NCBI GenBank assembly: GCA_963768805.1
Contig: CAVYJI010000019.1
Span: 277,991-341,990 of the forward strand
Source of the DNA: an uncultured Bacteroidales bacterium
GTDB lineage: Bacteria; Bacteroidota; Bacteroidia; Bacteroidales; FEN-979
Length of the DNA stretch: 64,000 nucleotides
Reading direction: 5' to 3'
Position 1 is the stretch's first letter. The number at the start of each line of letters is the position of its first letter. Below are positions 1-64,000 of the stretch, one piece after another. The notes below the pieces were generated by a model. That model searched no databases and was not told the origin of the DNA. It saw only the letters and a list, made by a program, of their open reading frames with translations. The position numbers were made by a program, and so were the translations under genes.

Positions 1-593
1 CCATCTTGTCGAAAGTAATGATGCAATACTATGACCGGTTTGTGACTTCAATTTCTTTTGACCCTGATCAATATTCCAGTGACGGGATTCGTTTTTTGAA
101 ATTGGTTTCCAAATCAGCGTGGCCGATTCCTGTCCGCACCAGGAAGTCACGGTTACAAAACAACCTTGTCCTGGTATCCGGTGATGCTGCAGGATTAGGC
201 GATCCATTGACAGGCGAAGGAATATTTTATGCTGTGAGGAGCGGAAAAATGGCTGCTGAGACCTGCGCAGAATATTTATCAGGTGAAATTGAATCAACCA
301 ATCGTTATTCTGAGAGGGTCAATGAGGAACTGATGACGGAATTACTGGAAGCCAACAGGATCAAGCATGTATTCAATGCAGTTCCATTGAAGATCCATTC
401 CAGTGTCGGTAACAACGACCGCGCCTGGAAAGCTTTCGGCAAAATACTTCGCGGTGAACGCAGGTACAGAGATGTACGTAACGGTTTTGGGAAATGGAAA
501 CATTTATGGAATATTATATGTTTCATCTCAGGAGTTTTGGAAAAATACAAAGAGAAAAGTATCCAGAAGGTGTACACAGAAAGGATCCAATAA
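1..593 (+). CDS. FAD-dependent oxidoreductase, geranylgeranyl reductase family (C-terminal part; 5' end outside the window)
   Basis: The ORF is open to the window edge. It carries the motif SGDAAGLGDPLTGEGIFYAVRSGKMAAE, typical of the GDAAG..P.TGEGI region of geranylgeranyl reductase-like flavoproteins. Confidence 0.7.
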   Translation, partial: ILSKVMMQYYDRFVTSISFDPDQYSSDGIRFLKLVSKSAWPIPVRTRKSRLQNNLVLVSGDAAGLGDPLTGEGIFYAVRSGKMAAETCAEYLSGEIESTNRYSERVNEELMTELLEANRIKHVFNAVPLKIHSSVGNNDRAWKAFGKILRGERRYRDVRNGFGKWKHLWNIICFISGVLEKYKEKSIQKVYTERIQ

Positions 594-597
594 AAAA

Positions 598-623
598 AGC
601 GCTACGGGGGCTTCCGTAGCGCT
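598..623 (-). terminator. Intrinsic terminator hairpin between convergent genes, with a T-run on the minus strand
   Basis: A 10-bp stem AGCGCTACGG / CCGTAGCGCT with a 6-nt loop. The A-run at 592-598 reads as a U-run on the minus strand, downstream of yqeY. Confidence 0.5.
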
Positions 624-643
624 CAGCAAAAGAAGTTTAAGGA

Positions 644-1102
644 TCAGATGCCAAGGAGTTTCTTCACTATCTCCGAGACCTTTTTATTATCTGTTTTACC
701 AGCAAGTTCCTTTGAGGCTGCTGCCATCACTTTTCCCATGTCTTTAACAGATGAAGCCTGGGTTTGTGTGATGATCTGCTTAATCTTTTCTGTCAACTCT
801 TCTTCTCCCATCTGTTGTGGCAAGTATTTCTCAATGATAGAAGCTTCAAACCGTTCTTTTTTCGCAAGGTCTTCCCTATTGGCTGAAGCGTAGATATCAG
901 CCGATTCCCTGCGTTGCTTTACCAGTTTCTGAAGAAGCGTTAGTTCAACCGATTCAGGGATCTCCCCGGTCGTTCCTTCTTTTGTTTTTTCAAGCAGCAA
1001 GGCAGCCTTGATAGCACGAAGGGCTTCCAACTTTTCAGGATCCCTGGCAAGCATAGCCGCCTTAATATCGTTGTTGATCAGTTTTTCAAGTTCCATTATC
1101 AA
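644..1102 (-). CDS. yqeY: GatB/YqeY domain-containing protein
   Basis: 152 aa. The N-terminus LINNDIKAAMLARDPEKLEALRAIKAALLLE and the C-terminal MGKVMAAASKELAGKTDNKKVSEIVKKLL are typical of the YqeY family. Its start overlaps the ftsZ stop. Confidence 0.85.
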   Translation of the reverse strand: MIMELEKLINNDIKAAMLARDPEKLEALRAIKAALLLEKTKEGTTGEIPESVELTLLQKLVKQRRESADIYASANREDLAKKERFEASIIEKYLPQQMGEEELTEKIKQIITQTQASSVKDMGKVMAAASKELAGKTDNKKVSEIVKKLLGI

Positions 1103-2745
1103 TCTACATGATTATTCAAGAATGAATTCTCTTTTGTAAGTTCTATGTTTTTTTCCTTATCCGAAACTGTATAAAGGGGAACCTGTGATTCGGAAGATGG
1201 TGTTACGTCGGAAAGTTCAATATTCCTTCGCTTATAAGCCGGGATGCTTTCGATCTCAGCCAGGTGGGTTTCCAGTGGGGGATGTGTCTTAAGTTTTTCG
1301 CTTAATGCCCTGAGTTTTTGTACCCGGTCGTTCATCATCTTTTCCATCTCAGGATGTTCTTTCTGGACCTCAGGTTCTGTTTTTTGATCCGTTCTGACTG
1401 AGGGCTTGAATAAAAACTCAGAGACAGAGATCTCAACTTCTTTTTCTTTCTTGTCGTACTGTGTCATCCCGGCAGGTTCTTCCTGAATAATCCGTTGTGG
1501 TTCCGTTTCCTGAGATTCAATATTGAAGATAATTGTGCGGTCGATGTGAGGTTCTTCAGGTTCGATCTCCTTCAGAAATTCAGATTCCGATGCGATGGCA
1601 TGGACCTCTTCTTCTTCCTGTGGTTTTGTTAAAACAGTGTCTTCCACAGGTACAACTGGTGTTTCTACAGGTTTACTCTTTGTTTCCTGTTCGTATAGCG
1701 GCATTACGATCACCGGTTTATCGGCCTGAACAATTTTTTTCTTATGTTCCTCATCAAAACCCGTTGCAATAATAGTAATACTTATATTGTCTTCAAGAGA
1801 TTCATCGATGCCGTTTCCCCAGATCACTTCTGCTGAATTTTTTGTCTTTTCCGAGATATAATCTGTGATCTCGGTCACTTCATCCATTGTTATTTCTTCA
1901 TTGCCGGAAGCGATGTACAGCAGAAGGTTATTAGATCCTTCTATGTTATTGTCGTTGAGTAACGGTGAATTCAAGGCTGTTTCAATGGCGTGAATGGCGC
2001 GGTTTTCACCCTTTGCAATTCCTGACCCCATGATTGCCACCCCGCTGTCTTTCATCACGGTCTTCACATCTTCAAAATCAACATTGATGTAACCGGTCAC
2101 TGTTATAATCTCGGCAATCCCTTTTGCTGCTGTAGTTAACACATCATCAGCATGTCCGAAGGCAGCAGAAAGTTTTTGGTCGCCAAAAAGATCGCGCAAT
2201 TTATCATTACAGATGATCAGCAAGGCATCTACATATTTTTTCATTTCGTTAATGCCCTGTTCAGCATGTTGATTACGCTTTCTGCCTTCAAAGGCGAAAG
2301 GCATGGTCACGATCCCCACGGTCAGGATCCCAAGTTCTTTAGAGACACTGGCAATGACAGGAGCAGCGCCGGTTCCTGTACCACCACCCATTCCAGCAGT
2401 AATAAAAAGCATCTTAGTCCCTTTTTCCAGAATGTTCTTCAGGTCCTGGATATTCTCCAGTGCCGCGTTCTTTCCAATGGAAGGAACAGCTCCTGCCCCA
2501 AGACCTCCCGTAAGATTTGCTCCCAGCGGTACTTTCGTCGGTACCGGGCTGGACTCCATTGCCTGTAAGTCGGTGTTACAAATAATGAAGTCGACGCCCT
2601 TAATGCCCTGCCTGAACATGTGCGTCACGGCATTGCTGCCACCTCCGCCAACGCCTATCACTTTAATGATGGATGATTGGTTCTTGGGTAGATCAAATTT
2701 TAACATAGGATGGGATTTTAACTTTTTAAAATTATACAGAAACAA
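1099..2745 (-). CDS. ftsZ: Cell division GTPase FtsZ; the likely true start is the internal Met at 2706
   Basis: Tubulin signature GGGTGTGAAPVIA and IKVIGVGGGGSNAV. It has a long low-complexity E/P-rich linker and the C-terminal peptide IPAYKRR. It holds the terminal position of the dcw cluster. Confidence 0.97.
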   Translation of the reverse strand: MFLYNFKKLKSHPMLKFDLPKNQSSIIKVIGVGGGGSNAVTHMFRQGIKGVDFIICNTDLQAMESSPVPTKVPLGANLTGGLGAGAVPSIGKNAALENIQDLKNILEKGTKMLFITAGMGGGTGTGAAPVIASVSKELGILTVGIVTMPFAFEGRKRNQHAEQGINEMKKYVDALLIICNDKLRDLFGDQKLSAAFGHADDVLTTAAKGIAEIITVTGYINVDFEDVKTVMKDSGVAIMGSGIAKGENRAIHAIETALNSPLLNDNNIEGSNNLLLYIASGNEEITMDEVTEITDYISEKTKNSAEVIWGNGIDESLEDNISITIIATGFDEEHKKKIVQADKPVIVMPLYEQETKSKPVETPVVPVEDTVLTKPQEEEEVHAIASESEFLKEIEPEEPHIDRTIIFNIESQETEPQRIIQEEPAGMTQYDKKEKEVEISVSEFLFKPSVRTDQKTEPEVQKEHPEMEKMMNDRVQKLRALSEKLKTHPPLETHLAEIESIPAYKRRNIELSDVTPSSESQVPLYTVSDKEKNIELTKENSFLNNHVD

Positions 2746-2803
2746 GGCTATAAAGTAGATAAGATTTTTTTTTTATTAACAAGATGGTTGTGAATAGCGG
2801 AAT

Positions 2804-4138
2804 TTACTCATTCTCTTCATCAAACCACTTCTGGATCTTTTCAATGAACGATTCAGAGAATTTTTTTCCTGACTTATCGGGATCTTTTGGCTTTTTCTCC
2901 CTGATCTTTTTGGTTTTTGCAGGTTTCGCTTCGGGTTCCAGAACTTCTTCGTTGACCAGGGGTTTCATTTTTTCTTTTTCTTTCTCGTAGCGATCTATCC
3001 CTACAACAACAAGGCCTATCCCGGTCGCGTACATCGGGCTGGCCATTTCCCCCGGAACATCGTTTGCAAGATGCTCATTAGGATACCCGATGCGCGTATC
3101 CATGCCTGTTTTGAATTCTGTGAGCTGTGCAATGTGTTTCAATTGTGCACCACCGCCTGTCAGCACAATACCCCCAATAAGTTTTTTCTCATAGCCTGAA
3201 TTCTTGATCTCAAAATAGATGTATTCAATGATCTCTTCCATCCTGGCCTGGATAATATTAGCCAGGTTGCGGATGCTGATCTCCTTGGGAGGGCGTCCTC
3301 TCAAGCCTGGAATGGCTACAATTTCTTCTTCACGGTTTTCACTGGCCAGTGCAGAACCGAATTTGACTTTCAGCTCTTCTGCATGTTTCTTGATGATCGA
3401 GCAACCTTCTTTAACATCTTCTGTGATAATATTACCACCAAGTGGGACCACAGCCGTATGCCTGATGATCCCTTCATGAAAGATGGCTATATCTGAAGTT
3501 CCACCACCGATATCCACAAGAACAACACCGGCTTCTTTTTCTTCTTCACTCAGCACGGCTTCAGCTGAAGCAATAGGTTCCAGGATCAGGTCGACTACTT
3601 CAAGGTCGGCTTTCCTTACGCATTTATAGATGTTTTTTGCTGCAGCCGTTTGTCCTACGATAATATGAAAATTGGCCTCCAGGGAACTGCCCATCATACC
3701 TTTCGGGGATTTGTCAACCAGATCTCCGTTGAGGCTAAATTGCTGGGGGATGACTTCAATGATCTCTTCTCCCGGGTTCATATTCAGGTTATACATGCTG
3801 TTGACCAGGGCATCGATCTCTTCCTGGCTGATCTCCACTTCACTGTCCTTACGGATGGTACTGCCGTGATGCTGAAGACTTTTAATATGTTGGCCGGCGA
3901 TCCCAACATTCACATACCGGATATCGACACCTGATTTCTGAGAGGCTTCCCTGATCGCATCCCTGATCGATTGTACCGTGTTTTCAATGTTGGAAACGAC
4001 GCCTCTTTTCACCCCGATAGATGGAACCTTGCCATATCCGAGGATCTGGATCTTTCCGAATTCATTTTTATGCCCGACAATGACTGCAATCTTCGTCGTG
4101 CCAATATCTAACCCTACAATTATTTCTGATGTTTTCAT
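2804..4138 (-). CDS. ftsA: Cell division protein FtsA (actin-like ATPase)
   Basis: VGLDIGTTKIAVIVG and VLVDIGGGTSDIAIF phosphate-binding motifs. It lies between ftsQ and ftsZ. Confidence 0.95.
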   Translation of the reverse strand: MKTSEIIVGLDIGTTKIAVIVGHKNEFGKIQILGYGKVPSIGVKRGVVSNIENTVQSIRDAIREASQKSGVDIRYVNVGIAGQHIKSLQHHGSTIRKDSEVEISQEEIDALVNSMYNLNMNPGEEIIEVIPQQFSLNGDLVDKSPKGMMGSSLEANFHIIVGQTAAAKNIYKCVRKADLEVVDLILEPIASAEAVLSEEEKEAGVVLVDIGGGTSDIAIFHEGIIRHTAVVPLGGNIITEDVKEGCSIIKKHAEELKVKFGSALASENREEEIVAIPGLRGRPPKEISIRNLANIIQARMEEIIEYIYFEIKNSGYEKKLIGGIVLTGGGAQLKHIAQLTEFKTGMDTRIGYPNEHLANDVPGEMASPMYATGIGLVVVGIDRYEKEKEKMKPLVNEEVLEPEAKPAKTKKIREKKPKDPDKSGKKFSESFIEKIQKWFDEENE

Positions 4139-4234
4139 GTGATAATAGTTTTGATTTTAATGGTCACATGGAATATCCATTATTATCATTCCCGGTATGC
4201 ATGAATGATCTTTGTATGGACATTTCATATACCA

Positions 4235-5038
4235 TTAAATTTTTGAACATATAACCTGATTTTTGAATTTTATATTGATGATATTATACTTGCTCCATCC
4301 GGTTTTGCTCAACCCATACCTGTAAAAGACAAACAATCGTTCAAATTTATCCTGCAGGTTTTCTGCGTCTCCCATCAGGATGGTATGTGCTCCAATCCTT
4401 GGGATCAGTTCAAATTCTCCATCCGGCTCAACATAGATCTGCTCGATCTGTGCTTTCAGGAATCTATCTTTGGTTATAAAGGCTGATAACTTATAAAGAT
4501 TGTTCATCACGGAATGGCAGGTTGCCGAATCGTTCTTCCTGCCCGGGCCGTTAAGGTAACATGTATTCTTCGAGAAGGGCTCGGGTATTGATCCTGTGGC
4601 TACGAGAACCCTGGCGGAAAAAGCAGGATTCAGGGGAAGAAGATTGCCCAGTCCATCGAGGTAAAAACTCTCACCCTTTTCATTAAAGATCCTCAGGATA
4701 GGTTGGCGCTGGATGACATCTATTTCAACAACGCCATCCAGATTCATGTAAACCTGTGCATCTTCAACATAGGGTTGATTTCTGATCTCACGCTCAATAT
4801 GCTCAAAATCGATCGTGCCCAATTGCTGACCTTTTAGCAGGTTCCCGGTCAGTCTGACTACCTGGTAGATGTCTGATTGAGTAACGAGGACATCCGCTTT
4901 CCCATAATCGATGCGGATAATGTACTTTTTACAAACTTCGCTATTGTATTCGGTAGTGGTAAATCCAAGTAAAACAAAAAGGCCGCCTGTCATAAGCCCC
5001 CATATTGTAATTTCAAGGATCTTCAGGAATTTCTTCAT
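4235..5038 (-). CDS. ftsQ: Cell division protein FtsQ (single N-terminal TM plus POTRA-like region)
   Basis: 267 aa with one N-terminal TM helix (ITIWGLMTGGLFVLLGF). It occupies the conserved position between murC and ftsA. Confidence 0.8.
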   Translation of the reverse strand: MKKFLKILEITIWGLMTGGLFVLLGFTTTEYNSEVCKKYIIRIDYGKADVLVTQSDIYQVVRLTGNLLKGQQLGTIDFEHIEREIRNQPYVEDAQVYMNLDGVVEIDVIQRQPILRIFNEKGESFYLDGLGNLLPLNPAFSARVLVATGSIPEPFSKNTCYLNGPGRKNDSATCHSVMNNLYKLSAFITKDRFLKAQIEQIYVEPDGEFELIPRIGAHTILMGDAENLQDKFERLFVFYRYGLSKTGWSKYNIINIKFKNQVICSKI

Positions 5039-5044
5039 TTTCTT

Positions 5045-6433
5045 CTATTCCTTATTTATAAATAGTTCCCTGATAGGTTTTACCAGTTGGTCAATATCAC
5101 CTGCTCCCAGGGTAAGCAAGACTTCGGGCTTTTCGGATCTCAATTCATCAAGGAGGTCATCTTTTCTGCATATTTTTTTATCCAGGAGCTGCACTTTTTG
5201 CAGCAAAAAAGCCGAATCAATCCCGGGAACCGGGTTTTCCCTGGCAGGATAGATCTCGAGAAGGATCAGCTTATCTAGTAATTCGAGACTGCGGGCAAAT
5301 TCATCCGCGAAGTCACGTGTACGGGTGAAAAGATGCGGCTGGAAGATCCCGGTGATCTTCCTGGCAGGGTAGAGTTCCCTGGTTGCGCGTATACAGGCTT
5401 TCAGCTCCTCAGGATGATGGGCATAGTCGTCGATATAGACAAAATCATTACGGATCACCTGGAAATCAAAACGACGCTCAACGCCCTTAAATGTTGCCAA
5501 GGACTTTGAAATAACTTCATCCGTTATTCTTAAAGCAGAGGCAACTGCTGAAGCTGCGATGGCATTTTCAAGATTGAATTTACCGGGCAATGCGAGGACG
5601 ATTCCAGGGATTGTTCGTGCGGGGGTAACCAGGTCAAAAACAAACCGGCCATATTCCAGGCGTATCTTCTCCGGGTAAAAATCAGCATCACCTTCCGAAT
5701 AATAACTCTGAACAGTATATTTATCAATGTTTTCAGGTAAAATATCGACACCTTTTTTCAAGATCAATGTACCGTCTTCTTTCACATGAGATGTGAACTC
5801 TCCAAAGGATCGCCTGACTTCATCAATATTTCCATAAATGTCAAGATGGTCTGCATCGGCAGAAGTGATCACGGCAATATCGGGATAAAGTTGCAAGAAT
5901 GAACGGTCAAATTCATCTGCTTCAACAACGAAATAAGCAGGATTGCCATCTGGTTGTTTAATTGCTGAGCCGGAGATAACAAGATTTGATTGATAGTTCT
6001 TTGAGATCCCCCCGAGAAAAGCAATACAGTCAATTCCTGCAGTCTTTAGCAGGTGGGCAACCAGTGTTGTGATGGTAGTCTTGCCATGGGTCCCTGCAAC
6101 AGCAATTGTATTGGCATTCTCTGTGATCATCCCGAGAACCTCCGATCTTTTTTTCAGGGTGAAGCCTTTTTCGATCACGAATTGAAGTTCTTTATTGTCT
6201 TTGGGAAGGGCAGGAGTATAGATGACAAGGTCAGGATGAGCCGGGACCAGTTCCGGGTCATCATCGAAATGTACCGAAATTCCTTCATCAATAAGCATGG
6301 TCGTCAGTGTCGTGGGGGTCCTGTCATACCCCGAAACCTCAGCTCCATGCAGGTGGAAATACCGGGCCAGGGCGCTCATACCGATTCCCCCAATGCCCAG
6401 AAAATAAACCGACCTGTATTGATGGACGTTCAT
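5045..6433 (-). CDS. murC: UDP-N-acetylmuramate--L-alanine ligase
   Basis: N-terminal GIGGIGMSALA and the Mur ligase P-loop AVAGTHGKTTITT; dcw synteny. Confidence 0.95.
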   Translation of the reverse strand: MNVHQYRSVYFLGIGGIGMSALARYFHLHGAEVSGYDRTPTTLTTMLIDEGISVHFDDDPELVPAHPDLVIYTPALPKDNKELQFVIEKGFTLKKRSEVLGMITENANTIAVAGTHGKTTITTLVAHLLKTAGIDCIAFLGGISKNYQSNLVISGSAIKQPDGNPAYFVVEADEFDRSFLQLYPDIAVITSADADHLDIYGNIDEVRRSFGEFTSHVKEDGTLILKKGVDILPENIDKYTVQSYYSEGDADFYPEKIRLEYGRFVFDLVTPARTIPGIVLALPGKFNLENAIAASAVASALRITDEVISKSLATFKGVERRFDFQVIRNDFVYIDDYAHHPEELKACIRATRELYPARKITGIFQPHLFTRTRDFADEFARSLELLDKLILLEIYPARENPVPGIDSAFLLQKVQLLDKKICRKDDLLDELRSEKPEVLLTLGAGDIDQLVKPIRELFINKE

Positions 6434-6441
6434 GATTAGTT

Positions 6442-7593
6442 TTATTCTTTTTTCCTGATAAGTTTCATAGTTTCAATTGCAATGATATTGGCGGCATTTG
6501 GAAGTGCCATACTTCGAATGTTCCTGCTCAGCTCATCCTGTAGTTTATTGTCAGCAGCCAGTTTCTTTACAAGGTCAAAGAGATTCTCTTCGGACTCCTG
6601 GTCCTTCAGCATAAGTGCAGCCGACTTTTTTGCCAGTGCTTCTGCATTTTTTGTCTGGTGGTCTTCGGCCACATTTGGCGAAGGAATAAGGATAACCGGC
6701 TTGCCAACAATACATAATTCAGAAATTGCGATCGCTCCCGCCCGTGAAATGATGATATCGGCTGCTGCATAGGCCAGATCCATCCTATCGATAAAATGAT
6801 AACTGGAAACATCTTTACTGTTCGATATTCTTTGGTCCGAGCTAATAGCGTCGAAATAATATTTCCCCGTTTGCCATAATAATTGAAAGGGCTCTTCTCC
6901 GCTCTTCTGATCCAGGTAATGTAAAACACTCTTATTAATTGTCCCTGCACCAAGGCTTCCCCCGATGATCAGCACAACTTTCTTATCTTTCTTAAGATTA
7001 AAATGTCCGAGCGCCATGGTTTTGTCAGCCGGTGACATGATATCCTTCCGTACCGGATTTCCCGTGAGAATGATCTTACTGGCGGGGAAAAATTTTTCCA
7101 TTCCATCATAAGCGACGCAAATCTTATCAGCCTTGCTGCTCAGCAACCTGTTTGTTATCCCCGGAAAGGAATTTTGTTCCTGGATCAGAACAGGTATTTT
7201 TTTTCTCACTGCAGCCCTGAGGGTAGGGCCACTTGCATAACCTCCAACCCCGACCACCACATCCGGCTTAAATTGTGCAAGGATCCTTTGCGCCGTAGCC
7301 AAACTGAAAATGACCTTAACCGGAAATACCAGGTTTTTAAGTGTGATGCGGCGCTGAAGGCCGCTTATCCAGAGGCCGCGGATCTGATACCCTGCCTGCG
7401 GCACTTTTTCCATCTCCATCCTGCCTTTTGCACCAATAAAAAGAATTTCCATACCCGGATCAAGTATTTTAAGAGCGTCGGCAATGGCAATAGCGGGGAA
7501 AATATGTCCTCCAGTTCCACCTCCACTTATAATAATCCTTGTCATATCTTCAGAATATTTATCAGCTGGTTGCAGCAGCCAGTGTCCCTTCAC
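6442..7593 (-). CDS. murG: Undecaprenyldiphospho-muramoylpentapeptide beta-N-acetylglucosaminyltransferase; the likely start is Met at 7545
   Basis: IIISGGGTGGHIFPAIAIA G-loop and a GT28 C-terminal domain; synteny. Confidence 0.95.
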   Translation of the reverse strand: MKGHWLLQPADKYSEDMTRIIISGGGTGGHIFPAIAIADALKILDPGMEILFIGAKGRMEMEKVPQAGYQIRGLWISGLQRRITLKNLVFPVKVIFSLATAQRILAQFKPDVVVGVGGYASGPTLRAAVRKKIPVLIQEQNSFPGITNRLLSSKADKICVAYDGMEKFFPASKIILTGNPVRKDIMSPADKTMALGHFNLKKDKKVVLIIGGSLGAGTINKSVLHYLDQKSGEEPFQLLWQTGKYYFDAISSDQRISNSKDVSSYHFIDRMDLAYAAADIIISRAGAIAISELCIVGKPVILIPSPNVAEDHQTKNAEALAKKSAALMLKDQESEENLFDLVKKLAADNKLQDELSRNIRSMALPNAANIIAIETMKLIRKKE

Positions 7594-8758
7594 TCAGAAT
7601 TTCAACTTCTGTACCGTCCTTGGTCTCGATCTCTATTCTTCTGCTTACACTTAAAATGATGCCGATAGAGATACATGTAAACCATATTGAGGTGCCTCCC
7701 ATACTTATCAATGGCAATGTCTGACCGGTAACAGGAAACAGATGAACAGCCACAGCCATATTGATCATAGCCTGGAATACCAAACTAAAACCAATCCCAA
7801 TCGCGAGAAATGCCCCGAAGTTACCCTGGCATTTCGTGGTTATCCTGACGACCCGAAAAAAGAGGATACAGTACAGCAGTACCACGAATCCTCCTCCAAG
7901 GATCCCATATTCCTCGACGATAATTGCAAAAATGAAGTCAGAATAGGGATGGGGCAAAAAATTACGCTGTGTACTTCTCCCCGGTGATTTGCCAAAAATT
8001 CCTCCAGAAACGATGGCAATCTTTGACTGTTCTACCTGGTAATTGGCATCTTCATCTGTTTTTTCTTTATTCAGGAAATGATCCACGCGGTTGATCCAGG
8101 TTCCTCCACGCGGAAAAAGGCTGGGGGCTACCTTTGCCAGGCTGAAGATAAGTACAATGGCCACAATGCCCAGGCCTACCAGGGAAAAAATATACTTCAA
8201 CGAGATCCTGCCAATAAACATCAACACTATGCTGGTCACAAAGAGGATTGCTGCTGTGGAAAAGTTGGCCGGCAGGATAAGTGTACAAATGAAAATGGCA
8301 GGGATGATAACCGGTAAAAACCCTGATTTAAAATGTTTGATCTCTTCCTGTTTTTTGCTCAGCACACGGGCAAGGTACATGATCAGGAAAAGCTTGGCAA
8401 TATCAGAACTCTGGAAGGTAAGATTGATAATTGGCACTGTGAGCCACCGGTTTGCCTCGTTAAGATTTGTTCCTGACAGAAGTGTGATCAACAATAACGG
8501 AACCGTCAGGATCAACCCAATCTGCGAGATCCTTGAAAAATAGGTATATTTGATAAGATGTGTCGCATACATCAGCATGATCCCGAAACCCAGGATCACA
8601 AAATGTTTAAAAAGGTAATATTCAGTGTTCCCTCCCTGTTTTTTATAAGCCAGAGTCCCAGTGGAACTGTAAACCGCAAGCAGCGAAAATATGCAAAGGA
8701 TGATCACGACAACCCAGATCACCACGTCTCCTTTTACATTTTTAAAATATTTAACCAT
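7562..8758 (-). CDS. ftsW: SEDS-family peptidoglycan glycosyltransferase FtsW
   Basis: Polytopic membrane protein with PHPYSDFIFAIIVEEYG and GQTLPLISMGGTS SEDS motifs. It lies between murD and murG. Confidence 0.9.
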   Translation of the reverse strand: MVKYFKNVKGDVVIWVVVIILCIFSLLAVYSSTGTLAYKKQGGNTEYYLFKHFVILGFGIMLMYATHLIKYTYFSRISQIGLILTVPLLLITLLSGTNLNEANRWLTVPIINLTFQSSDIAKLFLIMYLARVLSKKQEEIKHFKSGFLPVIIPAIFICTLILPANFSTAAILFVTSIVLMFIGRISLKYIFSLVGLGIVAIVLIFSLAKVAPSLFPRGGTWINRVDHFLNKEKTDEDANYQVEQSKIAIVSGGIFGKSPGRSTQRNFLPHPYSDFIFAIIVEEYGILGGGFVVLLYCILFFRVVRITTKCQGNFGAFLAIGIGFSLVFQAMINMAVAVHLFPVTGQTLPLISMGGTSIWFTCISIGIILSVSRRIEIETKDGTEVEILSEGTLAAATS

Positions 8759-8769
8759 GATCCTGAAGA

Positions 8770-9318
8770 TTACAGATATTTTACTGCTTTTTTAAAGGCG
8801 TTGCCACGTTCTTCATAATCTTTAAAGAGATCAAAACTTGGACAACCCGGTGAAAGGAGAATAACATCTCCCATTGTCCCCGCAACATAGGCCAGTTCAA
8901 CAGCTTCAGCCATTGTTGAAGCGTCCGTTATGGGAATTTTCAGATCGGACATTGACAAAATAAAATTTGTACTGTCGATCCCGAGAAAAATGATTGATTT
9001 GACTTTAGCGCGGAGCAAAGGTTTAAGCAGCGTATAATCGATACATGAATCTTTTCCTCCAGCGATCCAGATGACAGGTTTCGACATATTCTCCAGTGTG
9101 TACCAGGTAGAATTGATATTTGTTGACCTGGAATCATTGATAAATTCTATCCCATGCACATTCGTGACTAATTCCATCCGGTGCTCCATTTGTTGGAAAT
9201 CACAAAAACACTCCTTGATGAAATTACTTCTGACTTCATTAATCCGGGCTGAAATTGATGCTGCCATGGAACAATGCACGCCAGGATGTCCTTGTAAAGC
9301 CAATGTTTCTAATGTCAT
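8770..9318 (-). CDS. murD: UDP-N-acetylmuramoylalanine--D-glutamate ligase, C-terminal fragment only (truncated murD; possible pseudogene)
   Basis: 182 aa, matching only the last part of MurD (..F.QMEHRMELV..GIEFINDSRSTN.., ILLSPGCPSFDLFKDYEERG). The Rossmann-like N-domain and the GTNGKT ATP-binding domain are absent. Only 39 bp separate its ATG from the mraY stop, and an in-frame stop lies upstream. Confidence 0.8.
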   Translation of the reverse strand: MTLETLALQGHPGVHCSMAASISARINEVRSNFIKECFCDFQQMEHRMELVTNVHGIEFINDSRSTNINSTWYTLENMSKPVIWIAGGKDSCIDYTLLKPLLRAKVKSIIFLGIDSTNFILSMSDLKIPITDASTMAEAVELAYVAGTMGDVILLSPGCPSFDLFKDYEERGNAFKKAVKYL

Positions 9319-9357
9319 GTTTTCAGATTTACAGAGTTCATCTATGGATTACTGCTT

Positions 9358-10608
9358 TTACCTCAATTTTAATGTTACGATTGTCAATACTGCCAGCATG
9401 ATACCGATAATGAAAAACCGGATCACAATTTTTGATTCGTGGTATCCTTTGATCTGGTAATGATGATGCAGGGGAGACATCAGGAAGATCCTGCGACCGG
9501 CTCCAAACCTGCTTTTCGTATATTTAAAGTATGCCACCTGGAGCACGACCGAAAAACTCTCAATGAGAAAAACCCCACAGAAGATCGGAATCATGATCTC
9601 TTTACGGATCATAATGGCAAAGACAGCTATCACACCGCCCAGTGCAAGACTACCTGTATCGCCCATGAATACCTGTGCAGGATATGAATTATACCAGAGA
9701 AATCCGATGCAGGCACCGATGAAAGCGCTGATATAAATTGCCAGCTCACCTGTGTCCGGGATATACATAATGTTCAGATAATTGGCAAAAACAATATTAC
9801 CCGAGACATAAGCAAGGATCCCCAATGTCACTCCAATGATAGCAGAACTCCCGGTCGCGAGTCCATCAAGACCGTCTGTCAGGTTAGCGCCATTTGATAC
9901 GGCAATGATGATGAAGATGATAATAGGAATGAAGACGAGGAAGGTCCATTTACTGAAACCTTTTCCAATCCAAGAGATCAGGACTGAGTAATCGAATTCA
10001 TTATTTTTCAAAAAAGGAATAGTGGTTTTTGTGGATTTAATTGGGAACTGGTACATTTTTGAATGATCAGGGTTCCCCTCTACATTAAAAACCTCAGAAG
10101 CCGGAACATATGCCTGTTTGCTGGTTTTCTCACGGATAACGATATCCTTGCTGAAAAACATGGTAATCCCGACAATCAAACCTAACCCGATCTGGCCCAG
10201 TATCTTGAACTTAGCTGCAAGTCCTTTTTTATCTTTACGAAATACTTTTATGTAATCATCCACAAATCCTATTATTCCCAGCCATATTGTTGAAACAAGA
10301 ATGAGAAGCACATATATGTTATCCAGCTTAGCGAGAAGAAGAGTCGGGACAAGGATTGCAGCAAGGATAATCAACCCGCCCATTGTTGGCGTCCCTTGTT
10401 TAGCGGTTTGCCCTTCCAGTCCGAGATCTCTAATCGTTTCACCGACCTGTTTTTTACGGAGGAAGCCGATCAACCTTTTTCCGATGATCATCGAGATAAA
10501 GAGCGATAAAATGAGCGCCATTGCTGCCCTGAAGGAGATGTATTGGAAAACACCTGCTCCCGGAAGATCTATTGCTTCATGCAGCCAGATAAACAGATAG
10601 TACAGCAT
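9358..10608 (-). CDS. mraY: Phospho-N-acetylmuramoyl-pentapeptide transferase
   Basis: [12 protein letters not shown] and [11 protein letters not shown] motifs, polytopic membrane protein, synteny. Confidence 0.97.
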
Positions 10609-10625
10609 AGTCTGGTTTTAAAGAA

Positions 10626-12089
10626 TTATGTTGATACTAAGTCCAAAGCTTCTTTCAAAATCATTTTATCATCGAACGGGAATCTTACACCTTTTATCTC
10701 CTGGTATGTCTCATGCCCCTTGCCGGCTACCAGGATAATATCTCCAGGGTGAGCAAGGGAACAGGCAGTTTTGATAGCTTCTTTGCGGTTTGTGATCACA
10801 AGCACTTTACTCATAAACTGAAGCTCGATTCCTTTTTTCATATCGTCGAGTATGGCTTCAGGTTCTTCAAAACGAGGATTATCGGAAGTAAGGATCACCC
10901 TGTCGCTCTGGTGGCATGCAATTTTAGCCATCACGGGTCGCTTGGCAGCATCACGGTTTCCTCCTGCTCCGACAACTGTAATGATCTTTTGTTTACTGTT
11001 GCGGATCGATTGAATGGTTCCAAGGACATTCTGCAGGGCATCAGGAGTATGTGCATAATCCACGATGGCAGTTATGTCATTCTTTGTCCTGATATAATTA
11101 AACCGGCCATCGACCGGTTCACAAAGACTAAGGCTAATCAGGATATTCTGCTTTTCTTCACCAAGCAGCATTGCAGTAGCGTAGACTGCCAAAAGGTTAT
11201 AAGCATTGAAACTACCGATCAGCTTAAACCAGGAATCCGTTCCATCCAGGGAAAGATGTAAGCCACTGAATTGGTTCTCAATGATTTTGCATCTGAAATC
11301 TGCTATCGATTGCATGCTATATGTTGAAACGGATGCTTTTGTATTTTGCACCATCGTCTTCCCATTTTTGTCGTCTTTGTTGATCAGTGCAAACGCATTA
11401 CCAGGCAGGTTATCAAAAAATGTCTTTTTTGCCTTCAGGTAGGCATCAAAGGTTTTATGATAATCCAGGTGATCATGTGTAAGGTTGGTGAAGACGCCTC
11501 CCCTGAAACTCAGGCCTGAAACCCTGTGCTGAACCAATGAATGAGAGCTTACTTCCATAAAACAATGAGTGCATCCATCACCGACCATTTGTGCCAGTAA
11601 TTCATTCAGGTGAACCGGATCAGGAGTTGTATGAGTAGATGGGATGACCTGGTCCTGAATTTTATTCTGTACGGTGGAAATCAATCCGGTTTTATAGCCA
11701 AGCTTTTGAAAAAGATGATGCAAAAGGGTAACCGTTGTTGTCTTTCCATTTGTGCCAGTGACGCCAATAAGGTTCAGAAGTGCAGAAGGATTCCCATAAA
11801 AGTTCGAGGCAATGACAGCCTTGGCATAGCTGCTGTCATTTACAAGAATAAAAGTGGCATTCCCTTCCTGGTTATCCGGAATTTTTTCACAGACTACTGC
11901 AACTGCTCCTGACTTTATTGCTTCGGGGATATACTGATGTCCATCAAGTGCAGTTCCTTTAATAGCAAAGTAGAGACAGCCTTTTTCTACGGTCCTGGAA
12001 TCAAATTTCAGTGAATATATTTCGTTTTCCAGTGATCCGGAAACTTTCTTCACTTCAATCTTACCCAGTATATCTTTCAGGTACTTCAT
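10626..12089 (-). CDS. murE: UDP-N-acetylmuramoyl-L-alanyl-D-glutamate--2,6-diaminopimelate ligase
   Basis: GVTGTNGKTTTV P-loop and the SDNPRFE motif (DNPR, typical of DAP-adding MurE); synteny. Confidence 0.95.
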   Translation of the reverse strand: MKYLKDILGKIEVKKVSGSLENEIYSLKFDSRTVEKGCLYFAIKGTALDGHQYIPEAIKSGAVAVVCEKIPDNQEGNATFILVNDSSYAKAVIASNFYGNPSALLNLIGVTGTNGKTTTVTLLHHLFQKLGYKTGLISTVQNKIQDQVIPSTHTTPDPVHLNELLAQMVGDGCTHCFMEVSSHSLVQHRVSGLSFRGGVFTNLTHDHLDYHKTFDAYLKAKKTFFDNLPGNAFALINKDDKNGKTMVQNTKASVSTYSMQSIADFRCKIIENQFSGLHLSLDGTDSWFKLIGSFNAYNLLAVYATAMLLGEEKQNILISLSLCEPVDGRFNYIRTKNDITAIVDYAHTPDALQNVLGTIQSIRNSKQKIITVVGAGGNRDAAKRPVMAKIACHQSDRVILTSDNPRFEEPEAILDDMKKGIELQFMSKVLVITNRKEAIKTACSLAHPGDIILVAGKGHETYQEIKGVRFPFDDKMILKEALDLVST

Positions 12090-12117
12090 CGTCCTTTATT
12101 CACTTTTCATTGTTCTG

Positions 12118-14247
12118 TTATCCATTCCCCAGTCCCAGGTTGAGGACAACAACGGAACCTTTTATATACATTCTTCCCGGAGTTATCGATTGTTTAATCA
12201 CATTACCTTTTCCGTTCAGCAAGACTTTCAGTCCCATCTGTTCCAGGAGAAATACAGCATCTTTCAACCCCATGCCTGTGACATCCGGCATAGTTCCCTG
12301 GTAAACAGCCGATGGCATCAGCACAATTGATGAATTATCTGAGACGGGAACTGCCCATAAGGATGCAGGGCTTACGGGTTTTGTTTTAATATTCAACCAC
12401 GCATAGGCCTCTTCCAGATCCTTCTGGGCGCCTGCATATGCACGGGGGATTATCAGGCCGCTTGTATCCAGGGGAGGAGGATTGTTGATCTCATGAAGAG
12501 TGGCAAAGATGTGGTCGGCAATCTCTTTGAATACCGGAGCGGCTACGCTACCCCCATAATATTTTCCTTTCGAAGGATTGTTGACGACCACAATAATAGA
12601 GTACTTCGGATGGTCGGCGGGGAAATACCCTACAAAAGATCCTTTATATTTAATATTTTTTGTTTCCTGTCCATAGCCTTTGTTATTCATGGCAACCTGG
12701 GCAGTTCCGGTTTTCCCGGCAACCTTATACAGTGGATTCTTCAGGGCAGTCCCGGTTCCGCGTTCCACAACTCCTTCCAGAAGTGAATGTACTTTTTCAA
12801 GTGTAGACGGCGAACAGATATGAGGATTAATGATTTCCGGCTGGAACGATTTAACCACCTGTCCATTTTTCCTGATTTCCCTCACAAAAAGGGGCTTTAC
12901 CATTACGCCGTTATTAGCTACTGCGTTGTACAGGGTCAGGGTCTGCAAAGGAGTTATGGCGACTTCATAGCCAATAGCCATCCAGGGCAGCGATAAGGCT
13001 GACCACCATTTGCTTTTCGTATCCTTGATATATGGTCTGCCTTCACCACTTATCTGGAGGTTCTGAGGAAGGTTAAGAGACATCCGATAGAGACCATCGA
13101 TATATTTCTGCGGATCATCCGAATAGGCAGAATAGATCAGTTTAGAAGTCCCGACATTAGAAGATTTCTCAAAGACCTGGCGAGCCATCAGGGTTCCTGT
13201 CAACTTATGGGCATCGGTCATTATTCTTCCATGGTAATTGACCGTGCCATTGCCCAGGTTGACGGGTTGATCAAGGCTTATCTTACCGTCTTCAAGTCCA
13301 ACGAGAAAGGATGCCAGTTTAAATGTAGATCCGGGTTCAGAACTTTCCGCTATGGCATAATTGAATACCTCTTCATATTCACCTTTTGGATTTTTGCCAA
13401 GATTGATGATCGCTTTGATATAACCGGTCTTCACTTCCATCACAATGGCACATCCATGGTCGGCGCTGTCAGCAATAAGTTCTTTTCGCAAGGCAGATTC
13501 CGCGAGATCCTGCAAATTGATATCCAAGGTTGTAATGATGTCGTCGCCATTCTGAGGGTCAACTTCGTTATCAATATCAACAGGCATCCAGCTTCCATTG
13601 CCGACCCTGCGCATGAGCCTTTTACCACCTACTCCCTGGAGATAATCGCTGAAAGAACCTTCAAGGCCAACATAAACTGCCTGTGAGGCCTCTGTATTCT
13701 CATATCCTATTGTACGCCTGGCAAGGTTCTTAAAGGGAAGTTCACGCTGGAATTGGGACATTACTATCATTCCTCCTTTATAGGTCCCCAGTCTGAGGAT
13801 CGGGAATTTCCGCATCAGTTTGAGTTGAGGATAGGTAACATCGCGGTGGATCAGGAGGAACCCATTCCCATTCCTTCTTCCTTCCCACAGGAGATTTTTA
13901 TATTCGGAAGCTTTTTTATCATTGAACAATTTTGCGAGGTGAATTGCAAGTGAATCCACCTGGGTATTAAAAAGATCGTCACTGATGAGGTCGGAACCAA
14001 TGTCCATGCGGATATCAAAAATAGGAATGGAAGTAGCCAGCAGTGTCCCATCATCTGAGCAGATATTGCCGCGCATGGCATCTACAGGGAAAAAGCGCAT
14101 TTCCTGTTTCCGGGCTTTTTCCATCAGCGCTTTCCCTTCCGTTGACCTGATGTAGATCGCTTTTCCTATTATAGTCAAGCCGAAGAGAAGGATCCCGAAG
14201 TATACAATATAAACGCGTAACAATATGTCTTTCTTGACCTCTTTCAT
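12118..14247 (-). CDS. ftsI: Penicillin-binding protein (class B transpeptidase, FtsI/PBP3-like)
   Basis: N-terminal TM helix, the transpeptidase triad STFK / SSN / KTGTA, and a C-terminal PASTA-like domain; synteny. Confidence 0.93.
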   Translation of the reverse strand: MKEVKKDILLRVYIVYFGILLFGLTIIGKAIYIRSTEGKALMEKARKQEMRFFPVDAMRGNICSDDGTLLATSIPIFDIRMDIGSDLISDDLFNTQVDSLAIHLAKLFNDKKASEYKNLLWEGRRNGNGFLLIHRDVTYPQLKLMRKFPILRLGTYKGGMIVMSQFQRELPFKNLARRTIGYENTEASQAVYVGLEGSFSDYLQGVGGKRLMRRVGNGSWMPVDIDNEVDPQNGDDIITTLDINLQDLAESALRKELIADSADHGCAIVMEVKTGYIKAIINLGKNPKGEYEEVFNYAIAESSEPGSTFKLASFLVGLEDGKISLDQPVNLGNGTVNYHGRIMTDAHKLTGTLMARQVFEKSSNVGTSKLIYSAYSDDPQKYIDGLYRMSLNLPQNLQISGEGRPYIKDTKSKWWSALSLPWMAIGYEVAITPLQTLTLYNAVANNGVMVKPLFVREIRKNGQVVKSFQPEIINPHICSPSTLEKVHSLLEGVVERGTGTALKNPLYKVAGKTGTAQVAMNNKGYGQETKNIKYKGSFVGYFPADHPKYSIIVVVNNPSKGKYYGGSVAAPVFKEIADHIFATLHEINNPPPLDTSGLIIPRAYAGAQKDLEEAYAWLNIKTKPVSPASLWAVPVSDNSSIVLMPSAVYQGTMPDVTGMGLKDAVFLLEQMGLKVLLNGKGNVIKQSITPGRMYIKGSVVVLNLGLGNG

Positions 14248-14672
14248 GGGTTCCTGTGAAGCGTATCAGTTTCTTTTTTTAAAAGAGCTTTTGAATAAAA
14301 AATCTTATATGGTGGTATTGTAGTTTCTTTTATACCCAGTTTTCCCACCTTTTTCGCGATCTCGGTTTGCTTGCACAGGTCGAGCATTTTTGCTTTTGCA
14401 GTAATTGACTGGAATCGTAGTTCTTTCAGCTCAGATTTTATCTTTTCTATTTGCTTAAAGGTCTTTTCCGTGTAGTAGGTATTACTGATGTAAAACAAGG
14501 CAAGAATAGCCAAGAAGATGAGAAATGGCACGTTATTGAGAACGGCGTGTTTTGACAGAAGATCGCCGCCGATGATATTTTGGAGCCAGTGGGAAATCTT
14601 GCCGGGTTTCCTGACCGGTCGGATCTCTCCCTTCTGGGGTTCTTGCGGAATATTGATACCTGGCTCTTCCAT
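14244..14672 (-). CDS. ftsL: FtsL-like cell division membrane protein
   Basis: 142 aa with one TM helix (VPFLIFLAILALFYISNTYY) followed by a coiled-coil-like segment. It holds the conserved slot between rsmH and ftsI, with a 4-nt overlap onto ftsI. Confidence 0.6.
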   Translation of the reverse strand: MEEPGINIPQEPQKGEIRPVRKPGKISHWLQNIIGGDLLSKHAVLNNVPFLIFLAILALFYISNTYYTEKTFKQIEKIKSELKELRFQSITAKAKMLDLCKQTEIAKKVGKLGIKETTIPPYKIFYSKALLKKETDTLHRNP

Positions 14673-14675
14673 TTG

Positions 14676-15569
14676 TCAGATCTTTTCAGCAATGCGTAAA
14701 CGTGCACTCCGTGCCCTGGGGTTCACATCGATCTCTTTCTCCTTAGGAACAATGGGTTTGCGGTTGATAACTGATAACGGGATGACGGGGTTCCCATAGA
14801 AGTCTTTTTCAAGGGTTCCTTCAAAGTTCCCCGAACGGAAATAGTTCTTTACAAGCTTATCTTCAAGGGAATGGTATGAAATAACAACAAGACGTCCACC
14901 TTTTTTCAGAACATCGTTTGCCTGGATCAGGAATTCCTTCAGTGCTTCCAGTTCCTGGTTAACTTCTATTCTCAATGACTGGAAGACCTGTGCGAAAAAT
15001 TTATTTTCTTTTCCTCTTTCTGCGGCAGGCATCAGCACTTTCCTTAATTCCATTGTAGTGTTAACCGGCTTCTCTTTTCGTGCTGCTACGATGAGTCTCG
15101 CTATTTTTTTTGAATTCGGCAAGTTGCCAAATTCACGGAAAAGTGCTGATAATTTTTCTTCAGGATAGCGATTCACTATATCTTTTGCAGATAGTTTTTT
15201 ATCCCTGTTCATGCGCATATCCAATTCCCCTTCAAGACGTGTTGAAAATCCTCTTCCGGGCTGGTCAATCTGGTAAGATGAGATCCCAAGATCGGCGAGG
15301 ATCCCATCGACGGGAATAGATTTGTAAAGCTTTAGGAGGTTTCGGAGGTACCTGAAATTATTGTGGATCAAGATCAATCTGTTATCATTAACCTTATTGT
15401 CAAGTGCGTCTTCATCCTGGTCGAATGCAAATAATTTTCCATTTTTTAATTCTTTGAGGATTGCTATTGAATGACCGCCTCCGCCATAGGTTGCATCCAC
15501 GTATATACCATCTGGTCGTATCATCAGCGCCTTAATGGTTTCTTCCAGGAGAACGCTTTTATGAAACAT
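14676..15569 (-). CDS. rsmH: 16S rRNA (cytosine1402-N4)-methyltransferase
   Basis: YVDATYGGGGHS SAM motif, SYHSLEDKLVK, and a C-terminal NPRARSARLR. Confidence 0.95.
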   Translation of the reverse strand: MFHKSVLLEETIKALMIRPDGIYVDATYGGGGHSIAILKELKNGKLFAFDQDEDALDNKVNDNRLILIHNNFRYLRNLLKLYKSIPVDGILADLGISSYQIDQPGRGFSTRLEGELDMRMNRDKKLSAKDIVNRYPEEKLSALFREFGNLPNSKKIARLIVAARKEKPVNTTMELRKVLMPAAERGKENKFFAQVFQSLRIEVNQELEALKEFLIQANDVLKKGGRLVVISYHSLEDKLVKNYFRSGNFEGTLEKDFYGNPVIPLSVINRKPIVPKEKEIDVNPRARSARLRIAEKI

Positions 15570-16035
15570 CTTCCGGTTCTTCAGGTTTATTGAGTTTCCC
15601 CATCACTTTTTCCGCCAGGTTTGAATACTCTTCATCTGACATCTTAAGATGATGTTCATATTCCTCTTTTGCCCATATTTCAATGCGGTTCGAAAAGGCG
15701 GATAAGATCAGATCTTTATGAATCGACGCATATTCTAATAAAGTCTTAGGAATAAGTACCCGGTTACTGGTATCAAGTTGAACTTCAGTTGCCCCCCTGT
15801 TAAAATTGCGGGCAAAGATCCTGTGATCTTTAATAAACAGGTTAAGTTGATTAACCACCCTGCTGACCTCTGCCCACTCACTCATCGGGTACATGGTAAG
15901 GCAGTTCTCAAATCCCCGGTTGATGACAAATTTCTCCTGCGCTTCCGGAGGAATTTGTTTCTTCAGCCCGGCAGGAATGATGATCCGTCCTTTGTCGTCG
16001 ATCCTGCATTCATATTCACCGTGAAGAATGGTCAT
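15559..16035 (-). CDS. mraZ: Transcriptional regulator MraZ. The start is set at Met 16035; the 176-aa track ORF runs upstream into the operator.
   Basis: Two SpoVT/AbrB-like halves (DDKGRIIIP and DTSNRVLIP). It is the first gene of the dcw cluster. Confidence 0.92.
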   Translation of the reverse strand: MTILHGEYECRIDDKGRIIIPAGLKKQIPPEAQEKFVINRGFENCLTMYPMSEWAEVSRVVNQLNLFIKDHRIFARNFNRGATEVQLDTSNRVLIPKTLLEYASIHKDLILSAFSNRIEIWAKEEYEHHLKMSDEEYSNLAEKVMGKLNKPEEPEDVS

Positions 16036-16072
16036 GACTTGATAAAAATTTGAAGGTGTAAATATAGAATAT

Positions 16073-16099
16073 TCCCCACTATTCCCCACCTGTCCCCAC
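16073..16099 (-). promoter_or_regulatory. Putative MraZ operator: three direct GTGGGGA repeats with exact 10-bp phasing
   Basis: The plus strand reads TCCCCAC at 16073-16079, 16083-16089 and 16093-16099, which is 38-64 bp upstream of the mraZ start. This matches the known architecture of MraZ boxes: direct G-rich repeats at 10-bp spacing. Confidence 0.6.
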
Positions 16100-16192
16100 T
16101 GATTTTTTTGTAAATTGTTAATAACTTTTTTTAAAGAATCAGTAAATAGCTCATTTTATGTATCTTACAAAACATAAGTAAAAAAAAGTTGT

Positions 16193-16338
16193 AATCACGG
16201 GTATAAACCCTAGGGCAAGCCCTGTACCTAAATTCCGCCCCAAGGGGCGGGATATTATACCCTCCGACTTCGTCGGGATTGTTCAACTATCAATTTTAAT
16301 TCACTATGTTCTTAAAATTGAAGTTTCACGAATAAATC
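16193..16338 (+). repeat. 146-bp structured intergenic repeat, copy 1 (upstream of the sigma-54 regulator gene)
   Basis: 138/146 identical to 17753-17898, and the last 66 bp are identical. It contains palindromes AGGGCAAGCCCT (16212-16223), CCGCCCCAAGGGGCGG (16235-16250) and CCGACTTCGTCGG (16264-16276). Confidence 0.9.
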
Positions 16339-16436
16339 GTATGTGGAAAATGGAGAGCTGCAATTTTGAATGTGGTTGAATTCAAGGAACAGGAGAATTC
16401 AAATTTCTCTTATCTTTGAAAAAATAATAGACGCCA

Positions 16437-17597
16437 ATGCCGAGGATCCTGGTAATCGATGATGAAAAAAGTATTCGTAATACATTACGTGAAATTCTGC
16501 AATATGAAAAGTATGAAGTAGATGATGTTGCGAATGGCCCGGATGGTCTGAAATTTTTAGAATCAAATAAATACAATGCAATCCTGTGCGATATTAAAAT
16601 GCCGGGGATGGATGGCATTGAAGTGCTTGAAAAAATTCTTCTGATGGTTGATACACCTGTCATCATGATCTCAGGGCATGGGACCATTGATACCGCTGTT
16701 GAAGCCATCAAGAAAGGGGCATTCGATTACATTTCAAAGCCTCTGGATTTAAACCGTCTTCTGATAACAATCAGGAATGCGTTGGAGAAATCGAACCTGG
16801 TCAATGAAACGAAGGTCCTTAAAAGGAAGATAAATGGAGTCCACGAAATGATCGGTGAATCAGAAGCAATGCATAAGGTAAAAGACCTTATCGCCAAAGT
16901 AGCTCCGACCGATGCGCGTGTTCTGATCACCGGTGAAAGTGGAACGGGGAAGGAACTTGTTGCCCGTTGGTTGCATGCATTGAGTAATCGTTCAGAAAAT
17001 CCATTCATTGAAGTAAATTGTGCTGCCATTCCTTCCGAGCTTATTGAGAGCAACCTTTTTGGACATGAAAAGGGGTCTTTTACTTCTGCCATCAGGCAGA
17101 GAAAAGGAGATTTTGAGCTGGCTAATGGAGGCACATTATTCCTGGATGAAATAGGGGATATGAGTCTTTCTGCTCAATCCAAGGTTCTGAGGGCCCTGCA
17201 GGAAAATAAGATAACACGGGTAGGTGGGGAAAAAGAAATCCCAGTTGATGTCAGGGTAATTGCCGCAACGAACAAAAACATAAAGGAAGAGCTGGAGAAA
17301 AAAAATTTCCGTGAGGATCTCTATCACAGGTTAAGTGTAATACTTATTGATATACCACCTCTTTCCAAACGGCTTGATGACCTTCCACTACTGACCAACC
17401 ACTTTATTGGCGAAATCTGCCAACACCAGGGGAAAGCCCCGCTTGCGATCATGGATGAAGCTTTAGAAGCTTTGAAAAAGATAAGGTGGACAGGGAATAT
17501 CCGTGAGTTACGAAACGTAATCGAGCGGTTGGTGATTCTTTGTGATGGAAAGATAACAGAAGCGGATGTCAAAAAGTATTCGATGCCATTGTACTAG
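16437..17597 (+). CDS. Sigma-54-dependent response regulator (REC plus AAA+ domains, no C-terminal HTH)
   Basis: The REC domain carries the [12 protein letters not shown] acceptor region. The AAA+ domain has Walker A GESGTGKE, Walker B LFLDEI, the sigma-54 contact loop GSFTSA and the R-finger RELRN. The protein ends about 25 aa after the AAA+ lid. Confidence 0.9.
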
Positions 17598-17752
17598 TGT
17601 TGATAGTTGCCGCTGCATCCATGTAAACCATTTTCATACATTTTTAGTACCACATTACTACTTCCTCATTCATCGGGAATCGAGGTACAGAAGGAAATGA
17701 AAAGGGCCGGGGAATTTAAGGGTAAATAACCATCACAGTGTATTATATCAAA

Positions 17753-17898
17753 AATCACGTGTATAAACCCCAGGGCAAGCCCTGGACCCTAATTCCGCCC
17801 CAAGGGGCGGGGTATTATACACTCCGACTTCATCGGGATTGTTCAACTATCAATTTTAATTCACTATGTTCTTAAAATTGAAGTTTCACGAATAAATC
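17753..17898 (+). repeat. 146-bp structured intergenic repeat, copy 2 (upstream of the PqqD-like gene)
   Basis: Same element as 16193-16338, offset by exactly 1560 bp in the same orientation. Confidence 0.9.
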
Positions 17899-17935
17899 AA
17901 GGTCATATAAACAAAAACTAATCTCAAAAGAATCC

Positions 17936-18196
17936 ATGAAACTGCGAAAAAATGTTGCTGTAAGTGAAGCGGGTTTACTTTTCAATCCGGTGACCGGGGA
18001 ATCTTTTTCGGTTAACCCGATTGGTGTTGATATCATTAATCTGATCCGGGAAGACAAAGGGTTGGAGTACATCAGTAAATTCATACTTGCGAAGTATGAA
18101 ACAGATAAGGCCACATTTGAAAAAGATTATAATGATTTTATCGGGATCCTGGGACATAACAACCTTATAGAGACAAATGAAGAAAAGAAAGCTTAA
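17936..18196 (+). CDS. PqqD-family small protein (peptide-chaperone/RRE-like)
   Basis: 86 aa. Shows the LFNPVTGESFSVNPIGVDIINLI... pattern typical of PqqD-like winged-helix proteins. It overlaps the next gene by 20 nt. Confidence 0.65.
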   Translation: MKLRKNVAVSEAGLLFNPVTGESFSVNPIGVDIINLIREDKGLEYISKFILAKYETDKATFEKDYNDFIGILGHNNLIETNEEKKA

Positions 18197-19223
18197 CATT
18201 GCCATCACCGGGTTGAATGCGATAGACAGTCCGGGTCCCGGTATTCCTGTAATAAGAGCGCTGAGAGAGGCATCATCATTCGATGTAAGGATCATTGGTC
18301 TTTCCTATGAATCGCTTGAGCCGGGCATTTATATGCACGACCTTGTGGACCGCACCTATTCAATTCCTTATCCCACAGCCGGGACCGACACTTTACTTGC
18401 CCGTCTTGAATATATTCATGAAAAGGAGAAACTTGATGTGATCATCCCAAACTTCGATTCAGAACTTTTCCCGTTTATCAAACTGGAAATCAAACTCAGG
18501 GCACTTGGCATTCACATGTTCCTGCCGACGATTCATCAGTTTGAAGAGAGACAAAAGGTTAATCTCAATGAATTTGGGAAGAAGTACAACTTAAAAATCC
18601 CGAAAAGCAAAGCTGTTTGGGATCCAAATAACCTGTCCGGACTCAAGTCAGAATTCTCATTCCCCATGATCGTTAAAGGGAAATTTTACGAAGCCTCAGT
18701 TGCATACAGCATCGACCAGGTAAAAAGTTATTTCAATAAAATAAGCGCAAAATGGGGACTTCCCATCATCATCCAGGAATTCATCCTTGGGACAGAATAC
18801 AATGTGACCGGGCTAGGCGACGGCAAAGGCAATACAATTGCAGCTGTTCCGATGCGCAAACAATATATCACAGACAAGGGAAAAGCATGGGGAGGCATTT
18901 CGATCGCTGATGAGAAGATGATTGATATGACCCGCAAATTCCTGAAAACCACAAAATGGCGGGGCGGTTTTGAGTTAGAGCTGATGAAAAACAAAGACGA
19001 TGAGCTTTACCTGTTAGAAATAAACCCCAGACTGCCGGCATGGATCTACCTTGCAGTAGGAGTCGGACAAAATATTCCAGAAGCACTGGTCAACCTGGCC
19101 ATGGGAGTAAAAGTGAAACCTTTTACCACCTACGACGTAGGAAAAATGTTCATACGTTATTCATGGGATATGATCGTCGACAGGGAAGAATTCGAGAAGA
19201 TCAGCATTTACGGAGAGTTATAA
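18177..19223 (+). CDS. ATP-grasp domain ligase (carboxylate-amine ligase type)
   Basis: 348 aa with the ATP-grasp core: FPMIVKGKF, IIIQEFILGTEYNV, and ELYLLEINPRLPAW (the E-x-N Mg/ATP motif). Confidence 0.85.
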   Translation: MKKRKLNIAITGLNAIDSPGPGIPVIRALREASSFDVRIIGLSYESLEPGIYMHDLVDRTYSIPYPTAGTDTLLARLEYIHEKEKLDVIIPNFDSELFPFIKLEIKLRALGIHMFLPTIHQFEERQKVNLNEFGKKYNLKIPKSKAVWDPNNLSGLKSEFSFPMIVKGKFYEASVAYSIDQVKSYFNKISAKWGLPIIIQEFILGTEYNVTGLGDGKGNTIAAVPMRKQYITDKGKAWGGISIADEKMIDMTRKFLKTTKWRGGFELELMKNKDDELYLLEINPRLPAWIYLAVGVGQNIPEALVNLAMGVKVKPFTTYDVGKMFIRYSWDMIVDREEFEKISIYGEL

Positions 19224-19240
19224 CAATAAAAACATAAGAG

Positions 19241-20602
19241 ATGAACAAGTTGCGATATGAACGGCCTGTAATTAAGAAACTTGAGACCGGAATGCCAAAT
19301 AAATTCGGAACAAGGACAGAATATGAACCCATGATCCACATCGATGGTGTCGCAGTGAAAGATCTGATCAAAGAATTTGGCTCACCGTTATTTGTTATCT
19401 CAGAAAGGACCATCCGTGAAACAATAAAGAAGGCAAAAAAGGCTTTTGGTACCCGTTATCCTAAAGTTCAGTTTGCCTGGTCGTATAAGACCAATTATCT
19501 AAATGCTGTCTGCAGTATTTTCCATCAGGAAGGATCCTGGGCAGAAGTGGTATCGGGTTTTGAATACGAAAAAGCCATCAAACTGGGAGTAGATGGCAGG
19601 AAGATCATTTTTAACGGTCCTGATAAAAGTGAAAAAGATCTTACCAGGGCAATTACCAACGATTCTCTTATACATATTGATCATCTTGATGAATTATATT
19701 CCATAACAGAACTGGCTGATAAGCTTAAAAAACGTCCGCGAGTGGCTGTAAGGGTCAATATGGATACGGGGGTATATCCTATGTGGGACCGATTCGGGTT
19801 TAACTATGAAAACGGCCAGGCATGGGATGCCATCAACAAGATCATGCATTCAGAAAAGATGGAACTGGTCGGACTTCATTGCCATATCGGTACATTTATG
19901 TTTTCACCCTTTGCATACAGCACTGCAGCATCCAAGCTTGTCGAACTGGCACTTGCCATCGAACAGAAATTCAAGCATGAAATTCAATATATCGATATGG
20001 GAGGCGGGTTTGCTTCAAGGAACACACTGAAAGGATCCTACCTTCCGGGTTCCGACTCCAATCCAACTTTTGATGATTTTGCAGAAGCAATTTCCACAGC
20101 ACTGATAAACGGTAATTTCAAAAAAAACAAGCTGCCTTTACTTATTCTTGAAACCGGCCGTGCCTTGATTGATGAGGCTGGTTATTTGCTGGGAACCGTG
20201 ATCTCGAACAAGCGTTCAAGCTCCGGCCGTCGTAATACAATCATCGATGTCGGGGTTAATATCCTCTTTACATCTTTCTGGTATGATCACAAGATCACAC
20301 CGGCACAACCGTTCACACATTATTCCGAAGACACCTGCGTGTTTGGGCCGCTTTGCATGAACATCGATGTGATCCGCGAAAGCGCCAACCTGCCGCTGCT
20401 CAACATGGGAGACCATCTGGTGATCCACAACGTAGGCGCTTACAACATGACACAGTGGATGCAGTTCATTACTTTAAGGCCAAACGTGGTGCTGATAGAC
20501 ATGGACGAGAAACCACATCTGATCAGAATCAAGGAATCGCTGGAGAATATGAACGACATGGAGCGGATACCTTCATATCTAAAAAACCGGGAAAAAGCGT
20601 GA
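19241..20602 (+). CDS. PLP-dependent decarboxylase, Orn/DAP/Arg decarboxylase (fold-type III) family
   Basis: FAWSYKTNY (PLP-lysine region), HCHIGT, IDMGGGF and ILETGRALIDEAGYL motifs, with an N-terminal barrel plus C-terminal beta domain layout. Confidence 0.88.
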   Translation: MNKLRYERPVIKKLETGMPNKFGTRTEYEPMIHIDGVAVKDLIKEFGSPLFVISERTIRETIKKAKKAFGTRYPKVQFAWSYKTNYLNAVCSIFHQEGSWAEVVSGFEYEKAIKLGVDGRKIIFNGPDKSEKDLTRAITNDSLIHIDHLDELYSITELADKLKKRPRVAVRVNMDTGVYPMWDRFGFNYENGQAWDAINKIMHSEKMELVGLHCHIGTFMFSPFAYSTAASKLVELALAIEQKFKHEIQYIDMGGGFASRNTLKGSYLPGSDSNPTFDDFAEAISTALINGNFKKNKLPLLILETGRALIDEAGYLLGTVISNKRSSSGRRNTIIDVGVNILFTSFWYDHKITPAQPFTHYSEDTCVFGPLCMNIDVIRESANLPLLNMGDHLVIHNVGAYNMTQWMQFITLRPNVVLIDMDEKPHLIRIKESLENMNDMERIPSYLKNREKA

Positions 20603-20656
20603 TATTTGATAATTAATAAAATATCTGAACTTTGCACTTCATTTAAGGGTTGACAG

Positions 20657-21214
20657 TTGGGTTTAAATAAACTGAAATATCTATTACCCTCATTTTTCTC
20701 CGGTATAGTTAACAGTTATACTCAGATCTTCTTTTCGAACAGCAGGGTCTTTGCACTTATCCTGATGGTGGTGTCTTTTTTAGATTTCTGGGCGGGCTTG
20801 AGCGGCCTGATCGCAATTGTAATTTCGAATACCCTTGCTTACCTGATAGGGTTCAACCGGTTAAACATAAAAAAAGGCTATTATGGGTTTAACAGCCTGT
20901 TGGTCGGTTTGGCGCTCGGCATATACTATCAGCCCGGACCTGAATTTTTCATTGTACTCGTTTTTTCTTCGGTACTTACCCTTTTCCTCACTATACTCCT
21001 TGAAGGGGTTATCGGAAAATACGGATTGCCTTTCCTGAGTATTTCATTTTTACTTGCTACCTGGCTTGTAAGCCTTGCCACGCGGCAATTTACCGCGCTT
21101 CATGTCAGCGAGCGGGGCATCTTTATGACCAACGAGATGTTTGCATTAGGCGGACACCGGATGGTATCATTCTATAACTGGCTGTTAAACCTGGATATCT
21201 ATGGCCCTCGTTAG
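20657..21214 (+). CDS. Urea-transporter (UT/SLC14)-like membrane protein, first half-channel (TTG start)
   Basis: 185 aa, about 5 TM helices. The FFSGIVNSYTQIFFSNS...AGLSGLIAIVISNTLAYLIGF pattern resembles the first pseudo-repeat of UT channels. It stops inside a 14-nt overlap with the next ORF. Confidence 0.55.
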   Translation: MGLNKLKYLLPSFFSGIVNSYTQIFFSNSRVFALILMVVSFLDFWAGLSGLIAIVISNTLAYLIGFNRLNIKKGYYGFNSLLVGLALGIYYQPGPEFFIVLVFSSVLTLFLTILLEGVIGKYGLPFLSISFLLATWLVSLATRQFTALHVSERGIFMTNEMFALGGHRMVSFYNWLLNLDIYGPR

Positions 21215-22868
21215 AGTTTATTTTACTTCTCTCGGGGCCATTTTTTTTCAATATCATCTCTTTGCAGGTATACTTGTCGCTATAGGGCTTCTCATCTATT
21301 CACGAATTGCATTTATCCTCTCCCTGACAGGTTTCTTTTCAGCCTGGGCCTATTACCATTTTATTGGAGCCGATATCCGTGAACTCAGCTACAGTTTCAT
21401 CGGCTTTAATTTTATCCTCACTTCGATCGCCATTGGCGGTTTTTTCATCATTCCATCACGGTGGTCATTTTTATGGGTTATCCTTCTGACTCCACTAATT
21501 TCAATCATTCTGACAAGCACCAATGTTATATTTTCAATCTTTCAGCTTTCTGTTTATTCCCTGCCTTTCAACATCGTTGTCCTGATCTTTCTCTATTCGC
21601 TGAAGTTCAGGGAACGATTCTATGATAAACCCCAGTTGGTAACTTTCCAGCAATTTTCGCCTGAGAAAAATCTTTATTCGCACATGAATTACAAAGAGCG
21701 TTTCGGTAAATCACTTTTTTACACATTTGCCTTACCGTTCTGGGGTGAATGGAAAGTGACCCAAAGCCATAATGGCAAGTATACCCACCAGGGCGATTGG
21801 CGTCATGCATGGGATTTTGAAGTGACTGATGAGGAGGGGCTTACTTACTCAGGAAGTGGAAAAACCCGGGAAGACTACTATGCATACAACAAACCAGTAA
21901 TTGCGCCTGCTGATGGCTATGTGGAAGAGATTGTTGATGATATTGAGGAAAATGAGATAGGAGAGTCGGACCTGGAACATAACTGGGGAAACACCATCAT
22001 CCTTCGCCATTCGGACCATCTTTATTCAACGCTGTCACACCTTAAAAAAGAAAGCTTTAAAGTGGCAGAAGGAGATACCGTGAAGAAGGGACAGGTTCTT
22101 GCAAATTGCGGGAGTTCGGGACGGTCGCCTGTGCCTCACCTTCATTTCCAGATCCAGGGAAACCCTTATATAGGATCGAAAACACTAGATTATCCTATCA
22201 GTCATTATATCCGTCATAAAGATGGGAATTTCGAGCTAAGATCATATGAATCGCCTGAAAACGATGTCCTTGTATCGAATATTACAAAAAACAGCTCTTT
22301 GAAAAAGGCATTTCATTTTATCCCCGGGCAAAAGTTCAGATTCGCTGCAATTGAGACAGGGGAGAAGGAATACCAGGTAAACTGGGAGGTTCAGGCCGAT
22401 GCCCTCAACAATACCTCTATTTATTGCGAATCCAGCAGATCGCGTGCATATTTCCGTAATGATGGCGATATTCATTATTTTACCCATTTTGAGGGAAATA
22501 AATCATCGCTGCTCTTTAAATTTTATCTTGGAGCTTACAAGATAATGATGGGGTATTACAGCAACCTGCTGGTGAAAGACCGGCTACCAGTAAACACATT
22601 CAACAATCCGTTGGTAAAGCTTGGGCAGGATTTTCTTGCTCCATTTCTGATCTTTTCCTGTTCAGAGTACAGTCTTACTTATCTGAACATGAATGATGCA
22701 CTCATGCAAACCAATATCAGGTTACGGTCGATGATACGTGCAAAGGTTGGCAGGCATGAAATTAAAAAGCTGGAATGTGAGTTGTTTGTTGGACCCGAGG
22801 GGCTCGAGCGGTTCGTGATCCATGAAAGTAAGCGATTAACCGAAGTCAGACTTGTGCAAGAAAAATGA
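21201..22868 (+). CDS. Fusion protein: second UT-like half-channel + M23 (LytM) metallopeptidase + C-terminal domain of unknown function
   Basis: The N-terminal ~130 aa (YFTSLGAIFFQYHLFAGILVAIG...) mirror the motif of the previous ORF. The M23 domain has HQGDWRHAWDF and GSSGRSPVPHLHFQI (H-x-H). About 230 further residues have no recognisable motif. Confidence 0.8.
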   Translation: MALVRVYFTSLGAIFFQYHLFAGILVAIGLLIYSRIAFILSLTGFFSAWAYYHFIGADIRELSYSFIGFNFILTSIAIGGFFIIPSRWSFLWVILLTPLISIILTSTNVIFSIFQLSVYSLPFNIVVLIFLYSLKFRERFYDKPQLVTFQQFSPEKNLYSHMNYKERFGKSLFYTFALPFWGEWKVTQSHNGKYTHQGDWRHAWDFEVTDEEGLTYSGSGKTREDYYAYNKPVIAPADGYVEEIVDDIEENEIGESDLEHNWGNTIILRHSDHLYSTLSHLKKESFKVAEGDTVKKGQVLANCGSSGRSPVPHLHFQIQGNPYIGSKTLDYPISHYIRHKDGNFELRSYESPENDVLVSNITKNSSLKKAFHFIPGQKFRFAAIETGEKEYQVNWEVQADALNNTSIYCESSRSRAYFRNDGDIHYFTHFEGNKSSLLFKFYLGAYKIMMGYYSNLLVKDRLPVNTFNNPLVKLGQDFLAPFLIFSCSEYSLTYLNMNDALMQTNIRLRSMIRAKVGRHEIKKLECELFVGPEGLERFVIHESKRLTEVRLVQEK

Positions 22869-24373
22869 GAAAATTTATTTTTTTATTTATCCAAATCCTA
22901 TTCATCACAAGTATTGCAAGGTCCCAGGCCAGGCTTGATTTCAGGGTGGTTGATGAAAAGACAGGCCGATATTTCAATGAACAGAAATGGGATAGTGTAA
23001 TCAGGCTTGGGAAGAAGGCATTGCACCAAAGTATCGATTATTATTATCTGAGGGTAAGAATGGGCATCTCATATTTTAAGAAACAGAAATACTTCACTGC
23101 AGTTTCATTCCTGAAGAAAGCAAGTACATTTAACTCTGCTGATTCAATGATCACGGATTATCTATACCGTTCTTATCTATATACTAACAATGAGGATGAA
23201 GCACAAATACTAAAGAATAAAATACCAAAAGAAGCCCGGGTCACAAAAACATCAAGAAACGGAATCCTTGAGCAGGTTCATTTTGAAGGAGGATATAGCC
23301 TGAGCAATGACAAGTCATCAGTTAATATTCCAAACCTAAGTGGAACATTCAAAACTTCCAAGGACAATGACTATTATAGTGAGCAGGATCTTTATGGAAA
23401 CAGTTGGTATGGTAATCTTGGATTGACGATGAGGATATTTAAAAGATTAAGCCTTTCATTATCGTACAATTATCTCAGCCTGGATAAATCTACATATATC
23501 CAGGACGGTCATTTTCAGGATCGTTTTATGGGTACTGTCGATTCAGCCGGGGGGAAACTTTACCGTTATACGTTCCCCTGGATCACCCACGATACAAGTT
23601 TTCATTATACTATTATACAGCATGAAGGACACCTCGGCATCACAGTGACTTTACCGGCAGGATTTAAAATCCAGCCGGCATTTCATCTTATCTATGTGGC
23701 ATATAAAACGACCAATGTCAACTTCAGGGCGGGAACCATACAGGACACTGCTTATCATTCGCCAACTAAAACCACCTATCATCCCTTTACCCATTATGAC
23801 TATTCATTTGTTCAGAATGACACTTCATTTTACAATTATGTGATATCACTCCTGGTCACAAAAGATATTAAGATATTTAATATAGGGTTATCTCTTAGTT
23901 GGTCCAACCTGAACAATATGACACAGGAACAAGCAGGACTTATGCTGACATATTACCCGCTCGGGAACCTTGATTTTTACGGAACAACAGCTGCAACAGG
24001 TTTTTTACAGGGAAATGAGAGCCGCATACTTCTGAGCCAGGTATTGGGCACAAAAGTCACAAGATGGTGGTGGCTTGAAGGAAATTTCTATTGGGGCAAT
24101 TATTCCAATACCAATATTTTCAATGGCGCTGTAGTTTATAATAACAGCGATAAAATTGATTACCATGCCGGGGTTTCACTGATTTTTATCCTCGGTAAAC
24201 ATGTTCAGCTATCATTAATATACCAGTATCTAAGTGAAGAAAGCCCGCTGTTCTATAACGTTAAAAGGCCGGCTCCGGGACAGGGTCCGTTGCAGATCAA
24301 TGAACAACCGCAAATAACATATATCCCGTATAACACTAACACAATAATAGGAGGAATCACATGGAAACTTTAG
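22865..24373 (+). CDS. Secreted protein: N-terminal TPR-like helices plus a putative outer-membrane beta-barrel (hypothetical)
   Basis: Signal peptide MRKFIFLFIQILFITSIARSQA. The C-terminal ~350 aa have an alternating aromatic/polar beta-strand pattern (YSLS.., LSLSYNYLSL, LSLIYQYL). ATGA start/stop overlap with the upstream gene. Confidence 0.45.
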   Translation: MRKFIFLFIQILFITSIARSQARLDFRVVDEKTGRYFNEQKWDSVIRLGKKALHQSIDYYYLRVRMGISYFKKQKYFTAVSFLKKASTFNSADSMITDYLYRSYLYTNNEDEAQILKNKIPKEARVTKTSRNGILEQVHFEGGYSLSNDKSSVNIPNLSGTFKTSKDNDYYSEQDLYGNSWYGNLGLTMRIFKRLSLSLSYNYLSLDKSTYIQDGHFQDRFMGTVDSAGGKLYRYTFPWITHDTSFHYTIIQHEGHLGITVTLPAGFKIQPAFHLIYVAYKTTNVNFRAGTIQDTAYHSPTKTTYHPFTHYDYSFVQNDTSFYNYVISLLVTKDIKIFNIGLSLSWSNLNNMTQEQAGLMLTYYPLGNLDFYGTTAATGFLQGNESRILLSQVLGTKVTRWWWLEGNFYWGNYSNTNIFNGAVVYNNSDKIDYHAGVSLIFILGKHVQLSLIYQYLSEESPLFYNVKRPAPGQGPLQINEQPQITYIPYNTNTIIGGITWKL

Positions 24374-25062
24374 TAAGTCACAGAGTCACAGAGTCACAAA
24401 GTCACAAAGTAATAGAATTTCGCCATCCCACCACCTGCTGGCAGGCAAGCAGGTTTTACTATTTTGCTATTTTACTATTTCTGCTTATCTCGCCGGTTCT
24501 TCACTCACAAAACTATCCTGCCCTCCAGGAGGCATTCGGTAAAAGTTATGACTATGAAGCCAAGGGAAATTATACAGAAGCGATTTCGGCCTTAAAGAAT
24601 GTGTATCAAGAAGATTCATATGAAATCAACCTTCGCCTTGGATGGGAAACCTATCTTGCGGGGCTTTTTACTGAATCGTCAGCTTATTATGAGAAGGCTA
24701 TAAACCTTAAACCTTATGCGATTGAGCCCAAATTCGGGTTTGTTTACCCTGCTTCAGCGTTAGGGAACTGGGACCAGGTCATTGCCCAGTATAATGAGAT
24801 CCTGAAGATCGATTCTCAGAATACGCTTGCAAACTACCGGATGGGATCGATCTATTATGGCAGAAAGGATTATGCAAAAGCTGACAAATACCTTGAGAAG
24901 ACTATAAACCTCTATCCTTTTGATTATGACAGCCTTATTCTATATGCATGGACGAACTTAAAACTGGGAAAGATGCGCGAAGCCCAGGTCCTCTTTAACA
25001 AGGTGTTACTGAATCGGCCAAAAGACTCTTCAGCACTTGAGGGGCTTTCTCTTATCAAGTGA
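24361..25062 (+). CDS. Tetratricopeptide-repeat protein (secreted or lipoprotein-like)
   Basis: Hydrophobic signal-like segment FYYFAILLFLLISPVLHSQ followed by TPR units (AISALKNVY.., SSAYYEKAINLKP, ANYRMGSIYYGRKDYAKADKYLEKTINLYP). 13-nt overlap with the upstream gene. Confidence 0.7.
   Translation: METLVSHRVTESQSHKVIEFRHPTTCWQASRFYYFAILLFLLISPVLHSQNYPALQEAFGKSYDYEAKGNYTEAISALKNVYQEDSYEINLRLGWETYLAGLFTESSAYYEKAINLKPYAIEPKFGFVYPASALGNWDQVIAQYNEILKIDSQNTLANYRMGSIYYGRKDYAKADKYLEKTINLYPFDYDSLILYAWTNLKLGKMREAQVLFNKVLLNRPKDSSALEGLSLIK
24376..24410 (+). repeat. 8-bp tandem repeat (AGTCACAR x4.4) at the 5' end of the TPR gene
   Basis: AGTCACAG AGTCACAG AGTCACAA AGTCACAA AGT, read directly. It starts 3 nt after the stop of the upstream gene. 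Confidence 0.85.
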
Positions 25063-25112
25063 AAAGGTCATTATAAGTAATTCACCAAACTCTGTCAATT
25101 TGTCAGTCGAAT

Positions 25113-25198
25113 ATCGAATTTTCATAGAACTTTAATCGAACACTGATCGAAGCTTGATCGAAGGTCAATCGAAGCTCAATCGAAGCTCAATCGAAGGA
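25113..25198. repeat. Phased 11-bp repeat array with core ATCGAAG (about 8 units, the last 5 near-perfect)
   Basis: ATCGAA occurs at 25113, 25135, 25146, 25157, 25168, 25179 and 25190, and ATAGAA at 25124. All are on an 11-bp register, in the intergenic region between convergent genes. Confidence 0.85.
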
Positions 25199-25341
25199 TA
25201 ATTAAAGAAGAAGTGTTAAATGGCAGAATTTGAGTATGTTACGCACCATCTTATTAATCTGCCATTTTGTCATTATTCAGGCTACAATTCACCATTCACA
25301 CTTATACAAGTGTCAACTGTTCACGTCTCATTAATCACTTC

Positions 25342-27606
25342 TCAATTTTTTAAGTTCCGGTAAGCTATTTCCCGGTTGTTATATGCGATGGTAAAATTTG
25401 GATCGATCCCGAGCGCCCTGGTGTAATCTTCTATTGCCTTTTCCCATTGTCCGGTATTCTGAAAGGCGACACCCCGGTTGACATATGCCTGGATAGTCAT
25501 CGGATCAATTTCTATCACCCGTGAATAATCCGATATTGCCTGGTCCCACTGCTTTAAAGTTTCATATATATTACCACGGTTGAAATAGGCTTCTTTGCTA
25601 TCCGGGTTGAATTCGATCGCTTTGGAGCAATCGGATAGAGCATTATTCCATTGTCCGAGGTTTGCATAAACAGCCCCACGGTTAAAATAAGCTTCCGTGT
25701 AATTCGGATTAATCCCGATCGCCCTGGAATAATCGGCTATCGCTTTATCCCATTCCCTGAGGTTACTGAAGATGACGCCACGGTTGAGCCAAGCCTGGGC
25801 AAAATCAGGGTTGATCCCGATCGCGCTGGTATAATCGTCTGTTGCCTTATCCCATTGACCGGTATTCTCATAAGCAGTAGCGCGGCTTATATACGCCCTG
25901 ACTGCTTCCGGGTTAATTTCAATTACCCTGGAATAATCGGCTATTGCATTATCCCACTGCCCGAGTTTTGCGTACATAGCACCCCGGTCAGAGTACGCCT
26001 CTGCGTAATCTGAATTGATACTGATAGCCTTTGAATAATCAGCCATTGCTTTGTCCGGTTGATTGAGGTTGTCGAATGCAAAACCACGGGTGAGATATGC
26101 GGCCGGAAAATCCGGGTTGATCCTGATCGCGCTGTTGCAATCAGCTATCGCGTTGTCCCAGAGTCCAAGTTCCGCATAGGCAGCGCCGCGATTAGAAACT
26201 GGCCTGACCATGTTTGGCGCTTTTAATACATTATCATTCCATAAAGACAGATCGTCCTTCCAGGCTTTATTCCTTTCATAGGTCAGGAGTGAGCCTGATC
26301 CTGTGATCATCAATAAAATGATAATTGCCAGGAATTTATACCTGTTCCAAAGTAAACCAGAAATAACTGAGCTTAGAATAAGGAAAAAACCGAATGAAGG
26401 GAGGTAAGTCCTGTGCTCGAAGATCAGATCTACTATAGGGATTATGCCCGATTCGACCATTAAGGTGATGAAGAACCAGAATATCCCGAAAGAAATTACC
26501 CTCTGTTTTTTAAAAAGGAATATCCCGAGGATGACGAGGGATAAAAGGAATAAAAAAGACAGCAATGTCCTGGGTTCAAAAAAACGGGTCGATACAGGAA
26601 AATCATAATCGACCATTTGGTTCACCGGCAGGAATAAAAGCTGTATATATTTGACAATGACACTGAATTGGGTAAGAAGATAAGAAAACGGGGTCAGGGT
26701 ATATGTGTGGCCATTGGTTGGTCCGATCGCAGTGAAAACATTTGATGCAGATCTAAGATATAAAATGATCATTACAGGAACGATAAATAATGCTATCAAA
26801 AACAGCAAACGGTAGTCTTTAAAATTTACGGATACCATTTTTTTCTTAAAGAAGAACAGTTCAACCAGAATAACAGTCAATGGAAGTGTGAATGCAATTT
26901 CTTTAGTCAGCATTGCAGCAACTGCTGAAAGGAAACAACCGGCGAGCAGGAAGTATTTGACCCCATTGACTCTTTCAGACAACCGGGCTTTCATATAAAG
27001 AGCCACTGAAAGCATGTAGAACATGGCAGCCATGGAAGTCATTCGCTGAACGATATAGGTTACCGATTGGGTGGCCAGGGGGTGAGAGATAAACAGAAGT
27101 GCGGTAAAGAAGGCAATAATTTTTTTCTGCTTTGCAACTTTGTTGTCTTTTACCGCCGGGGAGGAAAAGATCAGCAGGGTCAGCCACCACACCAGGCAGG
27201 CATTTATGAGATGGATGATAAGGTTGATAAAATGATATCCCCAGACGTTGAGATGGTTGAAATGATAATTAAGGGCAAATGTGAACATTGCGACAGGACG
27301 CGATGGATAGAAGTTCCACCATGCTTTTATGTTCCACAGGTCCCTGATCTTTGCATTGTTGACGATGTTCTGCGAATCGTCAAAATGAAATGAGCAATTA
27401 AAGGTGTTGGAATATATGATGATCCCTAAAATAAGTACTGCAGCCAGCCCGGCCAGCTGATAATAGCGATCCGAATTGACCAGGTTCTTACGCTGAAGGG
27501 TTTCCTTCAGATTCCTGGTCTTTTTTTGTCCTTTATTTGATGCCTGTTTATTCATCAGATCTAATTTGCCACCGGTGGACGAGGGACAATTCCCCTTACT
27601 CATCAT
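25342..27606 (-). CDS. Polytopic membrane protein with a C-terminal TPR array (GT-C / TMTC- or PMT-like putative glycosyltransferase)
   Basis: About 430 aa with ~11 TM helices and an FHFDDSQNIVNN acidic motif just after TM1. About 9 very regular 34-aa TPRs follow (AY.NRG.AY..LGQWD.AI.DY..AI.INP). Confidence 0.75.
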   Translation of the reverse strand: MMSKGNCPSSTGGKLDLMNKQASNKGQKKTRNLKETLQRKNLVNSDRYYQLAGLAAVLILGIIIYSNTFNCSFHFDDSQNIVNNAKIRDLWNIKAWWNFYPSRPVAMFTFALNYHFNHLNVWGYHFINLIIHLINACLVWWLTLLIFSSPAVKDNKVAKQKKIIAFFTALLFISHPLATQSVTYIVQRMTSMAAMFYMLSVALYMKARLSERVNGVKYFLLAGCFLSAVAAMLTKEIAFTLPLTVILVELFFFKKKMVSVNFKDYRLLFLIALFIVPVMIILYLRSASNVFTAIGPTNGHTYTLTPFSYLLTQFSVIVKYIQLLFLPVNQMVDYDFPVSTRFFEPRTLLSFLFLLSLVILGIFLFKKQRVISFGIFWFFITLMVESGIIPIVDLIFEHRTYLPSFGFFLILSSVISGLLWNRYKFLAIIILLMITGSGSLLTYERNKAWKDDLSLWNDNVLKAPNMVRPVSNRGAAYAELGLWDNAIADCNSAIRINPDFPAAYLTRGFAFDNLNQPDKAMADYSKAISINSDYAEAYSDRGAMYAKLGQWDNAIADYSRVIEINPEAVRAYISRATAYENTGQWDKATDDYTSAIGINPDFAQAWLNRGVIFSNLREWDKAIADYSRAIGINPNYTEAYFNRGAVYANLGQWNNALSDCSKAIEFNPDSKEAYFNRGNIYETLKQWDQAISDYSRVIEIDPMTIQAYVNRGVAFQNTGQWEKAIEDYTRALGIDPNFTIAYNNREIAYRNLKN

Positions 27607-27609
27607 TAT

Positions 27610-28410
27610 TTAATATTCGATACCGCGCAGAAAAATCCATCCACAATAATTACCGCCATTTTTAATGGTGAGAACATAATAATAAGTTCCATCCGGCAAA
27701 GGTCTGCCATCCTGCCTTGTTCCTTGCCAGACCTTCGAAAAGTTATCATAATGATCGAACCTGTTGACGATGTCTCCCCACCGGTTAAAAATAATGACAT
27801 TATTATCAGGAAAATTTTCTATGCAATCAATGATCCATTTGTCGTTCAGCCCATCCCCGTTAGGTGTTATCACGTTGTGGAACACAAGGCAAGCTTCATT
27901 TATTTCATTATTCAAGACCTTTATCCTTACAGAATCAGTGCCCAGGCAACCATTAAGAAGATCAGTGACCATGAGGATAAACAGGGTGTCATGAGTCAGT
28001 TTGACCGTTTCGGGGTCAAGCAAAGTGTCCTCGGTAAGAAGGGCAGATGGTCTCCAAACCCATGAATAACTTCCTGAACCCCCGGAGATGCTTCCATTCA
28101 GCATCGTAGCCGAATCATAAGGGATTACCTGGTCGGGCCCTGCCTCAGCAACGGGTGATCGCTGGGTAATGAAATGAAATGGTGGAGATAAAGACCCGTC
28201 TCCGCAGAGATTCCTTCCATAAACATATATGTCACCTGTTTTGATTGAAGTGTCGATTGAAACGGTAATTATGTTTGTCCCCATGCCATCAAGGATTTGA
28301 AAACCTGGAGGCAGCTGCCAGGAGTATGTTGTGGCAAACAGGATAGTGTCAACTGAATAAGACTCATCAGCAGTACCGGTGCAATGCTGCACAGGGCCAG
28401 AAATATTGCC
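27610..28410 (-). repeat. Dispersed repeat: 3' cassette shared with the adhesin gene at 49180-49980
   Basis: The last 266 codons of both genes align colinearly. The last ~147 codons are nearly identical at protein and DNA level (e.g. PSALLTEDTLLDPETVKLTHDTLFILMVTDLLNGC). Confidence 0.9.
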
Positions 28411-30414
28411 TGCCTGCCCGGGAACAGGATAGACCCGGATGGGGAAATTTGTAGCGACTGATGCGGTGCAACCCTCGGGTGTGGTGTAATTGACACTGAC
28501 AAACTGACTTCCGGGGCTATTCCACTTCACGCTGATCTGGTTAGTCCCTAACCCTGAAATTATTGTTCCTCCCGAAGATATAGTCCATTGATAATTTGAC
28601 ATGCCGGCTTCAGTCTGGTAGAAATAAGAAATTGAATCCTGGCATGGGTTGTTATTTCCTGTGATGCCCGGAGTTACTGAATGAATTGATAGCTGAACTG
28701 TGTCTCCGTTCCAGCACCCGTTTGAATCTGTTACTTCCACATTATATACCCCGGCAATGCCGGTTGTAAATGTTTGACCTGTTCCAATATTGAATTGACC
28801 CGTAGTAAGATCAGACCATGAAAATAAACAACCGATGCATGGGCCGGCATTAAAAGTTACCGTGTTTCCCTGGCATATGGAGGTATCAGGTCCAAGATTA
28901 ACAGGGGTAACGGGGAAAATAGTCACATAAACAGTATTACTGGTTGCCGGGTTATTCGTTGCACAGGTCAGGTTTGAAGTCAACATACATGAAACCGCGT
29001 CATTATTTGACGGAACATAAGTATACTGAGGTGAATCCGTCCCTTTGTCAAGACCATTTACTTTCCATTGAAACGAAGGACTTGTCCCGCCATTAGCAGG
29101 CGTGGCTGTGAATGTTACCGGTCTTCCTGGACAGATCGGATTTTGTGAGGCAGTTATAGAAACATTCACCGGAAAATAAGGAATAACAGTCATTATTATA
29201 CTATTACTTAATGCCGGATAACTCATTGGACAGGGCAGGGAAGAAAACAAAAAGCAGGAAACCGTGTCATCGTTTGATGGAGTGTAGGTGAATTGAGATG
29301 AATCAGAACCCACATTGATCCCATTGACACGCCAAAGATAGAATGGTGTTAAACCGCCATTAGAAGGTATTGCGGTGAATGTCACCGGAGTGCCTGAACA
29401 AGCTGGATTTTGGGAACCGGTTATTGAAATGCTGACTGGCAATTCAGGAATGACAGTCATTATTATCACATTGCTTAAAGCAGGATTATTCGTTGTACAT
29501 AGACTTGATGTGAGTTCACAAGTCACCATATCACCATTTAAAGGGCTATAAGTAAATGTTTGACTGTTGGACCCGATATTGGTTCCATTAACTTTCCACT
29601 GAAATATTGGCGAATTGCCACCATTGACAGGGGAAGCAGTAAAAATTACAGAACTCCCTGAACAGACCGGGTTATCTGATGCTGTTATCGTGATGCTGAC
29701 ATTAACTGGTGGATTTGATATGGTTCCACGAAAATAAGGGTTTATTGTATCCTGAAGTTGTGAACCAATAGGTATTCCATTATATGCTGGATTCCCCTGG
29801 ACATTAATATAATTCCCGTTAAACTTATAATATGCCAACAATCCATGCTGAGAGGCCGGGTTAGGAAGGTTGTACATATTATTTATAATTTCGGATTGAG
29901 AGCGTGCAACATTCCATATTCGTAATTCATCAATATACCCAAAAAATTGTTCATTGGCAAATGGATCTGAAATACTGCCTATTGCGGCCAGGTGCGTATT
30001 TTGAAACAAAGTACCTGTCCATTGCACTGAAGCCACTTCATTACCATTGACAAAGTACTTTATGCTATCACCATCGTAAGTGCCTGCAACATGGTAAATT
30101 GAATCCAGACAGTATTTGAAAGTATTATCAACTTCTTTATATCCTGATGTTGTGGTTACCTGGAATCTCCACCGTCTTAGCAAATAATTGCAATCTACAA
30201 CACCAACATGCTTTGACACAATATCTTTTTCCGGATTGGTAGTTGTATCTGTAAGCGCAATCAATGCTTCGACAGTTATTGAATCGCCGGGAACATTCAG
30301 CTGGCCTATATTGACCCAATTTTTTGGTATCCCCGTGGGGAAGTATAGCCAATCCTGTCCAAAAGCAATAGCAGATAACAATGAAAAAACTGTAATCAGA
30401 CCTATCTTGATCAA
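27610..30414 (-). CDS. Large T9SS-secreted adhesin-like protein (LamG-like domain, Ig-like repeats, type-B/CHU_C C-terminal sorting domain); proposed TTG start at 30414
   Basis: Signal peptide (M)IKIGLITVFSLLSAIAFGQ, an LamG-like region (LRIWNVARS), and 3 x ~89-aa repeats. The C-terminal part is FHNVITPNGDGLNDKW...FNRWGDIV...DGTYYYVL, the gliding-motility-type CTD. The track ORF extends to 30483, but those codons lie inside the IS terminal repeat. Confidence 0.85.
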   Translation of the reverse strand: MIKIGLITVFSLLSAIAFGQDWLYFPTGIPKNWVNIGQLNVPGDSITVEALIALTDTTTNPEKDIVSKHVGVVDCNYLLRRWRFQVTTTSGYKEVDNTFKYCLDSIYHVAGTYDGDSIKYFVNGNEVASVQWTGTLFQNTHLAAIGSISDPFANEQFFGYIDELRIWNVARSQSEIINNMYNLPNPASQHGLLAYYKFNGNYINVQGNPAYNGIPIGSQLQDTINPYFRGTISNPPVNVSITITASDNPVCSGSSVIFTASPVNGGNSPIFQWKVNGTNIGSNSQTFTYSPLNGDMVTCELTSSLCTTNNPALSNVIIMTVIPELPVSISITGSQNPACSGTPVTFTAIPSNGGLTPFYLWRVNGINVGSDSSQFTYTPSNDDTVSCFLFSSLPCPMSYPALSNSIIMTVIPYFPVNVSITASQNPICPGRPVTFTATPANGGTSPSFQWKVNGLDKGTDSPQYTYVPSNNDAVSCMLTSNLTCATNNPATSNTVYVTIFPVTPVNLGPDTSICQGNTVTFNAGPCIGCLFSWSDLTTGQFNIGTGQTFTTGIAGVYNVEVTDSNGCWNGDTVQLSIHSVTPGITGNNNPCQDSISYFYQTEAGMSNYQWTISSGGTIISGLGTNQISVKWNSPGSQFVSVNYTTPEGCTASVATNFPIRVYPVPGQAGNISGPVQHCTGTADESYSVDTILFATTYSWQLPPGFQILDGMGTNIITVSIDTSIKTGDIYVYGRNLCGDGSLSPPFHFITQRSPVAEAGPDQVIPYDSATMLNGSISGGSGSYSWVWRPSALLTEDTLLDPETVKLTHDTLFILMVTDLLNGCLGTDSVRIKVLNNEINEACLVFHNVITPNGDGLNDKWIIDCIENFPDNNVIIFNRWGDIVNRFDHYDNFSKVWQGTRQDGRPLPDGTYYYVLTIKNGGNYCGWIFLRGIEY

Positions 30415-30430
30415 TCTTCTTTCCTTTTTT

Positions 30431-31758
30431 GGTTCTTTGTAAAAGTAAGTGGGTAAATTTACGAAAAAAAAATAAAAAGTCAAGTAAAATATATGTTGTC
30501 ACAAGAAGATTTATTTGCCAAGGCACTGATGGTAGAGCAACCATGGTTTGTTGATAAAGTTCAGTTTGACCAAGAGGGTGGTAAACTTGAGATTTGGATT
30601 GATTTTGAGCGTGGTTCGACATTTTACTATGAGGATAAAGAGTTAGGCATCAAAGGTCATTTTAAAGCTTATGACACGTCCCAAAAGACGTGGAGGCATC
30701 TTAATTTTTTTCAGTATCAATGCTATCTTCATGCATGGATTCCAAGGGTTGATATCGGGGATGGCAAAGTAAGACAGGTTCAGGCTCCATGGGAAGGTCA
30801 TGCGGCAGGCTTTACACTCCTTCTTGAAGCATTGATACTTGAGTTGGTAAAAGTCATGCCAGTTCATCAGGTAAATCAGTTGTTGGGAGTTTATGATGAA
30901 AAGCTGTGGAAGATGATTAAGGCTTATACCGAGACGGCTCGTGCCCGTGAAGATTTTTCTTCTGTCGAAGTAGTTGGATTGGACGAGAAAGCTATTCGCA
31001 AGGGCCATGATTACGTTACGCTATTTGTTGATCTTGAAGAAAAAAGAACCTTGTTTGTAACTGAAGGACGGGATCATGAAGTGGTAGTTGATTTTGTAAA
31101 TGATCTCGTAGCCCACAATGGGAATGCAGAGCAAATCAGCCAGATTTCCTGTGATATGTCTCCTGCATTTATACTCGGTGTCGAAAAAAATTTGCCGAAT
31201 GCGGACATTGTATTTGACCGATTCCATGTTACAAAAGTCCTCAACGATGCGGTTGATAAGGTTCGCAAAGCGGAAGTAGCAACCAATCCTATCCTGAGAA
31301 ACTCCAAATACCTTTTTCTTAAAAATAGATGTAACCTTAGCGAATGGCAACAACAACGACTTGAAGAAATTAAGATTAGTGGACTTAACCTGAAAACCAT
31401 GAAAGCCTTGATGATTCGGGAGGCCTTTCAACAGATCTACGAAGCTCCCTCTGTTGAAATCTTTGATAAACTTCTCCGAAAGTGGTACTTCTGGGCAACT
31501 CACAGCCGTATAGAACCTATAAAAGAAGCTGCATACACTATTCAAAGGCACTGGCATGGTGTTGTTAACTGGATCTTATATAAAATCAGTAACGGTATTT
31601 TGGAGGGATTTAATTCTATTTTTCAAGCTGCTAAAGCTAAAGCAAGAGGTTACAAAAGGCCTGATACGATCAAAGCAATAATTTATCTTCTAACTGGTAA
31701 ACTCGACTTTAGTAAAATAAATCCATATTACGTTACCCACTCGAAATTATAAAGAGCC
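30431..31758 (+). mobile_element. ISL3-family insertion sequence (1328 bp) with imperfect terminal IRs and an 8-bp target-site duplication
   Basis: IRL is GGTTCTTTGTAAAAGTAAGTGGGTAA (30431-30456). The reverse complement of IRR is GGCTCTTTATAATTTCGAGTGGGTAA (31733-31758), matching at 18/26. The direct repeat CCTTTTTT sits at 30423-30430 and 31759-31766. There is a single transposase ORF. Confidence 0.9.
30493..31752 (+). CDS. ISL3 family transposase
   Basis: 419 aa with an N-terminal zinc-ribbon/HTH-like region. DDE-type core shows GLDEKAIRKGHDY, SCDMSPAF and the late NGILEGFNS motif typical of ISL3 transposases. Confidence 0.92.
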   Translation: MLSQEDLFAKALMVEQPWFVDKVQFDQEGGKLEIWIDFERGSTFYYEDKELGIKGHFKAYDTSQKTWRHLNFFQYQCYLHAWIPRVDIGDGKVRQVQAPWEGHAAGFTLLLEALILELVKVMPVHQVNQLLGVYDEKLWKMIKAYTETARAREDFSSVEVVGLDEKAIRKGHDYVTLFVDLEEKRTLFVTEGRDHEVVVDFVNDLVAHNGNAEQISQISCDMSPAFILGVEKNLPNADIVFDRFHVTKVLNDAVDKVRKAEVATNPILRNSKYLFLKNRCNLSEWQQQRLEEIKISGLNLKTMKALMIREAFQQIYEAPSVEIFDKLLRKWYFWATHSRIEPIKEAAYTIQRHWHGVVNWILYKISNGILEGFNSIFQAAKAKARGYKRPDTIKAIIYLLTGKLDFSKINPYYVTHSKL

Positions 31759-32178
31759 CCTTTTTTATTACTATACAAATATAATTTTTTCTCTATTTCA
31801 TTTTCTTTCTTAATTCGGGAAAAATCTTTCGGTTATGAAATGATTCTCATTATAGTTTGAGATCTTGCAATGAATCTGGATAAAATGATGTTAATTGTTC
31901 AATTATAAGAGTCTCTACCTTTGCGTTGAAAACAATATTCTCAGGCAGAATAATCGTACAATGTGGTGGTTGGTAGTGTTAAACCATGATCAGTAAATAG
32001 ATTTATGATCAATCTTTAAACTTTTGCGATCTTTGCACTATAAATAAAAAACAGATTCATCAAAATTGCGCCTATGGCCACTTAATCCTTAGATCTAATT
32101 ATTGTGAATAAGTGAAAAAAAATTGTTAATATTACCTGTTTATATTCATTACATAATTAATTTTAACTCATTTAGATT

Positions 32179-33387
32179 ATGAAAAAATATTTCCACACAC
32201 TCATCATTGTTCTTGCTTTGGAAACAAATGTGTTTTCCCAGGTGTGGACGCAGGAAGCATCCATGTCTATCGGGAGAGTTTCATCTATTGGTTGTGCTAC
32301 AAATGGTAAAGGATATGTTGGAATGGGTACAATTACTGGCGGATTAAACTCAAGTGATTTTTGGGAATATGATACACTTGCGAATGTTTGGACAAGTAAA
32401 GCAGATTTCCCTGCCGATGGAAGAAATGCAGCCGTTGCATATGCAATCAAAGGGAAAATATATTCATTCTTTGGATACGATAATTCGGGGAACTGCAGAA
32501 ATGATGTCTGGGAATATGATCCTGCATCTGATTCATGGATCCAGAAGAATGTATTTCCCGGAGGAGGCCGTTACAATGCAAAAGGTTTTGTAATAAATGA
32601 TAGTTTATTATTTATTGGAACGGGTAGTTATAATGATGGAGATAACTATTTATATGATTTCTGGATGTACAACCCTTCCAAAGATACATGGTTACAAAAA
32701 GCTGACTTTCCCGGTGGTAACAGGACGGCGGCTGCTTCATTTTCAATAAACGGAATCGGTTACTTTGGCACAGGCTTACAGAATTCTAGTACACCTACAA
32801 ATGATTTTTGGAAATACAACCCTGCAACCGATACCTGGACACAATTACCTGCTTTTCCCGGCACATCCCGTGCAGCATGTGCCAGCTTTGTGATCAATAA
32901 TGAAGGGTACATTGGCAGCGGACTTGATAATTCACACTTTTATAATGATTTTTTCAAATACACTCCGTCGGATTCCTCCTGGACACCAATCGTTAATTCT
33001 CCTTCTTACAATTACGCTGGCGGGGTGGGTTTTTCAATGGGTAATAAAGGCTATTCCGGCATGGGCTGGGATACAGAGGACTTTTTTTATGATTTCTACC
33101 AGTATGATCCGAATGGAAACCCCAAAGGGGTAAATGATTTAAGTAATTCCAATATTCAATTATATCCAAATCCTGCCACTGAAAGAGTTACAATTATTCT
33201 CCAAAAACAACAACTAACAAATAGGACGACTATTTCAATTTATACCATGCAGGGACAATTGATAAAACAATATCTGCTGGGACAGGAAAAAGCAGTATTG
33301 GATATCAGTGAAATTGCAAACGGCATCTATATCGTCAAAATCTGTAACAATAATGAAAACTTAATTATCACATTAATAAAAGAATAG
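32179..33387 (+). CDS. Kelch-repeat beta-propeller protein with a T9SS type-A C-terminal sorting domain
   Basis: Signal peptide, then repeated W.....P..R......V.NGK.Y..GG blades (about 6-7). C-terminal part is IQLYPNPATERVTIIL...ANGIYIVKI. Confidence 0.85.
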   Translation: MKKYFHTLIIVLALETNVFSQVWTQEASMSIGRVSSIGCATNGKGYVGMGTITGGLNSSDFWEYDTLANVWTSKADFPADGRNAAVAYAIKGKIYSFFGYDNSGNCRNDVWEYDPASDSWIQKNVFPGGGRYNAKGFVINDSLLFIGTGSYNDGDNYLYDFWMYNPSKDTWLQKADFPGGNRTAAASFSINGIGYFGTGLQNSSTPTNDFWKYNPATDTWTQLPAFPGTSRAACASFVINNEGYIGSGLDNSHFYNDFFKYTPSDSSWTPIVNSPSYNYAGGVGFSMGNKGYSGMGWDTEDFFYDFYQYDPNGNPKGVNDLSNSNIQLYPNPATERVTIILQKQQLTNRTTISIYTMQGQLIKQYLLGQEKAVLDISEIANGIYIVKICNNNENLIITLIKE

Positions 33388-33412
33388 TATAATACTCCCC
33401 AAATTAAAAACA

Positions 33413-34189
33413 ATGAATGATTTAGAAAAGTATTTCAGACAAAATGAAAAGAGGCTTATTCACAAATGGTCCCACTATTTTGATATATATGAAAGACATT
33501 TTAGCAGGTTCAGGAACAAAGAGATTGTGGTTCTTGAAATTGGGGTGGCGCAAGGTGGGAGCCTTCAGATGTGGGAAAATTACTTTGGGGAAAAAGCAAA
33601 AATCTATGGCATAGATATCGATCCACGGTGCAAAGAAATAGAGGAGAGAAATATTAAGATACTTATAGGTTCACAGTCTGATAGAAAATTTTTACAAGAG
33701 GTAAAAATGCAGATTCCTCCGGTTGACATTTTAATTGATGATGGTGGCCATAAGATGTTTCAGCAAATAATAAGTTATGAAGAACTATTTGATCATATAA
33801 AAGATGATGGTGTTTATTTATGTGAAGATATTCTCACATCTTACAAGCTGACTTATGGAGGCGGATATAAAAGACATGGCACATTCGTTGAATATAGTAA
33901 GAGGTTTATTGACTATCTGAATGCATATCACTCAGAGCAAAGGTCACTAAAAGTCAGTAACTTTACTAAATCTGTTGATTCCATTCATTATTATGACAGC
34001 ATCATAGTAATTGAGAAAAGAAAAAGAGAGAAACCCCAGGATGAAGAAACCGGAAATATAACATTTCAGCTTAATGTTCCACAAGACGGGCTACCAGGTA
34101 GAATCTACAAAAGAATTAAAAAAGCATCGCTTCTGTTGATCAATAAAACTTTAAGATTTTTTAAGATAAGGGGATTTGTTTGGAAATAA
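33413..34189 (+). CDS. Class I SAM-dependent methyltransferase (CmcI/rhamnosyl-O-methyltransferase-like)
   Basis: HKWSHYFDIYERHF...VVLEIGVAQGGSLQMW...IDDGGH pattern. Confidence 0.6.
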   Translation: MNDLEKYFRQNEKRLIHKWSHYFDIYERHFSRFRNKEIVVLEIGVAQGGSLQMWENYFGEKAKIYGIDIDPRCKEIEERNIKILIGSQSDRKFLQEVKMQIPPVDILIDDGGHKMFQQIISYEELFDHIKDDGVYLCEDILTSYKLTYGGGYKRHGTFVEYSKRFIDYLNAYHSEQRSLKVSNFTKSVDSIHYYDSIIVIEKRKREKPQDEETGNITFQLNVPQDGLPGRIYKRIKKASLLLINKTLRFFKIRGFVWK

Positions 34190-34257
34190 ATGTCTTACAC
34201 CATAGAATCAGATCAGTACCGGTCTTAAGTGTGAATGGAAAGTCATATATACGGTAA

Positions 34258-34857
34258 TTACCTGTCCTCCAGTTTTATTTCATAAACGTTGTCTATATTA
34301 TAATATATACGAAATAATGGTTTAAAGCCATTTTTAAAGACAGCAAGCAGTGGCCTTACCCCGATTAAATAAGCAGTCCAGTTCCTTGCCAATCTGAATT
34401 TTTTATGCCTTACTATTTTAAAACCGGCAGGGGTCAATAACCATTTTTCAAAATGTTTACGGTCATATTCAAAGAAATGATGACTTGTCCACAACCATCG
34501 TGGCTTTGAAGGAAAAGAAATATAAAGCAAAGAATCTTCCTTCATCACCTTTTTGATCTGCATTAAAAAGAAGAGCGGATTTTGCAAATGTTCCAATACC
34601 TCAAGACAAAAGATAGTATCATATTGTTTTGCGGGAAGTGGATCAAAGTTGAAATCATTAACCATAATTTGCTCTACGTCAATTTTAAGCAGGCGTTTTA
34701 TTTCTTCCATTTTCTTATTTGAAGAACTTATATCAGCATAAGTGCCTTCTCTCTTTTTGATAAAACCAGCGATAGATCCTGCCAATTTTATCAGAATACG
34801 TTGATCTTGTGAAGCAAGATCGTCTTCACTGAATCCTGGATATAAAACATCATTCAT
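34258..34857 (-). CDS. SAM-dependent methyltransferase-like protein (divergent motif I)
   Basis: YDTIFCLEVLEHLQNP and MKEDSLLYISFP post-I motifs of Methyltransf_11/23-type enzymes. The glycine-rich motif I is poorly conserved. Confidence 0.55.
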   Translation of the reverse strand: MNDVLYPGFSEDDLASQDQRILIKLAGSIAGFIKKREGTYADISSSNKKMEEIKRLLKIDVEQIMVNDFNFDPLPAKQYDTIFCLEVLEHLQNPLFFLMQIKKVMKEDSLLYISFPSKPRWLWTSHHFFEYDRKHFEKWLLTPAGFKIVRHKKFRLARNWTAYLIGVRPLLAVFKNGFKPLFRIYYNIDNVYEIKLEDR

Positions 34858-34951
34858 TGCTTATACTTCTGTTTAGTGGGTTATTTGGATAAAAATTGTT
34901 CTGACAGTGTTTCAATTGTTTTTTTAATCTTTTCCGTTGGACGAGGGTCAA

Positions 34952-34990
34952 TCCGCCTCAGGCGGACAAGTTCCCCGCCTCCTGAGGCGG
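34952..34990. repeat. Two adjacent GC-rich palindromic hairpins (REP-like)
   Basis: TCCGCCTCAGGCGGA (34952-34966) and CCGCCTCCTGAGGCGG (34975-34990). They have the same CCGCCYC...GRGGCGG design as the central palindrome of the 146-bp repeats. Confidence 0.6.
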
Positions 34991-35290
34991 AAACAATTCA
35001 ATTTATTTTGATACCCCGGCTTGTGGCGAGGAGGTTCATTAACTGATTAGATTAATGCATAGTATAGAACTCAAGAAGATGTGCAAATGTAGAATATTTT
35101 TCACCTCCCGACTAATCCATAAATAAAATTATAGTTGCTGACAAACCCGGAGAGGTGGTGAGGTGGTGGATTTTTTTATGTCCGTTGTTCATTATTTACT
35201 TAAATCTGATAATCGTTACCTTTGCCGCTAGTATTAATTCATGGTAAAAGATGCAAGAATCCGGAGTTAGGGTTAACTGATCCTGAGATC

Positions 35291-36778
35291 ATGAGTGACA
35301 ATCTAAAACAAAAAATGTTTAAAGCTTTAACCTGGACTACCATTGACAGGTTCGGTCAGCAGGCCGTTGCATTTATCATAGGGCTGGTCCTGGCCCGGTT
35401 ACTCTCGCCAGATGATTATGGATTAATTGGGATGATAGTGATCTTCACTGCATTATCCTCGGTCCTTGTAGATGGAGGATTCGGTCAGGCATTGATTCGC
35501 AAAGAAAATGCGAGTCAAACAGACTATAGTACTATTTTCTTTTTAAATTTAGGTATTTCAGTTTGTCTTTATCTCATCCTGTTCTTCTCGGCTCCCCTGA
35601 TCGCTTATTTTTTTAAGCAACCCCAGCTGATAAAGATATCACGTGTCCTGTTCCTTTCCATTATTTTGTATGCCTTATGCTTTGTACAGTTTATTATAAT
35701 TGTCAAAGAAGTCGCCTTTAAAAGTCTAGCCAAAGTCAACATTGCAGCCACTATTGTAAGCGGAGGAATCGGGGTTTGTCTGGCAATTGCGGGGGCAAAG
35801 GTATGGGCGTTGGTAGTACAGCAAATTTCTTATCACCTGTTCCGGCTTATTTTATTCTTTATTATTCGCAAATGGCGGCCTACCCTTGTTTTTTCAATAA
35901 CAGTAATAAAAGAATTCTGGGCATTCTCCATCCACCTGCTTGGTACTTCTGCATTAAATATCATTTTTCAGAACATCTATTCGGTATTGATCGGGAAGTT
36001 TTATCCACTGAAACAAATAGGATTCTATACCCAGGCAAACAAGTTAAGTGACACTGTACATTATTCTTTTCAGCAGATAACGCAAGTAGGCACCTACCCG
36101 TTATTAGTTCAAATCCAGACACAGGAAGAACGATACAGGAGGGTTTACAGAAAAATAATGCGTATAATATCGATTTTTCTTTTTCCCTTCCTTATGACTT
36201 TGATAATCATTTCCAGGCCATTAATTTCTATTCTGTTAACGGAGAAATGGACAGCATCCATCCTGTTGTTTCAGCTTTTATGCCTGGCAAACCTATTCAC
36301 ACCATTTTACGGGCTTAACATCAGCGTTCTTAATTCAAGGGGGGAATCAAAAAAGTCATTGCAGCTTGAATTAATAAAAAAAGGGCTCATTCTTATTTCA
36401 ATTCTCGTTTGTTTTCTATATGGAATTGTCACAATGCTGATCGGGTTTATCATCGCTAATTACATCTCTTTCGGTGTATCGATGCTATTTATAAGGAAAA
36501 ACCTGAACTATCATCTGAAGCAGCAACTTCTTGACATTTTCCCCAGTTTTATCGTTTCAGTCATTGTTTCAGCTGTTGTCTTCATGTTAAAAGGGCTCAT
36601 AACAGGCCATAACTTCTTAAGATTACTGTTACTTCAATCAATAGTTGCCCTTGCTATGTATGTTCTGATTGTGTATATATTTGATTATACCCTAGTTCAA
36701 AGGGTCAACAGCTATGTAAGAAATCGTTTTCTGAAGCATACAGACCATGACAATAATAGCGATAAACCTGTCCTCTAG
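35291..36778 (+). CDS. wzx: Polysaccharide/O-antigen flippase (Wzx, MOP/PST family); start set at Met 35291
   Basis: About 14 TM helices, with the N-terminal TWTTIDRFGQQAVAFIIGLVLARLLSPDDYGLIGM pattern typical of PST flippases. Confidence 0.8.
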   Translation: MSDNLKQKMFKALTWTTIDRFGQQAVAFIIGLVLARLLSPDDYGLIGMIVIFTALSSVLVDGGFGQALIRKENASQTDYSTIFFLNLGISVCLYLILFFSAPLIAYFFKQPQLIKISRVLFLSIILYALCFVQFIIIVKEVAFKSLAKVNIAATIVSGGIGVCLAIAGAKVWALVVQQISYHLFRLILFFIIRKWRPTLVFSITVIKEFWAFSIHLLGTSALNIIFQNIYSVLIGKFYPLKQIGFYTQANKLSDTVHYSFQQITQVGTYPLLVQIQTQEERYRRVYRKIMRIISIFLFPFLMTLIIISRPLISILLTEKWTASILLFQLLCLANLFTPFYGLNISVLNSRGESKKSLQLELIKKGLILISILVCFLYGIVTMLIGFIIANYISFGVSMLFIRKNLNYHLKQQLLDIFPSFIVSVIVSAVVFMLKGLITGHNFLRLLLLQSIVALAMYVLIVYIFDYTLVQRVNSYVRNRFLKHTDHDNNSDKPVL

Positions 36779-37014
36779 ACTTCAAATTTCTTCATAGCCT
36801 TCACTGGCAAATAATTCATTAACTTTTCCCAAAGCCTAACATTTCATTATTTGCACCCTTATCAAAACAGGGAAAGTGTTGATAACTTGTTAAAAAAAAT
36901 ACGAAAACAAAAATATCCGTCGATTCTCTAAAAATAGTGGCGTACAGCTTGCACGCCAAATTTAAAATAATTTGATTGATAATCAGTATTATAACATTTT
37001 TCTAGATAAAAAAA

Positions 37015-37040
37015 ATAGCGGTTTCCCGCTATTTTTTTTT
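37015..37040 (+). terminator. Orphan intrinsic-terminator-like hairpin in a long non-coding region
   Basis: ATAGCGG-TTTC-CCGCTAT followed by T8 and preceded by an A-run (bidirectional design). It lies 237 bp past the wzx stop and 543 bp before the adhesin start. Confidence 0.4.
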
Positions 37041-37582
37041 ATGTTTTCTCCCTATTGTAAAAACAAATTCAATATTCTACATTTGGGGAACCTAACAAAG
37101 AATGAAATGTTAATCTATCAATGCCATAATAACATCATCACGATTGAAACTTTAACATTCTAATCAAACCTTATGACAGTTCCATTCGAAAATTCAGAGA
37201 TTGCATTCAGGAAGGATACTGGTTATAAATAAAAAACCTCCTTGCTGCTGAATGTAAAAAATGATCACCATAACCATCAAATCACAAACAAAAGAAGGAG
37301 GCCACAGCAAATATACACAAAAAAATGAAATTCCGGCTCTGTCTTAAATAAATTCAGAGAAGAGCGTTGCTTTAGGTCAGTGTGACATTATGAACAGTTA
37401 ATTGACCTATTCTTACGAAAAAGAATCTTCCAGTTGGTTTTTACAACAGTACCCCGTAAAAATTTTTAAGGCATTTAACTACGACATGTTCGTAAACATA
37501 CGAATGATGTGTTAAAGAAAAAAACGCATGAGGAGCCATGCAATAAATCAGGGATTTAAATGAAATTTTTGAAAGGAAACTT

Positions 37583-40500
37583 ATGCAAAAATTTTTACGT
37601 GGTTCCTTAAGGCTGATTATCTTAATTTCTTCTGGTGTTATACTGGTCCCGGGCAAGCAGAATAACATTTATGCAGAAGGCACCAAACAGCTTTTACCCG
37701 ATTCAACAATATCTCAAGCAGGACTTTACATCGATAATTCACCGGGAACAGTTTATACGAATTTTGCGGTGGCCAATTGTCCTGCCAATTACAGGTTATA
37801 CATCCATGTTAAGAATGTAGGTGAATCTATTCTCTTCGGTTTTGAGACAAACTATGCTAATGTTCCATTCACCTTGCGAAAACCAAACGGGACTGTAGCT
37901 ATGACGGGGATTATCTCTTACCATGTAGGTCAGACAGGCTATATTGAGTATTACCACCAGGCCATTGTAGGGCCTTTCCCTGCCTATGGAGGGTATTCAC
38001 CATTTTCATACCAGGTGACCAGCATTGCAGATACAGGTAATTATTATTTCGATATCCCGACCTCAATCACCTATCCCGTTGAGATTGAGATGTGGGATTT
38101 CCAGGTTGTATCGGGACAACATAATCCTGCTATACCTTCTGATGCCATTAACGGGCGTGTCTGGTCACAATCGTGGCAGCTTTATGCCAGTCTCGGATAT
38201 GGACCCTCGGATTACTCTCCTTTTAACGGTTCATTTTATATTTATTCCGATGATGGGATTGTTACAAAGCTGGCTTTTTCCAATGCAGCAGTCGGGGCCG
38301 TCACGATCTTTTGCAATCTTTACGGATGTTTGAATACAGGTAACTTCTTAACTGACCGGCAATCAAATAACAACAACACCTTCCTTACCTTTCCTGCCAT
38401 AGCACAGTATAAGGTTTTTCTCAATAACCCTGATTCCACTCTATATCCCAGCGGATTTTACGGTAAGATCGTAGGGACACCTTATATGATACCTGATACA
38501 GCTTATCCCCCGTGTAGCGGGAAAAAACTTATTGTCGTGGATGTCGATAAGATAGGTAAGGTCCAGGTGACAATTACTTTTCCTTATGGTGCGCCGGGCA
38601 CAGATGTGTCATTATGTTCCAATGTCGTTCCGGGTATCAATTATATTTACTGGAATGGATTGGATGGTCTGGGAAATCCGGTTCCTGACGGGACACAGCT
38701 CTCGGTCAATGTGCAATATATGAACGGGTTGACGAATTTACCTATCTGGGACCAGGAAATGAACCCGGATGGTTATATTGTAACATTGGTCAGGCCATCA
38801 AATGCGTCAGGATTACAGCCTCCAACCTTCTGGGATGATTCCCAATTAGTCCCAAACACAAATGGTGATCCGTGCAACAATCCGCCCCAGACTGTCAACT
38901 TCACTGGCTGTACTCCCGGTTCCATGCCGGGCTATACAGGATGTCATCCCTGGCAACCGGTTGATGGCTATTGTCATAATAAGATGATAAACACCTGGTG
39001 GTATGGAAGTACCACCAATTCACCTGTATTGGTATATTATAGCATAACCCCGGCACCCCCTGTCGGTAATAATGTTACCCGGTGCGGACCTGGAGCCGAT
39101 ACCCTTAAAGTGACCGTTGTTCCTTCAGCTTTAACAGCAGACTGGTACAACGCAGCAACAGGTGGAATTTTGCTTTTGTCCGGTTCTACGACTTTTGTGA
39201 CCCCTTTATTAAACACTACTACCACATTTTATGCTGACTCCAGAGATCCAATCTCAGGATGCATCAGCGCTACCAGGACTCCCATTACTGTAACCATCAA
39301 CCCGCTTCCGGTGCCAACGGTAACAGGACCCACACTGGTTTGTGATAACTCATCAGGGAATATTTATTTGACCCAGGCAGGGATGAAGAATTATACATGG
39401 TCTGTATCAGCAGGAGGGATTATTACTTCCGGCGGGGCCACAACAAACAACTCTGTTACTGTTACGTGGACCTCCATTGGGATCCAGACTGTAAGCGTAA
39501 GCTATACCAATTTAAATAACTGTACCGCTGCTTCGCCTACCGTCTATCCTGTTACCGTCGATTCCCCAGTGTCAGTCATTGTTCAGCCATCGAACAGTGC
39601 AGTCTGCAATGGTTCAAGCACATCATTCAGTGTCTCGGCGACGGGCACAGGACTTACTTTTATCTGGCAGGACAATACCGGAACCGGATGGACCAGTCTT
39701 TCCAATGGTGGCGTTTACAGCGGCGTCACAACTGATTCACTGATCATCAGCAGTGTAACAAACGGCATGAACGGATACAGTTACCACTGTATAATTAATG
39801 GATCATGCTCTCCAGCACAAACCAGCAATTCAGCTTTACTGACGGTCAACCCGATCCCAACAGTCACTGCTGCCCCGCCTTCCCAGGCAATCTGTTCAAC
39901 GGGTACCACTAATATCGTTTTATCAAGCACAACGGGTTCAACAACATATACATGGACCATCAATACAGTACCGGCAGGAAGCATCAGTGGTGCATATGCA
40001 GGAAGCGGTAGCTTTATTTCCCAGACACTGATCAACACAACGGCCATCCCGGCAAGCGTGACCTACACTGTTACGCCTGTTGCCAATGGTTGTCCCGGGC
40101 TTCCCTTACCAGTCGTTGTGACAGTTAACCCTGTACCGAATGCAACCGCCACGCCGGCGGCCCAAACGATCTGTTCTACAGGAACAACCAATATAAACCT
40201 TTCAAGTTCTATACCCTCTTCAACGTTTACCTGGACAGTTGCAGTATCTCCGGCAGGAAGCGTTACCGGAGCCTTGGGCGGCGCCGGAAATGCCATTGTG
40301 CAAACGCTTACGAACGGAACCCCTGACCCTGCCCAGGTTACTTACACAGTTACCCCGTTGGCAAACGGATGTCCGGGGTCACCTGTAAATGTAGTTGTTA
40401 CGGTCAACCCGACACCGGTGGCCATTGCAGCACCGCCTTTCCAGACAATATGTTCAACAGGCTCCATGAATATTGTTCTGTCAAGTGCAACGCCGTTAAC

Positions 40501-42610
40501 CACTTTCACGTGGACCACCGGTATAATACCGGCAGGCAGCGTCACAGGCGCAACTGCCGGTTCGGGTGACCTTATTTCCCAGACCCTGGTCAACACGACT
40601 GCGTTACCGGCGAACGTAACCTATACCATCACACCTTCAGCCACTGGCTGCCCGGGAGTTCCCATAACATCCATTGTAACAGTCAATCCGACACCAGATG
40701 TAACTGCAACCCCGGTTGCTCAGACGATTTGCTCAGGGGCAACGAGTGACATAATTCTTTCAGGCCATACGCCAGGGACGACATTTACATGGTCTGCTTC
40801 TATAACTCCTGCAGGAAGCGTTACCGGCGCTTCAGCCGGTTCAGGAAATACCATTGCGCAAACACTTACAAACGGAACCCCTGACCCTGCCCAAATTACC
40901 TACACGGTTACCCCCAATGCCAACGGATGCCCGGGGTCACCTGTAAATGTAATTGTTACGGTCAACCCGACACCGGTGGCCATTGCAGCTCCGCCTTTCC
41001 AGACAATATGTTCAACAGGCTCCATGAATATTGTTCTGTCAAGCGCAACGCCGTTAACCACTTTCACGTGGACCACCAGTATAATACCGGCAGGCAGCGT
41101 CACAGGCGCAACTGCCGGTTCGGGTGACCTTATTGCCCAAACCCTGGTCAATACGACTGCGTTACCAGCGAACGTGACCTATACCATCACACCTTCAGCC
41201 GATGGCTGCCCGGGAGTTCCCATAGCATCTATCGTAACAGTCAATCCGACACCAGATGTAACTGCAACCCCGGTTGCCCAGACGATCTGCTCAGGGGCAA
41301 CGAGTGACATAATTCTTTCAGGCCCCACTCCAGGGACGACATTTACATGGTCTGCTTCTATAACTCCTGCAGGAAGCGTAACCGGCGCTTCAGCCGGTTC
41401 AGGAAATACCATTGTGCAAACACTTACGAATGGAACGCCTGATCCTGCGCTGGTAACGTATACAATATTACCATCGGCAAACGGATGCACGGGGTCATCT
41501 ATAATTGCCGTGGTAACGGTCAACCCGAAACCGGTAGCCAATGCAGCACCGCTTTCCCAGACAATATGTTCAACAGGCTCCATGAATATTGTTCTGTCAA
41601 GCGCAACGCCGTTAACTACCTTTACATGGACTACCGGTGTAATACCGGCAGGCAGCGTCACAGGCGCATCTGCCGGCTCGGGTGACCTTATATCACAAAC
41701 CCTGGTCAACACAACTTCATTTACGGCAAACGTAACCTATACCGTCACCCCTACAGCCAATGGGTGCTCCGGCTTACCCGTCACTGCAGCGGTGACCGTG
41801 TACCCGCTTCCTGTGCCTGTCATCAACGGGCCCTCCATAGTTTGCATCAACTCAAACACTATTTATTCCACCGCCCAAGGAATGACCAATTACAACTGGA
41901 CAGTTAGTGGTGGCACCATCATAGGTGGTGACAGCACCAACTCAGTAACGGTGAAATGGAATGCAGAAGGCTCACAAACCATTTCTGTCGCCTACACAGA
42001 TGCAAATGGCTGTAATCCTACAACGGCAATTTCCATCAGCATTACTGTCAGTGACATGATCACCACGGTCACAGTGACCGATGCAACCTGTTACGGGGCC
42101 GATAACGGCTCCGCATTTGTCAATGTTTCAGGAGGGATCCCAGCATATACTTTCCTTTGGAATGATCCACAGGCCCAGACGACAAACCCAGCGACAAACC
42201 TTGCCCCGGGGACCTATATGGTAACCATAACGGATGACGCCCTCTGCACCAAGACAGCAAGTGTTACCATCCTGCAGAAATATCCGACACCTTCAGCCAG
42301 TCTTACAATTAATTCGGGTGACAGGATATGCAGTGGCGACAGTGTTATCCTGAGGTTCGACCTTACCGGGACCCCTCCATGGTCATTATCTTATTCTGAT
42401 GGGGCGACTACAACGGTAGTAAACGGGATCACCGTCTCCCCCTATATTGTGCAGGTCTACCCGGCAAATTCCTGCATATATACCATCACGTGCGCTTACC
42501 GATGCACATTGCACGGCAGAGCCAGGGATGATGCAGGGAGCCCCCGCAGTAAATGTATTGCCACTGCCCGCTGTAGAATACACCTGGCAAAACGGACCTC
42601 AAAACAATGA
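37583..42610 (+). CDS. Giant SprB-like T9SS adhesin, 5' segment (reading frame breaks near 42491)
   Basis: Signal peptide, a ~450-aa unique N-domain, Ig-like modules, 7 x 93-aa tandem domains, and an SprB-type repeat (CYGADNGSAFVNVSGGIPAYTFLWND). The last ~39 codons look out of frame (CAYRCTLHGRARDD...). Confidence 0.85.
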   Translation: MQKFLRGSLRLIILISSGVILVPGKQNNIYAEGTKQLLPDSTISQAGLYIDNSPGTVYTNFAVANCPANYRLYIHVKNVGESILFGFETNYANVPFTLRKPNGTVAMTGIISYHVGQTGYIEYYHQAIVGPFPAYGGYSPFSYQVTSIADTGNYYFDIPTSITYPVEIEMWDFQVVSGQHNPAIPSDAINGRVWSQSWQLYASLGYGPSDYSPFNGSFYIYSDDGIVTKLAFSNAAVGAVTIFCNLYGCLNTGNFLTDRQSNNNNTFLTFPAIAQYKVFLNNPDSTLYPSGFYGKIVGTPYMIPDTAYPPCSGKKLIVVDVDKIGKVQVTITFPYGAPGTDVSLCSNVVPGINYIYWNGLDGLGNPVPDGTQLSVNVQYMNGLTNLPIWDQEMNPDGYIVTLVRPSNASGLQPPTFWDDSQLVPNTNGDPCNNPPQTVNFTGCTPGSMPGYTGCHPWQPVDGYCHNKMINTWWYGSTTNSPVLVYYSITPAPPVGNNVTRCGPGADTLKVTVVPSALTADWYNAATGGILLLSGSTTFVTPLLNTTTTFYADSRDPISGCISATRTPITVTINPLPVPTVTGPTLVCDNSSGNIYLTQAGMKNYTWSVSAGGIITSGGATTNNSVTVTWTSIGIQTVSVSYTNLNNCTAASPTVYPVTVDSPVSVIVQPSNSAVCNGSSTSFSVSATGTGLTFIWQDNTGTGWTSLSNGGVYSGVTTDSLIISSVTNGMNGYSYHCIINGSCSPAQTSNSALLTVNPIPTVTAAPPSQAICSTGTTNIVLSSTTGSTTYTWTINTVPAGSISGAYAGSGSFISQTLINTTAIPASVTYTVTPVANGCPGLPLPVVVTVNPVPNATATPAAQTICSTGTTNINLSSSIPSSTFTWTVAVSPAGSVTGALGGAGNAIVQTLTNGTPDPAQVTYTVTPLANGCPGSPVNVVVTVNPTPVAIAAPPFQTICSTGSMNIVLSSATPLTTFTWTTGIIPAGSVTGATAGSGDLISQTLVNTTALPANVTYTITPSATGCPGVPITSIVTVNPTPDVTATPVAQTICSGATSDIILSGHTPGTTFTWSASITPAGSVTGASAGSGNTIAQTLTNGTPDPAQITYTVTPNANGCPGSPVNVIVTVNPTPVAIAAPPFQTICSTGSMNIVLSSATPLTTFTWTTSIIPAGSVTGATAGSGDLIAQTLVNTTALPANVTYTITPSADGCPGVPIASIVTVNPTPDVTATPVAQTICSGATSDIILSGPTPGTTFTWSASITPAGSVTGASAGSGNTIVQTLTNGTPDPALVTYTILPSANGCTGSSIIAVVTVNPKPVANAAPLSQTICSTGSMNIVLSSATPLTTFTWTTGVIPAGSVTGASAGSGDLISQTLVNTTSFTANVTYTVTPTANGCSGLPVTAAVTVYPLPVPVINGPSIVCINSNTIYSTAQGMTNYNWTVSGGTIIGGDSTNSVTVKWNAEGSQTISVAYTDANGCNPTTAISISITVSDMITTVTVTDATCYGADNGSAFVNVSGGIPAYTFLWNDPQAQTTNPATNLAPGTYMVTITDDALCTKTASVTILQKYPTPSASLTINSGDRICSGDSVILRFDLTGTPPWSLSYSDGATTTVVNGITVSPYIVQVYPANSCIYTITCAYRCTLHGRARDDAGSPRSKCIATARCRIHLAKRTSKQ
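39848..41800 (+). repeat. In-frame tandem array: 7 x 279 bp, including a near-identical 558-bp higher-order duplication
   Basis: Units start with NP.P......P..Q.ICS and end with VTV. 40367-40924 versus 40925-41482 are almost identical, and unit 7 resembles units 3 and 5. Confidence 0.9.
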
Positions 42611-45600
42611 AGTACAATTCCATATTGATTCTTCCATTACAGACCTGGGAGCAATCGGATATATGGTGTTATGGAATTTCGGCGACGGCACTTTTGGTTA
42701 TGGGCACAACCCTATCCATTTTTACCCGGGGTCAACCACATTCAATTGCACTCTTACAGTGACCGATACCAGCGGCTGCAAAAACTCAGTAACGCATGAG
42801 ATCTTTGTGGCGCCAATCCCGATCGCATTTTACTCAAGCAATGCACCTTCCTGCCTGGGCAACATCATGTGCTTCACCGACCTCTCAACAGTGATCTCAC
42901 CACCGGCAGCCTACATCCAGACGTGGATATGGAATTTCGGCGACGGAACGCCACCAGACACCATTCATTTTCCAGATAACCCTAATGTCTGTCATCTCTA
43001 TTCATCTTTAGGAAATTACCAGGTCTCCCTTACCATTCGCGATAACCTGAGCGTGTCGGATACCTATATTCATTCCCAGGCTGTCATCCCCGGGCCGGTT
43101 GCTTCTTTTTCCTATTCCATGAATTGCAAGGATCAACCAGTTCAATTTACAGATGCTTCCAGTCAGAATGGCGGAGGGGATATTATATCCTGGAATTGGA
43201 ATTTCGGTGATCCGGGATCAGGCATATACAACATCTCAAATCTTAAGGACCCTACCCATATCTTTGCAACAGGAAATGATCTTTTCAATGTCACACTGAT
43301 CATTCAAAACTTTAACGGATGCAGGGATACTATTATCAGGCCAGTTTATATTTTGCCCAAACCACCGGTGGAATTCACCCATGATTCTGCATGCGACGGA
43401 CAGGTTGTTCATTACACAGCCGACTCCATCATCACGCACATCGATTCTATTGTCACCTGGTCGTGGAATTTCGGGGACGGATCGCAGCCAGTCACAAATC
43501 CAATTACAGCCACACATACTTATGCGGCTCCAGGGACTTACATTACCACACTCACTGTGACCGATATCCACGGTTGTATAAACTCTGTTTCCCATGGGAT
43601 AAAAGTGAATGTCCTGCCAATTGCCCGGTTCAGCTGGTCAAGCCCGGCATGCTCAAACAGCCCGGTACATTTTATGGATAATTCCATCATTCCCCCAGAG
43701 GACACAGGTTATATCGCCAAGTGGTTGTGGGATTTCGGGGATGGGACCTCGCAGCTTGTGGTCCTTCCTTCCTCCCCCGATGTCATGCATACATTCGCCG
43801 GCACAAGCATGACTCATACAGTCCGTCTGACAGTATGGACAGGTGACAGTTGTTCTCAATTTGCTGAACACAATATTATAAGTATTCCTTCCCCCATTGC
43901 CGATTTTGAAGTACCTGTGATCACGTGTCAGCATCAGTCCATACATTTTACTAACGAGTCTTATTCAAACGGTGGTGACGGGATCGTCCAATGGAACTGG
44001 AATTTTGGTGATCCAAGTTCGGGGACAGGTAATTATTCATCTTTTACCAATCCTGACCATACCTATAATAATCAGGGTCCTTACCAGGTTAGGCTGATCA
44101 TCATGAATCAGAGCACCTGTAGTGATACTGTCATAAAGAATGTAACTGTAAACCCGTCGCCGGTGGCCGATTTTACAGCTGATACTGCCTGTCTGGATTC
44201 ACCCACGACATTCACCAACCTGTCTATAGCAAATGCAGACAGCATCATTTCTTATTCATGGGATTTCGGGGATGGGACCATTGGCTCGACGGTACCATCA
44301 CCGGTGCATACTTTTACAACAAGCGGGACCTTCAACGTCAAACTATCTGTGATCAACTCCAATGGTTGTCAGGAAGATACAACAAAAATGGTACCTGTCC
44401 ATTCATTACCTGTTGCTTCATACTATAACAGTTCGCCAAACTGTTCGGGCACTGCTGTGCATTACTATGACCAATCGACTGTAGCACAGGGGCAGGGAAG
44501 TATTGTAACATGGGACTGGGATTTTGGTGACGGAACTACCCTGACCATCGTCGCCCCGGCCAGCCCGGATGTCACACATATCTTCAATGGCAACGCATTA
44601 TCCCATATGGTCAGGCTGACCGTCACAACTTCAGATAATTGTGCAGGCTTTACAGAACATACGGTCAACTCCATTCCTTCTCCTGTTGCTGATTTCGGAT
44701 TCCCATTAATAAACTGCGCTTCACAGCCGGTATTGTTCTCAGACCAATCCTATTCCAACGGGGGAGGACCTGTGATTACCTGGCAGTGGAATTTCGGTGA
44801 TCCAGTTTCAGGAAACACCAATACTTCATCCGTCCAGAACCCGTCACATCTCTTCACAGGGCCGGGCAGTTATGATGTCACACTTATCATTTCAAATGTC
44901 ACCGGTTGTTCGGATACTATTGTGAAAACAGTTGTAATCAATACACAACCGGTAGCAAATTTCTTTGCTGATACCGCCTGCCTGCATCAGCCGACACAAT
45001 TCACCGATATCTCAACTCCCAATGCTCCGGGCATTATGACATATTCATGGGATTTTGGAGACGGATCACAGCTTTCAAACTTACAGGATCCAATTCATAC
45101 CTACGCTTCCTATGGTGTTATGAATGTGAAACTGACGGTCATTAACAGCAACGGATGTACACAAGATACAACAAAGCAGGTAGTGGTCCGTCCTTTGCCA
45201 TTGGCTGAATTTACCATTGGCACTGCTGACTGCCATGGATCTCCCATTCAGTTCACGGATCATTCTTCAGTTGTTCCCGGTGACCTGGTTTCAATCGTAC
45301 AGTGGATATGGAATTTTGGAGATGGCACGTCTCCTGTGATCATTCAATATCCGGGCAACCCCAATATCACGCACCTGTTCACAGGAACAGGAAATGCATA
45401 TTCCGTCACGCTGACTGTCACGACATCCGATGGATGTTCAGGGTCTATATCACATACAGTTTATCTTGTCGCTTCACCGGTGGCCGAGTTCATCTATCCT
45501 GAAGGAACCTGTTATCAGCAGCCGGTCCAGTTCACCGATATCTCACAGTCCAACGGAGGAAGTAATATCATCCAATGGCTCTGGACTTTCGGCGATCCCG

Positions 45601-48600
45601 TATCAGGCACTAATAATATGTCTTCCCTGCAAAATCCTGCCCATCTATTTACTTCGCCAGGGACCTATACTGTGGCAGAGATCATTTTCAATACATACAA
45701 CTGCTCAGATACTTCCGTAAATGAGGTCACCGTAATCCCTGCACCGGTGGCTGATTTTACAGCAGATACGGCATGCCTTGGCTCACAAACCACATTTACT
45801 GATCTCTCTTCCATGAACAACGGCATCATTTCCCAGTATCTATGGGATTTTGGCGACGGAACAACATCCACTTTAAAAAATCCCGTGCATACCTACCAGA
45901 TAAATGCTATCTTCCAGGTGAGGCTAACCGTCACGACCCAGGATGGCTGCAGCAATGATATCACCAAAGCTGTGCCTGTAATACCAAGGCCTGTCGTTGC
46001 ATTCAGCGCAAGCAGCCCGACATGCCTGGGCTCTGCGGTGCAGTTCACTGACAATTCTTTTGCCATGTACGGTTCAATCCGTTCCTGGACATGGAATTTT
46101 GGCGATGGAGTAATCGTAATGATCGTTCAGCCTGCATCTCCCAATATAAGCCACCTTTATGCAAACAGCGGTACATACAATGTTACTCTTACGGTCACAA
46201 CATCGAGCAGCTGCGTTTCAATGACAGAAAACCCGGTTCCTGTGCAACCTCTCCCAACAGCAAACTTTGTATCTTCACCTAACAAATGTGAACTGAGCCC
46301 TATACAATTTACGGATATGAGCCAGAATAACGGGGGATCACCTATCACGCAATGGATTTGGAATTTCGATGATCCAGGTTCAGGTTCAGCTGACACTTCC
46401 CTGATCCCAGATCCAGATCATAGCTTTTCCGCAGGCGGCACTTATAACATCAGGCTAACGGTCGCCAGTGAAGAAGGGTGCATCGATTCCATCATAAAAC
46501 CTATAACGGTCAACAGAAGGCCAATCGCTCAGTTCTCATCAGATTCTGCTTGTGCAAATTCTGCCACACAATTTACCGATCAATCAATTCCAAATGCCCC
46601 CGGCATTACCTCCTGGCATTGGAATTTTGGAGACCCTGCTTCAGGAACCAATAATACATCTTCTCTCAAGAACCCTTCACATATCTACTCAGCTTCAGGG
46701 AATTACCTGGTCACCCTTACCGTGATCAATTCCAACCTATGTGAGAATGACACTGTCATCCAGGTACCGGTGTCTGCGACGCCTGTTGCAATGTTCACGT
46801 TCACCCATTCTTGTGCAAAGACGCCAACACAATTTACCGATGAGTCCACATCCACTGGCAGCCAGGTGATATCATGGCACTGGGATTTCGGCGATGGCAT
46901 CGGCACTTCAAACATCCAGGATCCGATCTATACCTATTCGATTCCCAAAACCTACAATGTCAAGTTAAAAGTGACCAATGCAAGCGGCTGTACTGATTCA
47001 ATAAGTATCCCTGTTCCTTCATACCCCCTGCCGGTTGCAGCTTTTACTTACAATAGCTTCTTCTGTCCTGCAGGACAAGTGTCATTCACCAACCAGTCGC
47101 ACGGTAGCGGTTCAGAAATTGCACAGCAACTCTGGATCTTTTTACCCGGCTCGACTTCCATTTTGCCTGATCCCAGCTATGTCTTTCCAGTAACTGATAC
47201 TACCTACCAGGTAACTTTGATCGTGACAGATGAAAGAGGATGCAGGGATACCACAACAAAAAGCGTTTTCGTAAAGCCCGGTTCCTCCTTCACCTTTACG
47301 TATGACACGGTCTGTTTCGGCAATCCCACTTACTTTCACGCTCAAAACACCACCCCTGGCGATTCATTATATTCACTCCAATGGAATTTCGGGGATCCTG
47401 CCTCCGGCAGTAACAATACCTCCAGCCTGTATAACCCGGCACATATTTTCTCATCGCCGGGTACATTCCAGGTAAGACTAAAGGCATGGGATTCGGATAA
47501 TTGTGCTAACGATGTGTACAAGACTGTCATCATTCATGCCTTGCCAAGGCCGGGTTACTCCTTTGTTTCACCTCCCTGTGATAACCTGACGCATTTCACG
47601 GATCTCTCAGTGCCCGGCAGCGGGGTGATCACAAGCTGGACATGGAATTTCGGAGATGGTTCACCACTTCAAACCATCGTATCCCCTGGACCAGGAAATA
47701 CCACTCATGCCTATGATATCCCCGGAGCCTATCGTGCCAGCCTGATGGTGACCAATAGTTTCGGATGTGATGATACCGTGTCGCGGCTTGTCAGCAAACC
47801 TGCCTGCATAACGGCAAGCTTCAGTCAGGCTGCATCGGGTACCTGCACAAATGCTCCTGTCGTATTCACCGACAACTCCCAGCCGATTAGCCAGATCAGC
47901 AGGTGGCACTGGACTTTCGGGGATGATTCTGACACGAGTTACACAAGTTATTCAAAATATATCATGCATACCTATGCTTATTCAGGGACCTATCATGTTC
48001 AGCTGCAGGTCACTACATCCGTTTCGCAACAGATTTTCACGGATACTGCGAGCAGCACGGTATCTACCAGCAAAGCCCCGCAAACACAGTTCTCTGCCGC
48101 ATCCGTTTGTTTTAATAAAGCCACTATGTTCAAAGACCTGTCAAATAGCTTTGGGACAGAAATCACGACCTGGAAATGGACCTTTGGCGATCCTTCATCA
48201 GGCAATAACAATTACTCAGATTTGCCTGATCCTTCGCACAAATACCTCAGGGCAGGACCCTATGGCGTAAGTCTCGTGGTAACAAACAGATCAGGGTGTA
48301 AGGACTCACTTACGAAGCTGACCAAGGTATACATACTTCCTGTTGCCAGGTTTGACAACATGCCAGCCTGCAGTAATAATCCTACACGGTTCTCAGACCG
48401 GTCGATCGTGGCTGATACCGCCATCGAGTACTGGAACTGGAGCTTTGGCATTTCACAATCACGGAAGGATACCTCACAGAGAAAAGACCCGGCATATACT
48501 TACAAGGAAGCAGGTGAATATAATGTTCACCTCATTGTCAGGGACTTTAACGGATGTTCTGATACAACAGATTCTATCATCACTGTCAACCCGTCCCCGG

Positions 48601-49160
48601 TGAGTGCATTCCTTTATATTGACAATCTCTCAGGCATAACCGGGAAAATTCAGCTTCAGAATAAATCAGAAGGGGCCACCGGTTATTACTGGGACTTCGG
48701 GAATGGATTGACTTCGACAGAGGAAGACCCGATAGTCCAATACAAAGAGGATGGCAGTTATAGGATCATGCTGGTATCATCCAACAAATTTGGCTGCAAC
48801 GATTCCACCTTCTTAATGTATGAGATGCTTTTCAAGGGTTTATTTGTACCGAATGCCTTTGTTCCTGCAAGCGGCATCCAGGGCGTCAATGTGTTCAAGC
48901 CGGTAGGAGTCAACCTTCGTGAATATACGGTTGAGGTATTCGATCCCTGGGGAGAGCTGCTATGGAAATCCACCCTGTTAGACAGTGACGGCAGGCCAGT
49001 CGAGAGCTGGAACGGTCGCAAATCCAATGGTGATTATTATCAGTCGGGGACCTATGTATGGAAGATCAATGCAATCTTTAATGATGGAACTATATGGGAA
49101 GGATCAGACGTAGGGAAGGGAAGTGATAAGACGATAGGAACGGTAACGCTAATAAGATAG
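42447..49160 (+). CDS. Giant SprB-like T9SS adhesin, 3' segment (about 24 PKD domains plus a type-B C-terminal sorting domain)
   Basis: Repeated W.W.FGDG/FGDP...NP.H.Y...G.Y.V.L.V....GC.D PKD signature. C-terminal part is FVPNAFVP...FKP......Y.VEVFDPWGELLW...GTYVWKI. The biologically meaningful frame begins around 42492 (ALTDAHCTAEPG...). Confidence 0.88.
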   Translation: MCRSTRQIPAYIPSRALTDAHCTAEPGMMQGAPAVNVLPLPAVEYTWQNGPQNNEVQFHIDSSITDLGAIGYMVLWNFGDGTFGYGHNPIHFYPGSTTFNCTLTVTDTSGCKNSVTHEIFVAPIPIAFYSSNAPSCLGNIMCFTDLSTVISPPAAYIQTWIWNFGDGTPPDTIHFPDNPNVCHLYSSLGNYQVSLTIRDNLSVSDTYIHSQAVIPGPVASFSYSMNCKDQPVQFTDASSQNGGGDIISWNWNFGDPGSGIYNISNLKDPTHIFATGNDLFNVTLIIQNFNGCRDTIIRPVYILPKPPVEFTHDSACDGQVVHYTADSIITHIDSIVTWSWNFGDGSQPVTNPITATHTYAAPGTYITTLTVTDIHGCINSVSHGIKVNVLPIARFSWSSPACSNSPVHFMDNSIIPPEDTGYIAKWLWDFGDGTSQLVVLPSSPDVMHTFAGTSMTHTVRLTVWTGDSCSQFAEHNIISIPSPIADFEVPVITCQHQSIHFTNESYSNGGDGIVQWNWNFGDPSSGTGNYSSFTNPDHTYNNQGPYQVRLIIMNQSTCSDTVIKNVTVNPSPVADFTADTACLDSPTTFTNLSIANADSIISYSWDFGDGTIGSTVPSPVHTFTTSGTFNVKLSVINSNGCQEDTTKMVPVHSLPVASYYNSSPNCSGTAVHYYDQSTVAQGQGSIVTWDWDFGDGTTLTIVAPASPDVTHIFNGNALSHMVRLTVTTSDNCAGFTEHTVNSIPSPVADFGFPLINCASQPVLFSDQSYSNGGGPVITWQWNFGDPVSGNTNTSSVQNPSHLFTGPGSYDVTLIISNVTGCSDTIVKTVVINTQPVANFFADTACLHQPTQFTDISTPNAPGIMTYSWDFGDGSQLSNLQDPIHTYASYGVMNVKLTVINSNGCTQDTTKQVVVRPLPLAEFTIGTADCHGSPIQFTDHSSVVPGDLVSIVQWIWNFGDGTSPVIIQYPGNPNITHLFTGTGNAYSVTLTVTTSDGCSGSISHTVYLVASPVAEFIYPEGTCYQQPVQFTDISQSNGGSNIIQWLWTFGDPVSGTNNMSSLQNPAHLFTSPGTYTVAEIIFNTYNCSDTSVNEVTVIPAPVADFTADTACLGSQTTFTDLSSMNNGIISQYLWDFGDGTTSTLKNPVHTYQINAIFQVRLTVTTQDGCSNDITKAVPVIPRPVVAFSASSPTCLGSAVQFTDNSFAMYGSIRSWTWNFGDGVIVMIVQPASPNISHLYANSGTYNVTLTVTTSSSCVSMTENPVPVQPLPTANFVSSPNKCELSPIQFTDMSQNNGGSPITQWIWNFDDPGSGSADTSLIPDPDHSFSAGGTYNIRLTVASEEGCIDSIIKPITVNRRPIAQFSSDSACANSATQFTDQSIPNAPGITSWHWNFGDPASGTNNTSSLKNPSHIYSASGNYLVTLTVINSNLCENDTVIQVPVSATPVAMFTFTHSCAKTPTQFTDESTSTGSQVISWHWDFGDGIGTSNIQDPIYTYSIPKTYNVKLKVTNASGCTDSISIPVPSYPLPVAAFTYNSFFCPAGQVSFTNQSHGSGSEIAQQLWIFLPGSTSILPDPSYVFPVTDTTYQVTLIVTDERGCRDTTTKSVFVKPGSSFTFTYDTVCFGNPTYFHAQNTTPGDSLYSLQWNFGDPASGSNNTSSLYNPAHIFSSPGTFQVRLKAWDSDNCANDVYKTVIIHALPRPGYSFVSPPCDNLTHFTDLSVPGSGVITSWTWNFGDGSPLQTIVSPGPGNTTHAYDIPGAYRASLMVTNSFGCDDTVSRLVSKPACITASFSQAASGTCTNAPVVFTDNSQPISQISRWHWTFGDDSDTSYTSYSKYIMHTYAYSGTYHVQLQVTTSVSQQIFTDTASSTVSTSKAPQTQFSAASVCFNKATMFKDLSNSFGTEITTWKWTFGDPSSGNNNYSDLPDPSHKYLRAGPYGVSLVVTNRSGCKDSLTKLTKVYILPVARFDNMPACSNNPTRFSDRSIVADTAIEYWNWSFGISQSRKDTSQRKDPAYTYKEAGEYNVHLIVRDFNGCSDTTDSIITVNPSPVSAFLYIDNLSGITGKIQLQNKSEGATGYYWDFGNGLTSTEEDPIVQYKEDGSYRIMLVSSNKFGCNDSTFLMYEMLFKGLFVPNAFVPASGIQGVNVFKPVGVNLREYTVEVFDPWGELLWKSTLLDSDGRPVESWNGRKSNGDYYQSGTYVWKINAIFNDGTIWEGSDVGKGSDKTIGTVTLIR

Positions 49161-49179
49161 GAGGCTGGATGCCGGGTAT

Positions 49180-49980
49180 TCAAAATTTGTTACCCCGCAA
49201 TAAGATCCATCCACAATAATTGCCGCCACTTTTAATGGTGAGAACATAATAATAAGTTCCATCCGGCAAAGGACTGCCATCTTTCATTGTTCCTTTCCAG
49301 ACCTGGGAAATGTTATCGTAATGATCGAACCTGTTAACGATGTCTCCCCACCGGTTAAAGATAATGACTTTATTATCAGGAAAATTCTCTATGCAATCAA
49401 TGATCCATTTGTCGTTCAACCCATCCCCGTTAGGGGTTATTACGTTGTGAAAGACCAGGCAATCATTATTTATTTCAGGATTCAGGACCTTTATCCTCAC
49501 AGAATCAGTGCCCTTGCAACCATTAAGAAGGTCGGTGACCATGAGGATAAACAGGGTGTCATGAGTCAGTTTGACCGTTTCGGGGTCAAGCAAAGTGTCC
49601 TCGGTAAGAAGGGCAGATGGCTGCCAGAGCCAGGAATAGGTTCCTGAGCCGCCTGTTATGCTTCCATTCAATTTCGTAGTCGAATTATAAGGGATAGACT
49701 GGTCAGGCCCTGCATCAACAACTGGTGATCGCTGACTGATGAAATGAAATGGTAGAGATAAGGCACCGTCTCCGCAAGAGTTTATACCATATACGTAAAT
49801 ATCACCAGAGATGAATGAGGTATCGATTGAAACTGTAATACTGTTTGTTCCCAGTCCGTTAATGATTTTGAAAGCAGGAGGTAGCTGCCAGGAATAAGTC
49901 GTAGCAAAAGAAATAGTATCGACAGAAAAAGTTTCAGTTGCAGTAGCAGTGCAATGTTGTTGAGGACCGGTGATATTGCC
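49180..49980 (-). repeat. Dispersed repeat: 3' cassette shared with the adhesin gene at 27610-28410
   Basis: See 27610-28410. Same strand, offset 21,570 bp. Confidence 0.9.
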
Positions 49981-52900
49981 GGCAGGTCCCGGGAGCGCAT
50001 TGACCAGGATGGAAAAGATAGCAGGTTTCAAGGATTTGCAACCCTCAGGGGTGTTGTAATTGACAGTTACAGTCTGGGAGCCTGTCAGGGACCATGTGAT
50101 GGTGATGGTGTTGTCAGTCTCAGAGCCACCAGAAGTGATTGTGCCCCCTGCAGAAGCTGACCATATATAATTAGTCATTGCAGGCTGTGTAGAATAAATG
50201 TTATTGGTTGAGTCAAAACAAACAGGGGTAGGCCCTGTAATGGTAGGTAGTGGCAAAGGGTTAACGATAACATTATAAACTGTGGGATCAGGAGCAGAAC
50301 AACCATTTAAATCATGAAAATTTACACTTATGGTTTGTGTTCCTGCCATAGTCCAGGTAATAGTGATTGAATTATTGAAGGGAGATCCGCCTGAGGTGAT
50401 AATACCGCCACAAGAAACTGACCATAAATAATTAAACATTCCGGGCTGAGTAATGTAGATATTTTCAGAAGAATTGAGGCAAACGGGATTAGGGCCAGAA
50501 ATGACTGGTAATGGTAACGTGTTAACGTAGATGTTGAAAACGGCTGGATTAGCAGCTGTACAGCCATAGGGATCATGATAGTTGATGCCTACGGTTTGAG
50601 GGCCGGCAACTATCCAGGTGATAGTGACCGTGTTATCTGTGGCAGTACCACCAGATAGAATGGTACCGCCAGATGAGACTGACCATATATAGTTTGTCAT
50701 TCCTGTTTGTGTGATATACGTCTCAGTTGAATTGAGGCAGACGGGAGAAGGACCTGTAATTGTCGGGACAGGCAAAGCCTTAACTGTGACGTTGAAGATT
50801 GCAGGATTAGCTGCAGTACAGCCATTGGGATTATAATAGTTAACACTTACGTTTTGGGATCCCGATGCAGTCCAGGTGATGGTAATGGTACTATCTGTTG
50901 CAGAGCCACCGGCTGTAATGGTACCTCCTGAAGAGACAGACCAAATGTAGTCACTCATTCCTGCTTGCGTCGAATATACATTATTAGTAGAATTAATGCA
51001 GATAGGAGTAGGTCCTGTTATTGCCGGCTGAGGTGACGGGTTGACAGTAACGCTATAGATTGCAGGGTAGGTAGCTGTACAGCCATAGGAATTATAATAA
51101 TTGACACTTACTGTTTGAGCTCCTGAGACAGTCCAGGTGATAGTGACTGCGTTATCTGTTGCGGTGCCACCGGATGTGATGACACCTCCAGAAGAGACAG
51201 ACCAAATATAGCTGGTCATACCAGGCTGAGTGGAATATGTATTTCCAGAGGAGTTGAGGCAGACAGGAGAAGGACCTGTAATTGTTGGGACAGGTAAAGC
51301 ATTAACTGTGACGTTGAAGATTGCAGGATTAGCAGCAGTACAGCCATTGGGATCATGGTAGTTGACACTCACGGTCTGGGCTCCAATGGCAGTCCATGAA
51401 ATGGTAACAGTATTATCTGTGGCAGTACCACCAAATATAATAGTACCGCCAGATGAGACTGACCAAAAATAGTTTGTCATTCCTGTTTGTGTAATATATG
51501 TATCAGTTGAATTGAGGCAGACAGGAGAAGGACCTGTAATTGTCGGGACAGGTAAAGCATTAACTGTGACGTTGAAGATTGCAGGATTAGCAGCAGTGCA
51601 GCCATTGGGATTATGGTAATTAACACTCACAGTCTGGGCACCTGTGGTAGTCCATGAAATGGTAACAGTATTATCTGTGGCAGTTCCACCAAATATAATG
51701 GTACCGCCAGATGATACTGACCAAATATAGTTTGTCATTCCTGTTTGTGTGATATATGTCTCAGGTGAATTGAGGCAGACAGGAGAAGGACCTGTAATTG
51801 TTGGGACGGGTAAAGCATTAACTGTGACGTTGAAGATTGCGGGATTAGCAGCAGTACAGCCATGAGGGTCATGGTAGTTAACACTTACGGTCTGGGCACC
51901 AATGGCAGTCCATGAGATGGTAACAGTATTATCTGTGGCAGTACCACCAGATATAATATTACCGCCAGATGAGACTGACCAAATATAGTTTGTCATTCCT
52001 GTTTGTGTGATATATGTCTCAGTTGAATTGAGGCAGACAGGAGAAGGACCTGTAATTGTTGGGACGGGTAATGCATTAACTATGACGTTGAAGATTGCAG
52101 GATTAGCAGCAGGACAGCCATTGGGATCATGGTAGTTAACACTCACGGTCTGGGCACCAATGGCAATCCATGAGATGGTGACTGTATTATCTGTTGCAGT
52201 GCCACCGGATGTGATAACACCTCCTGAAGAGACAGACCAGGTATAGTTATTCATTCCAGGCTGAGTTGTATATGTGTTATTGTTTGAATTAAGACAGACA
52301 GGTGAGGGCCCACTGATAGTTGGTACCGGACTTGGGTTCACGGTCACGAAAAAAGATGGTGAATATAATCCATGGCAGCTGGCGTTGAATGCATATACTG
52401 AAAATGATCCTGATACGGCAGTCGCAGTAAATGTTACTTTAATGGTGGTTGTGTTGTTCCCTGAAGTGATAATTACGCCAGGTGGCACACTCCAGAAATA
52501 GCCTGTAGCTCCGGGTACCTGACTTACCGAATATATCTGTCCGGTATCTCCCCGGCATACAGGAGTTGGACCGGTTATGACTCCGGGAGACATCAGGCAG
52601 ACACATTCATAATTAGCTATTAAGTCAGGTAATCCAAGTCCATAGGTATTGGCAATAGGCACAGACCAGGAACTCCAGCCACAGGCACTTCCAAGACTTT
52701 CAGGATTATTTATTACCGAAAGATATGATATGCCGCTCTCCTCAGCACAATAAATTTTATCAGTCGGCCCCAGATCTAACCCATTATACTTGTAACGCGT
52801 ATTGTACTGATTGGATCCGGATGTTACAACAAAGGGATTTGATAAACTTCCATTACTTATGTCCCACTGATATAATTTCCTGATCGTGGATCCCGATGAG

Positions 52901-53817
52901 GCAAATCCTTCAGAGGTGTAGAGTACATTCCCGTTAGCAGAAAATTCGCAGCCATACAAATTCCCATATGATGGATTGACATCAGTGGTTGCAATCGGAG
53001 TGATGGTGCCTGTTGACAGATTAAAATTAAACAGATCGATGGTCTTCGAACCAGCAAGAACAAGTGCAAGTTTTTGTCCATTTTTAGTGAATTTCATTTG
53101 ACCCTGGGCATTATAGTCGGGTGGATATTGATCATTATGATTAGACCCGACAGATTGAGTTTGTTGAACCTGGTTCAGGACGTTCCAGGCCTGTGCTGTG
53201 GTTGTCACTGCGCTAAATTCAGTTGCTGTGATATGATATTTATAGAATGTAGTGGCATTCCCGAAGCCGGCAAAATAATCATGGGCGAGGATCCAATACC
53301 CGCCAGTAGTATCTGAAATGCCGGCCAGTTTTTCTGCGAATATTATAACTCCTGGTGGTTGTATGACAGACATTGCAGGTTGGCTGACATTTACAATATA
53401 ATTTGGAGGTTGTCCTGTAACACTAACCAATGCAACACCAAGGTCATGGTTACCAGATTCTTCAATCCCTTTGGTTGTAAATATCAGGAACTTCTGACAG
53501 TTTGAGCCTGGAATTGGAACTGCAAGAGCTGCCTGGGTCGATGATTGACCTCCAAGCAAATTAGTGCAAACCGGAGTGGGAGAGCTGTTATTCCATAAAC
53601 TGACACCGTCCGAGTAAAACATAATGATACCGGCGGTGTCATAAACTTCCGTGCTTCCTTCACCAGCATTCATATAAGAACCGAATGCAGGAACTGTTGA
53701 TCCATCAGGGTTGAACTTTATGCCAGCCTGGTACCCAAAATACCATGTTAAACTTGTCTGACCAAAAAGTTGACCGGCAAAAATCATTATAGATAATATC
53801 GTAAAGAATCTTTTCAT
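49180..53817 (-). CDS. Large T9SS-secreted adhesin-like protein (N-terminal ~400-aa domain, 9 tandem Ig-like modules, type-B C-terminal sorting domain)
   Basis: Signal peptide MKRFFTILSIMIFAGQLFGQ. It has 9 x 86/87-aa repeats (PVPTITGPSPVCLNS...NVTVNAL). Its C-terminal 266 aa are paralogous to those of the 27610 gene. Confidence 0.9.
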   Translation of the reverse strand: MKRFFTILSIMIFAGQLFGQTSLTWYFGYQAGIKFNPDGSTVPAFGSYMNAGEGSTEVYDTAGIIMFYSDGVSLWNNSSPTPVCTNLLGGQSSTQAALAVPIPGSNCQKFLIFTTKGIEESGNHDLGVALVSVTGQPPNYIVNVSQPAMSVIQPPGVIIFAEKLAGISDTTGGYWILAHDYFAGFGNATTFYKYHITATEFSAVTTTAQAWNVLNQVQQTQSVGSNHNDQYPPDYNAQGQMKFTKNGQKLALVLAGSKTIDLFNFNLSTGTITPIATTDVNPSYGNLYGCEFSANGNVLYTSEGFASSGSTIRKLYQWDISNGSLSNPFVVTSGSNQYNTRYKYNGLDLGPTDKIYCAEESGISYLSVINNPESLGSACGWSSWSVPIANTYGLGLPDLIANYECVCLMSPGVITGPTPVCRGDTGQIYSVSQVPGATGYFWSVPPGVIITSGNNTTTIKVTFTATAVSGSFSVYAFNASCHGLYSPSFFVTVNPSPVPTISGPSPVCLNSNNNTYTTQPGMNNYTWSVSSGGVITSGGTATDNTVTISWIAIGAQTVSVNYHDPNGCPAANPAIFNVIVNALPVPTITGPSPVCLNSTETYITQTGMTNYIWSVSSGGNIISGGTATDNTVTISWTAIGAQTVSVNYHDPHGCTAANPAIFNVTVNALPVPTITGPSPVCLNSPETYITQTGMTNYIWSVSSGGTIIFGGTATDNTVTISWTTTGAQTVSVNYHNPNGCTAANPAIFNVTVNALPVPTITGPSPVCLNSTDTYITQTGMTNYFWSVSSGGTIIFGGTATDNTVTISWTAIGAQTVSVNYHDPNGCTAANPAIFNVTVNALPVPTITGPSPVCLNSSGNTYSTQPGMTSYIWSVSSGGVITSGGTATDNAVTITWTVSGAQTVSVNYYNSYGCTATYPAIYSVTVNPSPQPAITGPTPICINSTNNVYSTQAGMSDYIWSVSSGGTITAGGSATDSTITITWTASGSQNVSVNYYNPNGCTAANPAIFNVTVKALPVPTITGPSPVCLNSTETYITQTGMTNYIWSVSSGGTILSGGTATDNTVTITWIVAGPQTVGINYHDPYGCTAANPAVFNIYVNTLPLPVISGPNPVCLNSSENIYITQPGMFNYLWSVSCGGIITSGGSPFNNSITITWTMAGTQTISVNFHDLNGCSAPDPTVYNVIVNPLPLPTITGPTPVCFDSTNNIYSTQPAMTNYIWSASAGGTITSGGSETDNTITITWSLTGSQTVTVNYNTPEGCKSLKPAIFSILVNALPGPAGNITGPQQHCTATATETFSVDTISFATTYSWQLPPAFKIINGLGTNSITVSIDTSFISGDIYVYGINSCGDGALSLPFHFISQRSPVVDAGPDQSIPYNSTTKLNGSITGGSGTYSWLWQPSALLTEDTLLDPETVKLTHDTLFILMVTDLLNGCKGTDSVRIKVLNPEINNDCLVFHNVITPNGDGLNDKWIIDCIENFPDNKVIIFNRWGDIVNRFDHYDNISQVWKGTMKDGSPLPDGTYYYVLTIKSGGNYCGWILLRGNKF
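49993..52329 (-). repeat. In-frame tandem array: 9 x 258/261 bp
   Basis: Computed from protein residues 497-1275. Units 2, 3, 4 and 7 are almost identical at DNA level (e.g. GAAGGACCTGTAATTGT[CT]GGGAC[AG]GG recurs about every 258 bp). Confidence 0.9.
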
Positions 53818-53888
53818 GTTATTAATTCTTTACTAATAACAGAATACTGCTTGCCTTGAGAATTAATAATGCCTCTCAATCATTTGAA

Positions 53889-54659
53889 TCATTTTGCAGA
53901 AAAACCACCGTCAACTACCAGGTTACTACCGGTTATCCATTTGGATGCATCAGAAAGCAAGTACCGGCAGGCATAGGCAACATCTTCAACGCTGCCGAAC
54001 CCAAGGGGATGAGCATCGAGGATCTTTTGTTTTGATTCGGCAGGTATAGTATCAAAGAGGGTATTTGTCATCTCGGTTTTGACGATTGCCGGCAAGATAG
54101 CATTTACCCTGATCTTTTTTTGTGCAAGTTCCAAAGCTATCGACTTTACGCTTGCAGAAACGGCTCCTTTTGTTGCGCTGTATGCAACCCTTCCTTCCTG
54201 ACCGCAATTCGCAACAATTGATGAGATAAACACAAAACTTGCACCATAAATGGGATCTATGAACTTCTTCTTTGATAATATCCTTGCCAGCTCAAAGCCA
54301 GCGACGACGTTCACGGAAAAAAGTTTTTCATAGTGTTCCGGTCTGACCATTCCAAATGGAACAACCATATCCAGCCCTGCGGCATGAACAAAGCCATCAA
54401 TCTTTCCAGCCTGACCAGACCAATTCGTTATCAAAGGTTCCAGCAGCGAATAATCCGTAATATCAATTGAGGAAAACGTATGACTTCCCGGTTTTAGCAA
54501 GTCATAGGTAGCCTTCAACCTGTTAACATCCCTGCCGATGAGAAGCAGGCTGGCGCCTGCCTGAGAGCATTCGATAGCAACAGCTTTTCCAATTCCGGAA
54601 GAGGCACCGGTAATAACGATTTTCTTTTCATTAAGTAAAAATGGATCACTCTTTTCCAT
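53889..54659 (-). CDS. SDR-family oxidoreductase (FabG-like 3-oxoacyl-ACP reductase)
   Basis: TGASSGIGKA cofactor motif, catalytic YSATKGAV (YxxxK), and a C-terminal ITGSNLVVDGG. Confidence 0.88.
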   Translation of the reverse strand: MEKSDPFLLNEKKIVITGASSGIGKAVAIECSQAGASLLLIGRDVNRLKATYDLLKPGSHTFSSIDITDYSLLEPLITNWSGQAGKIDGFVHAAGLDMVVPFGMVRPEHYEKLFSVNVVAGFELARILSKKKFIDPIYGASFVFISSIVANCGQEGRVAYSATKGAVSASVKSIALELAQKKIRVNAILPAIVKTEMTNTLFDTIPAESKQKILDAHPLGFGSVEDVAYACRYLLSDASKWITGSNLVVDGGFSAK

Positions 54660-54668
54660 GTAAAAAAT

Positions 54669-54905
54669 TTAAGCATCAAAGTTTCCCATGCCAATAAGTT
54701 CCATAAGACTTCTTACAGTCGTTATCGTACTTAATTGTTTTGCTGTGAATTTTTTTGAAAAATGTTCATCTGCAAACGCAATTAAGGTCATGATTGACAT
54801 TGAGTCAAATGTATCAAGTGACCTGAAATTAGTGTCAATGTTGATTGTGCCTTGCTCCATTTCCAGTGCTTCTGCAAGTTTTGCTATAAATTCCCCTATT
54901 TCCAT
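54669..54905 (-). CDS. Acyl carrier protein
   Basis: 78 aa four-helix pattern with the phosphopantetheine site LDTFDSMSIMTL (DS motif). Confidence 0.8.
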   Translation of the reverse strand: MEIGEFIAKLAEALEMEQGTINIDTNFRSLDTFDSMSIMTLIAFADEHFSKKFTAKQLSTITTVRSLMELIGMGNFDA

Positions 54906-54937
54906 TTAATATTATTATTGTTTGATTTTCAGATAAT

Positions 54938-55921
54938 TCAGACCTCAATAATGACAGCTCCCCATGAATATCCAACGCCAAACCCTGCCAGCAAAATTTT
55001 ATTTCCCTTCCTTACCAATCCATTCTCAATCGAATCCTTTAAAGCAATAGGAATTGTGGAAGATACTGTATTCCCTGTAAGAAGCATATTGTTATAAAAC
55101 TTCTCAGGCTGTATTTTAATCTTTTTTCTTAAGTAATCAAGCATATATTTGTTTGCCTGATGGAAGATAAAATAATCAATCATATCAAGAGTCATCTTAT
55201 TTTTCTTCAGCACATTCTCAACAAGAGCGGGTATGCTTTCTATCGTAAAATTAAATATCTCAGGACCGTTCATATACAGATGCTCCGGTGAATAAAAATT
55301 GCCATTTTCATCGACACCTTCTTCGATATTTTTATCATGAGGGTTACGCATGGCACCATTATGAACAATTAAATTGTCTTTACCTGCACCATCTGTTCCA
55401 AGCTCAAATTCCAGGATCTTCGGGAGATCAGATTTATTAAGGATCGTAGCTGTTGCGCCATCACCGAAAATACTTCTATTTGCCCTGTCCTTTTCATGAA
55501 TATGCTTTGAATAGGTTTCAGAAGTAATCAGCAGAATATTTTCCGCAATGTTTGTTGCAAGAAGTCCTTTAGCCAAAGCCAATCCATAAATATACCCCGA
55601 ACAACCCAGGTTAAAATCAAGGGCACCGATATTTTTATTCAAGTCAAGTTTTTCCTGTAAAATACATGCACCGGTAGGAAGGAAATAATCAGGACTCTGG
55701 GTACACAGTAAAATAAAGTCGATCTTATGACGGTCATATTGTTGTAAGGCCCGCCGTGATGCTTCAAAAGCAAGATCAAGTGCGGTTTCGTTCACAGAAA
55801 CAACATGTCTTTCACGTATTCCAACTTTAGCTTCAATCTTTGAAGAAGTCCAATCAGGAAAATCCTTTTCAAGATCTTCATTTGAATAAATTTTTTCAGG
55901 AAGATATTCTGATATAATCAT
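54938..55921 (-). CDS. 3-oxoacyl-ACP synthase III (FabH-like KAS III)
   Basis: Active-site region LGCSGYIYGL (Cys), FHQAN (His), GNTVSSTIP (Asn) and a C-terminal GFGVGYSWG. Confidence 0.9.
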   Translation of the reverse strand: MIISEYLPEKIYSNEDLEKDFPDWTSSKIEAKVGIRERHVVSVNETALDLAFEASRRALQQYDRHKIDFILLCTQSPDYFLPTGACILQEKLDLNKNIGALDFNLGCSGYIYGLALAKGLLATNIAENILLITSETYSKHIHEKDRANRSIFGDGATATILNKSDLPKILEFELGTDGAGKDNLIVHNGAMRNPHDKNIEEGVDENGNFYSPEHLYMNGPEIFNFTIESIPALVENVLKKNKMTLDMIDYFIFHQANKYMLDYLRKKIKIQPEKFYNNMLLTGNTVSSTIPIALKDSIENGLVRKGNKILLAGFGVGYSWGAVIIEV

Positions 55922-56223
55922 ATCTGATCTATAAAACGTTCGTGTTGTTCAATATTAACTGAATCGTAAAGTTAAATATTTTCTTCTGACAGGATAAAAT
56001 TTTTTCCATCTTTACAGATGCATTGTCAAAGATTTATACCTTTGAGGATCAATGAAGATTTTGTTCTGATATGATTTTCCATTCCAAAATGAAGTACCTG
56101 ATTTACTAGTTTATGGCATCACAAAAGCAGATTCTTTAGCAATTATGATAATACCATGCCTGTGACAGGTGGCTGCCATCAATGATATTAGGTCTTGAAG
56201 TTGAATTAATACGTTAACATTAT

Positions 56224-57243
56224 ATGAGCTCTTTTACAAAGTTGATTGCACGAAAAGTTGTATTTCCAACTTTTTATTACACAAATATTGCGAGTTTTCT
56301 TTCAAAATCAGCCCCTTACAGACGAATGATATTGTACTATCACGGGGTTTCAAATGTCCCTGCCCAACGATACAGCGGACGACCGTTCTCGTCTGCCATT
56401 TTTGAGAAGCACCTGCAATACATCTCTAAAAATTTTAGTGTTGTCCCGCTTACTGACATGTTTAATAACTACCGTGAAGGCATTGTGCCGAAACGACCGA
56501 CTATTGCAATTACCTTCGATGACGGATATGAAAATAATTACAATGTTGCGTATCCTTTACTAAAGAAGTACGGGGTACCAGCGACTTTCTTCGTTTCGGC
56601 ATTCTCTTTTGATCATCCTGATGCCGCTCTCTGGAATGATTTGATACATTTTGCTTACCAGGCAGCGACAAACGATATTATTACAGACCATTACCGGTTT
56701 AAGAAAGATTATAAACATGATTTCTATGACTCTGAAAAGAGCCTTTCTATCCAAATGTTTATCAAAAATTTAAAATTCAATGAAAGGAACGACTTTCTGG
56801 AGAAGATAAAGCAAGAGTTCAATTTAGATGAAGTTTTAAAAAACACTGACCCTTCCGAGTGGAGGCTGATGAATAAAGAACAAGTTAAGGAGCTATCGGG
56901 ATCAGGACTTATCGAGATTGGTTCGCATGGATATTCTCATGTTAACCTGGCAAATATAGAGGAGGATTTCGCGGAGAAGGAAATTATAGAATCGAAGAAC
57001 CTGATCGAGGAAACAATTGCCAGACCAGTAATCTCTTTTTCTTTTCCTGACGGGAATTATAATGAGAAAATTAAAGAGATTTGTATACGGGCCGGTTATC
57101 AGAATCTGGTGGCCGTAACATATAATAATTCAGAAGATATCAATGATAAATCCATTCTTATTCGCTACGGAGTAAGTCCAACCACAACCTATTATTCAAA
57201 TATATTTTATATTCATAAATCATTTAGATCAAAAGGATTCTGA
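56224..57243 (+). CDS. Polysaccharide deacetylase family protein (CE4/NodB-like)
   Basis: AITFDDGYENNY (TFDD metal/catalytic motif), GVPATFFV and IGSHGYSH. Confidence 0.85.
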   Translation: MSSFTKLIARKVVFPTFYYTNIASFLSKSAPYRRMILYYHGVSNVPAQRYSGRPFSSAIFEKHLQYISKNFSVVPLTDMFNNYREGIVPKRPTIAITFDDGYENNYNVAYPLLKKYGVPATFFVSAFSFDHPDAALWNDLIHFAYQAATNDIITDHYRFKKDYKHDFYDSEKSLSIQMFIKNLKFNERNDFLEKIKQEFNLDEVLKNTDPSEWRLMNKEQVKELSGSGLIEIGSHGYSHVNLANIEEDFAEKEIIESKNLIEETIARPVISFSFPDGNYNEKIKEICIRAGYQNLVAVTYNNSEDINDKSILIRYGVSPTTTYYSNIFYIHKSFRSKGF

Positions 57244-58169
57244 TGGATATTTCAGCTTTTACCTTTAAAAGGTTTTCAATTGAACATGTCCCGGCTTTTA
57301 TACCGTTGTTTAGGACATGTTTTAATAAAAAGATAACTCAAGAAAAAGTCGTTCAGATCTTCAGTAATGATCCTGAATGGTTCGGATATCTTGCTTTTGA
57401 CGGTCAGGTTGCAATCGGTTTTTACGGAGTGGTGCCCTTTAATGTCAAGATTGATGGCCAATTAGTTAAAACTGCCCAGTCACTTTTTACGATGGTTCAT
57501 CCCAATTACAGGGGAGGAGAGCTTGTTTTAGGATTGTCCGAACTTACCGTACAGCTTGCATACAGCCAGGGAATAAAATTTTTCTTTGGCTGGCCAAATT
57601 CTTCAAAGCTGTTTAAAGGGTTACTCAAATGGAGTGAACTAGATAACATGCAAAAATATTCTTTCAGGGCAGGAACACTCCCATTAGGGAAAATCGTATG
57701 GAAACTTAGTTTCTTAAAGACGCCATATGATATATATTTCAAAGTAATCCTACGATTAATGGGTTGCAAAATAAGGATTGACCGGGACCTTGAGCCACCG
57801 GATGAAAATAGTGCTATGATCCCCAGAGATCTATCTTACTTTAATTATAAAAAGGCCCTTGGTTCAATTGTTATAACAATTAAAGATAAGATTGTCTGGA
57901 TCAGTAAAGATTACAGGTTAAAAATAGGGGATATTGAAAAGTGTAATATTAATGATTTTAAGAAAGTACTTAAAAAACTGAAATTCATTGCGTTTATAAC
58001 AGGCCTTACAGAAATAGACTTTATTGTCAACCAGCAATCAGAATGGAATTATTTGCTGCAAAATGAATTCGAATCCAAACCTGATCTCCAATTAATGTAT
58101 AAACCATTATCTGAAGGGATCATCCTTAAATCAGTACATTTTACAGGGGGGGATTTTGATACATTCTAG
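57243..58169 (+). CDS. GNAT-fold acyltransferase-like protein (tentative)
   Basis: The N-terminal ~130 aa resemble an acetyltransferase fold (GFYGVVPF...LFTMVHPNYRGGELVLGL). Start/stop overlap (TGATG) with the deacetylase gene. The C-terminal half is unassigned. Confidence 0.4.
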   Translation: MDISAFTFKRFSIEHVPAFIPLFRTCFNKKITQEKVVQIFSNDPEWFGYLAFDGQVAIGFYGVVPFNVKIDGQLVKTAQSLFTMVHPNYRGGELVLGLSELTVQLAYSQGIKFFFGWPNSSKLFKGLLKWSELDNMQKYSFRAGTLPLGKIVWKLSFLKTPYDIYFKVILRLMGCKIRIDRDLEPPDENSAMIPRDLSYFNYKKALGSIVITIKDKIVWISKDYRLKIGDIEKCNINDFKKVLKKLKFIAFITGLTEIDFIVNQQSEWNYLLQNEFESKPDLQLMYKPLSEGIILKSVHFTGGDFDTF

Positions 58170-58343
58170 TTACATTTTTACAAGAAGAACACTTTTTTCA
58201 ACCCGGCGGGGAACAAGTGTAAGTTTCTGAAACCGTCAATATCTGTTCTTAGTTTTCCCGAGTTCCCTTATTATGTCCTTTCATTGAACCAGAGGCGAGA
58301 AAATTGAAAACATAATTAATCTGTGTACATAAACGTGTGCAGA

Positions 58344-58396
58344 TAAAAAAAAACCTCCGAAATAGCTGTTATTACTACTAATTCGGAGGTTTTTTT
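58344..58396. terminator. Bidirectional intrinsic terminator (serves tmRNA on minus and the GNAT-like operon on plus)
   Basis: A 9-bp stem ACCTCCGAA / TTCGGAGGT with a 20-nt loop, flanked by A9 and T6 runs. Confidence 0.6.
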
Positions 58397-58397
58397 G

Positions 58398-58767
58398 TGG
58401 AGTTGGAGGGAGTCGAACCCTCGTCCATACAGGCAGCAAAAGTGTTTTCTACATGCTTAGTTTCCGTTTGGTTGTCGGCAGCAGGCCAGCCGGAAACGGT
58501 CTTACCTGATACTTAGTTCCTGATCTTTCATCCTTTCATCGGAACGCTGAAAGGACCATCTCAACATTTTCGATGCCTCATCCGGAACACCGTTGAGAGA
58601 GGTTTTCCGGGAGACAAGAGGCGCTTAATTTCTAAAATTAAGCAGCCAGTCTGTAAGAATAATTGTCGCCATTTATTGGCTGTGGGAATTGACTTTTAAC
58701 GGGACCTGTTCCCAACGCCCGGCATGCTTGCAATTCCACTTCCCTGCTGTCAAAACCGGTCAACCCC
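58398..58767 (-). ncRNA. ssrA: tmRNA (transfer-messenger RNA)
   Basis: The minus strand starts GGGGTTGACCGGTTTTGACAGC...GCAAGCATGCCGGG and ends GGGTTCGACTCCCTCCAACTCCA (T-arm plus acceptor). The tag ORF GGC GAC AAT TAT TCT TAC AGA CTG GCT GCT TAA (58670-58638) encodes GDNYSYRLAA. Confidence 0.9.
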
Positions 58768-58818
58768 ATGATCTGTCTTCCGGGAAGAAGGGTGCAAATA
58801 TACGAAAATTTCACTGAA

Positions 58819-59802
58819 TCAGAGTCCCAGGAGGTTGCTTACGAAAGCAGACACATCATATTTCGTGTTGAATATACTGTACAATTCACAGATGATAGGA
58901 AACTCTTGTTGTATGTTGATGCCGTCGGAGAGTTCCTCATAAAGCACATTGACCGCCGACTTCCCTTCCAGGACAAGTTCATGGGAAACATGCTCAGTGA
59001 AGAATCCCTTTCCAATGAGAAGTCCCAGTGTCCTGTTACGGCTGAGGTCGTTCAATGCAGTCAGTGTAAAATCGCCATATCCGCAGTACCTGAAAATGGT
59101 TTCTTCCTTCCCGTTAAAATGGAGAAGTACTTTCCGCATTTCATTAAAAGCCCTGGTCAGGATCAGGAACCTGAGGTTAGGGGAATTGAAATGGGCATCC
59201 ACGATCCCCAGGCAGATGGCATAGATGTTTTTCAGGATGCTTAAGATCTCGACACCTTCGATATCCTCCGAACTGTCGGTAAAGATGGTTGTTTCATTGA
59301 ACACGGCGATGAGCCTGTCACCGATAGCCTTATCAGTGCATCCAATAGTAAAACCAGTAGGCACCCTGTTGATGATCTCCCTGGCAAAGCTTGGACCCTT
59401 CATTGAACAGAGTGGATTCGGGAAAGTTCCTTCCAAGCAGCGGATGATGGTTTTATTATCGGGTCCGAATCCTTTAGCAAGATTGACCAGGATTGCGGCA
59501 GGCGGGATCTGAGAATGGATGCCTGCCAGATAATCCATCAGAACCACAGAAGGAACAGCCAGGAAGATAATATCAGAATCACTGATCTGCCCGGTGTCCA
59601 TTGTGGCTTTTAATGAGGGATGAAGATGAAGGGTAGGGAAATACTTTGTATTTATGCCTTCGGTATTGATGGATCTTACGACCTGTTCTTCAATAGATAA
59701 CAGAGTTACCTTATGAAGTTCAGCTGATGCGATCACATTTCCAAGAGCAGTTCCTATCGTCCCTGCGCCGAGAAAAGAAACAATCATTTGTTTTTCTGTC
59801 AT
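58819..59802 (-). CDS. gpsA: NAD(P)H-dependent glycerol-3-phosphate dehydrogenase-like protein
   Basis: N-terminal FLGAGTIGTALG Rossmann motif, NLAKGF, GPSFAREI and the LKNIYAI..G pattern of the GpsA family. Confidence 0.78.
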   Translation of the reverse strand: MTEKQMIVSFLGAGTIGTALGNVIASAELHKVTLLSIEEQVVRSINTEGINTKYFPTLHLHPSLKATMDTGQISDSDIIFLAVPSVVLMDYLAGIHSQIPPAAILVNLAKGFGPDNKTIIRCLEGTFPNPLCSMKGPSFAREIINRVPTGFTIGCTDKAIGDRLIAVFNETTIFTDSSEDIEGVEILSILKNIYAICLGIVDAHFNSPNLRFLILTRAFNEMRKVLLHFNGKEETIFRYCGYGDFTLTALNDLSRNRTLGLLIGKGFFTEHVSHELVLEGKSAVNVLYEELSDGINIQQEFPIICELYSIFNTKYDVSAFVSNLLGL

Positions 59803-59828
59803 TAGGAGTTCTTCTAATTCAGGCAGTA

Positions 59829-62243
59829 TTAGCTTTCCAGCGATAAAATTAGGGAAAAACCGGCTCCCCTGGTTCTTTCAATCAATAATTTCCCATCCAG
59901 CTGCCTGGCAAGAAGTGTTATGATCTGGCTTCCCATGGAGGTTCTCGTTGAAATATCAAAATCAGCAGGTAATCCAATCCCATCGTCCACTACCTTAAGG
60001 CACCTCATTTCACCATCAGCATCTGTTCTTTCGGGTGCTTTTTCCCAGGATACCCATATGTTCCCTTCCTGGCTATAAGGGAAGGCATATTTGAAAGCGT
60101 TTGTCAGCAGTTCATTTACGATCAGTCCAAGTGGCAGGGTTATCTTCACGTCCACGATCTCATTAAGAAAATCCTGGTGGACTGTGATCCTGTTGCTGGA
60201 AAATGCAGAACAAACGATCCCGACAAGTTTTGAGAGGTATTCGCCGATGGGCAGGACCTCGATGTTCCTGTTTTTATAAAGCTCTTCATGGACCAGTGAC
60301 ATAGCCCTGACTCTAAAGTGCAGGTCTGAGAAGATGTCGAGTGTTTTATGATCAGTAACTTCACTTTTTTGCATATTCACAAGGCTTGCCAGGATGGCAA
60401 GATTATTCTTTACCCGATGATGAACTTCCCTGATAAGCACTTCCTGCTGTCTTGCAGATTCCATCAGCGCCGCCTCCTGGTCGATCTGGGTGGAGACATC
60501 CCTGGTTATCGAAAGCATTGCCTGCAGCTTATCTGTCGTTGGATTAAAGATGGGGTTTATGTTGCTTTCGACCCAGAATACAGTACCATCCTTTTTAACG
60601 GCCTGGTAGAGGAATCTTGTTGCTTCGCGGTACTCCATCATAATTTCAAATTCGGCATCAAAGGATCTCCTTGAATCAGGATGAATGAAATCACGAAAAT
60701 CAGACTTGTTCATCAGCTCTTCAGGCGAATACCCCAGAAAAAATTCGCTGGAGGGTGAGATATACAGACATGTGAATTTACTGTCCATCAGGGTTACCAT
60801 GTCAGCTGTATGGTCGGCAATGAACCGGTACTCCTGTTCCCTTTTGACCAACTCTTCATTTTGGATGACCTGTTCCCTGATCTTATCCTGCAATTGATAA
60901 TTACTCTCTTCTGCAAGTCTTTTTGCCCTTCTGTTTTTGGCCATTTCCTGGTATATGTAAACAGCTAAAACAATCATCAGCAAAGAAAGAGCTATCATTA
61001 ACAGCAACAGCAGGTTCGTGTTCTTCACTCCAAGTTTCTGGATAGCATTCTCATCCCTTAGCATTTCAAGCTGTTTCTCGTTATTACTGAAGGCCCTGTT
61101 CATTTCCATCATTGCAACCTGATCCTTCATTTTCGCATTTTCCACAACAGCCTCTGTCTTGATATAATCCTGCAATGCAGCCAATGCGTTTTTCCATTCC
61201 TTCTTAGCCAGATAAAGCTCATATAATTCTTTCATTCCCAATGCCTCCATGAAATCATCCTTAAGGATCTTAACATTGTTCAGTCCATGCAGAAGGAAGA
61301 ACTGTGCAGAATCATAATTTCCCAGCTTAAAGTAAGTATGACCTATATTCAGCATTGAACTGGTCATCAAATGGAAGACTTTTTCATTTTTCCTGACGAG
61401 CATTGCAAGCTTGTTGTAATACAAAGCTTTGTTAAGCTCGTTTTCCAGTTCATATATGTAGGCGATTGATGTCAGTAAAGTACCATTAAAAATGGGAGAG
61501 TCATGTGGATTTTCCTGTATTGCTTCGCGGTAATAAAATAAGGCAGTATCATATTTTTTTATTGACAAATAAAAGTTCCCGGTTTTTTGCATGACCCATA
61601 ATTTTGTGCGGAGATTTGGTAATCTGGGTTTCAGGGCGAGGGCGTTCAAGATTTGCCTTTCCGCTCCTTCAGTATCTCCTTTCACCTGACAAAGTATCTC
61701 TCCCAGGCCGATATAATCTCCAACTATGTGGTCCAGATTATTCGACTTCAGATCATAAGGCATTCCTTTTCTGATATACTCATATGCACGTTCCCTTTTT
61801 CCCGCATTCATAAGGACCACTGCTAAACCATAATAGCCATCATTGACCAGGGATGCATATCCGGCAGGTTCAGAAATGTTCAGAGATTCAAGCAAATCCT
61901 CAAGTGATTCAAGCATGTTATTTTCTTTAAAGGAAGACGAGGACATGCGTATTAATGCAGTCGCTTCGCCTTTACTGTACCTGATAAGCTTTGAAAGCTT
62001 AAGAGCCCTGACGGCAAGGTCATGGCTCAGGTGAGGGAGAGAATCCAGGTACACAAGCGAAAGGTTATTCAGGGCAGCGACCTCAAATTTGTCATTGTAT
62101 GGAAGTCCTTTCTGATCTTTCGGGTTTATTTGGTGGTCAGCCTTAAAGGATGTTGCGAAAACAGATAAAGAGAGTCCCGATGCGAGAAGAACATAACAGA
62201 TAATAAAAGGAAGCAAGATATTCCTTGTCATAAAGCCATACAT
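59829..62243 (-). CDS. Sensor histidine kinase (periplasmic TPR-like sensor, TM, PAS, HisKA_2, HATPase_c)
   Basis: Signal/TM, about 350 aa of TPR-like helices, and a TM (LLLLLMIALSLLMIVLAVYIY). A PAS follows (FIADHTADMVTLMD...), then the H-box EVHHRVKNNLAILASL and the ATPase N/G boxes (NELLTNAFKYAF, DDGIGLP). Confidence 0.85.
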   Translation of the reverse strand: MYGFMTRNILLPFIICYVLLASGLSLSVFATSFKADHQINPKDQKGLPYNDKFEVAALNNLSLVYLDSLPHLSHDLAVRALKLSKLIRYSKGEATALIRMSSSSFKENNMLESLEDLLESLNISEPAGYASLVNDGYYGLAVVLMNAGKRERAYEYIRKGMPYDLKSNNLDHIVGDYIGLGEILCQVKGDTEGAERQILNALALKPRLPNLRTKLWVMQKTGNFYLSIKKYDTALFYYREAIQENPHDSPIFNGTLLTSIAYIYELENELNKALYYNKLAMLVRKNEKVFHLMTSSMLNIGHTYFKLGNYDSAQFFLLHGLNNVKILKDDFMEALGMKELYELYLAKKEWKNALAALQDYIKTEAVVENAKMKDQVAMMEMNRAFSNNEKQLEMLRDENAIQKLGVKNTNLLLLLMIALSLLMIVLAVYIYQEMAKNRRAKRLAEESNYQLQDKIREQVIQNEELVKREQEYRFIADHTADMVTLMDSKFTCLYISPSSEFFLGYSPEELMNKSDFRDFIHPDSRRSFDAEFEIMMEYREATRFLYQAVKKDGTVFWVESNINPIFNPTTDKLQAMLSITRDVSTQIDQEAALMESARQQEVLIREVHHRVKNNLAILASLVNMQKSEVTDHKTLDIFSDLHFRVRAMSLVHEELYKNRNIEVLPIGEYLSKLVGIVCSAFSSNRITVHQDFLNEIVDVKITLPLGLIVNELLTNAFKYAFPYSQEGNIWVSWEKAPERTDADGEMRCLKVVDDGIGLPADFDISTRTSMGSQIITLLARQLDGKLLIERTRGAGFSLILSLES

Positions 62244-62357
62244 GAGTTTACCGGATCGTATTACAAAATTAGAAAATAAAATGAAAGGTGTCCCATTACT
62301 AATTTCTTAATTTTGTTTCGATATTGGTCACACTCATAAACCTAACCTTGCAGAAAA

Positions 62358-63356
62358 ATGGACCTGGAAGCAAAGAACGTTCTAGTTACCGGTGCCGGTG
62401 GATTTATCGGCAGTCACCTTGTTGAGGCACTCTTGTCGATGAAGTGCCATGTCACGGCATTCGTTCATTACAACTCTTTTAACCGGTGGGGGTGGATCGA
62501 TTCGTTGCCCCTGAAGAAACAGGATTCCATCCGTATTTTCACGGGCGACATACGCGATCCCAACGGTGTCAGGGAGGTAATGGAAGAAACGGATGTGGTC
62601 TTCCACCTGGCAGCACTGATCGGCATTCCCTATTCATATCATTCACCAGATACCTATGTAGACACGAATATCAAGGGGACCCTGAACGTCCTTCAGGCAG
62701 CCCGCGACCTGGGTGTGCAAAAGATCATCCACACCTCCACCAGCGAGGTTTACGGAACAGCTCAATTTGTCCCGATCACCGAAGCGCACCCAATAAACCC
62801 TCAATCTCCTTATGCAGCGACAAAAGCAGGCGCTGATCACCTCGCACTCTCATTTTACCGGTCATTCGAATTACCTGTCTGCGTCGTCAGGCCATTCAAC
62901 ACATATGGGCCCCGGCAATCCGCAAGGGCCGTGATCCCGACCATTATCACACAGATCCTGAGCGGGAAGAGCACCATCAAGCTGGGTTCCCTTTCGCCCA
63001 CGAGGGACATGAACTATGTGGACGATACCGTGAAGGGATTTATCCGGGCAGCCGAAGTTGATGAATCCACAGGAATGGTCATCAACCTGGGAAGCGGCAC
63101 TGAGATCCCGATCGGCGATCTTGCAATGAAGATCGCAGGGCTTATGGAGAAGGATATCTCCATCGAATCCGAGGATGATCGCATACGGCCTGAGGACAGT
63201 GAAGTTGAACGGTTGCAGGCAGACAATTCACTGGCACAGGTGGTATTGAACTGGAGACCTGCCTGCAGACTGGATAAAGGCCTGAAGGAGACGATAAGAT
63301 GGTTCTCGGGGGAAGAAAATAAATCGTTGTACAAAGCCGATATTTATAATTATTGA
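62358..63356 (+). CDS. NAD-dependent epimerase/dehydratase (extended SDR)
   Basis: VTGAGGFIGSHL, STSEVYG and catalytic YAATKAGAD (YxxxK). Confidence 0.85.
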   Translation: MDLEAKNVLVTGAGGFIGSHLVEALLSMKCHVTAFVHYNSFNRWGWIDSLPLKKQDSIRIFTGDIRDPNGVREVMEETDVVFHLAALIGIPYSYHSPDTYVDTNIKGTLNVLQAARDLGVQKIIHTSTSEVYGTAQFVPITEAHPINPQSPYAATKAGADHLALSFYRSFELPVCVVRPFNTYGPRQSARAVIPTIITQILSGKSTIKLGSLSPTRDMNYVDDTVKGFIRAAEVDESTGMVINLGSGTEIPIGDLAMKIAGLMEKDISIESEDDRIRPEDSEVERLQADNSLAQVVLNWRPACRLDKGLKETIRWFSGEENKSLYKADIYNY

Positions 63357-64000
63357 AAAAGATACTTGTCACGGGGTCCAATGGGTTCATCGGGAAAGCG
63401 CTTATTAACAAGCTTACCGGCCTGGGGTTCACCGCTACCGGATTCGATATTGCCGACGGAGATATTGCCGAGGAGGGTTCCCTTGCCCAGCTGGAGAAAG
63501 AGGAAATCACTTATGTCTTTCATCTTGCAGGAAAGACGTTTGTCCCTGAAAGCTGGTCACATCCATTCAGCTTTTACAGGACCAATGTCATGGGGACAGA
63601 AAATATCCTTGAGTTCTGCCGGAAGACAGGCGCCGGGCTGACCTATATAAGCTCATACCTCTATGGGAAACCCGAGTACCTGCCGATCGACGAGGATCAC
63701 CCGGTCAAAGCGTATAATCCTTACAGCCATTCGAAAGTAGTTGCGGAAGAAATATGCCGGTATTACCGTGACCAGTTCAAACTGGGTATCTCCATAATGA
63801 GACCTTTTAATGTCTATGGCCCCGGCCAGTCATCCCAATTCCTGATCCCTGGTCTGATACAAAAGATGCTGGATCCGAAAACTGATGTTATCGAGGTCAT
63901 GGATATAAGGCCAAAGCGTGATTTTCTTTTCATCGACGATTTTACCGAGGCCCTATACCTGTCGATGAACGGTCCCAGGGGGATTTATAACATCGGGAGC
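63353..64000 (+). CDS. NAD-dependent epimerase/dehydratase (extended SDR), 3' end outside the window; TTG start overlapping the previous stop (ATTGA)
   Basis: My own translation from 63353 gives LKKILVTGSNGFIGKALI...YSHSKVVAE...RPFNVYGPGQ, open to the window end. It is absent from the ORF track because no stop falls in the window. Confidence 0.8.
   Translation, partial: MKKILVTGSNGFIGKALINKLTGLGFTATGFDIADGDIAEEGSLAQLEKEEITYVFHLAGKTFVPESWSHPFSFYRTNVMGTENILEFCRKTGAGLTYISSYLYGKPEYLPIDEDHPVKAYNPYSHSKVVAEEICRYYRDQFKLGISIMRPFNVYGPGQSSQFLIPGLIQKMLDPKTDVIEVMDIRPKRDFLFIDDFTEALYLSMNGPRGIYNIGS

Follow-up and report, generated by a model that had tools for sequence, protein, structure and literature searches.

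MurD is viewed as essential, as encoded by a single gene copy and as a target for antibiotics, and the locus described herein raises the question of what a murD gene of only 182 codons is doing in a dcw cluster. Such a gene might be an error of assembly, a remnant in decay, one part of a split enzyme, or a protein retained for another task. The window, i.e. the whole stretch of DNA analyzed, comprises 64,000 nt from an uncultured Bacteroidales bacterium (FEN-979; assembly GCA_963768805.1, contig CAVYJI010000019.1, positions 277,991-341,990).

The short murD and its surroundings

Based on open reading frame calls and Pfam, the dcw cluster lies on the minus strand in the Bacteroidota order and is complete apart from the short murD, as an earlier sequence-only reading of this DNA had stated in describing the other dcw genes as full length and canonically ordered. 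The features are as follows.

1099-2745, minus strand: ftsZ
2804-4138, minus strand: ftsA
4235-5038, minus strand: ftsQ-like (ftsQ-sized) open reading frame
5045-6433, minus strand: murC, 462 aa, bona fide
6442-7593, minus strand: murG
7562-8758, minus strand: ftsW, 398 aa, full length (Pfam)
8770-9318, minus strand: short murD, 182 aa, ATG start, Mur_ligase_C as the only Pfam domain
9315-9341, minus strand: upstream open reading frame MNSVNLKT, 8 codons, with a TGA overlapping the ATG of the short murD
9319-9357, minus strand: spacer between mraY and the short murD, 39 nt, with a second in-frame TAA
9358-10608, minus strand: mraY, 416 aa, full length (Pfam)
10626-12089, minus strand: murE, 487 aa, bona fide mDAP-adding ligase, the substrate of which is the MurD product
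12118-14247, minus strand: ftsI
14244-14672, minus strand: ftsL
14676-15569, minus strand: rsmH
15559-16089, minus strand: mraZ

The two neighboring Mur ligases pass their equivalog models, MurE with 634 bits in NF001126 (cutoff 373) and MurC with 367.5 bits in TIGR01082 (cutoff 335.1). In the window and in its relatives, the short murD sits in the canonical murD slot between mraY and ftsW. A whole murD cannot fit there, because the spacers to mraY and ftsW are only 39 nt and 11 nt, and the earlier claim of insufficient room thus holds. The PASTA feature of FtsI was considered as a clade marker and was rejected, as it is general in these Bacteroidota.

The spacer upstream of the short murD varies from 4 to 57 nt among the relatives, and the spacer to ftsW is 11-23 nt in all short-form lineages. 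Read-through from mraY or a fusion with it is ruled out by the second in-frame TAA and by the variation of the upstream spacer. The 8-codon open reading frame, the TGA of which overlaps the start of the fragment, is present as the sequence-only reading described and is shared by the window, L084 and L086. The suggestion that it is a relic of the original murD start could not be maintained, since L085 carries ACG in place of this ATG and L001, L004 and L030 lack the frame. By this lack of conservation in relatives, it is judged to be a chance feature.

The architecture of the 182-aa product was revealed by several profiles. The only Pfam match is Mur_ligase_C (PF02875) at residues 46-157, with 32.7 bits against a gathering threshold of 28.4. 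The match to the murD model TIGR01087 is confined to positions 265-440 of 441 and scores 156.8 bits, below the curated cutoff of 211.95; the other short forms P0078 and P0194 score 171.8 and 143.1 bits, and the full-length relative P0292 scores 401.6 bits. On alignment, the initial methionine (M1) falls on L256 of Escherichia coli MurD, and the short-family profile aligns with residues 260-436 of this enzyme and with residues 267-444 of Streptococcus agalactiae MurD. The three-domain architecture of MurD, namely a UDP-binding N domain, a central ATPase domain with GxxGK[ST] and a C-terminal domain, is not found in the short protein, which lacks the N domain, the P-loop and most (approximately 80%) of the central domain. 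Thus, the description of a murD cut down to its C-terminal 180 or so codons is borne out by the 182-aa frame, and Pfam, TIGR01087 and the E. coli alignment agree that the UDP- and ATP-binding parts are missing and that the fragment starts near the end of the central domain. Judged by these alignments, the short murD encodes a C-terminal domain standing alone, preceded by a remnant of the last strand and helix of the central domain, and its product is predicted to be incapable of acting as a ligase by itself.

Structure prediction is consistent with this view. The AlphaFold2 model has a pLDDT of 83 overall and approximately 55 over residues 1-20. The top Foldseek matches of the model are domain 3 of MurD, with an rmsd of 1.7-2.3 A over approximately 140 residues; the values reach an E of approximately 6e-12, a TM (query) of 0.70 and an rmsd of 1.7 A. 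The short protein is therefore predicted, from the model, to retain the domain-3 fold of MurD.

Homologues, selection and the origin of the truncation

A search of 5.8 billion proteins revealed more than 120 clusters (90% identity) of 182-aa homologues with 55-91% identity, and all of the clusters listed come from Bacteroidales or Bacteroidota metagenome assemblies. At 50% clustering, at least 14 short-form representatives remain. The arrangement of mraY, a 182-aa gene and ftsW was observed in at least seven independent assemblies from differing samples and sequencing technologies, including an ENA short-read contig (L084), a JGI contig of 432,899 bp (L085), a Logan contig that matches the window at 100% identity (L086), the long-read chromosome OY820914.1 of 5,265,860 bp (L001/L005) and two more GTDB MAGs (L004 and L030). 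On OY820914.1, the short gene occupies approximately positions 5,108,408-5,108,956. Annotated MAGs with the short form include NTW10, NTU98, PKG48, D4R97 and the assemblies containing CAIYUC010000152 and JACZJJ010000162; OY782677.1 is the full-length sister. Samples in which this clade is abundant include JGI 3300037076 and ENA ERZ27256913. Because the layout recurs in independent assemblies, the short murD is not an artefact.

Selection on the gene is strong. Using the Nei-Gojobori method among the window, L084 and L085, dN/dS of the short murD is 0.065-0.079, and that of the neighbors is 0.04 (mraY), 0.03 (ftsW), 0.06-0.15 (murE) and 0.11-0.13 (murC). An alignment of 103 short-family members contains 24 invariant columns and no length variation, and the length is held at 181-182 aa across deep divergence; residues M1, E4, L6, Q9 and G10 are invariant in the family. 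With dN/dS near 0.07 and 24 invariant columns, selection acts on the amino-acid sequence and not merely on an open frame. The short murD is a real gene, vertically inherited under strong purifying selection.

The sequence-only reading had offered an assembly or collapse artefact and a recent deletion in a population as two of its explanations. The short length itself, and nothing more, speaks for either of them. However, the same structure is found in at least seven independent assemblies, long-read chromosomes included, and the window clade is recovered in 100% of bootstraps with short proteins sharing 52-91% identity under strong purifying selection, so that the probability of an artefact or a segregating deletion is negligible. 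The same reading had named, as a finding that would overturn it, relatives carrying both the short gene and a separately encoded N-terminal MurD part; the former was observed, and the latter was not found in the searches described below.

The origin of the short form can be traced to a methionine that lies inside ordinary MurD proteins. In 77 of the 80 best genome loci, M1 corresponds to an internal methionine located approximately 261-293 codons into a murD of 443-475 aa. This residue, found in 96% of 76 full-length sequences, begins the motif M[TS][IL]xELALQGKHN, which aligns with residues 1-13 of the short protein. Because M1 aligns with this internal methionine, the short murD is derived by 5' truncation; it represents the last 549 nt, at the 3' end, of an ordinary murD, from which approximately 790 nt have been removed and in which the internal methionine serves as the start.

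The truncation does not appear to be a single event. Among the 50%-identity representatives are more forms of 181-185 aa with N-termini that are even more degenerate. Two of the short forms, P0194 (L089, on a 40.6-kb contig) and P0154 (L176), lie between mraY and ftsW, and both their flanking proteins and their own sequences resemble those of full-length lineages more than those of the window clade. A neighbor-joining tree was constructed from concatenated FtsI, MurE, MraY, FtsW and MurG (97 taxa, 2,335 columns, 100 bootstraps, outgroup-rooted). First, the window clade (the window, L084, L085, L005, L004 and L030) is monophyletic in 100% of the bootstraps, and all short-form bearers together are monophyletic in 0%. 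Second, L089 forms an exact clade with five full-length, Lentimicrobiaceae-like genomes (L022, L017, L062, L039 and L070) in 100% of the bootstraps. Third, L176 groups with the full-length L007, L009, L025 and L094, excluding the window clade and L089, in 53%. All three short-form lineages fall within one 18-taxon subclade of the Bacteroidales. Since the flanking-gene tree splits the bearers of the short form, the truncation is regarded as recurrent; two independent origins are the minimum that the tree indicates, and three are probable. By sequence comparison, every truncation took place at the same methionine and was followed by loss of HNxxN and of the lysine equivalent to K348 of E. coli MurD, so that the window clade, L089 and L176 lack these residues alike.

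Catalytic residues and the D-Glu-adding step

The residues lost, retained and gained were determined by a column-by-column comparison of 121 short and 76 full-length sequences, with E. coli numbering assigned to allow for a 2-residue insertion in E. coli MurD. Three parts of the short murD are of particular relevance.

9286-9318, minus strand: codons 1-11, MTLETLALQGH, the start being the methionine that is internal in full-length Bacteroidota MurD
9271-9285, minus strand: codons 12-16, PGVHC, degenerate remnant of HNxxN (E. coli H267/N268/N271)
9046-9048, minus strand: codon 91, Ser, at the position of E. coli K348

In MurD, ADP is contacted by N271, R302 and D317, and D-Glu by T321, K348, S415, L416 and F422, of which K348 pairs with the alpha-carboxylate (PMC9780078). 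The positions H12, N13 and N16 (H267, N268 and N271) are conserved in 100% of the 76 full-length sequences and variable in the 121 short ones; in the window they are P12, G13 and C16, and the motif is absent. Position 91 (K348) is Lys in 100% of the full-length sequences and is lost in the short family, with Ser as the commonest residue (34%). N93 and C111 (100% in full-length sequences) and N116 (97%) are also lost, and K64 (K319) is replaced by Arg in 55% of the short sequences. The short family retains H46 and R47 (H301 and R302) and E49; N61, D62, S63 (D317) and T66 (T321); and S161 (S415), F162 (L416), Y168 (F422) and the ERG..F tail, so that the motifs HRxE, NDS[KR][AS]TN and SPxCxSFDLF..YE.RG remain recognizable. 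Of the D-Glu-binding positions in the window, T66, S161, F162 and Y168 are thus kept and the K348 equivalent is Ser, a loss that argues against canonical binding of D-Glu by the stub. Complete or almost complete invariance of residues E4, F38, N53 and P129 is peculiar to the short family, and the branches of this family are approximately 1.85 times longer than those in the sister lineage. Homology to an enzyme, loss of catalytic residues and purifying selection are found together, and by its sequence the short protein qualifies as a pseudoenzyme.

Could the stub instead be a decaying remnant, kept only for operon reasons such as translational coupling, ftsW polarity or an embedded promoter, with a functionless protein? 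The short spacers to ftsW in all lineages and the decay of the catalytic residues are in line with this idea, as is the fast evolution of the P0194 family, the 182-aa relatives of which share 40-55% identity among members. However, a dN/dS near 0.07, the 24 columns without any variation among 103 sequences, a length fixed over deep divergence and the appearance of new family-specific conserved residues make such a remnant quite improbable.

With both MurC and MurE intact, the ligation of D-Glu must be the work of another gene, and the earlier proposal of a MurD activity encoded at another site thus remains a necessary inference alongside bona fide MurC and MurE. The D-Glu-adding ligase would accordingly be the product of a gene outside the cluster. 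In the 64 kb, no open reading frame with a Mur-ligase N or central domain was found besides murC and murE (Pfam, essentially all open reading frames of at least 150 aa), and neither a catalytic MurD nor an N-terminal half was found within 10 kb of the cluster in the relatives. A search with the N-terminal half of the nearest full-length relative (L012) returned, among the 120 matches listed, only full-length proteins with at least 67% identity, none of which lay on the 5,265,860-bp contig. A gene for the N-terminal half alone was not found in metagenomes, where the best 80 loci are ordinary dcw murD genes with mraY upstream and a contiguous C-terminal half.

Several candidates for the missing activity were also rejected. 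P0399 (HNY06464), a MurD with an accession near that of a short-form MAG, is the ordinary dcw murD of another MAG. P0146 and P0147, the full-length proteins nearest to the short-family profile, were considered as relocated paralogues and proved to be ordinary dcw genes. The ATP-grasp, PqqD and decarboxylase genes at 18177-20602 were considered as a MurD substitute and are absent at that position in L085 and L001.

A different explanation is a split MurD, in which the N and central domains come from a separate gene elsewhere. The 182-aa protein would then act as the subunit that binds D-Glu, and its N-terminal strand and helix would complete the central domain of the partner. The pathway needs MurD activity, and the purifying selection on the stub matches that on the neighboring enzymes. 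The invariant first 10 residues (MTLETLALQG) form a central-domain beta-strand in intact MurD, and the equivalents of R302, D317, T321, S415 and F422 are conserved together with the C-terminal D-Glu loop; these pocket motifs and the invariant strand would also fit cooperation with a partner supplying the rest of the ligase. However, HNxxN and K348, present in all 76 full-length sequences, have disappeared from the short family, and L089 and L176 have lost them independently. The lost N268 and N271 belong to the small set of residues not known to vary in any Mur ligase. A functional enzyme in two parts is hard to reconcile with the loss of such catalytic residues, and the absence of an N-half-only gene among the 120 protein matches listed and the best 80 metagenome loci points weakly in the same direction. 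We therefore consider a split MurD unlikely.

It is also conceivable that these bacteria have no canonical MurD, and that a non-homologous or highly divergent enzyme adds D-Glu or a dipeptide, with the stub possibly serving as a substrate-binding module. No second murD appeared in the window, in the flanks of the relatives, among the 120 matches listed or among the best 80 loci. In addition, a pattern scan with NSTW[FY][AT]LE, a motif nearly universal in Bacteroidota MurD, yielded only the short locus for OY820914.1 among the best 80 loci listed, and the recurrent loss within one subclade suggests a shared predisposing replacement. However, one would more simply expect a second ordinary murD, the negative results refer to at most 600 stretches and the best 80 loci listed per scan, and the loss of the K348 equivalent speaks against canonical D-Glu binding by the stub. 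Replacement by such an enzyme is thus rather unlikely. The broader statement that several Bacteroidales lineages are without a canonical MurD and use another ligase, perhaps a Mur ligase with the stub as a trans-acting module, is likewise doubtful.

Proposed role and comparison with known systems

Herein, we propose that the short murD encodes a non-catalytic, MurD-derived pseudoenzyme kept for binding or scaffolding, and that D-Glu is added by the product of a gene outside the cluster, an explanation in which our confidence is slightly better than even. First, an ancestor of this Bacteroidales clade would have lost the first 265 or so codons of the dcw murD, and translation would then have started at the methionine that is internal in nearly all Bacteroidota MurDs. 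The resulting 182-aa product would have kept the domain-3 fold and a partial pocket (the equivalents of R302, D317, T321, S415 and F422), without the N domain, P-loop and HNxxN residues or the lysine that pairs with the D-Glu alpha-carboxylate. Second, the stub has been inherited vertically under strong purifying selection, and equivalent stubs have arisen independently in neighboring lineages. Third, with D-Glu being added through a gene outside the cluster, the most plausible task of the stub would be ligand binding or docking in a membrane-proximal assembly of Mur ligases, MraY, MurG and FtsW. Retention for binding or scaffolding in this machinery is suggested because the gene position is fixed, ligand-pocket and surface motifs are retained, and MurD has been reported to bind MurG and MreB. 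The latter finding was obtained with Thermotoga maritima MurD, and the Mur enzymes have been proposed to work together in a multi-enzyme complex (PMC4929429, PMC6420597).

Several implications follow from the present study. In free-living bacteria with genomes of approximately 5 Mb, the canonical murD slot appears to hold only a catalytically dead C-terminal stub, which has long been kept under selection, and this reduction has happened more than once. This implies that the C-terminal domain of MurD could have a function separable from ligation, such as binding to MurG, MraY or FtsW or the sensing of a ligand, and a separable function would bear on the long-proposed Mur multi-enzyme complex. 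If the D-Glu-adding enzyme is an ordinary paralogue, the locus would offer a neat example of how a pseudoenzyme evolves; otherwise, peptidoglycan precursors would be made here through a step that is new. Should these lineages be without a canonical MurD, the convergent retention of 182 aa would reveal an independent function of the C-terminal domain, which might pre-exist in full-length enzymes, e.g. through internal initiation at the conserved methionine. The short protein is currently labeled by annotation pipelines as MurD, 'cyanophycin synthetase' or hypothetical, and pathway completeness in MAGs is mis-scored as a consequence.

Compared with E. coli MurD, the stub corresponds by homology to residues 256-437, shares the fold of domain 3, occupies the same slot between mraY and ftsW, and keeps the equivalents of R302, D317, T321, S415 and F422. 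In contrast, it is without domain 1, the P-loop, approximately 80% of domain 2 and the equivalents of H267, N268, N271 and K348, and it scores below the equivalog cutoff. Because the architecture, the score and the catalytic motifs all differ from those of the enzyme, the stub is not counted as a MurD; at most, it would function in the manner of domain 3.

Rearranged Mur gene architecture in dcw clusters has been described for the fusions MurE-MurF, MurC-Ddl and MurG-MurC, which have been taken to indicate that several enzymes act in one complex (PMC10214165, PMC4929429). The literature searched contained no account of a MurD that is truncated or split; the papers on Mur rearrangement describe fusions. 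The fusions link complete enzymes, whereas the stub is a single domain with its catalytic residues lost.

MurT of the MurT/GatD lipid II amidotransferase (6H5E) is a repurposed Mur-ligase homologue with a weak fold match to the stub, and its C-terminal domain mediates protein-protein contact. However, MurT keeps a functional ATP-binding central domain, and no GatD-like partner gene adjoins the stub.

Conceptually, the closest precedent for the stub is PAP11, a MurE-like protein in the plastid-encoded RNA polymerase of plants (8R6S chain Q) and a weak fold match at Foldseek rank 40. The seed-plant protein has lost ligase function, and, as proposed for the stub, a member of the Mur-ligase family is retained therein as a non-catalytic structural component. 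PAP11 keeps three domains and belongs to a transcription complex, whereas the stub is a C-terminal domain in a cell-wall operon.

Genuine and probably spurious short forms of MurD

The short murD, which encodes a 182-aa MurD C-terminal domain, was identical in L002, a further assembly of the OY820914-like organism that has four ORFs in place of one ftsI (L002 5061-7199) and a shortened rsmH. The broken ftsI and shortened rsmH look like long-read indel errors, and the identity of the short murD in spite of this damage shows that it is not itself an error of this kind.

Among the MurD homologues of the representative library, four entries of 181-192 aa (P0155, P0189, P0193 and P0198) begin at the start Met of the short gene and have an intact HNxxN adenine-binding motif; the DKG motif is also kept in all of these except P0198. 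These entries share 62-87% identity with full-length proteins and are probably not true short forms but artefacts of gene calling or of contig edges. Thus, counts of "short MurD" based on length alone would be inflated. A 182-aa short form, P0418, is annotated at NCBI as [quoted passage not shown], and the contig is likely mis-binned because its relatives are of the Bacteroidota type.

Genes within and upstream of the dcw cluster

The following features were observed in the window:
12118-14247, minus strand: FtsI (PBP3) with a C-terminal PASTA domain
18177-20602, plus strand: ATP-grasp gene next to a gene for a PLP-dependent Orn/DAP decarboxylase, immediately upstream of the dcw genes
20657-21214 and 21201-22868, plus strand: two overlapping ORFs sharing one urea-transporter-like (PF03253) domain

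Most Bacteroidota loci share this FtsI domain: the PASTA segment was matched in about 70 of the full-length murD loci using tblastn, and is therefore general to these Bacteroidota and not specific to the clade of the window. The ATP-grasp gene carries PF15632/PF02655 domains, and its similarity to MfnD and to an archaeal pseudomurein ATP-grasp is weak. The ATP-grasp/decarboxylase cluster, together with a PqqD-like ORF, is also observed in the short-murD relative L084 (1-1523), and an FG-GAP/T9SS gene takes its position in two other relatives, L085 and L001. The PF03253 profile is divided between the two overlapping ORFs, with positions 3-141 in the first and positions 160-290 in the second, where a Peptidase_M23 domain follows. 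This split could reflect a frameshift, a pseudogene or an unusual fusion.

Base composition and giant surface proteins

Four further ORFs of the window lie in regions of distinctive GC content:
30493-31752, plus strand: ISL3-family transposase
37583-42610, plus strand: giant PKD-repeat surface protein, 1675 aa
42447-49160, plus strand: giant PKD-repeat surface protein, 2237 aa
49180-53817, minus strand: giant PKD-repeat surface protein, 1545 aa, bearing a CHU_C signal for type IX secretion

The GC content is 0.35-0.38 across 30-38 kb, compared with about 0.42-0.45 elsewhere. This stretch may have been acquired as an island, and the transposase within it neighbours a Kelch/T9SS-tail protein, methyltransferases and a polysaccharide flippase-like gene. 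The GC content reaches 0.53 in the region of the giant proteins, and the first two ORFs, which overlap by 164 nt, may represent a single gene interrupted by a frameshift.

The start methionine of the short murD

The Met encoded by the short-gene start codon is conserved in 96% of the full-length Bacteroidota MurDs (L006-L083). The equivalent residue 267 of S. agalactiae MurD (PDB 3LK7) is also Met, and E. coli MurD has Leu256 at this position.

Follow-up and report, generated by a model that had tools for sequence, protein, structure and literature searches.

The repeat pair and the gene that it encloses

Within the window, by which is meant the whole 64,000-nt stretch of DNA that was analysed, a gene for a sigma-54 activator lies between mraZ and a very conserved PqqD/ATP-grasp operon of unknown function and is enclosed by two direct repeats. 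The original prediction placed these repeats at 16193-16338 and 17753-17898, each 146 nt long and with a spacing of 1560, and this was borne out by a repeat search (95%), with 138 of 146 positions identical. Pairwise alignment also agreed with the proposed placement of the mismatches: all 8 differences (16200, 16211, 16225, 16229, 16230, 16252, 16261 and 16272) precede the final 66 nt, which are identical in the two copies. A 62-nt piece of this 3' part and a 16-mer of the repeat each occur within the window at both repeat sites only, against shuffle expectations of 0 and 0.26, respectively. Consistent with this, an unfiltered covariance-model scan (model R1) of the 64-kb window returned 2 full copies, at 169 and 165 bits. 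The features of the locus are as follows.

16193..16331, minus strand: copy 1, mobile unit of a probable PATE; R1 165 bits, boundaries as in 60+ family copies, absent from the orthologous spacer of relatives L008 and L134
16332..16336, minus strand: putative target motif flanking copy 1; reads ATAAA (plus strand) or TTTAT (minus strand) and directly adjoins the left end on its 5' side
16437..17597, plus strand: sigma-54 activator gene with receiver and AAA+ domains and no HTH (Pfam); enclosed by both copies, not part of the element
17753..17891, minus strand: copy 2, mobile unit of a probable PATE; R1 169 bits, common to relative L008
17892..17896, minus strand: putative target motif flanking copy 2; minus-strand TTTAT, supported by the same evidence as the copy 1 motif
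34925..35040, minus strand: probable third, diverged family relative in a divergent intergenic region; short type plus one extra hairpin

In transposon orientation, copy 1 reads along the minus strand, with its left end at 16331 and its right end (...GTGATT) at 16193. The mobile unit measures 139-146 nt and its sole ORF is a non-conserved one of 9 codons, so that it is too short for a transposase. The 155 nt upstream of copy 2 (17598-17752) were considered as part of a larger element, but no other copy of them was found anywhere and they gave no stable fold as RNA (z +0.8).

Secondary structure and covariation of the repeat

Each copy had been described as carrying three GC-rich palindromes. 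None of the three is a perfect palindrome; CCGCCCCAAGGGGCGG, for example, is a 7-nt inverted repeat around AA, and 2 positions differ on its reverse strand. The first stem, which closes a CAAG loop, is shorter in copy 1, as proposed, but folding gave it 4-5 bp there and 6 bp in copy 2 rather than 5 and 7 bp. Two helices had been overlooked, a long-range stem (P1) and a long AT-rich hairpin (P5), giving five stems in all, to which no strand is assigned.

16199-16206 with 16255-16262: stem P1, GGGTATAA/TTATACCC (fold and covariation)
16210..16225 (17770-17785 in copy 2): stem P2, (CT)AGGG-CAAG-CCCT(GT), right-end subterminal hairpin (fold and covariation)
16235..16250 (17795-17810 in copy 2): stem P3, CCGCCCC-AA-GGGGCGG, left-end subterminal hairpin in transposon orientation
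16264-16276 and 16279-16331: stems P4 and P5, which together make up a structured insert separating the target motif from the left-end hairpin (covariation)

RNAalifold applied to a plain MAFFT alignment recovered P5 only; P1-P4 were specified by hand and then tested against slid and shuffled controls. In this test, run on 32 copies, 94.4% of cells were paired as compared with 35-51% in the slid controls, 17 pairs changed on both sides as compared with 3-6, and the observed score was reached by 0 of 500 shuffles. The stem P1 encloses the first two hairpins and joins the inner flanks of both end hairpins. Two of the differences between copy 1 and copy 2, G16200T and C16261A, form a compensatory pair within it, and its alignment pair 8-86 is GC in 28 copies and UA in 2. 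P3 covaries as well, reading CCGCTGC/GCAGCGG in other copies. The P4/P5 insert is found in the Smithella and window subtypes and is missing from short forms of the repeat; 9 pairs of P5 change on both sides, with 97-98% of cells paired, and P4 has 2 such pairs. Both the 9-codon "mini-ORF" (16306-16335) and the "-7 box" (16313-16320) of the original prediction lie in the P5 hairpin.

Dispersal of the family and its relation to IS200/IS605 elements

In k-mer and model R1 searches the repeat family was recovered from many unrelated intergenic sites, an outcome that the original prediction had itself named as speaking against a regulatory cassette. A 20-mer from P3 matched 86 genomic stretches, with many per genome in Smithella, Syntrophaceae and Treponema, and a 23-mer from the window-specific 3' part matched 22 metagenome stretches, the flanks of which were all different. 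Further copies, up to 4 in 8 kb, were found with model R1. The same unit, with equal boundaries and the same five stems, is present in many copies in Smithella/Syntrophaceae genomes and in window-subtype metagenome contigs, and variants of smaller or greater length were found in Treponema, cyanobacteria, Clostridia, Xenorhabdus, Trichlorobacter and viral contigs (0 matches to the first 20-mer and 4 to a relaxed pattern in the last of these). The window copy was unmatched among plasmids and the enterobacterial form was unmatched in E. coli genomes. In the L008/L016 MAG, the sole relative genome searched, the exact 20-mer was matched once, and copy number in that lineage may therefore be low. 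A literature search with the hairpin sequences returned no paper describing the family.

Family boundaries are constant and run from AATCAC... to ...CAC(G)AATAAA. The 184-nt copies in Treponema are 100% identical and have sharp ends; among these otherwise identical copies, the motif beside the left end is either AATAAA or AATCAA (TTTAT or TTGAT), which is how flanking target DNA should behave. Across subtypes, this motif is TTTAT, TTCAT or TTTAA. Terminal inverted repeats are absent, the left 24 nt being unrelated to the reverse complement of the right 24 nt. Nor was a target duplication detected among 47 copies, in which shared junction k-mers were about as frequent as in re-paired flanks (k=6, 8 versus 7.1; k=7, 0 versus 1.8). 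Covarying hairpins lie near both termini, with P2 toward one end and P3, together with P4/P5, toward the other.

Elements in which the same kinds of end surround a transposase gene were found on plasmids. Pseudanabaena pPSE7367.01 and a Megaera plasmid each have a gene annotated as IS200/IS605 tnpA between P3-like and P2-like hairpins, with TTTAA and about 20 nt before the former and about 9 nt after the latter. The same ends enclose tnpA and a passenger gene in Pantoea pDSJ05 (a methylase) and Edwardsiella pEtSC002-4 (a gene of unknown function). In all four elements, the hairpin that immediately precedes tnpA is homologous to P3, and the counterpart of P2 is a CCCCGC..GCAAGC..GCGGGG hairpin just past the tnpA stop codon. 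The four full-length relatives examined thus carry tnpA alone or tnpA with a passenger, and none carries tnpB or iscB. Among the matches listed, members of the tnpA clade from Enterobacterales, Rickettsiales, Burkholderiales and cyanobacteria are 75-82% identical, in keeping with the occurrence of the element ends in different phyla. The motif-to-left-hairpin and right-hairpin-to-terminus distances are about 20 and 9 nt in full-length forms, and the left distance is about 19 nt in short forms. In the window copies the corresponding distances are about 85 and 17 nt, unlike those of IS608, and are bridged by the stems P5/P4 and P1.

A Y1 transposase gene was found neither within the 64-kb window nor beside most copies, and for Treponema the 25 most frequent Pfam families listed for 129 ORFs neighbouring the copies included no transposase. 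A search for a parent of the window subtype with the tnpA clade gave thousands of matches, none of the best 120 of which was named Bacteroidota or Smithella. At L103, a Y1 transposase gene lies between two copies, but one copy interrupts it and the hairpins upstream of the gene are of a different kind, so that it is at best a candidate partner. The idea that the repeat is a TnpB right end was rejected, since the ORFs whose ends lie shortly before copies encode housekeeping proteins such as DnaJ-like and ProC-like ones.

The features of these elements, namely no terminal inverted repeats, no target duplication, a position beside a TTTAT/TTGAT/TTTAA motif and a length too short for a protein, match the published PATE definition (PMC3119063; PMC10055086). 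Each repeat is considered to be a non-autonomous, protein-less IS200-type derivative of the IS200/IS605 family (PATE), with a probability of roughly 85%. Of the options offered by the original prediction, the "MITE/REP-like element" is the one supported, albeit in the form of an IS200/IS605 (PATE) type that lacks inverted terminal repeats. The repeat family is an IS200/IS605-type mobile element of many bacterial phyla and an ordinary feature rather than a dedicated regulatory cassette, so that for genome annotation the apparent "regulatory cassette" is replaced by a mobile-element call. It also provides mobile-DNA biology with a compact example of gene-less IS200-derived elements across many phyla.

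A REP/REPIN unit is a 20-40 nt palindrome, often arranged as inverted pairs, that flanks a single-copy RAYT gene. The window family resembles these repeats in its hairpin-forming, multi-copy intergenic sequences and in its Y1 HUH enzyme superfamily, and some database names in the tnpA clade read "REP element-mobilizing transposase RayT"; at L103, moreover, a Y1 transposase gene is situated between two copies. That the repeat is mobilised by a domesticated RAYT and is not an IS200 deletion derivative is nevertheless highly unlikely. REPs are much shorter and symmetric, whereas the present unit is 139-184 nt long with two different ends; the full-length relatives hold tnpA inside both of these ends, which is the arrangement of an insertion sequence; and the L103 gene is the broken one described above. 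Classical MITEs such as Correia and ERIC are likewise small, gene-less, multi-copy and intergenic and can carry promoters or affect their neighbours, but they possess terminal inverted repeats and, as a rule, target duplications; the window family was tested for these two features and has neither.

The strong, covarying fold of the repeat (z -5.4) would also be expected of a stand-alone structured RNA, that is, an sRNA, a riboswitch-like leader or an omega-RNA-like guide scaffold for TnpB or IscB acting in trans. The last of these receives some encouragement from PATEs elsewhere, which often encode omega RNAs (PMC10055086), and TnpB/IscB omega RNAs are themselves structured RNAs at an IS200/IS605 end that at times survive in gene-less PATEs. 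Two frequent G-U pairs, valid on the plus strand only, would favour that strand as the folding one. The G-T versus A-C counts are 63 versus 35, but become an indecisive 29 versus 35 once two lineage-inherited pairs are removed. The orientation of the copies relative to genes is random, no TnpB- or IscB-like ORF lies beside any copy examined, and the four full-length relatives lack tnpB. Furthermore, the element matched no Rfam family, HEARO included, either at the gathering threshold (whole window) or at E up to 10 (region), and 18 other loci (15 family loci and 3 plasmid loci) gave no match to it either. A stand-alone RNA function is therefore regarded as very unlikely, although a nuclease might act in trans. 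For this family absent from Rfam, a covariance model and clear boundaries are now supplied.

IS608 of Helicobacter pylori and ISDra2 are the reference elements of the IS200/IS605 family. The window element shares with both the lack of inverted terminal repeats and of target duplication, and unlike ends that each bear a subterminal hairpin. IS608 inserts next to TTAC, with spacings of 19 nt on the left and 10 nt on the right (PMC3201880); the short AT-rich motif is TTTAT, TTGAT or TTTAA in the present family, and the spacings in its full-length relatives are about 20 and 9 nt. By contrast with IS608 and ISDra2, the window copies are protein-less and have an extra P4/P5 insert between motif and left hairpin as well as a long-range stem joining the ends, and the full-length relatives (n=4) have tnpA only or with a passenger and no tnpB. 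The family also differs in sequence from the PATEs of Haloquadratum walsbyi and Geobacillus stearothermophilus; it extends across at least seven phyla, and no link to omega RNA or TnpB was seen for it.

Mobilisation of PATEs is presumed to rely on TnpA acting in trans (PMC10055086), and by analogy with IS608 the following scheme can be proposed. On the minus strand, the order of features is the target motif TTTAT, the left end with hairpin P3, the right end with hairpin P2 and, last, the terminus ...GTGATT. TnpA, a Y1 tyrosine transposase supplied from elsewhere in the genome, would bind both hairpins on single-stranded DNA, excise the strand as a circle and re-insert it on the 3' side of a further TTTAT-like motif without creating a duplication. 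P1 may hold the two element ends together, and P4 and P5, folded into a spacer, may bring the cleavage site near the left-end hairpin, a role that would explain their covariation and would reconcile the distances in the window copies with those of IS608. Multi-copy dispersal, common boundaries, covarying stems, the lack of inverted repeats and of target duplications, and the homology of both ends to tnpA-carrying elements are direct observations; the identity of the TnpA-bound hairpin, any current activity and any effect on neighbouring genes are inferred. The covarying extra stems may show how single-strand transposon ends tolerate insertions.

Insertion history and the neighbouring genes

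Comparison with related loci bears on the order of events. In L008, the regulator gene occupies the same place without copy 1 and with copy 2 (4577-4720; 156 bits with model R1), and in L134 the regulator and PqqD genes are present with neither copy. These loci show that the regulator gene predates both copies; copy 2, common to L008, is the older insertion, and copy 1 entered the mraZ-regulator spacer later and separately. No functional meaning therefore attaches to the 1560-bp offset. At 16200, 16261 and 16272, copy 1 has the family-consensus base, whereas copy 2 and L008 are derived, and copy 1 was therefore not copied from today's copy 2.

These observations also bear on the suggestion that the repeats are the scar of the regulator gene's insertion or, more generally, a local segmental duplication. 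Exactly one gene lies between the repeats, which are in direct orientation, as such an event would predict. The repeat boundaries, however, are those of the element family-wide, copy 1 retains the consensus at three of the eight differences, and the scar is refuted by the relatives, since L008 has the regulator gene but lacks copy 1, and L134 has the gene but lacks both copies. This explanation is thus extremely improbable.

The original prediction further viewed the repeat as a duplicated promoter/leader module for co-regulation. As a reason for the existence of the repeat this is unsupported, given that family copies lie in either gene orientation (upstream gene, 26 same and 27 opposite; downstream gene, 27 and 27). 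The proposed 9-codon mini-ORF is not conserved either, its ATG being replaced by GCG, GTG or another codon in most same-subtype copies. A narrower possibility is that the two window copies have been exapted, providing the regulator gene and the PqqD/ATP-grasp operon with a 5' leader or with a Bacteroidota promoter that faces outward (TAAAATTG), and thereby coupling their expression. Each copy has the orientation of the gene that follows it, at distances of 98 nt and 37 nt, and in element-less relatives PqqD is preceded by a similar TAATATTG, some 30-35 nt away. In addition, the window and L008 are 98.5% identical over the entire regulator-PqqD spacer, as compared with about 84% for the flanking genes, an identity that the selfish-element reading alone does not explain.

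The sigma-70-type promoter of Bacteroidota consists of TTTG at -33 and TAnnTTTG at -7, 19-21 nt apart. The "-7 box" claim stands in so far as TAAAATTG fits TAnnTTTG at 7 of 8 positions, but TTTG is missing 19-21 nt upstream of it. The box is, moreover, the 3' arm of the covarying stem P5, and its conservation can be ascribed to pairing. A scan for sigma-70-type promoters found no site inside the element on its own strand, and the even split of family copies between the two gene orientations again argues against a promoter function. The same element is also abundant in Smithella (Desulfobacterota), and Desulfobacterota are not known to use the Bacteroidota-type -33/-7 promoter. Exaptation as a promoter or leader is therefore unlikely.

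It is unlikely, although conceivable, that the pair forms a composite IS200/IS605-type transposon or, relatedly, that Bacteroidota have adopted the element as a portable promoter. In the former case, the minus-strand left end at 17891 (copy 2) and right end at 16193 (copy 1) would bracket 1.7 kb containing the sigma-54 activator gene, and a TnpA supplied in trans could mobilise or excise the regulator gene as a passenger, comparable to the passengers in the full-length relatives. In the latter case, the near-identical regulator-PqqD spacer in two diverged lineages would be accounted for. Returning to the PATE reading, the presence of two direct copies means that homologous recombination between them would delete the regulator gene, as the original prediction had recognised, and transposase action might possibly do so as well; such deletability may matter for regulation of the PqqD/ATP-grasp operon.

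A further sequence in the window, at 34925-35040, scored 18 bits with model R1 (E 0.08) and gave a z of about 9 against shuffles upon global alignment to the Trichlorobacter and Xenorhabdus copies, consistent with its being a probable diverged relative of the repeat family.

Structure of the repeat pair

Pairwise alignment and an unfiltered covariance-model scan bore out the original prediction of two direct repeats, 16193-16338 (copy 1) and 17753-17898 (copy 2), each of 146 nt, offset by 1560 nt and identical at 138 positions, including the whole of the 3'-most 66 nt. Mismatches, eight in all, occur at 16200, 16211, 16225, 16229, 16230, 16252, 16261 and 16272. These were the only full copies that the scan detected in the window (169 and 165 bits); pieces of the repeat were likewise confined to these two places in the window, where shuffles expect none. 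The stretch 34925-35040 on the minus strand is probably a third family member that has diverged. It is of a short type with one extra hairpin, scored 18 bits (E 0.08) with R1, the covariance model of the family, aligned to copies from Trichlorobacter and Xenorhabdus with z ~9, and occupies a divergent intergenic region upstream of a gene starting at 34857.

The predicted folds of the two copies (-47.8 and -49.1 kcal/mol, z ~-5.4) lay far below those of shuffles and comprised five stems.

Stems of the predicted fold
P1, GGGTATAA/TTATACCC, long-range stem around hairpins P2 and P3
P2, AGGG-CAAG-CCCT, hairpin inside P1
P3, CCGCCCC-AA-GGGGCGG, hairpin inside P1
P4, CCGAC-TTC-GTCGG, hairpin after P1-P3
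P5, 16279-16331, long AT-rich hairpin after P4

Covariation was assessed on a 32-copy alignment, with partners slid by 1-3 columns and 500 shuffles as controls. Standard pairs occupied 94.4% of cells across the five stems, compared with 35-51% after sliding; both-sided changes were found in 17 pairs versus 3-6 after sliding, and the covariation score was 0.207 versus at most 0.061. None of the 500 shuffles reached the observed values. For example, CCGCCCC/GGGGCGG alternates with CCGCTGC/GCAGCGG in P3 and CCGAC/GTCGG with CCGCC/GGCGG in P4, and six such pairs belong to upper P5; between the window copies, the differences at 16200 and 16261 compensate for each other, replacing a G-C pair of P1 by U-A. 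Because covariation exceeds that of both the slid and the shuffled controls, the five stems are real and under selection; they may form on either strand. The stems originally listed are among them, but two helices had been overlooked; the GC-rich “palindromes” are indeed inverted repeats but are not perfect, each having a centre of 2-3 nt.

A dispersed family, probably derived from IS200/IS605

Sequence searches of other genomes, proposed earlier as a check on copy number, revealed that the repeat belongs to a dispersed multicopy family. A 20-mer from P3 matched 86 stretches in a species-representative genome collection, with many matches per single genome in Smithella, Syntrophaceae and Treponema and others in Bacteroidales, Spirochaetia, cyanobacteria, Clostridia and additional taxa. 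For the 3' part of the window repeat, a specific 23-mer matched 22 metagenome stretches, both flanks being different in each. Smithella copies of ~140 nt start with AATCACGGGTATGAAC, finish with GAGTCTCACAATAA and share their boundaries and five stems with the window copies, and copies of a 184-nt Treponema variant are 100% identical with sharp ends. The covariance model, built from the 32 copies, added further copies in the fetched loci, with up to four within 8 kb. The sequence family appears to be undescribed: no Rfam family matched the window copies or family loci, and a literature search with the hairpin sequences returned no paper containing them.

Annotated plasmids were searched by BLAST with a short cyanobacterial copy as the query, and a P3-like hairpin was matched in several records. 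Two of these, Pseudanabaena pPSE7367.01 and a Megaera plasmid, have an annotated IS200/IS605 Y1 transposase gene (tnpA) directly downstream of the hairpin, which has TTTAA plus ~20 nt on its 5' side; beyond the tnpA stop codon comes a P2-like hairpin (CCCCGCTGCTTGCGGCGGGG), ~9 nt before the end. IS608, the reference element, is cleaved at a distance of 19 nt on the 5' side of its left hairpin and of 10 nt on the 3' side of its right hairpin (PMC3201880). On pDSJ05 of Pantoea stewartii and pEtSC002-4 of Edwardsiella tarda, tnpA and a passenger gene lie between the same two ends; both loci additionally carry a long near-perfect hairpin of ~37-47 nt just inside the left-end hairpin (L123 2940-3000, Edwardsiella; L124 2945-2990, Pantoea). 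The tnpA clade retains 75-82% identity across very distant bacteria, in keeping with how widely the element ends are distributed.

On the tnpA-sense strand, which is the minus strand of the window, all family copies have TTTAT, TTGAT, TTCAT or TTTAA on their 5' side. This motif differs between otherwise identical Treponema copies, as expected of flanking target DNA, and the target motif of IS608 also lies outside the element (PMC3201880). Neither inverted terminal repeats nor target duplications were found at the family copies. Such features define palindrome-associated transposable elements (PATEs) (PMC3119063), which are presumed to be mobilized in trans by TnpA (PMC10055086). The window repeats are very probably two copies of an IS200/IS605-derived gene-less element, a known kind, and a family so widespread is of modest interest for work on mobile DNA. 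At one further locus with family copies, an IS200-like Y1 transposase-domain gene (L103 4245-4918; Pfam PF01797, E 3.6e-16) is broken after ...SHWIN by a copy of the window type, with a second copy 70 nt upstream.

Inferred element anatomy in transposon orientation
16193-16331, minus strand, mobile unit of copy 1
17753-17891, minus strand, mobile unit of copy 2
16332-16336, target motif of copy 1, ATAAA on the plus strand (TTTAT on the minus strand)
17892-17896, target motif of copy 2, ATAAA on the plus strand (TTTAT on the minus strand)

In this orientation, P3 would be the left-end and P2 the right-end hairpin, their inner flanks presumably being paired by P1, and P4 and P5 would be an inserted, folded segment separating the left hairpin from the target motif. 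P4 and P5 are missing in the short forms from cyanobacteria, Xenorhabdus, Trichlorobacter and viral contigs. By closing right at the terminus, P5 would return the cleavage site to the side of the left hairpin, which would account for its covariation.

Insertion history and functional readings

The repeats bracket a sigma-54 activator gene (the regulator), upstream of a PqqD/ATP-grasp operon. L008, a Bacteroidales MAG with ~84% identical coding DNA, shares the regulator, copy 2 and the spacer between regulator and PqqD with the window but lacks copy 1. Neither copy is present in L134, the closest relative by ATP-grasp protein (88%), in which the regulator-PqqD gap is only 63 nt; more distant relatives have an AraC gene ahead of PqqD and lack the element. 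L008 without copy 1 and L134 without either show that the regulator is older than both copies, copy 2 and then copy 1 having arrived as successive insertions. The repeats are therefore not the scar of a regulator insertion, as had been suggested, and the exact 1560-bp offset is without functional meaning. At 16200, 16261 and 16272, copy 1 carries the family-consensus base, and copy 2 and L008 share a derived base, so the present copy 2 was not the template of copy 1.

The entire regulator-PqqD spacer (17581-17914) differs between the window and L008 at 5 of 334 positions; the flanking coding DNA differs at about every sixth base. Its first 155 nt occur in this lineage alone and yielded no stable fold, and L134 has an unrelated 63-nt spacer in place of the block. 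The near-identity may reflect either recent exchange of the segment between the lineages or strong constraint.

Two functional features that had been proposed, a mini-ORF and a -7 box, are both spanned by P5. The mini-ORF is not conserved, since most copies of its subtype have a codon other than ATG at the start, such as GCG or GTG; the box, TAAAATTG, forms the 3' arm of P5, and TTTG is absent at the -33 distance. Among 66 family copies, the upstream neighbour was on the same strand in 26 cases and on the opposite strand in 27, and the downstream neighbour in 27 and 27, respectively. Given this lack of orientation preference, the family is unlikely to owe its existence to service as a leader, terminator or promoter. 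At these two particular sites a promoter effect may nevertheless occur, since each copy faces the gene that follows it. The regulator could be lost by homologous recombination between the copies, and the left end of copy 2 with the right end of copy 1 potentially forms a composite element around it.

Neighbouring genes

The sigma-54 activator (16437-17597; 386 aa) combines a receiver domain with an AAA+ domain and its AAA lid, stops right after the lid without a DNA-binding HTH, and has orthologues of equal length in L014 and L134, two relative loci. No TGGCAC-N5-TTGC promoter was evident by eye in the adjoining spacers. CCCCAC, which reads GTGGGG on the minus strand, occurs three times with exact 10-nt spacing at 16075-16100, ~40-65 nt ahead of the minus-strand mraZ start at 16036, and L008 has these repeats too; they look like MraZ operator boxes, as in the E. 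coli mraZ operator.

Conservation is extreme in the operon at 17936-25062 (also in L006, L010, L012-L014, L134 and L135), which encodes PqqD, ATP-grasp, a PLP-dependent decarboxylase, a urea-transporter/M23 fusion and a protein of 502 aa; the ATP-grasp protein is 80-88% identical across >100 clusters. It adjoins cell-wall or division genes (dcw cluster or mrdA-rodA) in five of eight distinct contexts (window/L008, L006, L010, L013, L135); no cell-wall gene lies within the fetched stretch in L012, L014 or L134. An AraC-type regulator is found upstream in six of the eight (L006, L010, L012, L013, L014, L135), directly so in all but L014. The urea-transporter-like/M23 peptidase gene (20657-22868) is split in the window into two frames, 20657-21214 and 21201-22868, and is a single 736-aa gene in L001. 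Because L001 and the window are 99.9% identical and a single gap separates them, the split is a 1-nt indel, which may be a genuine frameshift or a mistake of assembly. A tmRNA gene lies at 58395-58767 on the minus strand (Rfam RF00023, 155 bits).

Follow-up and report, generated by a model that had tools for sequence, protein, structure and literature searches.

Is a urea-transporter-like channel encoded by two genes at this locus, or has an ordinary gene been interrupted? The window, which is the whole 64,000 nt stretch of DNA analysed, has two overlapping open reading frames (ORFs) on the + strand. The first (ORF1, 20657-21214) has a TTG start, encodes 185 amino acids including FFSGIVNSYTQIFFSNS, and ends with the TAG at 21212-21214. 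The second (ORF2, 21201-22868) has an ATG start and encodes 555 amino acids including YFTSLGAIFFQYH. The two overlap by 14 nt (ATGGCCCTCGTTAG), and the frame of ORF2 contains a TAA at 21186-21188. Every sequence feature described in a first-pass annotation of the locus was confirmed. That annotation offered two interpretations: a frameshifted single gene, or a natural pair of genes each encoding half a channel. The latter, if true, would mean that the urea transporter (UT) fold survives being divided at its symmetry boundary. Our analysis leads to the former. ORF1 and ORF2 are one gene, for a 736-residue inner-membrane protein, with the frame broken after the codon for Pro184.

One uninterrupted gene in all relatives

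Membership of the UT family had been named at the outset as a point on which the identification might fail. Judged by profile comparison, it holds far beyond chance for both ORFs. The Pfam UT profile (PF03253, 292 positions, cut-off 25 bits) matches ORF1 across positions 3-141 (E 1e-30, 107 bits) and ORF2 across positions 160-290 (E 5e-25, 89 bits). Against the NCBIfam Yut profile (TIGR03441), ORF1 scored 78.5 bits and ORF2 scored 43.5, far under the equivalog cut-off of 274.6. Such scores mark the channel part as a member of the UT superfamily and not as a Yut orthologue.

ORF1 (20657..21214) spans UT repeat 1 and the linker between the halves. It corresponds to residues 1-184 of the intact protein, followed by an aberrant Arg and the stop codon. 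UT repeat 2 occupies the start of ORF2 (21201..21620, + strand). A profile-profile comparison of the two halves with hhalign gave an E value of 0.0012 and an offset of 172 residues. With this offset, the break at residue 184/185 is equivalent to residue ~12/13 of repeat 1. Hence, the gene is indeed split at the internal pseudo-symmetry boundary, as had been proposed.

An alignment of orthologues across the junction had been suggested as a check. All 80 of the GTDB species-representative loci examined have a single open frame there. In each of these, and in all intact alleles, the two homologous 5-TM halves are in a single polypeptide. The same is true much closer to home. At least 10 contigs of the same species, from no fewer than 10 samples, have an intact gene, which encodes protein P0001 (8 contigs) or P0123 (2 contigs). 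Thus, every other assembly of the species has a gene of ~736 codons uninterrupted at the junction. The top 120 protein homologues are also single ORFs, of 700-743 amino acids, with UT and M23 peptidase domains together. A survey of ~15 billion catalogued proteins located the split pair on exactly one contig. All relatives, near-identical strains included, have one unbroken gene, and no other contig has the lesion. The first of the two original interpretations, a frameshifted single gene, is borne out.

Origin of the junction lesion

The lesion is at 21208..21212, where the sequence of the window is CCCTCGTTAG, with a net gain of 1 nt. The population has two forms of the junction codon, ...CCT CTC AGA... 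(Leu, allele A) and ...CCC GTT AGA... (Val, allele B). Aligned at the lesion, allele A is CCCTC-TCAG and allele B is CCC-CGTTAG. The window has ...CCT C GTT AGA..., which is one base too many and a hybrid of the two alleles. The 'G' and 'T' of the Val allele are present on a Leu allele backbone, and a 'T' absent from the Val allele is retained. At all of the flanking markers (21046, 21182, 21218 and 21305) the window matches allele A. Across 5,245 nt, the window and sequence L005 differ by one gap (the extra G at 21210) and one mismatch (T versus C at 21212). At the protein level, differences of P0001 and P0123 (736 amino acids each) from the reading of the window are confined to the junction. 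The lesion is the sole private indel of the window within the 21.4 kb compared. It lies outside any homopolymer, the classic context for Nanopore errors. Phase variation was considered as a cause of the split and dismissed, because the lesion has no repeat tract.

We conclude that one ordinary gene has been split by a single extra base. Most likely, with a probability of about 0.8, this is a consensus error between strain variants. We infer that assembly, and not a mutation in a cell, produced the lesion. At the junction codon, with its three adjacent SNPs, reads of two co-occurring strains would have been piled up. A consensus or polishing step would then merge the Leu and Val alleles and leave one surplus base. 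If so, the source reads should be a mixture of CCCTCTCAG and CCCCGTTAG, with few or none containing CCCTCGTTAG. The position of the break, on the pseudo-symmetry boundary, is explained by the linker between the repeats, which is the least constrained part of the channel. Being the least constrained, the linker is also the most polymorphic, and mixed-strain errors gather at such sites.

Errors of this type are common in assemblies of the same class. Three of five ENA 'contig_N' sister assemblies have, between them, 23 private single-base indels in the same regions; five Logan assemblies of these regions have none. The indels interrupt deC, murC, the ATP-grasp gene and, at other positions, the UT-M23 gene. 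The contig of the window itself has a second private insertion (+1 G at 42492), which breaks a gene for a 3,858-residue PKD/SprB adhesin that is intact on three sister contigs. A truncated murD (182 amino acids) was considered as a further assembly defect and dismissed, since it recurs in each of the five sister contigs, one of them from a Logan assembly. The documented method for 'MFD' MAGs, the nearest named relatives of this family, is Flye followed by a single round of Medaka, using Nanopore data only. Some related MAGs bear the label Draconibacterium or Prolixibacteraceae. From the contig naming and the error pattern, we infer that the contig of the window is also from a Nanopore-only project. 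Besides the lack of a homopolymer at the lesion, two observations count against a consensus error. First, the 21.4 kb compared contain no private indel but this one, so the assembly is not noisy in general. Second, the new stop codon overlaps neatly with an in-frame ATG that was already there (ATG...TAG). Such an overlap could, in principle, provide a basis for translational coupling.

An alternative is a genuine frameshift, recent and specific to one strain, that disabled or shortened the gene and left a young pseudogene. It could have arisen, for example, where the Leu and Val alleles recombined imprecisely; a real recombination junction between co-occurring strains could also give an A/B hybrid. 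The lesion is present in the sequence as given and, since there is no further difference from L005, the event would have to be very recent. However, the variant is on one contig only, and the insertion at 42492 would require two fresh pseudogenes in 64 kb. With no other divergence, two consensus errors are likelier than two independent fresh pseudogenes. Furthermore, errors of this class are frequent in the sister long-contig assemblies, whereas the Logan assemblies have none. We consider a genuine frameshift unlikely.

The second possibility raised by the first-pass annotation was a functional two-gene channel. Here, ORF1 (5 TM) and ORF2 (5 TM plus M23) would be coupled, and their products would form a heterodimer-like protomer. 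Many inverted-repeat membrane proteins tolerate splits between repeats. Split or half-size relatives of such proteins include semiSWEET (versus SWEET), Fluc and EmrE-type dual-topology pairs. The proposed channel would resemble these in having a protomer built from two separately encoded homologous halves. The break is also suitably placed, since the linker at the repeat boundary is variable and probably periplasmic, and an ATG with a 14 nt overlap exists. But the half-size genes of the semiSWEET, Fluc and EmrE types are conserved across many genomes. Conversely, the UT split is private to one contig, is present in 0 of 80 orthologues, and shows no sign of selection for the arrangement. The best 150 of 1,322 representative hits included no conserved class of stand-alone, half-size UT proteins; short UT entries in this set had a continuous spread of lengths and scattered ends or out-of-frame tails. 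A natural half-channel pair is therefore highly improbable. There is similarly little chance that the extra base is real and that coupled half-products still assemble a working channel, which would make this a very young split UT.

A further possibility is recoding where the frames overlap, such as programmed +1 ribosomal frameshifting. This would restore a full-length protein, but shift sites are conserved and CCCTCGTTAG has neither a slippery nor a repeat tract; recoding is effectively refuted because the extra base is absent from every relative, strains of 99.9% identity included. Returning to the consensus error, the appropriate annotation for the locus is one CDS interrupted by a frameshift (20657..22868, + strand; 2,211 nt and 736 amino acids in intact alleles). 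Like caution should be applied to the frameshift at 42492.

The intact UT-M23 protein

The fusion of UT and M23 domains is real and consists of a full 10-TM UT domain joined to M23. The original description, of an M23 peptidase attached to half a channel, was thus correct in its peptidase part (64 bits in Pfam); the half-channel is an effect of the frameshift. The fusion had also been thought unusual. This is not so: UT-M23 is widespread in Bacteroidales. At least 569 GTDB species genomes encode it, and it is found in more than 4,000 protein clusters. It is already labelled 'urea transporter/peptidase M23' at NCBI and JGI.

The channel part has two homologous halves, like the dvUT, Yut, UT-A and UT-B (SLC14) channels. 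Residues 5-341 of P0001 align with residues 9-334 of Desulfovibrio vulgaris dvUT (PDB 3K3F; E 8e-20). Foldseek matched a model of UT-M23 to dvUT with an E value of 1e-12 and a TM-score, normalised to the target, of 0.72-0.74; confidence in the UT part of the model is only moderate (pLDDT 45-85). The pore motif of the first half, YYGFNSLL (F78 and N79 invariant), aligns with LFGFNGTL of dvUT. That of the second half, IGFNFIL (F250 in at least 90% of sequences, N251 invariant), aligns with LYGFNSVL. The GFN motif, conserved or invariant in both halves, carries the filter phenylalanines and includes the equivalent of dvUT residue F80. The proteins also differ. Identity between UT-M23 and dvUT is only ~22%, and the family has a near-invariant Ala in place of dvUT residue E187. 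Unlike known urea channels, UT-M23 has ~400 extra residues at the C-terminus, comprising the M23 domain and a β-rich domain, and is encoded in an ATP-grasp/decarboxylase operon.

The M23 part (21750..22172, + strand) is an M23/LytM-fold zinc-peptidase-like domain. Pfam Peptidase_M23 matches residues 229-320 of ORF2 (E 2e-17, 63.7 bits, cut-off 28.7). Foldseek matches to the fold include DipM, Csd1/2, EnpA and lysostaphin (E 1e-6 to 3e-5). Its closest known counterparts are lysostaphin, LytM, zoocin A and ShyA, together with the degenerate LytM factors EnvC, NlpD and DipM. The motifs SHL (H461) and PHLHF (H494 and H496; HxH) are invariant in UT-M23 and align exactly with the catalytic His motifs of lysostaphin and zoocin. 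The region of the first metal motif, THQGDWRHAWDF, is different. M23/LytM metallopeptidases have a canonical Hx3D spacing, whereas UT-M23 has RHAWDF (Hx2D; H383-x2-D386) followed by an insertion of ~25 residues. Residues H377 and D386 are invariant and could be metal ligands.

The location of the M23 domain, raised as a question from the start, was addressed by topology prediction. Past residue 330, beyond the UT domain, there is no TM segment (hydropathy peaks at 1.08). In 61 sequences, K/R counts were 11.3 inside versus 0.18 outside. Because of these two properties, the domain is predicted to be cytoplasmic. Classical M23 enzymes work on peptidoglycan outside the cytoplasmic membrane. By topology prediction, the UT-M23 domain, fused to a channel, is placed on the opposite side. 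The β-rich domain of ~230 residues at the C-terminus (22170..22865, + strand) was modelled by AF2 with a pLDDT of 87. It matched no Pfam family, and Foldseek detected a weak likeness to open barrels of the LolA/RseB type, with TM-scores of only 0.25-0.39, too weak a match to assign the domain to that fold.

A conserved operon

The UT-M23 gene is the fourth in a conserved six-gene operon, all on the + strand. The first gene (17936..18196) encodes an 86-residue PqqD family protein (Pfam PqqD, E 9e-9) and is found at 63 of the 80 loci. It is followed by an ATP-grasp ligase (ATPgrasp_Ter/ATP-grasp_3; 18177..19223; 68 loci, 66-88% identity) and a PLP-dependent decarboxylase (19241..20602; 72 loci). 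The stop codon of UT-M23 overlaps the start (ATGA) of a gene for a 502-residue protein of no known family, whose N-terminus resembles a signal peptide (22865..24373; 76 loci). The last gene encodes a TPR protein of 233 residues (24361..25062; 72 loci). There is no urease or urea metabolism gene among the six, and the genomic context of the putative channel does not point to urea metabolism.

The decarboxylase is closest to FslC, the N-citrylornithine decarboxylase of the rhizoferrin pathway (PDB 7KH2; E 1.6e-62, versus 1e-43 for LysA). Its score against the NCBIfam FslC profile (E 1e-73, 248 bits) is under the cut-off of 500. The enzyme also matches BtrK, the glutamyl-carrier-protein decarboxylase of the butirosin pathway. 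Both FslC and BtrK act on amino acids that are already conjugated, and the operon has an adjoining ATP-grasp ligase. However, there is no NIS synthetase, and the partners here differ from those of both the FslC and BtrK pathways, being PqqD, UT-M23, the 502-residue protein and the TPR protein. A search of the literature for the UT-M23 fusion, or for the PqqD/ATP-grasp/decarboxylase cluster in Bacteroidetes, found nothing relevant.

A hairpin-rich repeat of 146 nt is located upstream of the operon. It was considered as a precursor-peptide gene, as a known RNA and as part of the conserved system. All three were dismissed: there is no convincing ORF and no Rfam match, and the repeat is confined to this species and its closest relative.

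Because the split is most likely a private consensus error, it is uninformative with respect to the evolution of such channels and, as originally posed, has no value as a window on that process. Instead, the locus illustrates that single-base indels can arise in long-read metagenome assemblies where co-occurring strains differ at a cluster of adjacent SNPs. Such indels preferentially strike variable linkers, where a 'domain-boundary split' seems biologically meaningful. The lead that remains is the intact UT-M23 protein, with its predicted cytoplasmic M23 domain, encoded in a conserved operon in hundreds of Bacteroidales species. This system merits separate study.

The UT-M23 gene and its relatives

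ORF1 (20657-21214, forward strand) begins with a TTG codon, encodes 185 aa and stops at the TAG at 21212-21214. ORF2 (21201-22868, forward strand) begins with ATG and encodes 555 aa; its frame is closed upstream by a TAA at 21186-21188. The overlap between the two is ATGGCCCTCGTTAG. These coordinates are present in the window sequence exactly as listed in the first-pass annotation, which also placed both products in the urea transporter (UT) family. Profile searches agree. ORF1 matches positions 3-141, and ORF2 positions 160-290, of the 292-position Pfam UT profile (E 1e-30 and 5e-25). A Peptidase_M23 match covers ORF2 residues 229-320 (Pfam, E 2e-17). With the NCBIfam Yut model, the ORF1 match ends at position 167 and the ORF2 match begins at 163. 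The matches abut and thus give the picture of a single interrupted gene. Profile-profile comparison of the two UT halves (E 0.0012, offset 172 residues) placed residue 184/185 right where the second internal repeat begins, confirming that the split falls at the repeat boundary.

We used a conceptual fusion of ORF1 and ORF2 as the query for homologues. It matched over 4,000 clusters of related proteins. Among the best 120, nearly all are 700-743 aa in length, UT and M23 occur together in every case, and the few shorter proteins appear truncated. The best match, P0001, is the intact 736-aa protein of the same species. It is 99% identical to the fusion and follows the window's reading exactly, except at the junction, which reads ...NLDIYGPLRVYFTS... 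When GTDB was scanned with one genome for each species, a gene for a relative was present in at least 569 of the genomes. For the best 80 of these, residues ~1-736 were matched in one frame, and an explicit ORF check found that frame open across the junction in all 80 loci. In the three loci that the check flagged, the sole difference is one of 1-2 codons where the match ends at the C-terminus. The alignments support the proposal of a frameshifted single gene.

Origin of the extra base

The DNA alignment of same-species loci contains two alleles at the junction. Allele A (8 loci) reads GGC CCT CTC AGA GTT, encoding Leu, and allele B (2 loci) reads GGC CCC GTT AGA GTC, encoding Val. The window reads GGC CCT C GTT AGA GTT. 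Relative to allele A, a G is added at 21210 and C is replaced by T at 21212; relative to allele B, a T is added at 21208. The window is in the A state at every flanking marker that distinguishes A from B (21046, 21182, 21218 and 21305), and one allele A locus, L005, equals the window over 5,245 nt, save 21210 and 21212. Allele-B reads aligned on an allele-A backbone would place CCC-CGTTAG over CCCTC-TCAG. Were B's insertion and substitution accepted, and B's deletion not, the result would be exactly the window's CCCTCGTTAG. The lesion is thus a hybrid: it combines two alleles that circulate together and has one surplus base. At this position of the linker, Leu and Val both occur naturally in the family. 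No part of the channel varies more than the linker between the UT halves. Clusters of adjacent SNPs between strains, and with them mixed-strain consensus errors, are likeliest there, which offers a mundane explanation for a break at the repeat boundary.

We counted private single-base indels over 21.4 kb that the window has in common with sister (same-species) loci, of which up to ten were compared. In the window there is a single one, the G at 21210. Sister ENA 'contig_N' assemblies have 23, in three of five assemblies (L001/L091, 4; L009, 15; L010/L094, 4), and five Logan assemblies have none in the same regions. In the sister ENA assemblies the neighbouring decarboxylase gene is broken into 331 + 86 aa, murC into 134 + 347 aa, the ATP-grasp gene is disrupted (310 aa) and UT-M23 is broken at other positions (678 aa and 394 aa versions). 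Users of L001/L091, L009 and L010/L094 should beware of such sporadic indels. The window's own contig has a second private +1 G at 42492 (CACGT[G]CGCT). Here, a giant PKD/SprB-repeat adhesin gene is split into forward-strand ORFs 37583-42610 and 42447-49160 (1,675 + 2,200 aa), and on three sister contigs it is one gene for a 3,858-aa protein. On other sister contigs the adhesin gene is broken at different places. Of the genomes that bear a name, the closest are 'MFD' MAGs, whose contigs are named in the style of Flye. The documented method for such MAGs is Flye with one Medaka round on Nanopore-only data, and the window may stem from the same project.

Because of the indel pattern in the sisters, the second +1 G and the character of the nearest genomes, we favour a consensus artefact as the source of the extra base (probability about 0.8, judged from assembled sequence). 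Two points count against an artefact: the lesion is outside any homopolymer, and the rest of the window is clean. Both would suit a genuine, recent, strain-specific frameshift, which we consider unlikely.

A functional split of the channel is highly improbable. None of the 80 species loci is split, so the idea of a natural half-channel pair is not supported. An exhaustive search with ORF1 alone, against 1.84 billion cluster representatives, gave 1,322 matches. No half-UT class was found among the best 150; short entries there have a continuous spread of lengths, with scattered ends or out-of-frame tails, and are fragments and other frameshifts. In a catalogue of ~15 billion proteins, the split pair (P0121 and P0122) occurs on exactly one contig (379,627 bp), and its 90% cluster also contains intact versions, encoded on at least 10 contigs of different samples. 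Recoding at the overlap is more improbable still. Most likely, the half-channel split that made the locus attractive is not biological.

Features of the intact protein

Residues 5-341 of P0001 align end to end with the solved Desulfovibrio vulgaris urea channel dvUT (PDB 3K3F, residues 9-334; E 8e-20), and the GFN pore motifs are conserved in both halves. An AlphaFold2 model of the intact protein has a mean pLDDT of 72 (UT part 45-85, soluble part 85-93). Its TM-score against dvUT, normalised to the target, is 0.72-0.74, and M23/LytM domains are matched as well. The M23 and C-terminal domains are encoded at 21750-22865 (forward strand). The M23 domain is a putative enzyme; it retains the catalytic 'SHL' His and 'PHLHF' HxH motif, and H377 and D386 are invariant. 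In the first metal-binding motif (zinc), the canonical Hx3D is replaced by RHAWDF (Hx2D), followed by a ~25-residue insertion. The C-terminal ~230 residues have a confident, beta-rich fold (pLDDT 87) for which no Pfam family was found. This fold is weakly like LolA/RseB-type open barrels (TM-score 0.25-0.39).

No hydrophobic segment was found after the UT domain. Predicted inward loops contain 11.3 K/R per protein, versus 0.18 in the short outward loops (means of 61 sequences). Both termini of mammalian UTs are inside the cell. Hence, the M23 and C-terminal domains are predicted to lie in the cytoplasm, an atypical location for an M23 peptidase. The fusion had been thought unusual. It is real but not rare, given those 569 or more species genomes, and several homologues already bear the name 'urea transporter' or 'peptidase M23' (NCBI, JGI). 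The fusion is thus widespread and already annotated.

The gene cluster and other features of the window

In the dcw cluster, the only murD sequence is a 182-aa ORF with the Mur_ligase_C domain (8770-9318, reverse strand), between mraY and ftsW. The five sister contigs, one of them from a Logan assembly, all share the short form, so it is a genuine species feature. Full-length murD is presumably encoded elsewhere. The 3' ends of a PKD/CHU_C-domain gene (27610-30483) and a 1,545-aa gene (49180-53817) were also compared. The segments 49177-50012 and 27610-28450 (reverse strand) are 84-90% identical, and encode paralogous C-terminal (CHU_C-type) domains.

A 146-nt direct repeat is present in two copies (16193-16338 and 17753-17898, forward strand; ~94% identical), one ~100 nt upstream of a sigma-54 activator gene and the other preceding the PqqD gene by ~40 nt. 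The repeat has three G+C-rich hairpins (CCAGGG-CAAG-CCCTGG, CCGCCC-CAAG-GGGCGG and CCGAC-TTCG-TCGG). It contains no convincing ORF, matches no Rfam family and is confined to the window's species and its nearest relative, L011.

UT-M23 is the fourth gene of a six-gene cluster (17936-25062, forward strand). Among the 80 species loci, from Bacteroidales/Prolixibacteraceae-type genomes, the cluster is conserved in all those that have flanking sequence (63-76 of 80). The genes encode, in order, a PqqD-family protein (86 aa), an ATP-grasp ligase (66-88% identity), a PLP-dependent, FslC-like decarboxylase (72-95%), UT-M23 (55-84%), a 502-aa protein of no known family with a signal-peptide-like N-terminus (26-76%) and a TPR protein (233 aa). 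The ligase and decarboxylase are better conserved than UT-M23 or the 502-aa protein. We found no published account of this cluster in the literature.

The decarboxylase's nearest solved relative is the N-citrylornithine decarboxylase FslC (7KH2, E 1.6e-62). The match to LysA is weaker (E 1e-43), and BtrK is also among the matches. Because the substrates of FslC and BtrK are amino acids already conjugated, the ligase and decarboxylase may generate an amide-linked, decarboxylated small molecule or modified peptide. UT-M23 could process the product at the cytoplasmic side, transport it or a by-product through the inner membrane, or do both. The two envelope proteins would act further out. A pathway in which the ligase/decarboxylase product is handled by UT-M23 is a reasonable inference from the cluster.
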